Position numbers and translations under genes: made by a program | Shown here: positions 1 through 64,000 of the stretch, piece by piece | Position numbering within the stretch: the first letter of the stretch is position 1 | How the letters are laid out: every line of letters begins with the position of its first letter | The notes under the pieces: model-generated | Told to the model about the DNA's origin: nothing | Databases searched by the model: none | What the model saw: the letters and a program-made list of their open reading frames with translations, nothing else | DNA from: Squalus acanthias | Taxonomy: Eukaryota | DNA: 64,000 bases | NCBI GenBank assembly: GCA_030390025.1 | Contig: CM059431.1 | Coordinates: 117,616,001-117,680,000 of the forward strand | Direction of reading: 5' to 3'

Positions 1-3000
1 CTGGCCGCCTCTGATGACGTCACAATAGCAGCTGCTTTTAAAGCTGCCTTCCAGCCTGAGCATTTCCATTGTGGTTCCCAGCACTTGTTTTCAAAGCTAT
101 GACTTCTTCCAGAGGCAAGGCAGCTCCTTGGTTTAAGGATGAGTCCCTGCAAGTTCTTGTTGATGCTGTCAGATGGCGCAGGGAGATTCTCTTCCCTCCT
201 GATGGCCGGAGGAAGCCTCCTCAGCAGACCAAGGCAGCCTGGCTGCGCATTGCTCAGGAGGTGAGCGCAAGGTCCATTTATGCACGGTCATGGACCCAGT
301 GCCAAAAAAGGTTTAATGATCTTGTGAGAACATCAAAAGTGAGTATCCCATCTCACTTTGTCTTCACTCTGCTTCCCTTCTCTACTCATCACCTGCACTC
401 TGCTTTGGAAGCCTCCTCCTTCACATCCCACCTTACTTTTACTTCATTTGCACCCTTTCCTATCCATCTCTGTCTCTGCACTGAATCATTTCAGCATCTT
501 GCCTATGCACCCCTTAGACTCGCTCTCACTGTCATCCAGTGACAACAACTAACAACGCACAGGGAGCTACCTTCCTATTGTCACCTTACCCCATCTTTGT
601 TTCACTCAAAGCTTCTAAGATCGGGATTAATCACACTCTCTCCATCACTGTGGCTGAAACACCGCCTGTGTCCTCCTTTCAGGAAAAGATAGCCCACCAT
701 AAGAGGGAGAGAGCAATGACTGGAGGAGGAACAGCTTCCCTTGCAACATTGACCAGTGCTGAGGAGGCAGCAAACAAGATTGTTGGAGATGGCGAGGACC
801 TGGAAGTGGGCGATGGAGAGATGGGCACACTAGAGGAAGATGGTGATATAATAGAGTTTCATCCCTCTCAAAAAGCAATGCAATATGATGTTCATAGAGA
901 ATCGCTTTGTATCATCTGCTCAAAAGGATGTGTCTGCTACATCAATATCAGATGTCTAATTCAAGCCTTTACTCCCCCACAGGACCAGCGAGCACCCCCC
1001 TCCCCACGTTCCAGGATGAAGACCCGGACATCTCCTCAGAGGAACCTGAAGCCTCTGAGGGAGCAGTGTCACCAGGACTCAGTGCACCCAGCACCAGCAA
1101 AACAACGCACACCTCAGAGGGGCCATCGTGAGTTAGAGTAGTGTTGCCATCTAGTCTATCACAGCGCACAAGGGAGCATCAGCAGATGGTGGAGACACCG
1201 ACAGCAGTGGAGAGTCCTTGGTGGAGGTCGCAGGACTCTCCTAGCTCTGTTGAGCTGCATGCAGATGCTGTGCCTCTGGGGCCATCCAGAAAAAGAGCGG
1301 TTTGTGAAATACAGGAACAAGTGCAGGTGTCTCTGGAAGGGTTTGCCTTCAGGGTTAGTGCGAGTGTAGAGAGAATGGAGGAGTCCATCTCTAATATCAG
1401 CACTGTCATGGTGGAGGCAATGGCGCATGAACGCACCACAATGGATAGGATGGCAACCTCCGTGGAAAGGATGGCTACCTCAGTGGAAAGGATGGCTATG
1501 GCCATGGAGGAAATAAGTCACCAGAGTCAGGAAAACATGGTGACTGTTCAGAATAGACTGACATCTCTGGAGGAGCAATGGGCAGCTATTGAGCAGAGAG
1601 ACCAGAGCTTCATGAACGTCCTTTTGAGGAGGACTACCAGTGCAGATACGGGTCCTCATGGCCCCCCTGAAGTGCAGCAAGGTGCTCTCTTGCCACTTGC
1701 TAGCACTGATGTGCGGCTGACCCATGAGAGGAATGTTGTTGGCAGGACAGAAGGAAGTGCGGGCTCCTCTCAAAGCGCTCGCACGATCATTCCACTACAG
1801 AGCCCTCGGTCAGAGACCCACTTTGCAGAGACAACTGAGATGGCCGTTTCAGCCCCTGCACAGCCGCAGGAACAGCAGACTGTTGAAGGCTCCCAAACCC
1901 AGAGGATGTCTGCTAAAGGCATCTAAGGAGCAGCATCCTAGTCAGCAAGGTGCCTCTACATCTGCTGAAGTCACAGGGGAAGCACCATGTGGAAGCACAC
2001 GTAAGAGAAAAAGTAAGCACCTATAGTCAGTCACAAGGGGACTCACTTGGATGATGTTTCTTTTTTTTCTGATTGTTGGTATATTTTGTCATGTGATAAA
2101 GAGAAATTATGGCAAACATTTGATTGTGTGGCCTATGTGTTCTGGGAAATGACAAAAGCTCATTAAGGGCTCAGGGTGACTTACATTTGTAATGCTGATG
2201 GTAACAGTGATAGGAAATAAGAGGGTATAGCAGAGATGAAGCATGACGTTGGACAAGTGTTGCCTGCAATTACAGAGCCATATGGTGGGCACCTATGGTC
2301 GAAGAGTAAGCTTATGGTAGTATGGCATGGCAGTGTGTCTACCCTGGTTGACGGGCAGCAGTGAACTGGAGGGATGCTGCATTGGTCACAACAGGCATGC
2401 AAGGCTCCCCTCATCCTCCTCCTACTCCTCTTCCCAGGAAGAAATGTGGTGAGCCATGTGGCTTCTACTCCCCCGATTATGAAGACCAGGATGAGACCAT
2501 TATGACCAATTATGAGGACCATTTATGTTTCCCATCCATTTGCTATAGATTTCAATTGAGGTAACAAACTTGCAAGCGCACAGTCGAAGTGGCTGGAAAT
2601 AATTCCATTCATGACACACTGCAGACGGGTGTCAGCTTGAACAGTCAGAAGGTCAGTAGATGTGAAAAATGTTATCCCATACCTGCAACAGCAAAGTTGT
2701 TGCATTTGAATGTCAGCCATGTTTCAGGGGCGCTTTTCAAGCGCTCCACCAATGCATACAAATCATGTCCTCCAGCAACTCGTCTCCTTGAACCTGGCCT
2801 GTTTCTGACTAGTCGTGAAACAGGAGCCAGTAGCAGGAAAATGGGAAACCACAATGAAAATAGGATTAGCAAGGCAGTTAACAGGCTGTTAACTGCCTTA
2901 ACTAGCTGTCCCGCTGGTTGGAGAGAGGTCAGTTTTGGAGCGGCTAAATAGACACTCAGGAAAATCAGGTGGGGGCGGGATGGAGGCGGGTTGAGTGTCT

Positions 3001-3073
3001 GAAGCCATTTTTCCCGATTTTACCAACAGACCTGCCTCCAAACCCACCTCCTCAAGGCTATTAAAATCGAGGC
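1..3073. mobile_element. Harbinger family I element (partial, runs off the left edge; transposase largely deleted)
   Basis: Carries a Myb/SANT-like gene (99-2026). It ends in AAAATCGAGGCT, similar to the family TIR AAAATCGCGGCC, preceded by ACCCGCC/GGCGGGT-rich subterminal sequence like that at 3413, 34544 and 51453. Confidence 0.65.
99..2026 (+). pseudogene. Harbinger Myb/SANT-like DNA-binding protein gene, 3 exons (99-338, 683-842, 983-~2026)
   Basis: Exon 1 encodes AAPWFKDESLQVLV...W..IA.EV...RSWTQCQKRFNDL and exon 2 encodes EKIAHHKRERAMTGGG. Canonical GT/AG sites join the exons in frame. In-frame TGA at 1129-1131 and a late frameshift before the C-terminal RKRK. Confidence 0.88.
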
Positions 3074-3599
3074 TCCTCCACACTGCCACAATCCAACCCG
3101 ATCACGAACCTGGAACTTGGGGGAATAACCTGTGCGGGCTCCTACCGCAGCGCCATCTCCATTATGATGAGGTCTGAGGCCCAAAATCTGGGGCTCCTCG
3201 GACCTCACTGTTTGGGCGCAGACTGTTAAAACTGTGTGGGTGAGGCACTCAAAAATAGGCGCTCCCGAATTTATCCCCCTTGACGTTTAGTTTATGAGTA
3301 TAAAGTTGATGAATAAAATCCAATTTAGATATATTCATTCAAATATTGTCAGCCTAATTAAGGACATTAAAGCCCCCCACCAATGTCCTTTTCTTAGGGA
3401 TTCTGAAACTTCGGCTGCGATTTTGCCAGTGCTCAGAGGGCGGGTTCGGAGGTGGGTCAGGTGTTAAAGTTGCAATGATTGACGGCGGGTTGGAAACATA
3501 AGATCATAAGAACATAAGACATAGGAGCAGGAGTAGGTCATTTGGCCCCTCGAGCCTGCTTCGCCATTCAATGAGATCATGGCTGATCTGATCTTGGCC

Positions 3600-6503
3600 T
3601 CAACTCCACTTCCCTGCCCGCTCCCCATAACCGTTGACTCCCTTACCTTTCAAAAATCGGTCTATCTCAGCCTTGAATATATTCAATAACTCAGCCTCCA
3701 CAGCTCTCTGGGGAAGAGAATTCCAAAGATTCACGACCCTCTGAGAGAAGAAATTCCTCCTCATTTCCATTTTAAATGGGTGCCCCCTTATTCTGAAATT
3801 ATGCCCCCTAGTTCTAGATCCCCCCACGAGGGGAAACATCCTCTCTGCATCTACCCTGTCAAGCCCCTTCAGAATCTTATATGTTTCAATAAGATCCCTT
3901 CTCATTCTTCTAAACTCCAATGAGTAATTGCCCAACCTGCTCAACCTTTCTTCATAAGACAACCCCTTCATCTCCGGAATCAACCTTGTGAACCTTCTCT
4001 GAACTGCCTCCAATACAAGTATATCCTTCCTTAAATAAGGAGACCAAAACTGTATGTAGTACTCCAGGTGTGGTCTCACCAACGCCCTGTACAGTTGTAA
4101 CAGGACTTCCCTACTTTTACACTCCATTCCCTTTGCAATAAAGGCCAACATTCCATTTGCCTTCCTAATTTCTTGCTGTACCTGCATGCTAACTTTTTGT
4201 GATTCATGTACAAGGACCCTCAGATCCCTCTGTAGCTCATCATTTTGTAATCTCTCCCCATTTAAATAATAATTTATTTTTTAATTTTTCCTACCAAAGT
4301 GGATAACCTCACATTTTCCCACATTATACTCCATCTGCCAGATTTTTGCCCACTCACTTAGCCTGTCCATATCCCTTTGGAGATTCTTTGCGTCCTCTTC
4401 ACAATTTGCTTTCCCACCATCTTTGTATCATCAGCAAATTTGGATACATTGCACTCGGTCCCTTCATCCAAGTCATAAATATAGATTGTAAATAGTTGAG
4501 GCCCCAGCACTGATCCCTGCGGCACCCCACTAGTTACAGTTTGCCAACCTGAAAATGACCCATTTATCCCTACTCTCTGTTTTCTGTTAGTTAGCCAATC
4601 CTCTATCTATGCTAATATATTACCCCCAACCCCGTGAGCTCTTATCTTGTGCAGTAACCTTTTCTGTGGCACCTTATCAAATGCCTTCTGGAAATCCAAA
4701 TACACGACATTTACTGGTTCCCCTTTATCCACCCTGCTTGTTACATCCTCAAAGACCTCCAACAAATTTGTCAAACATGATTTCCCTTTCATAAAACTAT
4801 GCTGACTCTGCTAGACTATATTATGATTTTCTAAATGTCCTGCTATCACTTCCTTAATGATGGACTCCAGCATTTTCCCAATGACAGATGTTAGGCTAAT
4901 TGGTCTATAGTTGCCTGCTTTCTGTCTCCCTCCTTTCTTAAATAGGGGCGTTACTTTTGAGGTTTTCCAGTCTGCTGGGACCTCTCCAGAATCCAGGGAA
5001 TTTTGGAAGATTACAATCAATGCATCCACTATCTCTGCAGCCGCCTCTTTTAAGACCATAGGATGCAGGCCATCGGGTCCAGGGGACTTGTCCACCTTTA
5101 GTCCCATTATTTTGCCTAGTACTTTTTCTCTAGTGATAATGATTGTTTTAAGTCCCCCCCCCCCCCCACCCACCCCAACAGCCCCTTGATTATCCATTAT
5201 TGGGATGCTTTTAGTGTCTTCTACCATGAAGACCGATACAAAATATTTGTTCAAAGTCTCCGCCATTTCCCTGTTTCCCATTAATTCCCCAAAATCATCC
5301 TCTAGGGGACCAAAGTTTACTTTAGCTACTCTCTTCTTTTTTATATACCTGTAGAAGATCTTACTGTCTGTTTTTATATTTCTTGCTAACTTACTCTCAT
5401 AAGCTTTCTTTTCTCTCTTTATCATTTTTTTAGTCGCCCTTTGCTGGTTTTTTAAAATTTCCCAATCCTCTGGCCTTCCACTATTCTTCACAACATTGTA
5501 TGCCTTTGTTTTCAATTTGATACCATCCTTTACTTCCTTAGTTAGCCATGGATGGTTCATCCTTCTCTTAGAGACTTTCTTTCTCATTGGAATATATCTT
5601 TGCTGAGAGTTATGAAATATCTCCTTAAATGTTTGCCACCTGTTTTTCTACAGTCTTAACCTGTAATATATTTTCCCAGTCCACTTTAACCAAGTCTGCC
5701 TTCATACCTTTGTAATTACCTTTATTTATGTTCAGGACACTAGTTTGAAACCTAGCTTTCTCACCCTTAAACTGAATTTGAAATTCTACCATGCTATGAT
5801 CACTCTTCCCAAGAGGATCCTTCACTTCGAGATCATTAATTAATCCAGCCTTGTTACACATTTCCAGATCTAAAATAGTCTGCTCCCTGATTGGTTCCAC
5901 AACGTATTGTTCCAAGAAACCATCCTGCATACACTCTAAGAACTCTTCCTCAAGCCTACCTTTGCCAATTTGCTTTGTCCAATCAATATGAAGATTAAAA
6001 TCTCCCATGATTATAGCCGTAACTTTCTTACAAGCCTCTATTATTTCTTGATTTATATTCTGTCCTACATTGTGGCTATTGTTTGGGGACCTGTAGACCA
6101 CTCACACCAGTGACTTCTGACCCTTATTATTTCTTATCTCCACCCAAACTGATTCTACGTCTTGATCTTCTGAGCCAATATAATTTCTCACTACTGCACT
6201 GATCTCATCCCTTATTAACAGAGCTACACCACCTCCTTTTCATTTCTGCCTAACCTTACAAAATGGCAAATACCCCAGAAAATTCAGTTCCCAGCCTTGG
6301 TCACCTTGCAACCATGTCTGTGTAATGGCTATCAGATCATACTCATTGATTTCTATTTGTGCTGTCAACTCATCTATCTTGTTACGAATGCTGCGTGCGT
6401 TCAGATATAAAGCTTTTAATTTTGTCTTTTTACCATTTTTCCCTACTCTGACCCCTCTTTCTGATGCACTCTTATGTGTATACGCTCTGTCCCTTCCTGT
6501 CAC
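3600..6503 (-). pseudogene. CR1 ORF2 (APE endonuclease + reverse transcriptase), frameshifted
   Basis: YLNARSIRNK, IIMGDFN, SDH, KSPGPDG, GNYRPISLTS, YLDFQKAFDKV, FADD (~4421-4440) and C-terminal FFSQRVVNLWNSLP. Confidence 0.93.
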
Positions 6504-6632
6504 AATCTGGTGCTACACCTTTCGCTACCCTGCATTTTGCCTTCTCATTTTTCTTTGACTTTTTTCATTTCCGCTCAGCACATCCCTCCCCCCCACTGTT
6601 TAGTTTAAAGCCCTATCTACAGCCCTAGTTAT

Positions 6633-7556
6633 TCAATTCGTCAGGACACTGGTCCTAGCCTGGTTCAAATGAAGCCCGTCCTGACGGAACAGCTCCCTCT
6701 TACCCCAGTACTGGTGCCAGTGCCCCAAGAATTGAAACCCATTTCTCCCACACCAATCTTTGAGCCACTCATTCATCTCTCTGATCATATTTACCCTATG
6801 CCAATTTGCACGTGGCTCAGGCAGTAATCCAGAGATTATTACCTTTGTGGTTCTGCATTTTAATTTAGCCCCTAGCTGCTCATACTCCCTCAGCAGAACC
6901 TCTTTCTTTGTCCTACCTATGTTGTTGGTACCTACATGAACCACAACAACTGGATCTTTCCCCTCCCACTCTAAGTTCCTCTCCAGCCCAGAGGAGATGT
7001 CCTTTACACTGGCACCGGGTAGGCAACACAGCCTTCGGGACTCACGCTCTTAGCTGCAGAGAACAGTGTCTATCCCCCTAACTATGCTGTCCCCTACCAC
7101 TACCACATTTCTTTTTGCTCCCCCCACTTGAATGGCTCCCTGTACCATGGTGCTATGGTCAGTTTGCTCATCCTCACTGCAGTCCCTGCTCTCGCCCACA
7201 CAGAGAGTAAGAACCTCGTAACAGTTGGACAAGAGCAAGGGCTGAGGCTCCTCCACCACTATCTCCTGGGTCCCCATACCTGCCTCCCTTGTAGTCACAC
7301 CCACCTGTCCCTGACCACGAACCAAATTTGAATTAATTAATCTTAGGGGTGTGGCTGCCTCCTGGAACACAGCATCCAGGTAATTCTCCCCCTCCCTGAT
7401 GTGTCGCAGTGTTTGAAGCTCGGACTCCAGCTCATCAACACGGAGCCGAAGTTCCTCGAGCAACCAACACTTACTGCAAATGTGGTCGCCGTGGACCTCA
7501 ATGGTGTTCACCAGCTCCCACCTGTTGCAGCAGTAACACATTGCCTGCCCTGCCAT
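6633..7556 (-). pseudogene. CR1 ORF1 (CxxC zinc finger, leucine zipper, SGNH/GDSL esterase-like domain)
   Basis: CYCC...CSKC, heptad LEELRLRVDELESELQTL, VVVVGDSIVRG, VHVGTNN and DGLHLN. Interrupted by a stop at 7050. Confidence 0.88.
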
Positions 7557-7940
7557 CTCTAATGTATTTAATTAATTAAGTGTTTAAGTTTTGAATGTTT
7601 AGTTTTTAATCCCGGCTCTTAATTTAAACCAATGCCCAAGAAAAAGAGAGAAATATTGACCAACCAATCGTTTCCCTGCTTTCCTGTGACGTCACCCTTT
7701 GAATCTTTCTAATTCTTACCCTCCCAGGTCAGTTGGCGCTGCTCCGGGCTCGCTCTCTTGGTTGGTCGGCTCGCTGGTTGGCTCAGTGGCGCCCTTTTAT
7801 CTCCAGCCCAATCTCCCGCTCTCACGCTCTCTTGTAGTACCCGCCGCGATCCCGCCTCAGTGTGAGTTTCAAGAGTGTCGGGTCTGCGATTTCACAACAG
7901 ACCCGACACCAAGCGGCGGGTAAGGGATTTAAGGTACATA

Positions 7941-8110
7941 GGCCTAAAAATTCAGTTGCTTTGAGCCTCCCTAACGGGGCGTAAAGCAATTAGCGCCCGG
8001 GTGCGGCACTGCCAACGCCTCCCGCGAAATTCAGCGGGAGGTTAGTGGCGGCAGGTAACCATTAGCGCCCCGCGGCGCTGATGTCATCGCCGTGCACAGC
8101 ACCCCGCTCG
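7941..8110. mobile_element. Terminal fragment of a Harbinger family II element/MITE
   Basis: GGCCTAAAAATTCAGTTG start and TTAGCGCC motifs; similar to the end at 12705. Confidence 0.65.
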
Positions 8111-8120
8111 TGGCCCACAC

Positions 8121-8355
8121 AGCTAATTTTTGTATCATCTGCAAACTTCTTAATCATACTCCCTACATTCAAGTCCAAATCATTGATATATACCACAAAA
8201 AGCAAAGGACCCAGCACTGAGCCCTACAGAACCCCACTGGACATAGCCTTCCAGCCACATAAACACCCTTCGACCATTACCCTTTGTTTCCTGCCTCTGA
8301 GACAATTTTGGATCCAACTTGTCACTTTGCCTTGGATCCCATGGGCTTTCACTTG
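8121..8355 (-). mobile_element. CR1 RT internal fragment
   Basis: Reverse strand reads GSVLGPLLFVVYINDLD...KFADDTK. Confidence 0.8.
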
Positions 8356-8356
8356 T

Positions 8357-9680
8357 TTACATGTTTGAGATGGACTCCTCCATTTTCTGCACACTCGCAG
8401 TCACCATGGTTGTAAACCCAGTCAGAGCCTCCTGCACTTGTTCCTGAAACTCCGGCACCGCTCTCTTTCTGGATGGCCCCCGAGGCTCAGCGTCTACATG
8501 CAGCTGAGCAGAGCTTGGAGTGTCCTGCGGCCTCCCACGAGGGCTTTCCACTGCTGTCCCTGTCTCCACCATCTGCTCTTGCTCACTCGTGAATTGTGAG
8601 ACACCAGGTGACCACACTACTCTATCTCGCAAACGACCCACCGAGTTGTGCGTCTCTGCGCTGGTGCTGGTGCTGAGTGCGATCATTTCTGCTGACGCTG
8701 CTCCCTCAGAGGATGCAGCATCCTCTGAGGAGTCCTCCTGCTCTTCCGCCTGGACAGTAGGGAGGGGGGCTCTTGCTGGTCCCGTGGGAGAGTAAAGACA
8801 TGAGTTAGACATGTTATATGTAGATTGCAGACACATCCATTGTGCACATGATGAGCATTCAATTTCTATTGACATCAGATCCCATATGTGTCACTCATGA
8901 AAGCCAAATAAGATAGATGGAGAAGCATTCTGTCACCAGGTTGTTCTACTGAGCCCGTATCTCCGTCCCCCACTTCGAGCTGTTCCACTGATCCCGCAAT
9001 GTCGAGAGCAACCTCCTCAGCGTGGGTGAGCTGTGAGAAGGATGGTGGTCCTCCTCCTGTTCTCTCCCTCTCCCTCTTATTATGGCCTCTCTTTTCCTGC
9101 AATGAGGGAAAGAAGTGGAGTTTCAGTGAGAGTGATGGAATGAGAGTATAGAATGGATAGGATAGATGTTTAGAGGGAGACTACGATGGAGTATGTACCC
9201 ATTACCAAGTTGCCTCCTTTTGAGTTGTTAGTTGTTTTCATTGCATAACTTTGAGGGTGAGTGTGAGGGGTGTATAGTTAGATGGGGAAGTGATTTTGTA
9301 CATAGGGAGAGAGGGATAGGGGATGGTGCAAGGGATGTTTGGTTGAGTTAGGATGTGCAGGGGGAGGGTTGGCAATGCAGAGTGATGGGGATGTGATGAC
9401 AGGCACAGCAGAATTAAGGTAAGTGTGCTTTTATACTCACTTTTCCAGAGCGCAGGAGATCATTGAACCTTTTCCTGCATTGGACCCAGGTGCGTCTGAC
9501 CATGGACCTGGCACTGACCTCCTCAGCTATTCACAGCCAGGCTGCCTTTGTCTGCTGAGGAGGTTTCCTTCTTCCATCTCCTGGGTACAGGACCTCCTGA
9601 CGTCCTCTGACTCCCTCCACAAGAACATGGAGGGATTCTTCGTTAAAGCGGGGAGCTGCCTTTGGTCTCTCTGCAGACAT
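8357..9680 (-). pseudogene. Harbinger Myb/SANT-like gene (exons 9680-9441, 9096-8937, 8781-8357 truncated)
   Basis: Homologous to 99-2026 with the same 240/160-nt exons. TGA in exon 1 (9533-9531) and exon-3 acceptor mutated AG>GG. Confidence 0.87.
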
Positions 9681-10438
9681 CGTGGCGAGCAGCAGCAGTC
9701 AGGAGCACCAGAAAAGACGTGAGATTTAACTGTGAAATGGCCCCCTTAAATACTCTGGCTGCAAACGCGTCAGCAGAGCAGCTCAGCAGACCCGCACCTT
9801 GTGATCAGGGCGGGTAAGGCGCACAGCAGGCTTAACGAGCCCAATTAATCTAAAATTGTGTCAGCAGGCCGGCTGCAGCCGGCAGCGGGACCGGAACCCG
9901 CCGACTAACGTTCCCAACATCTCCAAGCAGAAAATCGCGGCCTTCCAGTTGATTAGCATGTCCTGTCCCCTGATAGCAGAATGATGTCTCCTTACCTCTT
10001 AATGTGTTTTCTGCAGTGAAATCTAACTGCAATTTAAGCAGCCGTATGAAGCGTACTGCTGGAAATTGTAGCGTTGAAATTGCACGGGGCCACTTACAGC
10101 GGTTTTGCACCCCAAGTTGGGGCTGTGCACTGCTGACCCCATCATCATTTGCAGGGTCAACTCATTTAAATATCCATTCGTCATTCAGTCGCACAGCTCC
10201 TATGTAAAATGGGAGCAGTGCACTGGGTTGTGGAGGACTTGAAAATTAAAGTGCAGCCTTTAAATAGCCAACAATGACTGAAGAATGCTGCAGGAGGTTG
10301 GGGGAGCATCAGATAAGTAGGAAAGTGTTTGACTCACTGGGTTCACCATAAAGTAGCTGTACTGGATGGCTCATGTGTGGTTTTATGCCACTTTTAAAGA
10401 ACGTCTTTCTCTAGAGGCTCTGGCAGAGGTACCCAAAG

Positions 10439-10690
10439 ATGGCAAAAGGGCACTGCATATAGACAGAAAAGAAGCGTGCACAATTTTAATGAGGCCAACC
10501 TACAAACGCTCCTAGATGAGATGGAACAAAAGAGAGAAGGACTTCTGAGTGTCCATGGGAGTAAAATGCAGAAAAATGTGTTGCATATCATGTCAAAGGA
10601 GGTGGCAATTGAGTGCCATCTCTCTTGCCCGCTGAACTGCAGATCAGTGCTGGAAATATTTCGGTGACCTTAATGAGGGCTGGCAAAATG
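10439..10690 (+). pseudogene. Old, divergent Myb/SANT-like exon 1 remnant
   Basis: NFNEANLQTLLDEMEQKREGL...KEVA followed by frameshifted QCWKYFGDL-like sequence. Confidence 0.55.
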
Positions 10691-12547
10691 TCATACCAGC
10701 CACTCCCTTTTCTTCCTTGGGCACTATGGGCTCCAAACACTGTTCATGCTATAAAATTAAGAACAAGTAACCCTTCACACTGCTCTGTGGTTAAGGGGGG
10801 TCACTAACTCTGGGTTTTACAGTATGTGTTGCCATCTCCCCCAAAAGCAAAGACTTCTGCGCAGAACTCGACAACCCCTTCCTCCATTTTAACAGAGTGA
10901 TAACAGCAGATCTATTACATTTACTGTCCACTAGCCACCTGGGAGACAATTCTAGCCTTCACCAAATTCACTCAATCACGTTGCCGGACAAGCTTGTTCA
11001 CAACGTCTGGAGGGGCAGGGGATAAAAGGAAGGATTCTTGACATCAAAGAGCTGTCTCTTACGAAGGGCAGTCTATCAAGCTGTCGGGGAGGCACTGGCT
11101 TTAAACGCGGGAGATAGTGAGATTGATGGTACAGTACAGGCGCCAAGTTAATGGTTGCACATCTAAACAGTCACCATGCCATCTCCGTGAAGCAGCACAA
11201 CTTCTTCTGTCTACTTAATTCCAATGGGGTTACGTTGATCTATTCTTAGCGTGATGCCTCCTTTCCAGCAGTATGATGGCAAGAAAGGAAATCCCTTAGG
11301 GAATCCCATGCCTGGTCCTCAGAACTTCTGACTCAGTGTTCTCAGTTCCACAGGCCATCAGAGGCAAGCCCAGCACTGTCTTGGTGAAAAGCCAAAAAAC
11401 TTGTCCAAAAGCTCTTTCCCAGCTCCAGTCATCCATTGGTCAAGTTTCTTCACTCTTCAAGCTCAAGTGTTCCTCACTTTTGCCAGTCTGAGCATTTACT
11501 GGCAGCAGGAATATCTTTCCTTTATCTGATTCCATGTTACCTTGGTGCACTGTGAGCATAACTTCTTGGATTTTGTCACGCCAACTTCACTGGCCCGCAT
11601 TTTAATATATGTAAATGAGCTCTATGGACAGAAAACTGGCGGAAAGGGCGAACTCCCCAATTTGCGGGCCTGAAAATTGGGCTGCACCAAATCTGCACCA
11701 CAGAAAAAGTGGTGAGTTAGTTCAGGACCTATTTGTCAATAATTGCGAGAAATATCAAACCTGTCACCCTGACCATTATATTTCAATCAGGTCCAAAACA
11801 AGTGGAAAATTTTATATTTTATATCCATCTCTAGCACTTAAGAAGCTACACTTTATCACAGCAATAAGTATAATGGGGATAATAGTATACAGATGATAAT
11901 ATAATAATGTTGATATACACCTGGTCCACCAGGTTAGCCAGATTGTTTATTTGCGAGTGTTTTTAATTCATTATATTTATAATGAGCATGTGTAGCATAT
12001 TTCCCAGTAATCCATCATTGGGAAATAAAAGACCCTCATTGGTAGTAATCCACTGCTAGTCAAGCAGTGTTATATACCTTCATAATACTTTTTATCATCT
12101 TTTTGGATACTGAGCTCAGCATGCCTATTATGTACCAGCAAGGAGACTATCTTTTTACAATATGTATTAAATACTGTACTGCAGGAAGAATAACTAAAAG
12201 TTGGCATTGAACTGAAGGCAGTAAATCAGTTCCAGGATTCGGCTGATGCTTTATTCTTATGGATTTCACATCATCGGAACCACCTGATTGAAACACTGCT
12301 CTGGATCACGAGTTGAGCCATGCATTATGCAACACAGGCAGCATTCTTGATGTTAGGAGAACTTAAAAAAAGAATGTCTTGTGAGAGAGGTCAAAAGAGA
12401 AACACTCAAGGATGACTAAGCCTATCCCTTTGTACAGATGCTTTCCACTGTAAAATTTCACCAATGCTTGAATTCCGTTAATACACTACCGACTCTCCTC
12501 TATGTCTCCAAGCTAATAATACAGTGCACTTTAAGCCAATTCTACTA

Positions 12548-12687
12548 CAGGTTGAGCGTCCAAAATCCGGAGTTCCGGAATCCGGAATGTTCCAGAATCT
12601 GGACTCCGGGGCGATTGGTGGCAGGGTCATCCGGAATCCGTAAAATGTTCCAGAATCCGGAACTCCTGATTTTGGACGCTCAACCTG
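12548..12687. mobile_element. Tigger/pogo-like MITE (140 bp)
   Basis: TIRs CAGGTTGAGCGTCCAAAATC / GATTTTGGACGCTCAACCTG flanked by TA; internal TCCGGA repeats. Confidence 0.85.
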
Positions 12688-12704
12688 TACTTCAAAAAGC
12701 CATT

Positions 12705-15211
12705 GGGGGAAAAATTCAGTTGGTTTGTGCCTCCTGTTAGCGCCTTAAGAGGGTGCTAATGGGGCGCAAAGCAACTAGCGCCCGTGCGCGGCGATGTTTG
12801 CGCCGCTCATGAAATTAACTAGACATTTTGCGGCGGCGCTAAACACTACCACCACGATCTTTTGCGCCAGCAGATCGTGACATCAGTCGAGTGTGCAACG
12901 CCCCGGTATCGCCCCGGAGCGGATATTGAGTGGCGCCCCCTGCTTTACTGCCTGCCGCTAGCAACGACATGTTGAGGGGAGCATTTTGCAGTCAGGAAGG
13001 GACTGGGGGAGTGCTATTTAAAGGCAAACGCTTCCTGCCTTTTATTGTTGGTGACATTTTTGCACCACGCATTCTGAGAGAGAGAGAGAGAGAGACTTCT
13101 GGAGAGATTCAACGCTGTGTGAAGGAGTTTTGGGTACTGAGCAGCACTTTGCAGGTTCATTTTGATTTGCCCTTCCTTGTATCGATTTAGAAAAGACTGT
13201 GGGGGCTGCACTCTGAGCTCTTTCCCTGGTTCTCTCCATTGTCCTTTCCAGCAGATTTGATGTATAGGTCTCTCCAGACCGAGATTCAAGGCTGCAATGA
13301 GTAGTATGTGGATGGAAAGCAAGATCAATCCTCCCCTTTAAGAACTGGCTGGCGCCATTGTGTCTGTGTTCCATTGCTGACTGACATCACATGAGCTTCG
13401 CCAGCGCTCTGAGGCAGCGCCTCGCTCCTCGGCCTTTGCGCCTTAAGATCGGTGTGAAGCGCCTGATTTAGCGCTCCAATCACCTCCAGGGGCGATAAAA
13501 GTCAAGTTTGCAGTCGGAGGTGATAATTAGCGCCAGGCGCTAATCTTTGCGCCCGGCCGATACTTGCGCCCTGTAAAATTCGCAATTATCGCGATTCGAA
13601 ATAACGAGATAAAGCAGATTCGTTTCATCAGTTTATTTAAATGAAATGCTGTCATGATTAAACAGGACACAGAAGCCTGTAAAATGGCCGCCGCGCCTCG
13701 TGGCAGAAGCTTCCAGAATTTTCAGTGGGCAGACAAAATGGCGTTCGAATAAACATTTCAGTAAAGATTGGTTAATACGCAGCAAACACTGATAAAGACA
13801 GGATGCAACCTGTCTGCATTCGACACAATAGCAAAGATATAAGTGCTGGAATCATTTTCCATGCACAAGTAAGGACCATTGTACTGGGCAATCGAAGGCC
13901 CATCCAGATACATCAATACGCAAATTCCCCCATGGCTCTACAATGAGAGAGCCATTCTCGGGTGATTAAGTCAGTATTCGAGGAGGCCCCAAAACCAGTC
14001 AGGGAGACTCCTAGCCGGTTCGACAATGGGGAAAACATTAACGGGTAGTTGGCCAGTTTAAGGTGCTACCGAAACCCATTAAAGAAAAGAATCACCCCAT
14101 ACTGGGAATTTTGAGCGCCAAGATTTTACAAAGGATGAACATTAAGATTTGGGCGGGAGATAAGGGAACACAGCACTATAACTATAGTGAACAAACGTCC
14201 ATCTCTCTCTTATTCCTCTGATCCTCCCGGGGCTGATTCATTTGAACTGACTCTGGACGCGGGCTGAACTTTTATTCTCCTATGTTGGGTGGAGCTCAAT
14301 TTGGAACGAGCCGCCTCGACGAAGGCCAGTGAACGGGTGCACCATCCCGAGGGTCGGTAAACGGTGTTCTGGACCCGAAGAGATGAGACGAGACGAGATG
14401 AGAAGAGAAGAAGAAGAATCCACGTGCCGCCGTGGTCAGTAAACCCCGACCGCGCCCGAAAATATATAGACCATTTTTGAACTCTATAGGTTACTGCACG
14501 AACTGGTCAAAGACTCTTCTTTGAATTCTATCGGCAACCGGTGTTGGACACAGGAAGATTCTTCTTCGAACCGGGCCCCGAGCACTGTCGAGTTCTTCAT
14601 GACAACGGGGAGCCCAGCCTGCTAGCCAGAGCAGAGAAGGTAAACAAGTGGGGTACAGAGACCCTTTGCAACACGTGACAGTCAGGTGTTGCAGCGAAAC
14701 AAGCCGAGTGCCTCGTTTAAAATTCTCCGAAGTATCACGAGTGGTGAGCATGTTTCCTCGATCCTACAAATCTAGATTAGTGTAGGTATTGATAGGGGAG
14801 GGTGGTTTTATTAAGGATAAATATAATGTGTTCCCCTTTTTATGATGTGCCGTGCGATCCTCATTACCCTAGACCAAGTTTTATGAATGTATGTATACTT
14901 GTACTGTCATTAATTTGTGCCTATGACATGTACTTCATGATTTTGGACGTTATGCAATAAAGATTTCCATTTCGTACTATTCAACCGGGTCTATTTGAGT
15001 TTTTCTCTGCATTACTGCTCTCGCACCTAAGTCCAGTGTTAGAACCGTAAGGGCGAGTGGGTCGAACCACTCACAGTTGCTTATTGCAACAAGGCTGGCC
15101 GGAGACCAGAGCAAGCAATAGTATTAGGCAACGAAGGCCTAACCCCGCACAAGCACCTACGAACCGAAACCCCTTACAGCCCCAAATGGGGCGATACTGA
15201 ATTTTTCCCCC
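12705..15211. mobile_element. Harbinger family II MITE (~0.9 kb) interrupted by a solo LTR
   Basis: Perfect 16-bp TIR GGGGGAAAAATTCAGT and ATT TSD; an uninterrupted inverted copy lies at 43237-44124. Confidence 0.9.
13572..15178 (+). mobile_element. Solo LTR (1607 bp)
   Basis: TGTAA...TTACA ends, GCCC TSD and AATAAA at 14956; absent from the sister MITE at 43237. Confidence 0.85.
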
Positions 15212-15319
15212 ATTAACTTTTGTTGTCTTTTTTTGAAAAATCCTATGAAAAATGCGAGTGATGCAATAAAACTTTAGTGTTGTGTTTTATCCTCCTTAAT
15301 CTGCACAAATCCACTAAGT

Positions 15320-15637
15320 GTTTCCGCCAGGCTGCGGCCACGGCACCACGCCGCCCTGGTGGCCTAGTGTGGGCCATCGGATGCTCTGCAGAGCTTGCAG
15401 CGTCCCTCCCCTTTAACAGAAGGGGAGGGGCGGAGAAACGCATCAGCGCTACGCGGATCGGCCCAGGCATTTCCGGATTCGGAACGTGTTTCTGATGTCC
15501 GAGGTCCGGAAACGCCCGAGCCCAGGTTGCGATATTTCCGGACTTCAGACATCGGAAACACATTCCGAAGTCCGGAAAAACACGAAAACCGGCTCGGCCT
15601 CGGTCCCGAGGTTGCCGGATTCAGGACGCTCAACCTG
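15320..15637. mobile_element. Tigger-like right end joined to a Harbinger-MITE internal segment
   Basis: Ends in GGACGCTCAACCTG followed by TA; 15331-15460 is the reverse complement of ~54311-54440. Confidence 0.65.
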
Positions 15638-15689
15638 TACTACTTAAACCTCTTTAATGAAAATCCCAGATTTTCCAACAGTTTCTAAA

Positions 15690-16488
15690 GATATGAAATG
15701 GGCAGACACATGGCAGATGCAATTTAATGTGAATAAATGTGATATGATGCACTTTGGGAGAAACAACATGGAGAGACAGTATAATCTAAATGGTACCTTT
15801 TTGAGGGGGTGCAAGACCAGAGGGACCTGGGGGTGCACAGTCACAAATCTTTGAAGGTGGCAGGGCAAGTTGATAAGCCGGTTAAGAAAGCGTAAGGGAT
15901 ACTTGGCTTTGTAAATAAGGGCATTGAATACAAAAACAAGGAAGTCATGCGAAACCTTTACAAATCTGTGCAAGGCCTCAACTGGAGTATTGTGTACCAC
16001 TTTGGGCACCACACTTTAGGAAGACCCTGGAGAGGGTACTGAGGAGGTTTACCAGGATGATACCAGGGAGTTTAGTTATGTGGAGAGATTGGAGAAGTTG
16101 GAATTGTTCTCCTTAGATAGAAAAGGTTAAGGGGAGACCTAATAGACATATTCAAAATTATGAGGGGTTAGAGCAAGTAGAGAGAAAGTATTTCTGGTAA
16201 GTGGCTCAGTAACCAGAGGTCATAGATTTAAAATAATTGGTAAAAGAACGAGAGGGGAAATTTCTTCACACAGAGGGTTGTTAAAATCTTGAACACACTG
16301 CCTGAAAGGGTGCTGGAATCAGATTCCATAGGAACTTTTAAAAGGTAATTGGACATATACTTGAAGAGGACTAATTTGCAGGGTTATGGGAAAAAGCTGG
16401 GGTGTGGGATTAAATTTGACAACTCCTTCAAAGAGCCGGCACAGGTGTGACGGGTCGAATGGCCTCCTTCTGTGCTGTAAGATACTAT
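15690..16488 (+). mobile_element. 5'-truncated CR1 LINE 3' end
   Basis: WADTWQMQFNVNKC and CR1 3' UTR; the ATTCTAT tail resumes after the Harbinger at 20733. Confidence 0.88.
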
Positions 16489-17037
16489 GGCCGGAATTTT
16501 CCCGCTGCCATCTGTGCGGGATTGCAGGCGGGTCAGCAGTAAAAGTTGGAGAAAAAGGGAGCGCCTCAGGAACCCGCTGTCAGCCCGCCTCCTCACGCCT
16601 TTAACTCGGGCGCGTTTGCCAGCGCGGCACGGACCCGAATGGCAGAGGCGGGCGACCTAATTTAGCTCGTTAAAATCTTGTTATCAGACCCTTAACAGTG
16701 TTTTTAACCAGACCTTTTGAATTTCACTGTATGACCACGGGAATCACGCAGCTCGGGAACCACATCTGTCAACCTGAGGTGGAAGCTCAGTGGCCATTGA
16801 GCGAGGTGATTAATGCAGAGCATGGAAATCCCAATAAATATTCCCACATGACACCTGCTTACTTGTCTATGGGAAAGGCTCTTGCTGAGTGCATTTTGAG
16901 CACAGACTTAAGTGTCCACACTTTGCAAGTATTTTCTGCAACTTTGGAAACCACTCTCAGTTCATTGCTACAAACTATCATACCATTGACAAATTGGTCC
17001 TCTTATTTCTACTTGACCTGCCATCTATTACATCAGC

Positions 17038-18242
17038 ATGGATGCCGTTTATACTGTCTCACTCTGGTCCTCAGAATCGCACCAAGATGAGCCCCAACAT
17101 CAGCAGTAGCAGGCAGATCAGCAGCAGCAGCAACAGCATCAACAACCTTCTCCTCAACGACCTGATGCTCCCCAGGACAGAGGGCATCAGTGCAGGGCTG
17201 CATCACGTTGGAGGCGATACCCCCAACACAGGTTTTAAAGGCAAAGGATGAGCTTCCTCAACATGACTGAGCAGCAGTGCTAAAGGAGGCTCAGTCCACC
17301 ACGCCAGGTCGTCGCAGACATTTGTAGCTTGCTGGAGCAAGACTTGCAGCCCAGAGGACCTGGTGGAAATGCCTTACCAGTGGCTATCAAAGTCACCAGT
17401 GCCCTCAACTTCTTTGCCTCAGACTCCTGCCAGGGATCTGCAGCAGACATTTGCAGCATCTCGCAGTCAGCCACCCACAGATGCATCACACAGGTCACCG
17501 ATGCCATATTTGAGAAGTCAGCCAATTATATCAACTTTGCTACTGATGAAGCCAGTGTTACTGAGCGGGCGCTCAGCTTTGCCACTCCGGCATCTTCAAC
17601 TGCAAACATGTGACCATCAGGGCACCCCCACATCACCCAGGAGTGTTTGTGAACCGTAAGGGCTTCCACTCCCTCAATGTGCAGCTGGTCTGCAACCATA
17701 GGAAGATCATCATGCATGTGTGCGCCAAATTTTATTGCAGCTGTCATGATTCTTTCGTCCTGCGCCAGTCCACCCTCCCTCAGCTCTTCACTCCTCCAAA
17801 CAGGCTTTCCGGCTGGCTGCTTGGAGACAAGGGCTATCCACTGAAGATGTGGCTCATGACACTCTTGAGGAGACCAAGTACTGAGGCTCAGGAGCACTAT
17901 AATGAAAGCCACAAGTCCACCAGATGTGTCATAGACCAAACAATAGGCATGTTGAAAATGTACTTCAGATGCCTTGACAGATCTGGAGGAGGCCTTCAGT
18001 ACACACCAGCCAGAGTCTCCAGAATCGTTGTGGTGCAGCAGCGAGGATTAGCATTGCATGAGGAGCAAGGCACTGAGCGCACAGCCTCTTCAGAGGAGGA
18101 GGAGGAGGAGGAGGAGGAGGAATATCAGCTGGAAGAAGAAGAGGAGGAGCAGGAGGAATCTGAGGTCCAGATGCCATCAACACCCGAGCACATTGCTGTC
18201 CGGGAGGCCAGGGATGGCCTCATCATGGCCAGATTTATTTAA
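17038..18242 (+). pseudogene. Harbinger (HARBI1-like) DDE transposase
   Basis: [52 protein letters not shown]-rich N-terminus, poly-E C-terminus, several stops and a deletion near the first catalytic D. Confidence 0.92.
18093..18160 (+). repeat. (GAG/GAA)n tract encoding the transposase poly-Glu tail
   Basis: Direct reading; similar tracts at 23370-23450, 27850-27910 and 30280-30390. Confidence 0.85.
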
Positions 18243-18543
18243 CTTCCTGCATTACACTCATATTTCTGCTACATGCTGTGCCAGGTCCTCCCCCCCACCA
18301 ACCAACAACACCATAAAGTATCCCTACAATGACCAAGCCATTCCTTTCACACTGACCCCCATTGCTGGAGGTAACGTTATGTCTCACCATTCACTCCAAC
18401 TCACTGAGCCGCTTCCAAAGTAGCTGACAAAAATGGGCATGACCAGAAAGTGGTGAAAATAAATAGTTTTATATGTGTCAAAACATTAACGGTACCTTAA
18501 CAACAACACTTCTTTAAACACCCAAGTGCTTACCCTTGTGCAT

Positions 18544-20438
18544 CTACTTGTGTGTCATCTTTCTCTTACGCATGCTTCTACGAGGTGTAACCCCTGTAGC
18601 TTCAGCAGAGTTAGAGGCAGGCTGCTCACTTCGCTGCTGCGACTGCGTAGACACTTTTGCCAGATGTCCTCTGGGTTTGGAGCCTCTGATGGCCCCGCCA
18701 AAGTCTGCTGCACCTGTGACTGTGCAGGGGGAGACTCGGCCATCGCGATCCAAGGAGGCATCTGGGGCTCTGTCTGAGGAGGGGGACAACGGGGGAGAAG
18801 TGTGAGCACTTTGAGAGGAGCCTCCACTTCCATGTCCCTCTCACCATCATCCCTCTCATGGGCCACCCGCAATTCCCTGCTAGCAAGGAGCTGGAGAGCA
18901 CCTTGCTGCACAGCAGTGGGGCCATGAGGTTCCAAATCTACGTTTATATCCCTCCTAGAGAGGAGTTCTATGAGCCTCTGCCATCTATTCTCCATAGATA
19001 GCATGTGCTCCTGTGAGTGGTGCATTAGCTGCTCCATGCAGGTGGCCATCCTTTCCATTAAGAGCCTACAGTCGCCATCACCTGTGATATGGTGGTGCTC
19101 ATGTTGGAGATGGACTCCTCCATTCTCTGCACATTTGCAGACATCACGGCCGCCAAACCTGTCATAGCCTCCTGCACTTCTTCCTGCACCTCCAGGATCG
19201 CCCTCTTTCTCGATAGCCCCCGAGGCTCAGCGTCTGCATGCAGCTGAGCAGAGCTGGGAGCGTCCTGTGCCTTCCAGCGAGGAGTCTCCACTGCTGTCCT
19301 TGTCTCCACCACCTGCTCTTGCTCACTTGTGACTTGTGAAACACCAGGTGACAACACTACTCTATCTCGCATAGGATCCCCCGAGGCATGTGTATCTGCG
19401 CTGGTGCTGGGTGCACTTATGTCTGGTGGTGGTGCACCCTCAGAGGCTGGAGGCTCCTCTGAGGAGTCGTCTTCCTCCTCCGGCTGGACAGTGGGCGGGA
19501 GGGTGGGGGGGGTGCGGTGGGGGCTCTTGATGGACCTGTGGGAGAGTAAAGAGATGATTTAAAAATGTTATATTAAGAATGGATAACGATACCATTATGC
19601 ACATAATGGACATTCACTGGCTGCTGACATCAGTCCCCATATGAGTGACTGCTGTATGCCATGTAATGAGATGTATGAGATGTAATTCTGTCACCAGGTT
19701 GCTGAGATGTTCCCCTCTCTCCGTCTCCCACCGCCAGCAGCTCTGCAACTCCTGACACCTCCAGGGTGACCTCCTCTGCTGCTGTCAAAGTGGCGAAAGA
19801 TGGAGGGCCACGTCTGGTTCTCTCCCTCTCCCTGTTGTTGTGTGCTCGTTTCTCCTGCAAGGAGGGAAAGAAGAGAAGTTTGAGTGAGCTTGATGGCATG
19901 AGTGTAAGGAATGTGTGGGTTACATCTTTAGAGGGAGACTATGATGGAGTGGGGTGGCAATGGCAAATGGCCTCCTTGTGTGTTGTTAGTTGGTATGATT
20001 GCATTAGGATGAGGGTGAGTGTGAGGGGTGGTTAGTCAGATGGGGATGTGAGTATGCACATAGAGAGAGAGGGATGGGTGGATGTGCATGGTATGCTGGT
20101 ATGAGTAATGATGTGCAGGAGCAGGCTTGGGAAGGTAGAGTGATGGTGATGTGATGAGAGGCACAGCAGGATGAAGGTGAGTGTGGCTTTGCACTCACCT
20201 TTCCTGATCTCATGAGATCATTGAAGCATTTTCAGCACTGCACCCAGGTCCGCCTCACCACATCCCTGCTGTTCACCTCCTCTCCAATTTGGAACCAGGC
20301 TCTTTTTGTCTCCTGGAGAGGTCTCTTCCCCCCATCAGGAGGGAAGAGGACCTCCCTGCATGCTCTGACTCCCTCCACAAGAATATGTAGGGAGTCATCT
20401 GAAAATCTTGGTGCAGCCCTCTGTCTTTCTGAAGCCAT
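18544..20438 (-). pseudogene. Harbinger Myb/SANT-like gene (exons 20438-20199, 19854-19695, 19535-18544)
   Basis: MASERQRAAPRFSDDSLHILVEGVR...; 240/160-nt exons with GT/AG; TGA at 20234-20232; C-terminal RKRK. Confidence 0.9.
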
Positions 20439-21089
20439 CTTTGCAAGTCTGAGCAATAACCAGATCGTGATATATCCTCACTGCACACTCCTAGATGAAA
20501 CTTCAAATGCGATGTGGCCAAGGCTGTTTTAAATATCCCCACTGGAAATGCGTTATCGATGATGTCATCAGACACGTACCATTTAATAGGGCCGGGAAAC
20601 GCGCAGACCTGCCTTAATAGGTGGCATTAACAGAAAGTCGCTCTGAGGAGTGGGATGATAAGAACAACGTGGTTCTGACCCACCATGCGGCCCGCACGCA
20701 CCCCACCCGCCTAGGTAAGGAAAATTCCGGCCTATGATTCTATATGAGATCATATTTTGATGTTTCAATAAAATAAATATTTTATATTGAAAATTTGAAT
20801 GTGAAGAACATCCGAAGGCTAGTCTTTGTTTTCGGTTGCCTGTTTTCATCCTGTTGGGTCCATGAATAACCAATTCTTTAAATTGAGCCAGCAGAAAGCA
20901 TCTAATCAAGGCTGTCATTATGTTGGCTTCACACGTCTCCAGCAGTTAAATGAACTGCTTAACTAGTGTAGAAATGATAACGTTCGTAAATCAGTAGTGC
21001 AAATGGAAAGAAATATCAGTGTTAGTTGAATATTTTCATAGATCCCAGTTGATTGTTTCAGGCATGAATACTTTGCTTCACAGAAAGGA

Positions 21090-21720
21090 CCCAAAGCCCC
21101 ACTATGAGCCTTTGGCTCAGCTGTCAATGACCTCCCTCAGTGGAAACCCCAACAACAGCTGTTGGCTAAACCCCTGATACCGGTTGTCAGCCAACTCCTG
21201 AAGAGACATTTATAAAGATACAGCTAACAGCTTTCATTTCTGCGTGGGGGGGCCTTTGGTAATTCCTTTAGTTCTTGATATGAAGTCACTGGTTTCAGCA
21301 AAGAGCGCAGCTGCCGCCTGGCAGGTAGAGAGCTGCAGCAGCTGATTGGCGGATGCTGCAGATGTCGCCTGCTGTTGACTGGATTAAGCCGAGGCATAAA
21401 CTGTCAGGGCCTCAGTAACTTTGACAGCCGCCAGCAAGAATGGACGTGACCTGGTGCTGGGCTACAATTGGTGCTGCAGCAGGTGACAGCCTCGCTGGCA
21501 AAGTGGTACCTCCTCACATACTGCTCCTCAGTAAATTCCAGCAGATGTTCTGGGCCTGTATGCCCATGTGTGGTGAGGTCTCCTGAGAGCTGTCCTCCTT
21601 CCGTCTCTTCTCTCCGCAGCTGCAGATTCCTGGACTCTAGACTGCTCCTCCCCCTTCCCCTCCACCTCCCTCTTCTTCTCCTCCCCTTCCATCCGCAATG
21701 GCAGCCAATCCATTGAAAGC
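21090..21720 (-). pseudogene. Degenerate Harbinger transposase remnant
   Basis: LEFTEEQYVRRYHF, LLAAVKVTEAL and LADNRYQGFSQQLL-like segments. Confidence 0.6.
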
Positions 21721-21797
21721 AATCAGAAGTTTTCCAGAAGCCCCTGGTCAAAACCCCTCTGCCCACTCACCAAATTACTTTCACTAACAGATACTGT

Positions 21798-22640
21798 GGG
21801 CTGGATTTTGAAGTTGGGGTTGGGTTGGGGTCATGAATCACACATTCTGGCTTGTGAATCCGCCTCCATCGAGATGTGGCCAACCCACTGTATTTTCCCT
21901 TGATTGACCTTGTTGAGTCCGCCCAGTGGGCTCAGCAGGCCAATTAAGGGCCACCCGGCAACAGGTGACATCACAGACTGACATTTCATCTGTCAAGAGC
22001 TTTTGACAGATGAAATATCAGCGTTTGACAGCTCTGTGAAGCTGTCAAACACTCACAATATGATTTCTAACTTCAGTCCTTCCTTTCAGGCTGAGTTAGA
22101 AATCATTCCAGCACAGAAAACAGAAGGCTGCAGGTTTTGACAGAACCATGGCTTTCCTGCTTTCTGTACCGGTGAGATTTCTAATTCCCGAGAACTGAAG
22201 GGCTGACACCTGCAGGAGGAAGTTAAGGTAAGTAAAACTTTTTCCAACACTTAGCACTTACCTTACACACTTACCTCTGCACACATGCACCCATCACTCA
22301 CCTACCCACCGGACATATCGACCCCTCCAACCCCTGCAGACCCACGGCCCGACCCGATAACTTGGAGTGGTTGCTACCTGTCGGGAAGCCCACACTTTTC
22401 TTTTGAAAATAGGGATTATGCAAAAAACTGCCTGTTAACTACCTGTTAACAGGCAGTTAATTGTCACTATTTCCTTCCCGCCTCGGGGAGTCAGGTCTCA
22501 GACCAGGTCGGGTACCCGCCGCCAGAGAAACTGGCATGGAGGCGGGTTGGAGTCGGGATGGGGTCGGGACCCCCGAATCTGCAACTTTAACCCTCCCCCG
22601 CCTCCAAACCCTACTCCACGGGTCATTGAAAATCCAGCCC
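21798..22640. mobile_element. Harbinger-type MITE (843 bp) with internal hairpin array
   Basis: Perfect 12-bp TIR GGGCTGGATTTT, flanks TGT/TAT, ACCCGCC subterminal motifs. Confidence 0.82.
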
Positions 22641-24565
22641 TATCAGTTCCGGTATCCCAAAGTTCCTAAAAAGCTCAAAAGCAATCTAAAGTAACTAACT
22701 AGAGAGCAGGTGATGAGTCCTTTAAATATTGCTCGACAAGGCAATGCTGCTCTCAACCTTTGATTTGCGTGACTGATTTAGAATTGGCAAATAGGATGCC
22801 ACAGCTATTGAAAAAGGCATTTTGGTCCTTAAACAAGCACAGGATCCTAATTAGCATGCACATATAGGTCTCCGCTGATTTCAGTCGAGGACACTGGACG
22901 CCTCAAAATTACAATGGGTATATTCTGTGGAGGGAACAGGCATGCAAGATCAAAACTCAACTTTCCGTGCATTCGTTCTCATTTTTTGGAGTAGAAACGG
23001 GCATTCACAAGTTAAAAATTCCCCCCACCCCCCCTTGATATTCAGAACATTTTCTGGAATAACAAGTATAGCTGTGGGTAGAAACATACTGAGGGAAAAA
23101 ATTGTGTGGTTTGCGCCACATTTTAGTGGCACAAGATGGCGCTAAAATGCTGTTGACAGCTTTAATGCCGGCTGATGCTGGTTCCAGCGCCGCACGCCAT
23201 ATCGGTGTTGCCAATAGTGCTGCCAGTAAACTTGATCACCAGGGATTTCGCCATCATGGAGATCGTGACATCAGTGAGTGTGCAACGCTCACTGGATGTT
23301 CGATCTCCCAACTTCGTTATAGCCACTTGCCTTAACGGCAGCGCAGAACAACGATAGGGAGAGCTGGCCTCAGGAGGATGACGAGGCAGAGGAGGATGAG
23401 AAGGAAGAGGACGAGGAGGAGGAGGATGAGGAGGAGGAGGAACAGGAGGGAGTGTGGAGGCAGCAAGACAATCGGCCTTCTGAATGGGCTATCCGTGACC
23501 GGCTCATCAGACTCAGATTCGCATGAATATAACCCCAAATCCCCATAGCTCACCACATCCCCATCATGCAATCTCTGTATCATGCCATATCACAGCATCC
23601 TCCTGGTGCAAAGGTGAAATGAGAGAGACCACAAAATATTCCAAAATCCATTAATAAATTTATGCATAAACATATCACACATATCACATGAATTTTAATA
23701 ACTAATGATCCTTGAGCATACCATAGTTGAATAGCTGTCATTGTGCGCAAGGTGTGAGATGTGGGTATGAGTGTTGGTGGGTAGAGATTGTTGGTGGGTG
23801 AGTGCTGGGGGTGCAATGCTTTGGGCAGTGTGTGAAGCTTGTGGTATAGATGGTGGTATGTAGCATTTGTTGAAGCATTCAATCATCCTGGCCAACCGAC
23901 TGAGGTGGATCTGCCATGAGCACACCTGCTTCCATCCTGCGGCTCCTTCTCCTTGTTGTGCTTCTCCTTGCTGAGGCAGCTGCACAGCCAGCAATGCTGA
24001 GAATGAGGTGCTGCAGTATCAATGAACCTCCCTTTAAGTACTGGGAAAAGTCTGTGGCAATAATGAGTTGCAATTAGACAAAACCCGATATTGGTCCACC
24101 TTTTAAGTGTAACGCCAATGAGCTAGGCCTTTAAGACTTGATTTAGTGCCCCAATCATTTCTTTGAGCAGTGAGAATGAATTTTGCGTGCAGTCTAAAGC
24201 ATTAGCGCCTGGCACTAATTCTCAGCTAGAAATTCGGTATCATCCCAGTTGGGGCGCTAAATTTTAAAATGTTGCAGAATTAACGCCAGGCGTTAATCCT
24301 TCTGACCTCCCGCTAAATTGATTGTTAGCGCTCCAAGAAAGAACTGGAGTGCTAAATCATGCGCTAATCACCTAACTTAGGGTGCTACACACAGCAAGTG
24401 GGGCATTACTCACAGAGTGATAACCAATTTCAGGTGCACTCCAATCAGGACTCATCATTCACACTGGCTCCTTCTAGTTCTTAAAGGGGAGGTTCAATCA
24501 TTCAGCACCACCTCACGCTCTGAAGGCGATCTCCAAGCAACTCAACAGCTACACCTCTTATCCTC

Positions 24566-26019
24566 ATGGCTGATCCCAGTCCCAGGGAGAGAGCTCGCTA
24601 TTTCAGCAACCAGGCATTGGAGGCATTGGTCGCAGCAGTCGAAAGAAGGAGAGCAGTGCTGTTCCCGGCCACTGGCAGGAGGCCATTGCCCCAGGTCTTC
24701 AGGGCAATGTGGAGGGAAGTGGCCCAAGACGTCTCGGTCAGCAGTGTCGTCCTCAGGACCCTCACACAGTGCCGTAAAAAATTCAACGACCTCACTCAGG
24801 TGGTCAGGGTGAGTACATGCTTCAACAAGTCCTACATACCAGCATCTGAACCTCAGTCTGTACACACTGCACAAACCACCACACCCCCACCACTCACCCA
24901 CCAAGCATCTCCACCTACTAAATCTCACATCCACATCTCACGCTTTGCCTATAATCACAGCTATTCAACTATGGCAGGCGCATCTCCCAAACACATAGCT
25001 GCACACTCACTCACACACTTTCCTTTCTCTTGCAGGCCAAGCTGGGCCAGGTGGTGGGCGCCGTGGCTGTCGGCGACGTCGACCTGCGTGATGGCAACAA
25101 CGGTATGTTCATCCCCTCTCCGTCTCTCATCCCACTTCACCCTCACAGCACAAGCCTTTCCCACTTTCCAGCTCATTATACTGTCTGCATTCCTTGCTCC
25201 CTTCCTGCCCCCTTGCCCTCACCTTAACGTGAGTCTTGTGACTTTATGCTTTCAGGTAAACAGCAACAAGATGACCAGCCTATCCCAGTGAGAGTGAGGT
25301 GGGAGAAGAGGAGGAGGAAGAAAGCACCGCATCACTGCATGGCTCACCCGCAGGCACCACCTCAGAGTTTAGTAGAGGGGTCTGCACTGGGTGATGCACC
25401 AGGGACGAGCGGGCTACAGCAAGGCCAGGGGGAAAGGGTAGCTTGGGAGCCAGCTCCCCAGAGGGTGAGTTCACACGCGAGTTCTGCTGAACAGGACTCA
25501 GATGAGGACCTCGATGGGGAGGTGTTCACAAGAAGGGTGATGGGCATGCACACCGAGATCATAGGTGCAATGACAAGGGTGCCCGAGAGCCTGTCGGCAA
25601 TGGTAAGGAGCGTGGAAGAGTCCGCCTCCAACATTGCACAGAGCTCTGCGCACACCATGGAGCCCATCTTTGGCAGTCTGCAAAGGATGGTGGACTCCCT
25701 GAGAGACCGTGGGGACCCAGACATCATGCCGCGTGTCATGGGTGATGTGGCAGCATCCATTGTAACACAGACGGAAGCCACCCAACGTCTTAGTGCTGTA
25801 ATGCAGTCAATGGTTGCTGCCATCGAGTCTCAGACCACTCTCATGCAGTCTCAGCTTGATGCCACAAAAGCTCTGACTGCTGCCATCGTCGCTGGGCCCC
25901 CCACAGTCCACCGGGGATCTCACAGTGTTGCAGCAGGCCAGCAATCTGTGCTCCAGCAGATTGGTAGTGTTGATGAGGTGCTGCCCCGGGGGAGTGGCAG
26001 TGGGTCAGTGGAGCAGTAA
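24566..26019 (+). pseudogene. Family II Myb/SANT-like gene (exons 24566-24808, 25036-25102, 25256-26019); spliced frame open for 357 aa
   Basis: MADPSPRERARYFSNQALEALV...WREVA...QCRKKFNDL with canonical splice sites. The stop at 26017-26019 is premature relative to the copy at 38200. Confidence 0.85.
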
Positions 26020-26233
26020 CCTGCTGTCCTCTCTCAGGATGATAGCATTCCTGATCCCACCACTGGCACTCCAGCATTGCCCTTGTTGCTCCTGCCATCC
26101 AGCCATGCCAGAGTACCGCCACCCAGCCTGAGGCAGTGCAGTTTACAGCCAGGCCTTCCAGGCTCAGAGCTGGTTGAGGGCGTCCTGCAAGGCCATCTGT
26201 TGTCTCTGGCACTGACACTCAGCAGCCTTCCAC

Positions 26234-27515
26234 TGAAGGGATAATTACAAGTCCTAGCCCTTTCGGACTACCCCAGACCAGGTGTATTCCCCAGACGTTT
26301 ACCTTCAACTAAAGTTAGCGGTAGTTGGATCCCATAAGACATTTAATTGGGTCTAAAGGTCAGACTACCTCTCCCTAAAGGAAAGACATGGTCTAAAGAT
26401 GTTACCGTCCTCCGGATAGTATTTTTAATTAAGTTTAACTAGACTGTAACCTTCCGGATATTATAAGGGTCCGGAATACGCCCCAGAATTCTGCACCTCC
26501 TTTGAGTGTACAGAAATTGCGTTTGCAAGATGATACAGAAATACTCTTTGAGATTATTCTAATACTGTATAGATTTATTAAAGAACCGACAATTATGTAA
26601 CATTTATTATGGCAATCGCGACTTTAACTGTTCAAAATACAAATAGCTTACATTTCTTATCAGAGATCCTTATTCTCAAATCTTAACTTCATTACATTTC
26701 CACACTTCTACTTATTTCTTAATCCAGAATATCCACCAAAATCAAATAAGAGTACCTTGATCCCCGAGACTCAAAAGTTAAAAACTTACAGAGAATTGTC
26801 TGTTAAGTTGAGAAACGCTTGCCTTCTCAACGACTTCTGACTTTCTGTTTGAAAAGGTCTATTTTTATATCTTTTTTGGGTGGTTTATCCTTTGAAGTTT
26901 TCCTAATGATGTAAGCTTAATTGTATCAAGTCATTCTTTGCTGACTTTGTTCTATTCTTTATTGATATCTCTGTTGAATGCTTTTACTGTCAATTTAGCC
27001 ATTGCATGCATAATTATGTCTCTACCTTAGATGTTTCAAAAACCATCATAAACACAATGACAGCAATGGTTTCTGTTTGATGCAATTCTTAGGAAGTCTT
27101 TCTATTGAATTTCTAATACTACTTTAACTGGTTATTATCAGTCATTGTGACTCCGTGGTATTCCAAGTTCAATACAAGAACAATGTAATTGCTTGGTGCA
27201 TCCATTGAAGTAATATTTTCAAAGTCGTCTTGTTTGTGTACTTTTTATAACTTGTAAATACTTTATCTAGGGTGTTCCATACATTTCTTATTTACTTCAA
27301 TTGGTTTTTATCAGACCTTGGGACTCCATATTTCAAGCTTAACATTAAAACTATTTGTTCAGCGGGCGTTTCTTTTACTTGATGTCATTTTACTTGTTTG
27401 CAGCCTGTGTCTGCTAAGGCTTATGTCTTTTAAACCCAGTATGTCATTTATTAATAATTTCAGAAATCTGTTTTTAGTATCGTGTATTTTTCTGAATCCT
27501 GGCTATTCCTTCACA
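26234..27515 (-). mobile_element. Solo LTR (1282 bp)
   Basis: TG...CA ends (TGAAGG.../...CCTTCACA) and CCAC TSD. The minus strand has ATATAAAAA (26870) upstream of AATAAA (26579). The host sequence rejoins across it. Confidence 0.82.
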
Positions 27516-27772
27516 CCACCAGCTCTGCTGCAGCCGCTGGGGACAGACTACATAGGAGCAGTAGTTGAGGAAAAGGCACTGTAAAGAGGGGAAGTAAGGG
27601 TTTGCACAATGGTGATTAGTTAATATTGTTGTTGTATATATGTGTTTACTGAATGTTGATAAATTTATTAATGGAATTTTGCTGATTTTCTGTTGTCTCT
27701 CATTTCAGCTTTGCGCTGTGACATGGCAAGCGAAATGGATGGAATGATGGGGATATAGATCTGGGGTAGAAT

Positions 27773-28748
27773 TTATTGGAACCGCAGTCTGATGAGGCGG
27801 TCACGGACCGCCCTTCCAGAAGGCCGATTGAGTGGCTACCTCCTCCCTCGCTGCTGTTCCTCCTCCTCCTCATCCTCCTTGTCCTCCTCCTCTCTCTCTT
27901 CCTCCTCCTGAGGTGGTCCCGCTATGCCTGGTGGCAATGGCTCGGCCCTTATGATGGCCAAGTTGTGCAGCATGCAGCAGACCACGACAAAAAGGGACAC
28001 CCGCTCATCTGAGTGCTGGAGGGCTCCTCCCGAGCGGTCAAGGCAACGGAACTGTTGCTTGAGCACTCCGATGGACTGCTCGATGATGTTCTTGGTGGCG
28101 GCAATGCTCTCATTATATGAGTAGTGTTGGGGTTGCGGAGGGGTGTCATGAGCCAGGTGGAGAGCAGATAGCCCTTGTCTCCAACCAGCCAACCGTGAGC
28201 TTGATGTGGTGGCTGGAAGATTGCTGGCACACTAGTCTGGCGTAGGGTGAAGGCATCAAGGCTGCTGCCAGGATAGCGGGCAATGATGGTGAGGATTCAC
28301 TGTCTGTGGTCGCACACCAACTGCACATTAAGTGAGTGGCATCCTTTGCGGTTACGGAATACCTCAGGATTGTTATGGGATGCCCGCAAAGCCACGTGGG
28401 TGCAGTCAATGGCGCCTTGCACCATGAGGAAGCCCGCTTTCCTGGCAAAGCCACATGCACGCTTGTCCTGCTTCTCTCTGGTGATGGGGAAGGAAATGTA
28501 GTCCATTCTCCTTCTGTAGAAAGCCTCTGTGACCTTCCGAATGCAGCAATGGACGGCAAATGGCGGAGCCTCCTAAGACACTGGTCCTCAGTTAAATTTA
28601 TGTCGGAGAAGTGTTCCCGGAATACCCTGGGAGGGTAAGGCCTCCTGTTGACAGCCCTTTTGATCCTCCTCCCTCTGGCCACATTTTCCAATCTTTGTCT
28701 CTGCTTCCAATGCTGGAGGGCGGGGTCGAGTGACAGTACAGCCCCCAT
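27773..28748 (-). pseudogene. Harbinger DDE transposase, frameshifted and internally deleted
   Basis: [52 protein letters not shown], acidic tail. Confidence 0.92.
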
Positions 28749-29299
28749 TAACGTATCCAAGTGTAGGAAGCTGAAATCTCAGCACAATGAAACTGACAAT
28801 TTTTTAGCAGCCAGAACACTCCTGAAAGTAATAAGCATTTACCTCACTGAAAACGGCTGTTTCCCTATGTTAAACTGAGAAGGCAGCATTGATTGGCGAC
28901 TAAAATGAAAGCAGATGTTGATGCCTTTAAACACCGCTCCTACAGCGGCCATCTGACTGCATCACGCCTCCTCTTCCTGCCGTTGTTCACACCAGGCGCT
29001 AAGGCAGGGGGCGGCAGTGACTTTTGCATCTGGGCCGTTAACGGGGTGTTCCACACGTGTAGACGTCATGATCTGGCAGCCGCTAAAGGCGTAGGTGCTA
29101 ACGTTATCGGCAGCGCTAAATCCCGGGTGAATGTCGTGTGCGGCGTTGGATTCGCCGCGCCCCACCGCAAAGCCCCGCCCCATTAGCGCCCCCCTCCAGG
29201 TGCTAAAGGGAGGCGCTAAAATGCCAAATTTCTCCCCCTTAAACTTTTCTAATGATACAACCCATTCCTGGGCTATAATAAATTTCTAGCCCAAAATGG

Positions 29300-31898
29300 T
29301 TAAGTAGCGTCACCTGAAAATCGTCTAAGCTGTACGCAGAATTTGTCCTCACTCCTCATTAAAATGATTGCAGTCATGATTCTCGTCTAAAAACCCAAGC
29401 TCATTGGCATTCCACTAAAAAGATGGACCAATAACGGGGGCAGTCTAAATGCAAGTAATGATTGCCACAGGCTTTTTCACTAATTAAAGGGGAGGTTCAT
29501 TGATGCTGCAGCACCTCATTTCCAGCATTGTTGGGTGTGCAGCTGCCTCAACAACCATAAGAAGAAGGACAAGGAGAAGTAGCACTTAATTACAAATCCT
29601 GATGGCAGATCACTGCCTCAGGGAGAGAGCCTGGAGGTTTTCCGATGAAGCTTTGGAGGCATTGGTTTTAGCAGTGGAGGGAGATGGGTGATCCTGTACC
29701 CGGCAACTGGCAGGTTGCCCTTGATACAAGCCTGCCGGACTATGTGGAGAGAGGTGGCAAACCATGTCACGGGCAGCACTGTGCTCTCCAGGACCCACAC
29801 CCTGTGCAGGAAGAAGTTTAATGACCAGGTGGTCAGGGTGAGTGAAGGCTTCAACAAATGCTACATACCAGCATCTGTATCACAAGCTTCACACACAGCT
29901 CAATGCACCACACCACCAGCACTCACCCACCAACAATATCTATCTAGTAACACTCACACTCACATCTCACACCTTGCACACAATGTTAGCTATTCAACTA
30001 TGGCAGGCACAAAAGTCATTAGTTATTAGAATTCATGTGATATGTGTAATATGTTTGCAGATAAATTTATTAATTATGTCTGGAATATTTTGTGGTCTCT
30101 CTCATTTCACCTTTGCACCCAGGTGGACGCTGTGATCTGGCGTGAGACAGAGATTGTATGATGGGGATGTGGTGAACTATGAGAATCTGGGCTTTAATTC
30201 ATGCAATTTGGAGACTGATAAGCTGGTCATGGACAGCCCATCCGGAAGGCCGATTGTCTCGCTGCCTCCGCCCTCCCTCCTGTTCCTCCTCTTCCTCGTC
30301 CTCCTCCTCCTCATCCTCTTCCTCCTTGTCCTCCTCATCCTCTTCCTCCTCGTCCTCCTCCTCCTCATCCTTCTCTGCCTCGTCATCCTCCTGACGTTGT
30401 CCCGCAATCCCTACTGGCAAGGGCTGCGTTCTCATGATGGTCAAGTTGTGGGGCATGCAGCAGACCACGATGAAATGTGACACCCGCTTCGGCGAATACT
30501 GGAGGGCTCCTCCCGAGTGGTCGAGGCAGTGGAATCATTGCTTCAATAGGCCAATGGTCTTCTCAATGATGTTCCTGGTGGCAGCATGGCTCTCATTATA
30601 TGAGTGCTGGGCACGAGTTTTGGGAGTTGTGGAGGGGAATCATGAGCCAGGTGGAGAGCGGATAGCCCTTGTCTCTGAGCAGCCATCTGCGAGCTTGACG
30701 TGGTGGTTGGAAGAGTGCTGGCACACCCGTCTGACACAGGATGAAGGCATCGTGGCTGCTGCCAGGATAGCAAGCATTGACGGTGAGGATTCGCTGTGTG
30801 TGGTCGCACATCAACTGCAGATTAAGTGAGTGGTAGCCTTTGCGGTTACGGAAGATCTCAAGTTTGTTTGCAGTGCCCGCAAAGCCACATGGGTGCAGCC
30901 AATAGCTCCCTGCACCATGGGGAATCCTACTATCCTGGCAAAGCCACATGCATGCTTCTCTCTGGTGATCAGGAAGCCAATGCAGTCCCTTCTCCTGCTT
31001 TAGAGAGCCTCAGTGAACTCCCAGATGCAGCGATGGATGGCGAACTGTGAGATGTTGGATATGTCTCCTGCTGCAGCCTGGAAGGATCTGCTGGCAAAGA
31101 AATTGAGGGTTACGGTGACCTTGACTGCCACTGGGAGAGCCATGGTCACCCTAATGTGAGGCTGGAGGTCTGTTTGCAGGAGGTGGCAGAGTTCTGTGAC
31201 CACCTCCTTGATGAAGTAGTGCCTCCTAATACACTGCTCCTCGCTTAATTGAAGGTAGGAGAAGTGATATCGAAAGACCCTCGGAGAGTAAGGCCTCCTG
31301 TTGAGAGCCCTGATGGCCCTCCTCTTCCCTCTGCACACATGTTCCCATCTTTCTCGCTGCCTCCGCTCCCTCTGCCGTAGATCCTGGAGGATGAGATCCA
31401 CTGCCAGTACAGCCCCCATGACTTTTAGCAAGTGTTGTAGGTTGAAGCTTTTCAGAAATAATTATGGAGTTTTGTAGTTGCCACAACGCTCCCTGATATC
31501 AATGAACCTTGAAATTAATAAAGAAAACTCTTCCAGTAGTAGGAAGTAGCACACAGCCACTCAAACTTCAAAAACCTGTCAGGTCCGAGTGATTGGTGAT
31601 GATCCCTTTAAATAGCGTCTCTGGAGCTGGCGTCCGGCTGCTGCACGCCAGCTGAAGTTAATTGGCTGAAATGAAGTTGGATGAGTGGGCTTCAAGTGAG
31701 CGTTGCACACTCACTGATGTCACGATCTCCATGATGGCGAGGTCCCTGGCGATCACGTTCAGCGGCAACGCTACCGATCAACACCGATATGGCATGCGGC
31801 GCTGGAACCAGAATCAGGTGGCGTTAAACCTCTCAATGGCATCTTAGCGCCATCTTGTGGCGCTAACGTGTGGCGCAAACCACATGAATTTCTCCCCC
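29300..31898. mobile_element. Harbinger family II element (copy B): transposase plus Myb exon 1 only
   Basis: Right TIR GAATTTCTCCCCC; Myb exon 1 at 29602-29837; left end eroded. Confidence 0.8.
30199..31419 (-). pseudogene. Harbinger DDE transposase
   Basis: ALPVAVKVTVTLNFFAS, NRKGYHSLNLQLMCD, YPGSSHDAF, DKGYPL, long E/D tail; frameshifted. Confidence 0.92.
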
Positions 31899-33431
31899 AA
31901 AATGTCTTCATTAGTTTTTCAATATTAATGCTCCATATAAAAAAATGCCTTATATTGGGCAATCTATAACATTGTATTGGGTAAACATAACTTGCAAATA
32001 GAAATCCAAGGCATTATTATTCTCCAATAATTTAGTGACTGACTTGCCAAAATATTCTTGGTAGATGCTCTGCATTAAAATTCATTTTCTAAGTCTTTCC
32101 ATTATCGTTTATAGTGGGTGTGGCTATCTTTAATGGCAGCAATTTGAGCTAGTTACCCATGCATAAATATGAGACATTGTCTAATCTATATTCCAGGCTT
32201 CGGATAGGGATAGTAAATATTTCACCCTCACTGCCATGCGACCTAGGTTCCAAACTGTAGGCGATGCAGACAGCTGAACTAATTGCATGTGTTTGAGCTA
32301 AGAACCGTTGTGCAACCAATGATTCGTTCACCCATTTATAATAGCTTACATAATGAAGGAGAATGAAGGAAAATATGGGCAGTGAGGCCTGCTGCCGCTT
32401 CACCACTTTACCTGTACGCCCCTCTGCCTCCTCCTGTCGGGTCCATTGCTGGCCTCTCCTTAACCGTCCAATGCATTTAAATGGCAGTGAAGGGTGGGGC
32501 CCAGATCCCCAATGGATCTCCCTCCTCTCAGCCTGTGTTATTGCTACTTCTTGGGGCCGCCAAGGGGGAGTTGGTTATCGGCCCCAGAAAGCGGTGATAA
32601 TGGCCCTGAGATTCCCCATGTGGAGGGGCAGGTCCTCAACACTTACCTGAAGGCTCTGGTCTCGACTGCGAACTTCAATAGGACATTCATTTCAGTCTTT
32701 GGGGGCGCTTTTGCTCCTTTACGTTCCTCGTTAGTTCTTCTGTTACTGCAGCAGTATCCCTTCTGATCAAGATCCTGTTCTGCATACTGGTGGGCCACTT
32801 GCTTAGCAATGGGAATCCCACCAAAAAGCCCAGCATGCATCTGTGACAAGCCCTGACCCAGGAAAATGGGATCAGGGTTGGGGAAGATTCAGGGAGTGGA
32901 TCAGGCAGAAGTCCTGTCCTGCCTGAACTCCTCCCCAAAGAGGAGAATTCCAGCCAAGTTGATCTAAAAGATTGAATGAACACTTTTGTTCTGATCTTGC
33001 ATTGCCATAGTGATGAACTTCAGTACAGAAGCTATATGAGGGAACCGTCTTCGGAATGAAGTGCTTGTAGATTTTGATTAACAGCTTTTCTGGAACAAAC
33101 CCAAGTACACGTGAGGATTCAGTATCAGATTTCTCCTTTTTTAAGTTTGATCTTCTTCCCCAGCAATTTAATTCCTATAAAATCTCTGTGTGTCATTTGC
33201 AGAAATATATTGAAAAATTACATAAAAGCTGCATTGATGAAAGGTAGATCTTTTACGCTCTGTTTCCCAGCACTCAGGATTCACTAGTTTGATTCTGTTC
33301 TCTCTGGTTTTATGTTGCAGTAGAACCTGTTCATTACTGATGAAATAGTAAGTATAACTACCTCAAAATGCAATTAAAGCAACATGTCCCTACTTATCTT
33401 TTAATTTAAATCTGAAGATTGCATTTTGGTG

Positions 33432-33719
33432 TTAAGACCAAACTGTAGAAGGTATACATCGATGAGGCTGGATGAAAGGGCACACTACGTCATCAATATA
33501 CAGGATAATTTGGCAGTTCTTCAGTTTACCAATGTCTTGGAAATCAGTAGGATATGTCAATAACATTTGAGTTAAATGACTGCTACTGACATTGCAGAGC
33601 ACTAAGTTAAATTTGAGGGATTTTGCAGTGTTGTAGCTAAGTAGAGATGCCATTGATTGAGGCTCTTACGTGAAATCTGATGGTTAGGCATCGTCTTTGG
33701 ACTGTAACTAAGACTCAGT
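33432..33719 (-). pseudogene. Gypsy-like pol remnant (protease-RT linker)
   Basis: SLLSYNTAKSL...FQDIGKLKNCQIILYIDD.V.PFIQPHRCIP resembles the linker upstream of Ty3/Gypsy RT. Confidence 0.6.
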
Positions 33720-34029
33720 GGGCTAGAAATTCGTTATAGCCAAGGAATGGGCGGAGTCAGTAGAAAAGTTGGAGAATTAGCACCAGGTGGAAATGCTTTA
33801 GACTGCACGCAAAATTCATGCTCACTGCTCAATAAAATAATTGGAGTCCTAAATCAAGTCTTAAAGCCCAAGCTCATTGGCATTACACTTAAAGGGTGTA
33901 CCAATATTGGATGCAGACTAACCGCAACTCATTATTTCCACAGTTTTTTTTTCAATACTTAAAGGGGAGGTTCATTGATGCTGCAGCACCTCATTCTCAG
34001 CATTGCTGGCTGTGTAGCTGCCTCAGCGA

Positions 34030-34108
34030 GCATGAGCGTGAGCATGAGCGGGAGTGGGAGTTGGAGCATGAGCAGGAGCAGGAGCAGGAGCAAGAGCAGG
34101 AGCAGGAG
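34030..34108 (+). repeat. Degenerate (CAGGAG/CATGAG)n hexamer repeat in the Myb 5' leader
   Basis: Direct reading. Confidence 0.75.
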
Positions 34109-34543
34109 ACCAGGTGCAGGAGACCAGGTGCGCTCATGGCAGGTCCATGCCCCAGGGAGAGAGCCCACGGATTCTCTAATGAAGCATTGGAGGCATTGGT
34201 TTTTGCTGTGGAGAGACGGAGGGCGGTGCTCTACCCGATAAGTGGCAGGTGGCCCTCGTCACAAGTCTTCCACACCATGTGGAGGGAGGTAGTGCAGCAC
34301 ATCTTGAGCAGCACTGTGCAGGAAGAAATTTAATGACCTCACTCGCATGGTCAGTGTGAGTGAATACTTCAACAAATGCTACATACCACTATCTGTACCA
34401 CAATCTTCACACGCTGCCCAAGCCACCACACCCCAGCACTCACCCACCAACAATCTCCACCTACCAACACTCACACCCACATCTCACACCTTGCCTACAA
34501 TGACAGCTATTCAACTATGGCAGGCACATCACCCAAATACATG

Positions 34544-36292
34544 GGCCGCGATTTTGCCGGCACTCAGAGGGCGGGTTCAGAGGCAGGTCCGCTGTCAATA
34601 TCGAAATGATTGAAAGCAGATTGGGAACCTGCTCCGAACCCGCCTCCATGCCTTGATTGCAGAACAGATCCGATGCCAAGCGGCGGGGGAGGCATTTAAG
34701 ATGGTTAAATGCTTGTTAACTACTATTTTGCCAGCCTATTTCTATTTTGCCACTTTTTTAACGAGGTTCACATAATTCAGAGATCACGTCAGGTAAGTAG
34801 GTTAGGGTTCTCTATGTCTCCCCATTGCTGTGAATAGGTGACAGCTGCAAAAGTGGTATGAAAGCTACCATTTCACAGCCGTTCACTTTCTAATGTCGGA
34901 AGCTTGAGCCTTCAGGACTTGGAAGACACTTTTGAGCTGTATGCAGTTTCGAAGTGTTTGGAGTAAATTCTCTAGCCACTGTCACCTGCTTGGAGCAAGC
35001 TCTGTCACCATTGACAGATCGCTTCTGTCATCTCAACTTCAGCTGCCGTCTATTCCAGCAACATCGGCGCCCTTGAAAAAAATCTCACCTTGGTCCTCTG
35101 AATCCCTCCACAATCAGCCCCAACACCAACATCACCAGGCACACCAACATCACCAACAACAATATCAAACTTCTCCACAATCGCCTGATGCTGCACAGGG
35201 TATCAGCACCCAACAACATTGATGCCTGGGAGGCCAGCGATGGCATCACCTTGGCCAGATTTACTTCACTTGATGCTGCACATCTTGGCTGCCACATGAT
35301 GTGCCAGGTTGGCACCACCTCACACCAGCACCATAAAGCATCCCTATAATATCCAAGACATTCCTTTCACACTCATCACAATTGTGGGAGGGGGAGTTAT
35401 GTCTCAACATTCACTGGAACACACTAAGACACTTCCAAAGGTGAGCACAGATCTGTCCAATAAGGTAAAGTGTTAAAAATAAAGATTTCAATGTTTGACA
35501 ACAAATTAACAGAAAATTTACATGAACATTGCATAAAACACGTAAGTTCCTACCCTTGTGTGTTGTTAATTGTTATGATTCCATTAGGATGAGGGTGAGT
35601 GTGAGGGGTGGCTACTGAGATGGTGAAGTGATAATGTAGATAGAGAGGGATGGGTGGAGGTGCAAGGTAAGTTGGTGTGAGAAGGATGTGCAAGAGTAGG
35701 GTAGGGAGGCAGAGTGATGGGGATGTGATGAGTGGCATAGCAGGATAAAGTTGGGTGTGGATTTGCAGTAACGATTCATGATCTACTGAGATCAATGAAA
35801 GTTTTGTGCCACTGCAGCCTGGTCCTCCTGACGACATCCCTGCTTGTGTCCTCCTGTGCAATGTGCAACCAGGCTGTGTTGGTGCCCTGAGGAGGTCTCT
35901 TCTGTCCATGGGAAGGGAAGAGAACCTCCCTGTGTGCTGTAACTCCCTCCATAAGCATATGGAGGGAGTCATGGGAGAGCCTGGGTGCAGCCGTGCACCT
36001 TTGTGCAGTGCTTGTCAGTGTTTGCAGCACCTCAATGCTGTAGAACAGTGACAGAATAACTGTCAAAATGAATATAGCCATGGTCCCTTTAAGGAAACCG
36101 GCTGATGACACGTCATCAAATGACGTCATTAGACCCGTTCCTTTTAATTGGCCGGGAACCTCGCAGGGCTGGCTTAACAAGCCCAATCTACATAAAATCC
36201 TTTTCAGAGAGCGGCTGGAGCTGGGATCGGGACTGGGACCCGCCAATGACCTCTCCTGCCATGATCCTGCCTCCGATGGCGAAATCGCGGCC
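34544..36292. mobile_element. Harbinger family I deletion derivative nested in the Myb intron 1 of copy C
   Basis: TIR GGCCGCGATTT(T/C)GCC, flanks ATG/ATT; retains only the transposase termini and Myb exon 1 (-). Confidence 0.87.
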
Positions 36293-36906
36293 ATTGCCCC
36301 ACACTCATTCACACAATTTCCTTTCTCTTGCAGGCCAAGGTGGTGCACAACAGGAGGGAGCAGGAGCGCACAGGCAGGGGACAAACCGACAACCAACCAT
36401 TGTCTGCGCTGGAGAATCGACTGCTGCAAAAAATTGGGCGCCAGGTGATGGGCGCCGTGGCTGCCGGTGACGTTGACCCCCTTGGGGACAATAATGCTAT
36501 TTTCATCCCTACTCCTTCTACTCACGTCCCACTTCCCCCTCACCCCACAAGTGTTTCGCACTTTCCAGCTAATCATGCTGTGTGCATGCATTGCTCCCTT
36601 CCTGCCCCCCTCACCTTAACCTAACTATTGTGCCTTTATGCTTTCAGATAATCAGCAAGCACCTGAGCAGCCTGTCCCTGAGGGCACCGTAGAGAGCGAG
36701 GCGGGAGAAGAGAAGGAGGAACAACACAGCGCATGTCTCACCCGCAGGCACAAGCTCAAATACTGCTACTCCGCGTTCTTTAGAGGCTAGCATAGTAGCG
36801 GGATCTGCACAGGGTGAGACATCGGGTAACGAGTGGGCTGCACCAAGGCCAGGGGAAAAGGGTAGCTCAGGGGCCAGCTCCGTGGAGGTTGAGTTCGTGT
36901 ACGAGT

Positions 36907-37667
36907 TGTAAGATTCTGAAAATTGTAATAAAACCGCTGCTACCGTGTGGAGATCGAAATTGCGAATGAAATGTAAGATGATAACGGACGGATTCAAAAT
37001 GTAGGTAATCAGCAGGTGTTCTTTGTTTGTGAAGAGACAAAATGGCAGAAGTCAGCAGGGGGTCCTTTGCCTAGTGGTCAGCATGGTCCTTTGTTTGCGA
37101 GGCCACATGGACAAGAAGGAAGAACATGATTGACAAGGAAGTCCCGCCCCCACACATCTCACAGGAACAAGAATGTGTCATGCGGAAGGAACTCCAATCA
37201 GGGAAGGTTTGGAGTAAAACTGACCTATCAGAGGGAGGCAGAGAGTAAGTTAACAGAAGTAACCCAGGGGCAGGAGATTCAAGATTCAGAAGGAACACCG
37301 AAGCAACCAAGAGGGATTCAGAAGAAGCCCAGAAGACAGAGCAGGAGGAAGAATGAGCTGAGAAAGCTGACCAGTCTATGCTTCGACTTAAAATTTCCAT
37401 GGACAGATCACCCAGAGATAAAGGAGTATGTATGAAAGTCGGACATAAGCTTAGATGGCATCAAGGGGGTATTTTTATGTACATTTGAATTAATAAGTTG
37501 CAGGCATATTTATTGCCGAGAGTTCTTTGAATTTATTGCCAAAGGTGCTTCTATGTACACTTGAATTTTGAACTATAGTGTGAATAAAGATCAATTCTAT
37601 TGATCACATCCTTGTCTGTCATTGTTAATTCTTGAGTTCCGAAATAGTAGTAAGAGAAAGATTTACA
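36907..37667 (+). mobile_element. Solo LTR (761 bp)
   Basis: TGTAA...TTACA, GAGT TSD and AATAAA at 37583; host exon rejoins (compare 25470-25500). Confidence 0.87.
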
Positions 37668-38681
37668 GAGTTCTGCTGCACAGGACTCAGATGAGGACCT
37701 CGATGGGGAGGCCTTTAGAAGAAGGGTGATGGGCATGCACATGGAGATGATAGGTGCAATGGCAAGGGTGCCCAAGAGCCTCTCAGCAATGGTAAGGAGT
37801 ATGGAGGAGTCCGCCTCCAACATTGCACAAGGCTGTGTGCACACCATTATTGCCAATCATTTCCAGTCTGCAGAGGATGGTAGACTCCCAGAGAGACCGC
37901 AGCGAGCCAGAGCTGATGCTGTGTGTGATGGCCAATCTGGCAGATTCCATTGCAGCACAGGCAGAAGCGCTGCAACGTCTTAGTGCTGTAATGCAGTCTA
38001 TGCTTGGTATCCAATCTCAGACTGCTCTCATGCAGTCTCAGCTTGATGCCATGCAAGTTCTGACTGTTGCCATCGTGGTTGGGCCTACCACCGTCGACTG
38101 GGGCTTTTACGATATCGCTGTAGGTCAGCAATCGGTGCTCCAACAGATTGCTAGGGGTGCTGAGGTGCTGTCCCAGGGGAGTGGCAGTGGGTTAGTGGAG
38201 CAGGAACCTGCTGTTCTCTCTCAGGATGACAGCATTCCTGCTCCCACCACTGCCTTTCCGCCATTGCCCTTGTCACTGCCTGTCATCCAGCCAGCCCAGA
38301 CTGCTGCTGCCCATGCTGAGGTGGTACAGTCTACAGCTGGGCCTTCCAGGTCCAGAGCTAGTTGAGGACATCCTGCAAAGCCATCTGAAGTCTCCCTCAA
38401 GGACACTCAGGAGCCTTCCACCAGCCGTGTTGCAGCCATTGGGCCAACACTTCATAGGAGCACTAGAGTAGGAAAAGGCACAGTAATGACAGGCACTAAG
38501 GGATTGCACAAGTGTGAATAGTTAATATTTTTGGTGTAAATATGTGTCCACTACATTTTGATAAATTTATTACTTCACTTACCATTCTTTTGTGGTGTCT
38601 CTCATTTCAGCTTTGCGCTGTGATACGGCCTGCGAGAGGGATGGAATGATGAGGATGTGGTGAGCAAAGGGGTTCTGGGGT

Positions 38682-38949
38682 TCAAGTCATCCTGCTGTGA
38701 GGCTGGAGATCTGTTTGGAGGAGGTGGCAGAGTTCTGTGACCAGTTCTTTGGTGAAGTGGAGCCATCTAATACACTGCTCCTCACTTAATTGAATGCAGG
38801 AGAAGTGCTCTCGGAATACCCTCAGAGGGTCAGGCCTCCTGGTGAGAGCCCTGATGTCCCTTCTCATCTCTCTGCGCACATGTTACCGTATTTCTCTCTC
38901 TCCACCATAGATCCTGGAGGGTGAGGTGGCATGCCAGTACAGCCCCCAT
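38682..38949 (-). pseudogene. 5' remnant of Harbinger transposase
   Basis: RVFREHFSCIQLSEEQCIRWLHFTKELVTELCHLLQTDLQP. Confidence 0.8.
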
Positions 38950-39409
38950 TAATGTCACCAAGTATAGCAGAAGTATAAATGTAGCTACTCTTTAGTTGCC
39001 AGAAGACACCTGATACAAAAGAACCTTGAATTTACTGAAAGGAACTGTTGCAGTGGGTGAAACTGACAAAAGACCACTGAAACTGCACTAACCTGACAGC
39101 TGCAAGTGATTACTGATGATCCCTTTAAATAATGTCCCTGGAGCCAGCTTCCTGGTGCTGCACACCAGCTCTCCCTGTTGGTGTTTACTCCAGGTGGTGG
39201 GGTAAGTGGCGAGAATCAATTTTCAAATCGGGCGGTCAGTGAGCATTGCACTTTCACTGACGTTACAATCTACCTAGTATTAACGGTCCTGGTGATACCT
39301 CTTTACGGGGGTGCCGGATTTGGTGTGCGGCACTGGAATCGCCTTGCCCCAGTGATATTGGTCTAGCACTCCAAACATGAGGCGCTAAGGGGACGAATTT
39401 GCCCCACAA

Positions 39410-40025
39410 ATTTTCCATATACTTCAAACAGTGGGTTAGTGAACAGTAGCTCCTTCGTACTTTTTGATATCACATCCACTGATGCACCAGTGTCAACTAT
39501 GATTTCTAGTGGATGTCCTTGAAGCAGTATTATCCATGTTGGATGGTTGGATGCATTATCCCACAGGCTCATTATGGGATACATTTGCTCGTGATATCTA
39601 ATAACTTGGTAAAAGTAGTACCAAGATTTCTTAATACCTGTCTTTGCAACTTTGCTGATATACACCCTTGTAGTAACTGAACTGTAAATTGCTTTATTCA
39701 AATTGGTGAAATCATACATTGCAACCAGTTTGCAAAGCCTTGCTCTATTCCCAGTTATGTTTTCCTCAGTATTAAGGCCCACCATCCTGAATTTAAGATT
39801 TCAAAGTTCAAACTTTTCTTGGGGGCGAAATATTTTGTAAATGCTGCTTTTGTTCACTACCTTCCATGTCTTGTGACAGATTAAAACTTTGATAACTTGT
39901 TCAGGGTCAAAATTAGGTAATGGAGCATATTTATTGGTGTCATCCTTGCCATGAATGGCTCTAGATAGGATTTCCATCATGGTCCAAGACTGTGTGATGA
40001 AGACAGGAAAGAAAGGCAGATCCAA
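39410..40025 (-). pseudogene. Gypsy-like gag/aspartyl protease remnant
   Basis: LQGHPLEIIVDTGASVDVIS carries the retropepsin DTG motif and is collinear with 33432-33719 across the Harbinger insertion. Confidence 0.65.
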
Positions 40026-40316
40026 AAAAAGGTATTGCTGCTTAGCAGATCATGATAATTTTCTCTTTGATGGTTTTGTTTTCCTATCTAATCTTGGTAC
40101 GTTCTCTGTAGTTACATTGCATCTATTTGCTGATGCATTGTCTGTATGTCAGAGGCATATGAATCAAGAAAATACACTGAGAACGCAGGTTGTGAATCTT
40201 TTACTCTCTGCTTTTTCTGCACTCATCTTACAAGTTTTTAAATCCTATTCTCTTTCGTATGTATCTGAAGACCACTCGATGTATCATTGTAACACAGTAC
40301 CATCCCAGAACGTTCT

Positions 40317-40400
40317 TAAAGTACTTAATTGGCTGTAAAGCACTTTGGGACATCCTGAGGTCATGAAAGACACTCTATAAATGCAAGTCTGTCTTTCTGT
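40317..40400 (+). mobile_element. 3' tail fragment of the Deu-SINE or its partner LINE
   Basis: Matches 41055-41138. Confidence 0.7.
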
Positions 40401-40667
40401 CTTGAAAGGCTGATACAAACTGTGGAATGGAAAGTACTTCAATTTGTTTCACAGGAGCTTTGGCCCAGTGACACAGTTGCAGTCTAGAAAAGGCATGGCC
40501 ATCAAACCACAATGTATATTGTATTAGTAAATAATTCTTGAACAAATACAGGAAAGGTCGTGTTGTTAATGGTGCAATAATTTATTTCGGCCCAGAATTT
40601 GCTGGAGCGGGACATCTCGCGGCGTGCCCCATTAGTTAAACATGTTCGTGCACGTTTAGGCTTTAAG

Positions 40668-41138
40668 TGTCAGCTGTGGCTCAGTTGGTAGCATACTCGC
40701 CTCTGAGTCAGAAGGTTGTGGGTTCAAGTTCCACTCCATGGGACTTGAGCACATAAAAATACTAGGCTGACACTCCAGTGCAGTGCTGAGGGAGTGCTGC
40801 ACTGCCGGAGGTGCCATCTTTCAGATGAGACGTTAAACCGAGGCCCCGTCTGCTCTCTCAGGTTGACATAAAAAAGATCCCATGGCACTATTTCGAAGAA
40901 GAGCAGGGGAGTTATCCCCGGTATCCTGGCCAATATTTATCCCTCAACCAACATAACAAAAACAGATTATCTGGCCATTATAACACTGCTGTTTGTGGGA
41001 GCTTGCTGTGCGCAAATTGGCTGCCACATTTCCCACATTACAAGTGACTCCACTTCGAAGAGTACTTCATTGGCTGTAAAGCGCTTTGAGACATCCGGTG
41101 GTCGTGAAAGGCGCTATATAAATGCAAGTCTTTCTTTC
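40668..41138 (+). mobile_element. tRNA-derived Deu-domain SINE (SacSINE1/AmnSINE-like)
   Basis: A box TGGCTCAGTTGG, B box GGTTCAAGTTCC, Deu core GAGGTGCCATCTTTCAGATGAGACGTTAAACCGAGGCCCCGTCTG and tail GGCGCTATATAAATGCAAGTCTTTCTTT. Confidence 0.88.
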
Positions 41139-41809
41139 ACTGCTGCTGCAGGGCGAGTACTAAAAGAGTTAAATCTCAAGAGATACACACCATGAAAAGT
41201 ATGTCCAGATGGAAGGAAAGCAACATGATAACAAATTTGGTGCATTAAAAGAAAGCTTTTTTCCCTTCAGTAAAATATTTTTCAGAAATATGAAAGAGAA
41301 ACTATGGGTGATTCAGCTGTGGAAACAAGCTGGGTGGTGTGCCAACTAGTTACCCAGTCATTGGAGACATTCACCGGGGACACATTTGTGAAGCAAAGCA
41401 TGATGGAAGTAGTCAAATCATAGACCTGGAAAAGAAACAAGCCTTTATGAATTCAAGATTGTCAAGAAATTTTGCAGCGGAACAAATGAATGAACTGTCT
41501 GATAATCTGCGTCAACATTTCACACATGAAATGCAGAGTAATAAATCATTTAGCCCAATAATCACCTTAATTTGCATTTTATAATTTTCCCATTTGTGTT
41601 TTTTGCCTTGGCTGTTGTGATGTACACACTGTGACCCCACCATCTAAAATTAATTAAACATTTTAGTATAAGACCCCTCACAGGGCACAACAAAAGTCTA
41701 CACATTTCTTCTGCTGGAGAGATGAGGGGAAACAGCTACAGTAATGACTATTTGATCTTGTGCTCTGATAATCTGTTACATATTTGAATAATTGACATAA
41801 GCAATTATA

Positions 41810-41890
41810 CCCACCACCTTCTCAAGGGCAACTAGGGATGGGCAATAAATGCTGGCCTTGCCAGCGATGCCCACATCCCATGAAAGAATT
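41810..41890 (+). mobile_element. 3' tail of the second LINE family
   Basis: Reverse complement of 46100-46180. Confidence 0.75.
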
Positions 41891-43236
41891 TTTTAAAAAG
41901 CCTGTGCACAGGATTTTCCTGATCAGTGAGGTGTGCCGCTATATTTTCTGTGTAGCGTGAAATTTTGTGCTAGAGTCTCAATTCCTCAGCTTAGCATCTT
42001 ACACATCTCCCAGACTTCAGAAGGTTGTTTACCTGCAATCTCAGTGATATATTCAGCTCTAGTGAATTATTTCATTTTCTTTTCCTAACGGTGGCAATCA
42101 TATTTACAGTTTGCTTTATGCATTGTGGCAAGCTTTTGTCTTGGAACACTGCAGTACTGACTGAGCAGCAGGAATTCGCCTTTTATTCTTAAGGAAGGGT
42201 GTGAGGAAAGATTTTTCCTTTCCCTTTTGCTGCACTAAAAGGTAACTTGTGCCAGCCAATCCCCATACTGAGGTCCTAGTTTTGTCAGGATCACGCGTGA
42301 GAGCCCAAGCAGAGGGACGTGTCATTCAAGAGGGAAGGAGCAGGATGAAAAATAAGAGTATTCCCCAGTATGGCTGTCATACACATTCTAACAGCCAGTT
42401 ACAGAAAAAATGGTAGAAGACTAAAAGCAGAGGTTTGTCAATCTTCTCAGATGATGAATAGGGAGACAGATCTTTTTAAGTTACTGCCGACGTACCCTAA
42501 AGGGCAACATTCAACATTTTGGGGGGGGATTTTTTTTTATAAACAAGAAAGAAATGGACCTCCACATTTCCTATGATCTATCACTCAGTCAGCCTTTTGA
42601 CTTCCAAAACCAAAGAATTCAGTAAGATATATAGGTTTCAAATAACCTTTTATATGGTATTCAACACCCACATTCTACAACAGTAAACAAAATTCTATTG
42701 CTTTGCTTTCTTGGAGCTAAGCTAAATTTCATTCATTCAGTAGTTAGACCTTCTACCAGTCGGTCAGAATGTTTAGTCATGTGAGGTTTCAGGACACAAA
42801 ATCAATGATAAGCCACTATATCAAAAGCAAACCACTAAATTGTATTGGGATTGGATAGCTCCAGGGAGCAAAGCGAATCTCCTATATTCCATAATAAAAT
42901 GAGTATATCGACTGATCGAGACTAGGAGGCCGTAGCATAAGGGTAACTGCATTAATAAGCTCCTCGGGCTCACAGAATTAACACTCCTTCTAAAATGACA
43001 AAAAAAAGGACCAGAAGGCTTCGCAGGAAATCAGACTAAGCCAATAGCCACAATGTATTCCATGGATGGAGACAGAACAAAATATGTATCTTAAGTATGA
43101 ATGAGGATGCCCAATAGGAACATTACTCTCGCTTGCATTACTTACAGAATCTGATCTTATCTCGTGGCTTTATGTTATGTCATATATAAGAGTGCAGATG
43201 TTAGGAATGCTTAGTTTATTAGATTGTTTGTATCAT

Positions 43237-44124
43237 GGGGGAGAAATTCGGTATTGCCCCGTTTGGGGCGCAATTATCGGCCGGGTGCAGAGTTTAGTGC
43301 CTGGCGCTAATTATCGCCTCTGAAAGCAAACTTGGCTTCTATCGCCCCTGGAGGTGATTGGAGCGCTAAATCAGGCACCACACACCTCTCTTAAGGCGCT
43401 AACGCCGAGGAGCGAGGTGCTACCTCAGAGTGTTGGCGAAGCTCATGTGATGTCAGTCAGCAATGGAACACAGACACACTGGCGCCGGCCAATTCTTAAA
43501 GGGGAGGGTTGATCTTGCTTTTCATCCACATCCTTCTCATTGCAGCCTTGAATCTCAGCCTGGAGAGACCTGTACATCAAATCTGCTGGAAAGAACAATG
43601 GAGAGGCCAAGGGAAAGAGCTCAGAGTGCAGCCCCCATACTCTCTTCTAAATCGATGCAAGGAAGGTCAAATCAAAATGAACCTGCAAAGTGTTGCTCAG
43701 TACCCAAAACTCCTTCACACAGCATTGAATCTCTCCAGAAGTCTCTCTCTCTCAGAATGTGTGGTGCAAAAATGTCGCCGACAAAAAAAGGCAGGAAGCA
43801 TCCGCCCTTAAATAGCGCTCCCCCAGTCCCTTCCCGACTGCAAAACGTTCCCCTCAACCTGTCATTGCTAGCGGCAGGTGGAAAGGCAGGGGGCACCACT
43901 CAATATCCGGTCCGGGGCGCTACCGGGGCGTTGCACGCTCAACTGACGTCATGATCTGTGGATGCAGGAGATCGTGGCGGTAGTGTTTAGCACCGCCGCA
44001 AAATGTCTGGTCAATTTCGCGAGCGGCGCAAACATCGCCGCACCCGTGCGCTAGTTGCTTTGCACCCCATTAATGCCCTCTTAGGGCGCTAATGGGAGGC
44101 GCAAAGCAACCGAATATTCCCCCC
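43237..44124. mobile_element. Harbinger family II MITE (~890 bp), inverted sister of 12705-15211
   Basis: TIR GGGGGAGAAATTCGGT / ACCGAATATTCCCCCC, flanks CAT/CAG, collinear with the 12705 element. Confidence 0.9.
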
Positions 44125-44841
44125 CAGTATCTAATATATATTGTTTGCATGCTTGTTTGATTTGTGTTGCACGATACACCTTTTTTCAAGAACATAGGAA
44201 CAGGATTTGGCTGTTCAGCTCCTCAAGCTTGTTCCACCATTCAGTTAGATCATGGATGAACGTGACCTCAATTCTGTTCACTCACCTTTGTTCCATATCC
44301 TTTGATATCCTTACGCAACAAAAATCTATCGATCTCTGTATTGAATATTTCAATTGACCTAGCATCCCCAACCTTTTGAAGGAGAGTGTTTCATATTTCC
44401 ATTACAAAATGCTTCCTGATTTCACTCCTGAATGGGCTAGCTCAAATTTTAAGATTATGCCCTCTTATTCTGGATTCTCCCACCAGCAAATTCTGAGCCA
44501 ATTATTGTTTTCCATACAGAATTGTGACTGCTATCCTTGTTGATAATGCAGCAACAACCTACATCTGAGAACCCAGACCCTAGAATAAGTATTACAATAA
44601 GGCACAGAAAAGTTTACATGATCATATGTGGTGTGCACAGTGGCAGAACCAAATGATGTTTGTATAAGTAGCTGTAAAAAACACACTGGAATATTTGTTA
44701 TAAGGACTGCTTGGTTTGTTGTTCAGGTAAACAGGCAATTTGCTGATGTTGAGGCTCAGGATTAGGATGTGATGGCTAGCTGTGAGGAGCAGGGATTTTA
44801 AATAGATGATAGATTGTTTGGTGAGAGCAGGCAGATCTTTG

Positions 44842-45840
44842 ATAAGAACATAAGAACATAAGAAATAAGAGCAGGAGTAGGCCATACCGCCCCTTGAGCC
44901 TGCTCCGCCATTCAATAAGATCATGGCTGATCATCGACCTCAACTCCATTTTCCCGCCCAAACTCCATATCCCTTGATTCCCCTAGAGTCCAAAAATCTA
45001 TCTATCTCAGCTTTGAATATACTCAAAGACTCAGCATTCACAGCCCTCTGGGGCAGAGAATTCCAAAGATTCACAACCCTCTGAGTGAAGAAATTTCTCC
45101 TCATCTCAGTCTTAAATGGCCTACCGCTTATCCTGAGACTATGCCCCCTAGTTCTAGACACTCCAGCCAGGGGAAACAATCTCTCAGCATCTACCCTGTC
45201 AATCCCCTTCAGAATTTTGTATGTTTCAATGAGATCACCTCTCATTATTCCAAACTCCAGAAAGTATAGGCCCATTTTACACAATCTCTCATCATAGGAA
45301 AGCCCTCTCATCCCAGGAATCAATCTAGTAAACCTTCATTGCACCGCCTCCAAGGCAAGTATATCCTTCCCTAGATAAGGAGACCAAAACTGTGCACAGT
45401 ACTCCAGGTGTGGTCTCACCAAGGCCCTGTATAATTGTAGCAAGACCTCCCTACTCTTATACTCCAACCCCCTTGCAATAAAGTCCAACATGCTATGTGC
45501 CTTCCTTATTGCTTGCTGTACTTGCATGCTAGCTTCCTGTGTTTCTTGCACGAGGACACCCAAATCTCTCTGAACACCAACATTTGAAAGTTTCTCACTA
45601 TTTAAGAAATATTCTGTTTTCTATTCTTCCTACCAAAGTGAATAACCTCACATTTCCCTACATTATACTCCATCTGCCACCTTACTGCCCACCTACTTAG
45701 TCTATCTATATCTCTTTGCAGACTCTTTGTGTTCTCCTCACAGTTTACTGGCCCACCTAACTTTGTATCATCAGCAAACTTGGATACATTACACTCGGTC
45801 CCTTCATCTAGGTCATTAATATAGATTGTAAATAGCTGAG
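44842..45840 (-). mobile_element. 5'-truncated CR1 LINE
   Basis: LFTIYINDLD...FADDTK...NLWNSLP and (TTCTTATG)n tail. Confidence 0.92.
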
Positions 45841-46094
45841 CTAATTGATGGGCTGAGACTTCCAATTAATAGAGCTCTAATCAACCGTTAAGATGTGCCA
45901 AATGAATCTGTCTCTCAGGTGTCTAGCAGCCATTGCCCTGGCAGCTACTTCCTATTCTTCATGGGTCAGGTTAACAGCATTAGCAGTGTCATCATCAGGC
46001 TCTCTGGCATTCTCCCCAAGATGTGCAGTAGATGGTGAGATAGTGGTGGAGTCCACTGCTATGCTGTGCATCAACATCTGAGAGGGTTTCAACT

Positions 46095-46545
46095 TTTTTT
46101 TTATTCATTCATGGGATGTGGGCGTCGCTGGCAAGGCCAGCATTTATTGCCCATCCCTAATTGCCCTTGAGAAGGTAATGGTGAGCCATCTTCTTGAACT
46201 GCTGCAGTCCGTGTGGTGAAGGTACTTCCACAGTGCTGTTAGGGAGTAAGTTCCAGGATTTTGATCCAGCGACGATGAAGGAACGGCGATATATTTCCAA
46301 GTCAGGATGATGTGTAACTTGGAGGGGAACTTGCAAGTGATGGTGTTCCCATGCATCTGCTGCTCTTGTCCTTCTAGGTGGTAGAGGTCGTGGGTTTGGG
46401 AGGTGCTGCCGAAGAAGCCTTGGCGAGTTGCTGCAGTGCATCTTGTAGATAGTACACACTGCAGCCACGGTGCGCCAGTGATGGAGGGAATGAATGTTTA
46501 AGGTGGTGGATAGGGTGCCAATCAAGCGGGCTAATTTGTCCTGGA
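46095..46545 (-). mobile_element. 3' end of a second CR1/L2-group LINE family
   Basis: ORF2 C-terminus ...RRSFIVAGSKSWNLLP...LQQFK, AATAAA and A-rich tail; other copies at 41810 and 61296-63372. Clade not resolved. Confidence 0.78.
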
Positions 46546-46805
46546 GGGTAGTTTGGAGAAAGTGACAGCTGCGGGTGTATCTGCAAAACCTCCCCGCCTA
46601 ACATGAGATATCCTGGCAAGTCAGTCAATTTTAATGTGGAGGCAGTGAAGTAAAGGACTGCAGCTCTTGGGCAATCATCCAGAAAGGTCATTATCAGCCA
46701 GATTGCAAGGTATAAAGGGTTTGCATCTTGGAGGGATTAAAGGGTATTTTGTTGACTCTCTTCTAGGGATCAAATTATCTTTCTGATTCAGTGAGGTCCA
46801 TTTTC

Positions 46806-47760
46806 TCACTGATCACTAGTAATCAGAATCCTGTTGCCAGGATATGGTGTATCCTGTAGAGGAGCTGGTGTGAGTGCCTCAGAGTTACATCTACCATCAG
46901 TCCTTTCCTGATTTACAAAGTTGTTAAGCACACAACATGCTGCCACAAGTCTAAAGATGGTGCTGGGTTCATACTGCCAGACAACCCTGGGCATATCCGG
47001 ATGGCAGAAGCTGCCTTTGAGCATCCCAAAATTTTGCTCACTTCTTATCCTTGTCTTCATATGTGCATCATTGTCGCACTCTTCTGCAGAAGTGGTGGTC
47101 CTACGAAGAGGCATCATGAGCTATACAAATGTTCCTTGTCCCTCAGCAATCATCCTGGCCCTTGCCTCTGCTGTTGAAATAGAGCTGAAACACTGGACGA
47201 GCAAATTATAAAAGCATCACAACAGCTCCCAGAACGAGCAAGAAGTTGTGCCTATGATCGCAAATGTGCTGCACATTTAGGGAATAGAAGTCTTTGTGGT
47301 TCAAATACATATGCGGGTTTACATTTGGGACACATAATCATGGGTACAATCAACAGCCCAGGTGACCCTCTCTGTCATCTGTGTGGGAGCACTGTCAAAT
47401 TATACATGTTCGGCTGCCCTGGCAAAGAGGATATTGGTGATTTACCTGAGAGAGGACTGACTGATCTGACAACAGGCCCCTATGGCTTCCTGGAATTAAC
47501 CTGCACCATTAATGTTAAGGTCTGAAGTCACTTTCTCTGCCACAGTGAGAACTGTCCTCACTGTGGACTTTGGTTGCATATCTGGCTGCAGCAGCATACA
47601 GTGCTCCTCCAAAACGTCATGACTGAAGCACAGCCTCCTGAGACAGAGCACCTGGGAAAGATCTCGAAAAGTGCACCGAGGTCTGTACAGCCCACTAGAT
47701 CGGTAGTTCTGGGATAGTCTGGCTCTCCTCTGGTGCTTCCTGATTAATCTGGCTTCCACA
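46806..47760 (-). pseudogene. Old Harbinger transposase remnant
   Basis: LCLRRLCFS, LTVAEKVTSDLN, EQNFGMLKGSF, ACCVLNNF. Confidence 0.75.
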
Positions 47761-48651
47761 GACTAATCAGGTAAAGTTACGGCAGCGGAGCAGGAGCAGC
47801 TCTGAGGAATTTATTTTGTGCCTTTTAGATCATTCTTGTCCTGTTCAAAAAGCTGCACTGGCATTTAGCCATATAATTTTGACATGAAAACAGCTGACCA
47901 CTTCAGGACTAAATTTCCTCGGGACTCAAACCCGGCGGCAATCCCATTAGTTACAATCCATCACACCCAGAGGTGCCCTCCAGTGCTGATCCTGTTGGAG
48001 TTTGCAGGATCAGTGCCAGGGAACTTAATTAGCATGGAACAAACAAGCACGTGTGCCACGTTAAGCAAATCTCTGGTGCTTACCTGCCGCATGCGCCCAG
48101 GAACTTCAGTCTCTGCCCACCATTAAGGGGGGTTTTGCTCAAGCACTCCCTTCCCTGGCCCTGGCCATGTTCCCTTCGGCCCCCTTGGTTATCGGGCTGA
48201 ACGGTTCTCATATTTAATTTTTTTTAATTGTTCTCTTCTGGGGTTCAGGCTGCTTGCCTGGCCGGGACTTGTGAAGGCCAGTATGCTTCACCTCACTCAG
48301 CGTACCCACCTCCAGTTACAGGTCAGGTCCCACCCAGCCTAAGAAATGGAAATTCCTGGTGTAGGGAGTTCTCAACCTTGGCCATCATTTGCCTTATGAG
48401 GGGCAGATGGAGGTTTCACCCATTACAAAGCAACCGGGAAACTCCCAGAAATAGTGCAACCACCCAGGAATTTTGTAGCCTATGAGCTTCCAAATCCAGC
48501 CACACCATACTTTGGTCAAGGCCCTTTCTCCTTTTCCACTTAGATACTTGTTAGCCTTGGAACCATAGGTGAGTTTAACCATCTCCTGCCTTAAGATAAT
48601 TTTGAATTCATGACTTGCATCTTGGATGTCTATCACTCATGAAATGTCATT

Positions 48652-49384
48652 GGGCCAAAAATTCGGCCCTTCCCGAGTGAGTACACAGTGCGTATTCACT
48701 CATAAGATGTCCCGAAGTGTCGGTTTCCTGCATGGTATGGTGAAGGGGGCGGTTCCTAGGTGAACCGCGTGCGCGGTAGAGGCTGCGCGCACGCAGCAAA
48801 CTTAGATTTTTTTTCAGGTTTCTACGCGAGGGTAAGTATTGAAGAAATTACGCTATTAAAAAGGAGGCGTAAGACCCGTTTTCAACAAGGTAAGTGGTTA
48901 ATTAAGTATAATTTAAATTTTTTTTCAACAGGTTTATCTTTTTTAGATATTTTAAAGAAAGGTAAGTTTATTTTTATCACTTTTAAAAAGTATTTTAATT
49001 TTTTCAAAAATTTAAATTTTTGTTTAAAGTGGTTAATTTATTTAACTATAGTTATTTTATAAATGTGATGGTTTTTAAAAAAAATATATTTTAAGTTTAG
49101 CTGTTCTTTTGGGGCCGATTTCAATTCACAGATTTGACAGGTCTCCTGTCAAATCTATGAATGAAAGATGGTCTGCTGCCATTGGCTCTCCATGGCCCAC
49201 GTGATCCCAGGGGACGCATTGCACTAACTGCGCCCCTGGGACACGCAAGCACTGCGCGCCGGCTCTTGGAGCAGGACCAGGAGCTGAAGTTCCCGTGGGC
49301 CCAAAACACAACGGCAGGCGCGGTAGGTAAGAGCGCGCGCGATCCTTACCTCCGCGGCAAGCCGGAGAGGCGAATTTCTGGGCC
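48652..49384. mobile_element. Harbinger-type MITE (733 bp)
   Basis: TIR GGGCCAAAAATTCG / CGAATTTCTGGGCC, ATT TSD, GC-rich ends and AT-rich core. Confidence 0.83.
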
Positions 49385-51099
49385 ATTATCTATCAGAAGT
49401 TTTGGTTAACCAATATGAATGCTCTTCAGAATGAAAGAGCTCAGTCCCCCTCATTAGATACCTGAAGGTACAAGGTCCTAATAATATCACTTCCAAGTCA
49501 GCACCAATAGGTGAAGCATTGAAAAAGCCTAGAGAGAAATATTCTTTGGAACATCGCCCTTTGTCTGGAGATATCCAACCTATCATATTGCCAGTGAAAG
49601 TAACCACTGCCTTATGTATTTTTAATTTAAAACTCTGATTATAATCATGTAATACTGTATTTTGAAGTCCTAGTTGTCCTCTATTTTTGTCTTTGAATTT
49701 TAAGCATGTAATCTTTTTCCTCACAGAAATCTCCTAATATTTTTGAATTAATACAATTGAAGTTCCACCAACAGCATCGGAAATATATAATTCAATCAAC
49801 GTTTGATGCTTGTCTTGATTTGTGGTAACCCTGCTCTGAAAGAAGGCTTCATCTTGCTAGATCTGCCTTAATGTTTGCCATCATTCAAGACAAATTGACA
49901 TCCATTAATTTATGAGGACCCAGGACTACAAATTCCTAAACAAATCATTCTTTGAGAGAAAATTGAAAGTTATATATTTTTCAAACAGTACTGAGGCAAT
50001 GCTCATTTAACTGCAATGCCCGTAGCTTATTCCAATTCACCATATAAGGTTGATATTTTGCCAAAATCCCAAATTAATTCGAGTATCCATGTGTTTGTGG
50101 AACAAAACCACAAATCATGATGAAGCTACCAATTACAGTCTCCTTATATAGATATTTTATATTCTTTTTTCCCTCATGTCCCTCCCTGGATGTGAGATTG
50201 ACTTAATGACTGAAACCGGATTCCAATATGACTTTAACCAAGATCAGGGATAATGGACTACCTTCATTGGTTCCCTTATCCAGTTTGAAGGAATTGGCTG
50301 TTACATTGCTCAACAAAATTGATGCTGGACAGTTCTGAGCCATTGAATGAGGCAGGGTTCAGCATAAAACTTCTGGAGTATAGACAATCTACCCTGTCAC
50401 AGGCTTTCTCTGTGGTCGTTTAAAAGACTAAATACAGGGCGGTTTTCTGGTTGTGTAATGAATTGACTAAATTGGGTAAGTTATCTTAACGTGAAAAATG
50501 GTGCCTTTCTTTTACAAAACAAACCTGGCCCTCCTTCTTCAGTATCCTATGGGATCTTTAACTTTCTTTCTTAATTCCAATATTGGAGTTTGGTTTAAGA
50601 TATCAACACTTCTGATTTTGTGATCGTTTTTAACAAAGTTGTAAAGGCAACTCTCAACATTTTTTTCCCAAACAGGGCAGAAATATCATGAAGAGTTCCA
50701 AAGTATAACCATCTATACGAGGTGCCATCCCTGTATTTGCATTAACACTTTCTCACTTTACTGCATTTACACTTGCTCCAATTGCCCTTTCTTCACCTTG
50801 GTGACAAGGACATAGACACACAAGAACGCATGGGATAAGGAAAGCTCATTCAGCCCATCAAGCCTGCTCTTTTGCAGCCCAAACATAATCTACATTATAT
50901 TGGACTCTACCACACATTTATTCTCTTAAGGAATAAGCCCCATATTTTAATAACAGACCTGATTAAGGAGCTTTACCAAAGGTTGGGCTGCCCTGAATGG
51001 AGCAGGCCTTGGGGCCTTGAGCCTGTTCCACTCAGGTTTTCGGTAGATGGCCTAATCGATTCTCATGGCCATGGTGTCCCAAGGACTATTTAATCATAA

Positions 51100-51216
51100 A
51101 GAAAAAGAAAGAACTTGCATTTATATAGTGGCTTTCATGACCTCAGGATCTCTCAAAGCACTTTTCAGCCAATGAAGTACTTTGTAACGTAGGAATCACG
51201 GCAGCCAATTTGCGCA
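51100..51216 (-). mobile_element. Deu-SINE/partner LINE 3' tail fragment
   Basis: Reverse complement of 41010-41138. Confidence 0.72.
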
Positions 51217-51452
51217 TCTGATCATTTCTATATCCTTCCAACCTGTTCCTTGTAATATATTTACCTAACCATAGACCCACTATTTTGTGAGAAAAATAAT
51301 CTCTTATTCTCCAGTCAATGTATCCTACAAACTTAAAATGCCAATGCAACTAACTCACTAAAAAGTGCAGACCTCATCACTTTTGCAGCACCCTATGGGA
51401 TAACTAGTAAACACTAGCGCTCCCAATACAGAACATTGTCCAATGAGACCAT

Positions 51453-53802
51453 GGGCTGAACTTTGCCAGCGCTCAGAGGGCGGGTTCAGAGGCGGGTCAG
51501 CTGTTAAAATAGCAAAGATTGACAGCGGGTAGGGAGCCCGCTGTCAACCCGCCTCCACGCGAGTCTCCCAGGTGTCGTGTCTGTCGGTGCTGAACAAACC
51601 CGACACCAAGTGGCAGGGGAGACAATACACATCATTAAATAAATCCATTTAACTGTTATTTTAAGCCTACATTTCAATTTTACGTGCTCCCCCATGGGTT
51701 ACCCGCTGCTTGGGGAACACGTCAGCTCAGTATGTCGTGTGTGGATTCAGCATTGAATTATCTCAGGACCTGACAGCTGCCAAAGTTATGTAAAAGATCC
51801 CATGTTACAGCTGTTCACTTTCAAAGCTCAGAAACTGTTGGTTACTGCATTTGGAAGACATATTGAGCTTTCTGCCAACTCTCTATCCAGTGCCACCTCA
51901 TTGGAACAACCTCTCTCACCGTTGACCGATCGCTTCTGTCATCTCAACCTCACATAGATACATAGATACATAGAAGATAGGAGCAGGAGTAGGCCATCCG
52001 GCCCTTCGAGCCTGCTCCGCCATTTAATGAGATCATGGCTGATCCTTCAATTCAGTATCCCGTCCCCGCCTTCTCTCCGTAACCCTTAACCCCTTTTGCC
52101 TGTAGAAATATATCTAATTCCCTCTTAAATATATTTAATGAGCTGGCGTACACTGCCCTCTGTGGCAATGAGTTCCACAGGTTCACCACTCTCTGAGTGA
52201 AGAAATTCCCCCTCATTTCTGTCCTAAATGGTTTAGCCCTTATCCTTAAATTATGTCCTCTCGTTCTGTTCTCACCCGCCAAGGGAAACATTCCTTCTGC
52301 ATCTAATCTGTCTAGACCTGTCAGAATTTTATACACTTCTATGAGGTCCCCTCTCAATCTTCTAAACTCCAGTGTGTACATCCCTAAACTACATAGTCTC
52401 TCCTCATAGGTCAATCCCGCCATTCCTGGTATCAGCCTGGTGAATCGCCGCTGCACCCCCTCCATGGCAAGAACATCTTTCCTCAGATGAGGCGACCAAA
52501 ACTGTACACCTGCCATCTATTCCATCAGCATCATTGCCCTTGAAAATATCTCACCTTGGTCCTCAGAATCCCACCAAGATCAGCCCCAACACCAGCATCA
52601 CCAGGCACACCAGCAGAAACAATAACAACACCAGCCTTCTCTGCAATCAACTGATGCTGCACAGGACACAGGGCATCAGCACCCGACTACCTTGCTGTCT
52701 GGGATGCCAGGGATGGCCTCACCAGTGCCAGATTTACTTCACTTGACGCTGTACACCCTGCCTGCCACATGATGCGCTAGGTTGGCACCACCCCACACCA
52801 ACACCATAAAGCATCCCTGCAATGCCCAAGCTATTCCTTTCACACTCATCACCATTGAGGGGAGGAGCGGGGGCGGGGGGAAAGGGGGGGGGGGGTTGGT
52901 ACCCTTGTGTCTCACCATTCACTACAACTCGCTAAGCAACTTCCAGAGGTGCACACAAATCTGTCCAAGAACGCAAAGTGTTGAAAATAAAGGTTTCAAA
53001 GTTTGACACCACATTACCAGAAACTTCACATGAACATTGGCTAAACCACCCAAGTGCCTACCCTTGTGTTGTTAGTTGGTATGCTTGAAGTAGGATGAAG
53101 GTGAGTGTGAGGGGTGGCTAGTGAGAGGGGGAAGTGATAATGCAGATAGAAAGGGATGGGTAGAGGTGCAAGGTAAGTTGGTGTGAGTAAAGATGTGCAG
53201 GAGTAGGGTAGGGAAGGCAGAGTGATGGGGATGTGATGAGCGGCACAGCTGGATGAGGTTGAGTGTGGCTTTGCAGTAACATTTTGTGATCTATTGAGAT
53301 CATTGAAAGGTTTGTGCCACTGCAGCCTGGTCGTCCTGATGACATCCCTACTTGTGTCCTCCTGTGCAATGTGCAACCAGGCTGCGTGGATCTCCTGGGA
53401 AGGTCTTTTCCGCCCATGGGAAGGGAAAAGAACCTCCCTGCGTGCTGTGACTCCCTCCATAAGCATATGGAGGGAGTAATGGGAGAGCCTGGGTGCAGCC
53501 GTGCACCTCTGTGCAGTGCTTGTCAGTGTTTGCAACACCTCAATACTGTAGAACACTGACAACAGAACTGTCAAAATCAATTTGGACATGGCCCCTTTAA
53601 GGAAACCGGCTGGTGACTCATCGTCAAATGACATCATCAGACCTGCTACCTTTTAATTGGCCGGGAACCTTGCAGGGCGGGTTTAACTAGCCCCATCAAC
53701 GGAAAATCACTTGGAGAGTGCGGGCTGCAGTAGGCAGCAGGCTGGGACCGCGACACCGACCCCGGCCGCCCAGGACCTACCTCGGTCGGCGACATCGCGG
53801 CC
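51453..53802. mobile_element. Harbinger family I deletion derivative, sister of 34544-36292
   Basis: Collinear with 34544-36292, right end GACATCGCGGCC, flanks CAT/CAC, Myb exon 1 (-) at ~53280-53530. Confidence 0.85.
51952..52510 (-). mobile_element. 5'-truncated CR1 LINE inserted in the Harbinger derivative
   Basis: Open ORF2 C-terminus (52052-52516) and (TATCTATG)n tail. Confidence 0.92.
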
Positions 53803-54120
53803 CACATATCGGGAATCAGAACACTAATATAGAGTGCCCAATTAGTTCTAATGGTATGTATCATATATACTGACCTCCACATTTGAATTTGTAATATGTC
53901 CTCCTGTTGTGCGAAGTTCTGCCCCAGGTGCATTAAAGATTAAAATCTACTAATGTGTACTAATCAGACTTTTCCTATAATCACCCTTTTATCCTTTATT
54001 TTACTTGTGTTTTTGTTCTATTATTCCCGTAATTACATGTGAGAATGCACTCAGAGAATTTAAAGGAACAACTTACCTATACTAATACTTTTATTTTTTG
54101 TCATTTCTGTGTAATCAAAG

Positions 54121-54924
54121 GGCGTGAAATTTGATTACGCCCTGTATGTGGGCGGTAACCGAATTAGCGCCGGAGATTTAGCACCCGTCGTGGAAGTACA
54201 ACCCGGCCACTAAACTCAGCTTACCGCCCCGGAGAGGAAGTGAAGCGCTATCTCGGGTACTCCACTTCTTCTTGGGGCGGTGTTGGGGCCGCACTGGAGC
54301 GCTACGCCACCGATTCGCGCTGCGCTGACGCGTTTCAGCACCCCTCCCCTTCTGTTAAAGGAGGGGGATGCTGCGAGCTCTGCAGCGCCTCTGATGGCCC
54401 ACACTAGCCCACCAGGGCGGCCTGGTGCCATGGCTGTAGCGCGGCACCGAGACACGGTGTCGGGCTGCGCGATGGTGGCCACGGACCAGGCCCATGGCCG
54501 CCACGGAGGGCTGACCTGGAGGTCGGCTAAAGGATGAAAATGGCGGCGCGGGTCGCAGCCGCACCTCACCTTTAAATACCACCCCGCCAGCGGAGTGTGG
54601 TCCGGTTCGCGACCCGCGAGGTTGGCCCTGACATCGCCCACAGCAGCCTCGCGGGGCACAGCTGAATTTCTGCCGTGGGGCGGTAAGGGGCCACAGTGGG
54701 GCGCTAAGGGGTTGCGTTGCACGCTGATAGCATTATTACCGGTGGCGCCGGAGCCCGGGGCGCTATCGGTGGGGCGCAGTGTTATCAGGTAGCACCTCAG
54801 CAACGCCCCGCTGAATTTCTCAGGAGGTGCTATTCCCCCCACCTCGGGCGATAAGCCCTTTGCGCCCTGCTAGTGATCCCCGGAGGCGTTAACGGCAGGC
54901 GCAAAGGAGCCGAATTTCGCGGCC
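54121..54924. mobile_element. GC-rich Harbinger family II MITE (804 bp)
   Basis: Ends GGCGTGAAATTTG / CGAATTTCGCGGCC, AAG TSD, TTAGCGCC motifs. Confidence 0.82.
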
Positions 54925-56704
54925 AAGATGTTTCTTAGTTCTGATTATACTATATTTACAGTTGTTTCCTGTCATGTTGCTTCTTTACTTATACTTTGAT
55001 TCAACTTGCTGGTACTTTTTCTTCTCCAAACCTCTTCTTGATCTTCTATGTTGTTTCTTTTCTTTATTTCCATTATTTAGCTGGCTTTCTTTGTCATCTT
55101 GCTCTTATGTTTCAGCCTCTTCTGTTGCTTATCTCACTCCTTCCTCCCTTTCAGTCTTCACCTTTATTTTTTTCCTTACTCTCTGAGTAAAATACATGGG
55201 TGGTAGAATGTCTGCAGGGGTTCTCCTGATCTTTCACCGGATCATAAACAGATGTTCAGTGGGAAATCCTCTGATTTTCTGCCAAAGTTAAGATGGCAGA
55301 TCGGGAGAATACCCTTGGAAATTCTACCCCATGGATTTTTAGGATTGAGAAGAGGCAATAAGACTCTGCCAGCCTATCCCTTTTTTATTGATCTCAACCC
55401 TACCCAGCTGTCTTTTCCACCCATTTATACTGTTGACTTCAATGGCCTTCCTTTGATAACTGGTCCCACAACTCCTTTATGCTTTGGATAAAAACATGCC
55501 CCCTAAACTCGCTTCCTATTCCTAACTTCCTAAACTTTAATTGATATCCCCATGGTATTTGAACTCTTTGCCATAATGAACAATTTGCTTGGACAATATC
55601 ATCAATCCCAGGTCAATAATGGCACCTCCAAGTCTGTTCTTTTCCAAAGAGAACAAGTCCCAAGTCCTTTCTTGGATTTTGACCTCCAGGATTGGAAACA
55701 AATGCACCTGTTATGCAACCAAAAAACCACTGAGAATATAAGAGATATATTTAATCCAGGAGCATTGGCTGCCTTTCTTATCTTCCATGGACAATGGAAA
55801 ATATGCGGCTTGGAAGATCTCAGGAATTCTTTGCCTCTACCAATTTTGCCTTTTTGTGGTAAATCCTAAACAATTTAACTTGATATCCATAATATTACAT
55901 ATGTATATAGATATATTGACATTAGCCTATAAATTACTGTTTGCCATATAAACACACTAATACTTAACATTTTTAGATGACATTCCTCTGCCTGCTACTT
56001 TAAAGGTGGTTTTGAGCCATTTATTTTAAATGAGCTAATACCTTAGATAAAAATTGTGGATATAGGAAAGTCATAAAATATGTTAAGTAGTCATATGCTA
56101 ATATCTGGAACAATACGTTCTAGGCAATAAAAACAGGTGGCAATAAATTTGAAGAATGCTGGCACTAATACAGAGCAGAAAATATTTAGTTCAATGAGCA
56201 AACAAATAACATAAAAACAAAAATCAGGGCTTGATGAATAAAAGACTTTTTCAATTTGAAAGCCAATTCCTATCTTCATTCTCTCCTTGCTCTCCCAGGA
56301 GAGAGGAAGAGAAGAAATATCTCAAAACTAGAAATTTGGAAGGAGCTGCTAAAGTGTTGTCATTCAAGTCAATCTGCAGTCTAAATTATGACTTTTCCTA
56401 GCCAGCTACCAAATGATTACATCAATTGATCCTACCCAAAGCTCTGGAATCTTCACGCACCCATCACCGAAGATGGAAAATCTTATCAGATCTGTTCCAA
56501 GTGAAATTATACAGTGGCATTGATTTTTAAACTTTGGGCTGGTGGAGGCACTCACTGGCCTGGATTTCAGCCCTAGGGGATTTTAACTACCAGGCTTCAT
56601 TTAAATTTTGACTGGCGGGTTTCCATTGGTGGAAAAGAGAACTCCCCTTCTCGCCCTGACCTCTTCTATCTGAACCACCAGGGAGGCTTCAGAGAACTTG
56701 AGTT

Positions 56705-57130
56705 AACAACAGAAAATGCTGGAAACACTCAGCAGACCATGGAGAGAGAAACAGAGTTAACGTTTCAGGTCTGTGACCCTTCGTCAGAACTGGTAAAAGT
56801 TGGAGATGTAACAGGTTTTAAGCAGGTGCAGAGGCAGGGAAAGGGGGTGGGGTGGGGAGGAAGGAACTAAAGGCACAGTCTGTGCTAGGATTGAACTCAG
56901 GAGAGATAAAATGCTGCAAATGGGGATGGCTGAATCAACAACAGCTGCCGCCTGAAAAAATGGGGGGTTTATAGTCTGAAATTGTTGAACTCAATGTTGA
57001 GTCCAGAAGGCTGTAAAGTGTCTAATCGAAAGATGAGGTGCTGTTCCTCGAGCTTATGTTGAGCTTCATTGGAACAGTGTAAGAGGCCGAGGACAGAGAG
57101 GTCAGAGTGGGAGTGGAGGGGAGAATTAAA
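56705..57130 (-). mobile_element. Penelope-like retroelement 3' end (GIY-YIG C-terminus + 3' UTR)
   Basis: 57130-56969 translates without stops to FNSPLHSHSDLSVLGLLHCSNEAQHKLEEQHLIFRLDTLQPSGLNIEFNNFRL*, the typical end of a PLE GIY-YIG endonuclease. Confidence 0.85.
56755..56791 (-). ncRNA. Minimal hammerhead ribozyme (PLE type)
   Basis: Minus strand reads AGUU CUGACGA AGGGUC ACA GACCU GAAA CGUU AACU: intact CUGAnGA and GAAA core, stem I AGUU/AACU, stem II, palindromic ACGU in place of stem III. Confidence 0.8.
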
Positions 57131-57305
57131 GAGAATTTGAGGGCCTGTTTCCGATTCACCTTGCAGTTTGCAGCACTAATGGACACCAATGTCAGTAAAG
57201 TGAATCCAACCTCACATTAAGAGGTGCATTTCCACTTTAAATAGACCTCTGAAGACCCACTGGAAATTACGCGGCAGGAGCAGGAATTCCGGCCACTTTC
57301 AGACA

Positions 57306-57856
57306 CTTGGAGTACTGTGTACATTTTTGGTCTCCTTACCTAAGAAAGGATATACTTGCCTTGGAGAGGATGCAACAGCAGTTCACTAAGTTGATTTGTG
57401 GGATGAGAAGGTTGTCCTATGAGGAGAGATTGAGTAGAAAGGCTAATATTCTCTGGAATTTAGAAGAATGGGAAGAGATCTCATTGAAATGTAATTTTTT
57501 TTTAGAGGGCTTGACAGGGTAGATGCTGAGAGGCTGCTTCCCCAGGAGGATGTAGAATTAGGGGTCATAGTCTCAGGATAAGGGGTCGGCCATTTAGGAC
57601 TGAGATGAGGAGAAATTTCTTCACTCAGAGGGTTGTGAATCTTTGGAATTCTCTACCCCAGAGAGTTGTGGATGCTTAGTCATTGAGCATATTCAAGACT
57701 GAGATTGATAGAATTTTTTGACAGTAAGGGGATCAAGGGGTATGAGGATAGGGCGGGAAAGTGGAGTTGAAGTAAAAGATCAGCCATGATCGTATTGAAT
57801 TGCAGAGCAGGCTGTATGGCCTACTTCTGCTCTTATTTCTTATGTTCTTATGTTCT
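57306..57856 (+). mobile_element. 5'-truncated CR1 LINE
   Basis: LEYCVHFWSPYLRKDIL and (TTCTTATG)n tail. Confidence 0.9.
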
Positions 57857-57939
57857 TGACAACATCAAGCTACATTATGAAGCCTGTCAATGTCAGGCTA
57901 ACTCTTGTCTCTTTTCTCTTACCTCTTGGTCCTTCTCAA

Positions 57940-58790
57940 CAGCAAGACCCTGCAGAGAAATACACCTCAGAGGAGGACAGCCCTTCTGAGGAGTCTTTGT
58001 CTTGTGCTCCATCCCTTGCAAGCACCAACACAGAGAATTGGCACCCCAGGTGGGTTAGACATTGAGTTACAGGGTCTGCCTGTGGTGACACACCCAGTAT
58101 GAGTGAGCAGCAGCAGGCACTGTTGGTAGGTACAACGCAACAGATGGCTCACTAGAGGGCTTGATCCTCTCCCAGCTCTGCTGAGGAGGACAGAGGTGCA
58201 GACGTCAGGAGCTTAGCTATGAAAAAATAACTGCTTGCCTCACACAAGTTATACAAGGTATTGGAAGGCCTGCCAAGAAGTTTCAGCAGCATGATTGAAG
58301 GTGTGATGGAGTCCACTTTCAGCTTGTGCGATGTCATCTTGCATGGCATCACCACTCTACTGTCTACTTTGGAGCACATAGCCAGGGTCGCTTCATCTGG
58401 GCCCTCACAACAGGAGTCTATGTTACCAGCCTTTGCAGCTTTGGTGGAAGTTCAAACGGCTGCCATCCAGACTCTGGACCAAATAAATAGAGGCTTTCAA
58501 AGCATCACTTATCTCCTGCAGTCTACCCCATGGGAGTGGCAGCAGGACCATGGGAGCAGTATGTATTGTCCTCTCTCAGGATGTAGGCATGTCTGGTCCC
58601 CGCCACCCCTCAACCAAAGCCCACCACGGTGCCAGAAACCCCACTGGGTCAGACTGGCTTGGCAGTAGCCAAAGCCCAGCAGGCTGCAGCCTGGCGCTTA
58701 CAGGGTCGAGCTCCCAGAGGTTGTCAGTCACGAGCATCTCTAGGGTCTGAACATGAGCAACTTTGCTGAAGCCTCTAGGGGAGCACATCT
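57940..58790 (+). pseudogene. Old remnant of Harbinger Myb-gene exon 3
   Basis: TSEEDSPSEE...LASTNTE, EGLPRSFSSM..VMEST, VQTAAIQ and VLSQD resemble exon 3 of other copies. Confidence 0.55.
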
Positions 58791-59355
58791 TGCAGTAGAG
58801 TTAATAAACCTTCTTTCAAGGAAGGTAACATGAGTTGACACATGAGTCAGAGATGAATTGAAGGCAATTATTGCGTTCGACATTAAATTAGTTACCTTTA
58901 TCACAATTAGGCGCTTTGGTCTGCCGTATCTTTTCACAGCAGCTTCTGAGTCTGCATTGTCAGTGTGTCATTCATATAATAGTTGGCTGAATGGTTTCAG
59001 TGGTCTTGAATACAGCTTTAAGAGAGTGGTGAAAGGGATAACAAGGACTGTTAATGCAGAGGGGCTTTGTGTTACTTTTCAGGCGAGGGGAATGAGCGGG
59101 TCACTGAAAGCACTGTTCCATCAACTGATCCCTGACCTCTCCGGTCGATAAGGTGGTGGAGTAGCGCACACACCCGTTACATTGAACTCAATGAAAATGA
59201 AAATCAGGCAGATTTCTACAATGGACGTGCAATCTGTTTTGCCAGTTTACTCTCCAAGCAATGAAGGTGAAAATTGGCTAATTAATTACATGATAGTTGC
59301 ATGATCAGAGAAAACTAAATGCCCCATCAGATTGGGGCAAAATGAAGACATATCG

Positions 59356-60060
59356 GCCTAGAAATCTAATGGTGCAGCACCCGTTTTACAAGCACAAAAC
59401 GGGCACCCAAGCATCCAATAGGGAGGATGGAGCACATGTGCCCATTACACCTAGAAGTGTGCTGCTTGCCATATTGCTGAAGGCAGAAAAATAGGCGGCC
59501 AGGGCCCTATGCAAATAGGCGGTCTGAAGCCTGCTTGAGATCGCCGATGCAAAATTGGGCTGCCCTAAACACAGCCAGCGCTGAGCCGACTGCGTTCAGG
59601 AAAATGTGGCCTACATGCAGCCTAACTGGTGGTCCTTAAAGGGACTGCTGGGAGCCTCCACCAAAAAGGTAAGTTTTTAAAAAATACTTTCCTGAATGTG
59701 AAGCTGGTAGACGCAGAAGTGCCCCTCTCAACTCAATTGCAGTGCTGAAGACCATTGCTGCCCCCACTTGGTTCCCTCCCTCTAGAAAACTTCCACCCCC
59801 CAGAGCTCAGTTGCCCCCCCCCGCCGCCCCCCCCCCCCCAATCGCTTCTCCCCCTCACCCCCATCTACCGGCGATACAGCGGTCTGAAATTGAAATTGTC
59901 TTTGTCGGCGAGATCACTGGAGTCGCCAATCAGGTGTCTTGTTTAAATGAATCCCGAGGCCCAATGTCAGGTGAGCCTCGGGGCTACCTGTCCCAGCTCA
60001 GGGATCGGCCTACTGGTACAAACCGGCTTCGAGGCCATCTAGCTTGCACCTGCATAGTAT
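59356..60060. mobile_element. Probable Harbinger-type MITE (one end recognised)
   Basis: Starts GGCCTAGAAAT, with TTAAAGGG and AAGGTAAGT motifs as in other MITEs; right TIR uncertain. Confidence 0.4.
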
Positions 60061-60080
60061 ACTGAGACCAGTGACTAACA

Positions 60081-60510
60081 CGGTGGCATAGTGGTTAGCA
60101 CTGGTGCCTCACAGCGGCAGAGACCCGGGTTCGAATCTGACCTCGGGTGACTGTCTGTGTGGAGTTTGCACATTCTCCCCGTGTCTGCGTGGGTTTCCTC
60201 CGGGTGCTCCGGTTTCCTCCCACAGTCCAAAAATGTGTGGGTTAGGTTGATTTGGCTATGATAAATTGACCCTTAGTGTTAGGGGGGATTAAATATGTGG
60301 GGTTATGGGGATAGGATGGGATATGTTAGGGGGAATTAAATACGTGGGGTTACGGGGGTGGGGTGGGATGTGTGTACTGTGGGGATTAAAGCAAGGACAG
60401 GGTACTGGATTTGGATGATCAGCCATGATCGTATTGAATGGCGGAGCAGGCTCGACGGGCCGAATGGCCTACTCCTGCTCCTAGATTCTATGTTTCTATG
60501 TTTCTATGTT
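60081..60510 (+). mobile_element. V-SINE (HE1-like) with CR1-derived 3' tail
   Basis: A box TGGCATAGTGG, B box GGTTCGAATCT, V core TGTGTGGAGTTTGCACATTCTCCCCGTGTCTGCGTGGGTTTCCTCCGGGTGCTCCGGTTTCCTCCCACA, CR1 3' UTR and (TTTCTATG)n tail, TAACA on both flanks. Confidence 0.92.
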
Positions 60511-61295
60511 TAACAGATCATATAGAGAATTGTAGAGATAAAGCCTTATCTTCCCCTCTCTGGAGCAGCATATTGGAGTTGCAATGTGGTGCTCCATTGT
60601 ACCATTCATGTTAAAAAGGGTATGAATACCAACTTTGATGAGATCAGTGCCCCAATATTTACGGGGAGGAGGGGAGGGGCAGGGGAGGCCAAAAATGGCT
60701 GAATAACCCTACAAGGCTGGGGACGCGAGGCTTGTTATTAGACCCTTAACGGCAAGACCTCATTATCATTGTTTTATTCTGTTCCCACCCAGCAGCCGGC
60801 CAAATGGCCAGCCGGACTGACGCCCGGAAGAGAAAGCCAGTGGCAGGAGGCCGCAGCTAGGGACCCTTGGGGACAGTCCCCGGCAATCGGGAGGAGGGTG
60901 CGTTTGGCAATTGCAGCAAGGTGGAGAGAGAGGCCATCGGGGCTGGGGGTGGAGGGCCATCGGCAAACGCGGTGAGGGAATGGGCGAGGCCGCGATCGGC
61001 CGGTGGGGGGAGGCCAAAAGGTTCCTTGAGGGGCTGGTGGAAGATCTCCAGCTCCCCCGGCTCACAAGGAGTGCTGGGAAAGACCTTGTGGAGCCGACAG
61101 CTCCCGCCTCCCTTTCACTGCCGAGTTTCCCGACCTCTGGGAAACCTGTGCAGCAACAGTAAATTTTAAATCAGGCTCCCAATTACACTGTGGGAACCCG
61201 ATTTAAATATGTTAATGAAGTGTCCCGTCTCACCTTGGCGGGACTCTCAGACGCCATGATATCTGCCGTGGTAAAAACGGTGCATGCACAGCATG

Positions 61296-63372
61296 TTTTT
61301 TTTTATTCGTTCATGGGATATGGGCCTTGCTGGCAAGGCCAGCATTTATTGTCCATCCCTAATTGCCCTTGCGAAGGTGGTGGTGAGCCATCTTCTTGAA
61401 CCGCTGCAGTCTGTGTGGTAAAGGGATCTCAGTGGGGATCTCAGAGACGCCGCAATTGTGACTATCTTCAAGAAAGGTGACAAGTCCGATTGCGGTAATT
61501 ACAGAGGAGTTTCCCTGCTGTCTTCCACAGGGAAATTCATTGCAAGAATCCTCCTCAATCGTCTTCTCCCAGTGGCTGAAGAGCTCCTCCCAGAGTCACA
61601 ATGCGGATTCCGCCCACTAAGGGGCACAATGGACATGATCTTCACCGCACGTCAATTACAAGAGAAATGCAGGGAACAGCACCAACCGGCTGTACATGGC
61701 CTTCTTCGATCTCACAAAGACCTTCGACACTGTCAACCGTGAGAGATTATGGAGTGTCCTCTGCAAATTCGGCTGCCCTCAAAAGTTTGTCATCATCCTC
61801 CGCCTGTTTCACGACGACATGCAAGCCGTGATCCTGACGAACGGTTCCACCACAGACCCAATTCACGTACGAACCGGGGTCAAGCAAGGCTGTGTCATCG
61901 CACCAACGCTCTTCTTGATCTTCCTTGCTGCAATGCTCCATCTCACCTTCAGTAAGCTCCCCACTGGAGTGGAGCTAATTTACAGAACAAACGGGAAACT
62001 GTTCAACCTCCGTCACCTCCAGTCCAGATCCAAGGTCGTCCCATCCTCTGTCGTCGAATTACAGTATGCAGACGACGCTTGCGTCTGCACTCACTCGGAG
62101 GTCGAACTCCAAACCATCGTCAACACCTTCACCGAAGCGTACGAGAGCATGGGCCTTACACTAAACATCCGTAAGACAAAGGTCCTCTACCAACCTGAAC
62201 CACCACACAGTACTGCCCCCTGATTATCAAAATCCACGACAAGGCCTTGGACAACATGGACCACTTTCCATACCTCGGGAGCCTACTGTCAACAAGGGCA
62301 GACGTCGACGACGAAGTCCAACACCGCCTTCAGTGTGCCAGTGCAGCCTTCGGTCGCCTGAGGAAGAGAGTGTTTGAAGACCAGGACCTCAAACCCGGCA
62401 CTAAGCTCATGGTCTACAGAGCAGCAGTGATACCCACCCTGCTGTATGCCTCAGAGACATGGACTATGTACAGCAGGCACCTCAAAGCACTGGAGAGGTA
62501 CCACCAGCGCTGCCTCCGCAAGATCCTGCAAATCCATTGGCAGGATAGGCGCACCAACGTCTGTTTTCTTGCTCAGGCCAACATCGCCAGCATCGAAGCT
62601 TTGACCACACTCGATCAGCTCCGATGGACGGGTCACATTGTCCGCATGCCCGATACAAGACTCCCAAAACAAGCGCTCTACTTGGAGCTCTGGCACGGCA
62701 AGAGAGCCCCAGGTGGGCAGAGGAAACGCTTCAAGGACACCCTCAAAGCCTCCTTGAAAAAGTGTATCATCCCCACCGACACCTGGGAATCCCTGGCCCA
62801 AGACCGCACAAAGTGGAGGAGAAGCATCCGGGAAGGCGCCGAACACCTCGACTCTCTTCGCCGGGAGCAAGCGAAAGCCAAGCGCAGGCAGCGCAAGGAG
62901 CGCACGTCAACCCAAGCACCCCACCCACCTGCCCCTTCAACCACCGTCTGCCCCACCTGTGACAGAGACTGTAGGTCCCGCATTGGACTCATCAGTCACC
63001 TGCAAACTCATTTTTAATGTGGAAGCAAGTCATCCTCGGTTCTGAGGGACTGCCTAAGAGAAGAGAAGAAAGGTACTCCCACAGTGCTGTTAGGGAGGGA
63101 GTTCCAGGATTTTGACCCAGCGACGATGAAGGATCGGCGATATATTTCCAAGCCAAGATGGTGTGTGACTTGGAGTGGAACTTGGAGGTGGTGGTGTTCC
63201 CATGCGCCTGCTGCCCTTGTCCTTCTAGGTGGAAGAGGTCGCGGGTTTGGGAGGTGCTGCCGAAGAAGCCTTGGCGAGTTGCTGCAGTGCATCTTGTAGA
63301 TGGTACACACTGCAGCCACAGTATGCTGGTGGTGGAGGGAGTGAATGTTTAAGGTGATGGATGGGGTGCCAA
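61296..63372 (-). mobile_element. Second LINE family 3' end, split by the RTE insertion
   Basis: 61296-61424 and 63069-63372 join to match 46095-46520. Confidence 0.85.
61425..63068 (+). mobile_element. 5'-truncated RTE-clade LINE (RT + C-terminal C2H2-like motif)
   Basis: CGNYRGVSLLS, ESQCGFR, FFDLTKTFDTV, GVKQGCVIAP, YADD, CPTC...ISHLQTH. Two frameshifts, (AAGAG)n tail, AAAGG on both flanks. Confidence 0.92.
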
Positions 63373-63404
63373 TGTGTTGGGGTCACATTCCCCATATTTA
63401 TGTA

Positions 63405-63450
63405 AAATAACAACTGAAAATGCTGGAAACACTCAGGAGGTTAGGCAGAA
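63405..63450 (-). mobile_element. Short Penelope-like terminal remnant
   Basis: TAACAACTGAAAATGCTGGAAACACTCAG matches 56704-56732. Confidence 0.6.
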
Positions 63451-64000
63451 TATATCTTTAAACATCCCCTCGCCACACTCTCCCACCCATGAATCTGGTG
63501 GTGATGCTGCGGCCCAGGGCGGAACAGCACAAAAATCTCTTTGCCCAAAAAGTTGTATTTCCTTGGTGAAAATGTCTTTAATACATAGTAGAAATCTAAA
63601 TGTAACAAACTGTTGCTTAAAAGAGCAACCTCCTTTCCTTGACTAGTGACCAGTGATGTTGCTGCTTATATCAAAAACATTGGAAATGTACTAAACAGCT
63701 AGGAATGGTCTCACTCTCGTGGCTAGTCTGCCCTGGACAATATTAATAACAGTGTCTTTGGTGTCTGCCTACATATTTGTCATATAGCATGGTCAATTCC
63801 CAGTTCTGTGTCAAACGTAAGCATTAGACAAATGCTTCCCCTTGCATAATCTTATGTTAAGGCAACAGTAAAAATGTTCCAGCGTCCAAAAATATACTAG
63901 ATTATGTCCACCCTCTTGACAAGCAGACAGTACAAATTTATATGAAGCGTTAAAGAGGGAATTCAAGTTGCTCGTCTCCGAGAGCCATGTACTGCTTGTG

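Follow-up and report, generated by a model that had tools for sequence, protein, structure and literature searches.

Minimal hammerhead ribozymes (min-HHRs) of Penelope-like elements (PLEs) have been known since 2014, when those of metazoan PLEs were described as combining two boxes, a short helix I, an unpaired nucleotide at the base of stem II, and a location in the pseudo-LTR (pLTR) of the element (Cervera and De la Pena 2014, PMC4209133). The same description includes a highly conserved G10.1–C11.1 pair and a palindromic 15.2–16.2 stretch with no helix III loop, and names truncated elements, each with a single motif, as the source of most copies (PMC4209133). The insertion signature of PLEs is described as pLTRs from partial tandems, an adjacent inverted 5′-truncated copy, and a 30–40 bp tail (PMC8557442). 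In PAc (Poseidon, Anolis carolinensis), the hammerhead lies in the pLTR and is reported to need the element's protein for cleavage, while reverse transcription starts at two internal sites, with a genomic "tail" signature (PMC11167929). Other dimer-type hammerheads have been described in newt satellite 2, Schistosoma SINE-like repeats, and animal non-LTR retrozymes (PMC6765202, PMC7229834, 10.64898/2026.07.22.740005). Animal retrozymes are presented as derived from PLE pLTRs in a preprint in which one Chondrichthyes species was sampled (10.64898/2026.07.22.740005). A literature search on PLE hammerheads of cartilaginous fish found no paper.

Here, we analyzed a 64,000-nt stretch of Squalus acanthias DNA (hereafter, the window), in which positions 56755–56791 of the minus strand read AGTTCTGACGAAGGGTCACAGACCTGAAACGTTAACT. 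We consider it very probable that these 37 nt are a real minimal type-I hammerhead motif, placed close to the 3′ end of a 5′-truncated PLE copy of 428 nt, with RNA cleavage predicted only once a second copy pairs with it. The features of the motif and of the element that carries it (family 1, see below), all on the minus strand, are as follows:

56755–56791, minus strand: candidate minimal type-I hammerhead motif (direct read, patterns, descriptor, and covariance model)
56791–56788 with 56758–56755, minus strand: predicted stem I, AGUU/AACU, 4 bp (hammerhead numbering)
56787–56781, minus strand: catalytic box CUGACGA, C3–A9 (direct read)
56780, minus strand: unpaired A between A9 and 10.1 (direct read)
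56779–56775 with 56771–56767, minus strand: predicted stem II, GGGUC/GACCU, 5 bp (direct read)
56774–56772, minus strand: stem II loop, ACA (direct read)
56766–56764, minus strand: GAA, G12–A14 (direct read)
56763–56760, minus strand: palindromic ACGU (A15.1-C-G-U16.1) replacing helix III (direct read)
56759, minus strand: U17 (direct read)
56704–57131, minus strand: 5′-truncated family 1 PLE copy, 428 nt (blastn against the L062 unit)
56969–57131, minus strand: ORF-end remnant from the C-terminus of the GIY-YIG endonuclease region, with ~54 codons followed by a TAA stop at 56971–56969 (stop-free frame and fuller copies)
56792–56968, minus strand: untranslated spacer from stop codon to motif, 177 nt, belonging to the pLTR (L062 repeat)
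56704–56754, minus strand: motif to insertion 3′ end, with the short-class terminus TTGTTA (alignment of 30 copies)

The catalytic box C3-U4-G5-A6-N7-G8-A9 is present, G12-A13-A14 and A15.1 together form GAAA (56766–56763), and U16.1 and H17, here a U, fall at 56760 and 56759. From its base, stem II consists of the pairs G·U, G–C, G–C, U–A, and C–G. By the hammerhead rule, cleavage is predicted between 56759 and 56758. An earlier note on this DNA had given the minus-strand sequence correctly to the letter, and its further readings, i.e., an intact core and stem I, a stem III reduced to a palindromic ACGU with no loop, a cut after GUU at this same predicted site, and a single copy in the window, agree with our layout and with the searches below. 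Its placement of the motif ~180 nt downstream of a GIY-YIG fragment was right as to distance (177 nt), whereas the fragment alone has no Pfam match and owes its GIY-YIG reading to fuller copies elsewhere in the genome.

Several searches singled out this position. The 37-nt motif had no other match in the window at ≤3 mismatches, and 100 shuffles yielded none, while a looser pattern, CTGANGA-N(8-30)-GAAACGT, matched once against an expectation of 0.01. Our own structural descriptor, which demands both boxes, a stem II of ≥4 bp, a palindromic A..U stretch, H17, and a stem I of 4 bp, and which allows for an unpaired base, likewise matched once in the window and in none of 50 window shuffles. A covariance model built from an alignment of 47 variants (see below) scored the motif at 57.6 bits (E 4e-14) and found no second match anywhere in the window. 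The curated Rfam models gave no match at gathering score across the whole window, and no hammerhead at E up to 10 between 56400 and 57200, a miss that is expected because these models include helix III, which is absent from the min-HHR class. Three weak Rfam matches (snoZ161_228, ST7-OT4_2, and L31 leader) lay far under their thresholds and were set aside. The hammerhead-model search proposed in the earlier note fails with curated models and succeeds with a dedicated descriptor and covariance model. At the level of sequence, context, and comparison, 56755–56791 is a genuine minimal hammerhead motif.

Compared with the min-HHRs of PMC4209133, the window motif shares the CUGANGA and GAAA boxes, a 4-bp helix I, the unpaired nucleotide between A9 and 10.1, the palindromic 15.2–16.2 stretch without a helix III loop, and a place in the terminal repeat of an element with a reverse transcriptase (RT) and a GIY-YIG domain. 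Also as described there, its relatives are mostly dispersed single motifs, occur as close inverted pairs, and number in the thousands per genome (PMC4209133). Helix II has 5 bp here, unlike the 7–8 bp of the Schistosoma families (PMC4209133). Another difference concerns the pair 10.1–11.1, which is G·U in the window copy and A–U in the largest family 1 class, as opposed to the G–C of the class description (PMC4209133). The G10.1–C11.1 feature is thus lacking, yet G·U would still pair, making this a variant rather than a lost helix. Overall, the candidate motif carries all hallmarks listed in PMC4209133 save G10.1–C11.1. The unpaired A had been suspected in the earlier note, as an extra purine at the base of stem II, of impairing activity; this reading did not survive, since an unpaired nucleotide there is a hallmark of the class (PMC4209133). 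The hammerheads of De la Pena and Flores 2001 similarly tolerate an unpaired residue on the 5′ side of the base of helix II, although these are viroid ribozymes with full helices (cited in PMC4209133). With newt satellite 2, Schistosoma SINE-like repeats, and animal non-LTR retrozymes, the window motif shares the type-I topology, the link to retroelements, and an unstable or absent helix III that obliges two copies to pair; these hammerheads, however, have a 6-bp helix I, a 4-bp helix II, and loop–loop contacts, and usually form tandem arrays, whereas the window motif is single and dispersed (PMC6765202, PMC7229834, 10.64898/2026.07.22.740005). Because an ORF remnant is attached to it, the window motif derives from an ORF-bearing PLE and not from a retrozyme.

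The element around the motif was delineated by comparison with the unit at locus L062, which aligns with the window copy from 57131 to 56704 at 92.9% identity over 439 columns (blastn). A stop-free frame of 68 aa (57175–56969, minus strand) ends 177 nt upstream of the motif, and its similarity to the PLE family is confined to the part from 57131 on. While this 68-aa fragment had no Pfam match, fuller copies elsewhere carry the same C-terminal peptide after a GIY-YIG motif, hence its assignment. Beyond these ~54 terminal codons, the window copy contains no ORF. Its predicted cut lies 55 nt from the insertion end, compared with 66 nt in other copies, because it is missing 11 nt, located 26 nt after the cut site, that are present in all 29 other aligned copies. 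Separately, an isolated 44-nt piece at 63405–63448 (minus strand) is 91% identical to the family 1 terminus just 3′ of the motif, with no hammerhead alongside. In the contigs of four public runs (X1, X5, X7, and X10), summed word depth over 56706–56785 was 10 to >1,000 times that over 56850–56960. This suggests that the terminal ~100 nt, i.e., motif and terminus, are common to many more copies or subfamilies than the rest of the untranslated stretch.

A search of the 3.7-Gb genome, in which the window is C7:117616001–117680000, with 361 nt around the motif returned 6,282 first-look candidates, 40 of which were scored and showed 89–94% identity. Among these 40, full-length matches share one end base, query position 357, which corresponds to window position 56704. 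The coding region of the family is best seen at L062, where a single frame (3205–6090) broken by two stops encodes an RVT_1 domain followed by GIY-YIG, with Pfam scores under the respective cut-offs (22.3 bits and E 1.2e-4 against 29.6; 19.1 bits and E 1.7e-3 against 22.6). A 334-aa piece from L029 matched GIY-YIG no better than at E 0.13. Of 8,000 candidates scored against a 449-aa piece from L061, 804 proteins reached E ≤0.001, and the best of these were 60% identical and 800–950 aa long; 120 listed homologues all carry PF28514 and PF26215, most carry PF00078, and some PF01541. In the translation of L009, a CX4CxxC string precedes the GIY-YIG motif; this string would fit the linker of Neptune/Nematis-type PLEs, described as CX2-5CxxC between RT and endonuclease (PMC8557442).

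The L062 locus also displays the insertion signature expected of PLEs. A pLTR at 3126–3331, ahead of the ORF, repeats 6222–6428 at 94% identity, and an inverted truncated copy (2749–3124) adjoins it. The two motif positions of this unit are 3,097 nt apart, the upstream motif being decayed, and 66 nt separate the predicted cut from the downstream point (TTGTTA) at which most insertions end. A 37-nt tail extends past TTGTTA in 9 of the 30 aligned copies, and partially in one more (L012); comparison with L062 3329–3370 identifies it as the beginning of the next unit. Judged by the tails of L002–L030, insertions end in one of two ways, ~37 nt apart: short-class ends stop at TTGTTA, and long-class ends continue through the 37 nt with which the next unit begins. 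The start codon, placed by homologue N-termini, is 139 nt after the predicted cut; L062 has a further ATG in frame, 25 nt past the cut, but this one was dropped as a start, since it is the ATG at 139 nt that aligns with these N-termini. Taken together, an RT with a C-terminal GIY-YIG in one frame at the level of the family, a pLTR, an inverted copy, and a tail identify the family 1 element, by its predicted anatomy, as a canonical EN+ PLE. The labels "3′ UTR" and "pLTR" designate one and the same stretch, viewed from a single unit or from a tandem. As in PAc, the hammerhead occupies pLTR sequence at the ORF start or immediately upstream of it, and two 3′-end classes exist, here ~37 nt apart (PMC11167929). 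The PAc ORF starts within the motif itself, where stem II begins (PMC11167929), in contrast to the 139 nt after the predicted cut in family 1 and 91 nt in family 2. Directly upstream of the PLE complex, L062 1–2487 (plus strand) contains an 829-aa open frame of LTR-retrotransposon pol type (RVT_1, RNase H, integrase).

We then considered how the motif varies among family 1 copies. When copies were collected purely by DNA similarity, 26 of 30 kept both boxes together with U16.1/H17, in an alignment that includes nine duplicates of one insertion. These nine (L011, L017, L018, and L022–L027, contig C26, 15.3–17.0 Mb) have identical flanks, and therefore represent a single insertion that was copied locally by segmental or tandem duplication. 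At N7, the 30 copies have C, U, or G, and eight of the nine duplicates have G. At a 10% threshold, the variable places inside the motif in the contigs of X1, X5, X7, and X10 were N7, 10.1 (G to A), and two loop positions, with no others. Exact patterns retrieved at least 41,395 family 1 motifs with intact boxes from the 3.7-Gb genome, with 10.1–11.1 as A–U in 25,104, G·U in 15,708, G–C in 412, and A·C in 171, while reversed-pattern controls gave 0 for each of the four. C11.1 is 3.85 times commoner beside G10.1 than beside A10.1 in these counts, an excess that would fit either a pairing constraint or a small G–C subfamily. CUC-loop variants are common among the 100 G–C copies listed. By eye, the first 100 listed G·U and A–U matches include several minus/plus pairs 30–720 nt apart, i.e., head-to-head truncated copies, and a few same-strand pairs, 1.7–4.1 kb apart. 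The spacing of these inverted and same-strand pairs fits the inverted and tandem insertion habit of PLEs.

The same architecture occurs in a second PLE family. Its motif consists of a stem I UCAC/GUGA (or UUAC/GUAA), CUGANGA, an unpaired A, a stem II GGAGC/GCUCC with G–C at 10.1–11.1, GAAA, a palindromic AGCU, and U17, such that GAAA, U16.1, and U17 are kept as in family 1. The exact pattern occurs 34,616 times in the genome, and its reverse not at all. At L081 (C7:134550500–134556500, minus strand), two identical family 2 motifs 3,138 nt apart, within repeats identical over at least 281 nt, flank an open 921-aa frame with an RVT_1 domain above the Pfam cut-off. The RT of family 2 is 34% identical to that of family 1 over 426 aa. 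In L081, the insertion ends ~56 nt after the predicted cut, and the start codon placed by homologues is 91 nt after it. The family 2 motif is also present in L041, L048, L066, and L069–L080, and many family 2 copies are head-to-head inverted pairs ~10 nt apart, from which the 5′ end of the element seems to lie 1–2 nt before stem I. Together, the counts of family 1 and family 2 motifs (at least 41,395 and 34,616) exceed the ~4,000 reported for coelacanth and ~9,000 for Xenopus (PMC4209133), family-specific patterns having been used here and a general descriptor there.

Next, we evaluated covariation across 47 distinct variants from fetched loci (33 of family 1 and 14 of family 2). In the three-helix structure, 96.7% of cells were paired, compared with 75.4% in shuffles, none of 500 shuffles reaching as high; variant rows had been gathered with patterns that fix the core and the stem II words and leave the stem I columns free, so that the free covariation evidence consists of stem I, the between-family differences, and the 10.1–11.1 counts. 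Sliding the partners by 1–3 columns reduced the paired fraction to 10–48%. Changes on both sides were seen in 8 of the 11 pairs, this covariation coming essentially from two lineages plus a few subfamily changes. All four stem I pairs change on both sides between families, with 91% of cells paired, and further stem I changes convert C–G to U–A within family 2 and U–A to U·G in a family 1 subfamily. Three of the five stem II pairs change on both sides (GGGUC/GACCU vs. GGAGC/GCUCC), and the inner pair of the palindrome turns from C–G in family 1 (ACGU) to G–C in family 2 (AGCU). The unpaired A before stem II is invariant in 47 of 47 variants, across both families. All three predicted helices thus differ between the families by compensatory changes. 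The stem covariation and core conservation that the earlier note had asked for among copies were therefore found (8/11 pairs; boxes kept in 26/30 copies), and its identification of the motif as a minimal PLE hammerhead of the dimer type gains support from the sequence, the PLE context, and the comparison of two families.

How such a motif would work can be proposed by analogy. A lone motif would be unable to form helix III, and would act when two copies meet, e.g., in tandem or read-through PLE transcripts. The palindromic ACGU and an exchange of stem I strands would then join the two motifs into a double hammerhead, which would cut after U17, probably slowly and with the help of the element's protein, and this cleavage may trim unit RNAs. 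Protein-assisted cleavage has been demonstrated for PAc (PMC11167929). PLE min-HHRs show low in vitro activity even as dimers (PMC4209133, PMC6765202), and dimer cleavage of PLE hammerheads is attributed to Lunse, Weinberg and Breaker (cited in PMC6765202). In cofolding, the double hammerhead reached -8.5 kcal/mol compared with -22.9 kcal/mol for the dimer MFE, nearest-neighbour energies thus not favouring the active fold. The single-strand fold of 61 nt (-11.7 kcal/mol, z -0.53) was no better than shuffles, and the monomer MFE pairs part of the core. Because energy models ignore the tertiary core, we treated both calculations as uninformative.

Two alternative accounts of the motif itself need to be weighed against this proposal. 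Chance resemblance in repeat DNA unrelated to hammerheads might be suspected, given that Rfam finds no hammerhead and that the two core boxes amount to just 11 fixed bases. Yet shuffles produced no match, reversed-pattern controls stayed at 0 next to 15,708 to 34,616 genomic matches, the position in the pLTR is that described for PLEs (PMC4209133), and the same architecture recurs, with 8 of 11 pairs compensating, in terminal repeats that look unrelated and belong to two PLE families. This explanation, to which we assign only a minimal residual probability, is already contradicted by the comparison of the two families. More serious, if still unlikely in our view, is the idea that the hammerhead-like fold is kept mainly not for cutting, either as a 3′ recognition module that would place the protein for an RT start 55–66 nt downstream or as a passenger of PLEs. 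The distance from predicted cut to insertion end is similar (66 nt in L062, ~56 nt in L081) in families with RTs just 34% identical, although it was measured on a single full unit of each family and on a few ends. Cutting there would part the template body from the RT start site: a cut at the downstream motif would remove the RT start region 56–66 nt further on, which leaves the ribozyme with action at the upstream motif, action at some other moment, or a mainly structural role. Most family 1 copies, moreover, have A–U or G·U and not the canonical G–C at 10.1–11.1. In PAc, where cleavage needs the protein, hammerhead and core mutants are reported to be without effect on insertion in vitro, and no RNA-seq reads are reported to start or end at the cut site (PMC11167929). 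PLE clades without hammerheads are described as proliferating well, and the idea that hammerheads may parasitize PLEs has been raised (PMC8557442). Against a purely structural role, however, all catalytic-core positions are kept in both families and the helices compensate, neither of which a mere protein-binding hairpin needs, and PLE hammerheads of fungi as well as dimeric constructs from animals do cleave (PMC4209133). On balance, we favor a real minimal hammerhead that would cut when two copies pair.

Whether the window copy itself may do anything depends on its surroundings. No second motif of either family was found in the window at ≤3 mismatches, which for a minus-strand transcript covers 56.7 kb towards the 3′ end and 7.2 kb towards the 5′ end. 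Extending the search 40 kb beyond the window on the 5′ side revealed a single decayed family 1 motif, on the opposite strand and 22 kb past the window end, so that a same-strand partner is lacking within 56.7 kb on one side and 47 kb on the other. The 24 runs listed for this stretch all consist of contigs; 18 are tentatively marked as RNA, and none is recorded as such. A domain scan of 72 of the 164 stop-free frames of ≥90 aa detected no host exon or gene domain, a scan that short exons would escape, and all domains found belong to transposons (Myb/SANT-like, DDE_Tnp_4, Exo_endo_phos_2, RVT_1, and a GDSL lipase-like piece beside an endonuclease):

60–539, 17565–18239, and 24524–25288, plus strand: Harbinger-type pieces (DDE_Tnp_4, Myb/SANT-like)
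27839–28231 and 30599–31009, minus strand: Harbinger-type pieces (DDE_Tnp_4, Myb/SANT-like)
5628–6101 and 6636–7049, minus strand: LINE endonuclease and GDSL lipase-like piece
61639–62220, plus strand: RVT_1 piece

The earlier note had also raised the prospect that the motif, if active, could cut minus-strand host transcripts. In such a scenario, the window copy would lie inside a host transcript, pair in trans with abundant PLE RNAs, and cleave that transcript. The motif is intact, at least 41,395 potential family 1 partners exist in the genome, and the palindromic ACGU and identical stem I would in principle permit pairing in trans. Nevertheless, the scanned long frames contain only transposon domains, the element is a dead 428-nt fragment, the dimer would need just 12 intermolecular pairs and is not favoured by the energy model, and the published in vitro activity of such dimers is low (PMC4209133). 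We therefore regard host-transcript cutting by this copy as very improbable. The broader version of this idea, in which single motifs in the sense strand of host transcripts pair in trans with retroelement RNAs and are cut, would amount to a genome-wide layer of retroelement-driven RNA cleavage that, if true, draws on at least 76,000 intact motifs from two PLE families; we likewise give it very little credence. Most likely, the window copy is an inert relic, since it lacks an ORF and any sign of a promoter, and no partner on its strand lies within ~47–57 kb. The window motif is, in other words, an ordinary relic copy of a ribozyme kind described in 2014.

Overall, the motif marks the tail of a PLE; repeat masking, and not a count of independent ribozyme genes, is the appropriate treatment for motifs of this kind. 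The motif load of this genome is very large, with at least 41,395 and 34,616 intact-box motifs of the two families in 3.7 Gb, and most family 1 motifs have A–U or G·U where the class description expects G–C. Finally, the spacing of 56–66 nt between predicted cut and insertion end in both families sharpens the question of whether PLE hammerheads cut, or belong to the region by which the template is recognized.
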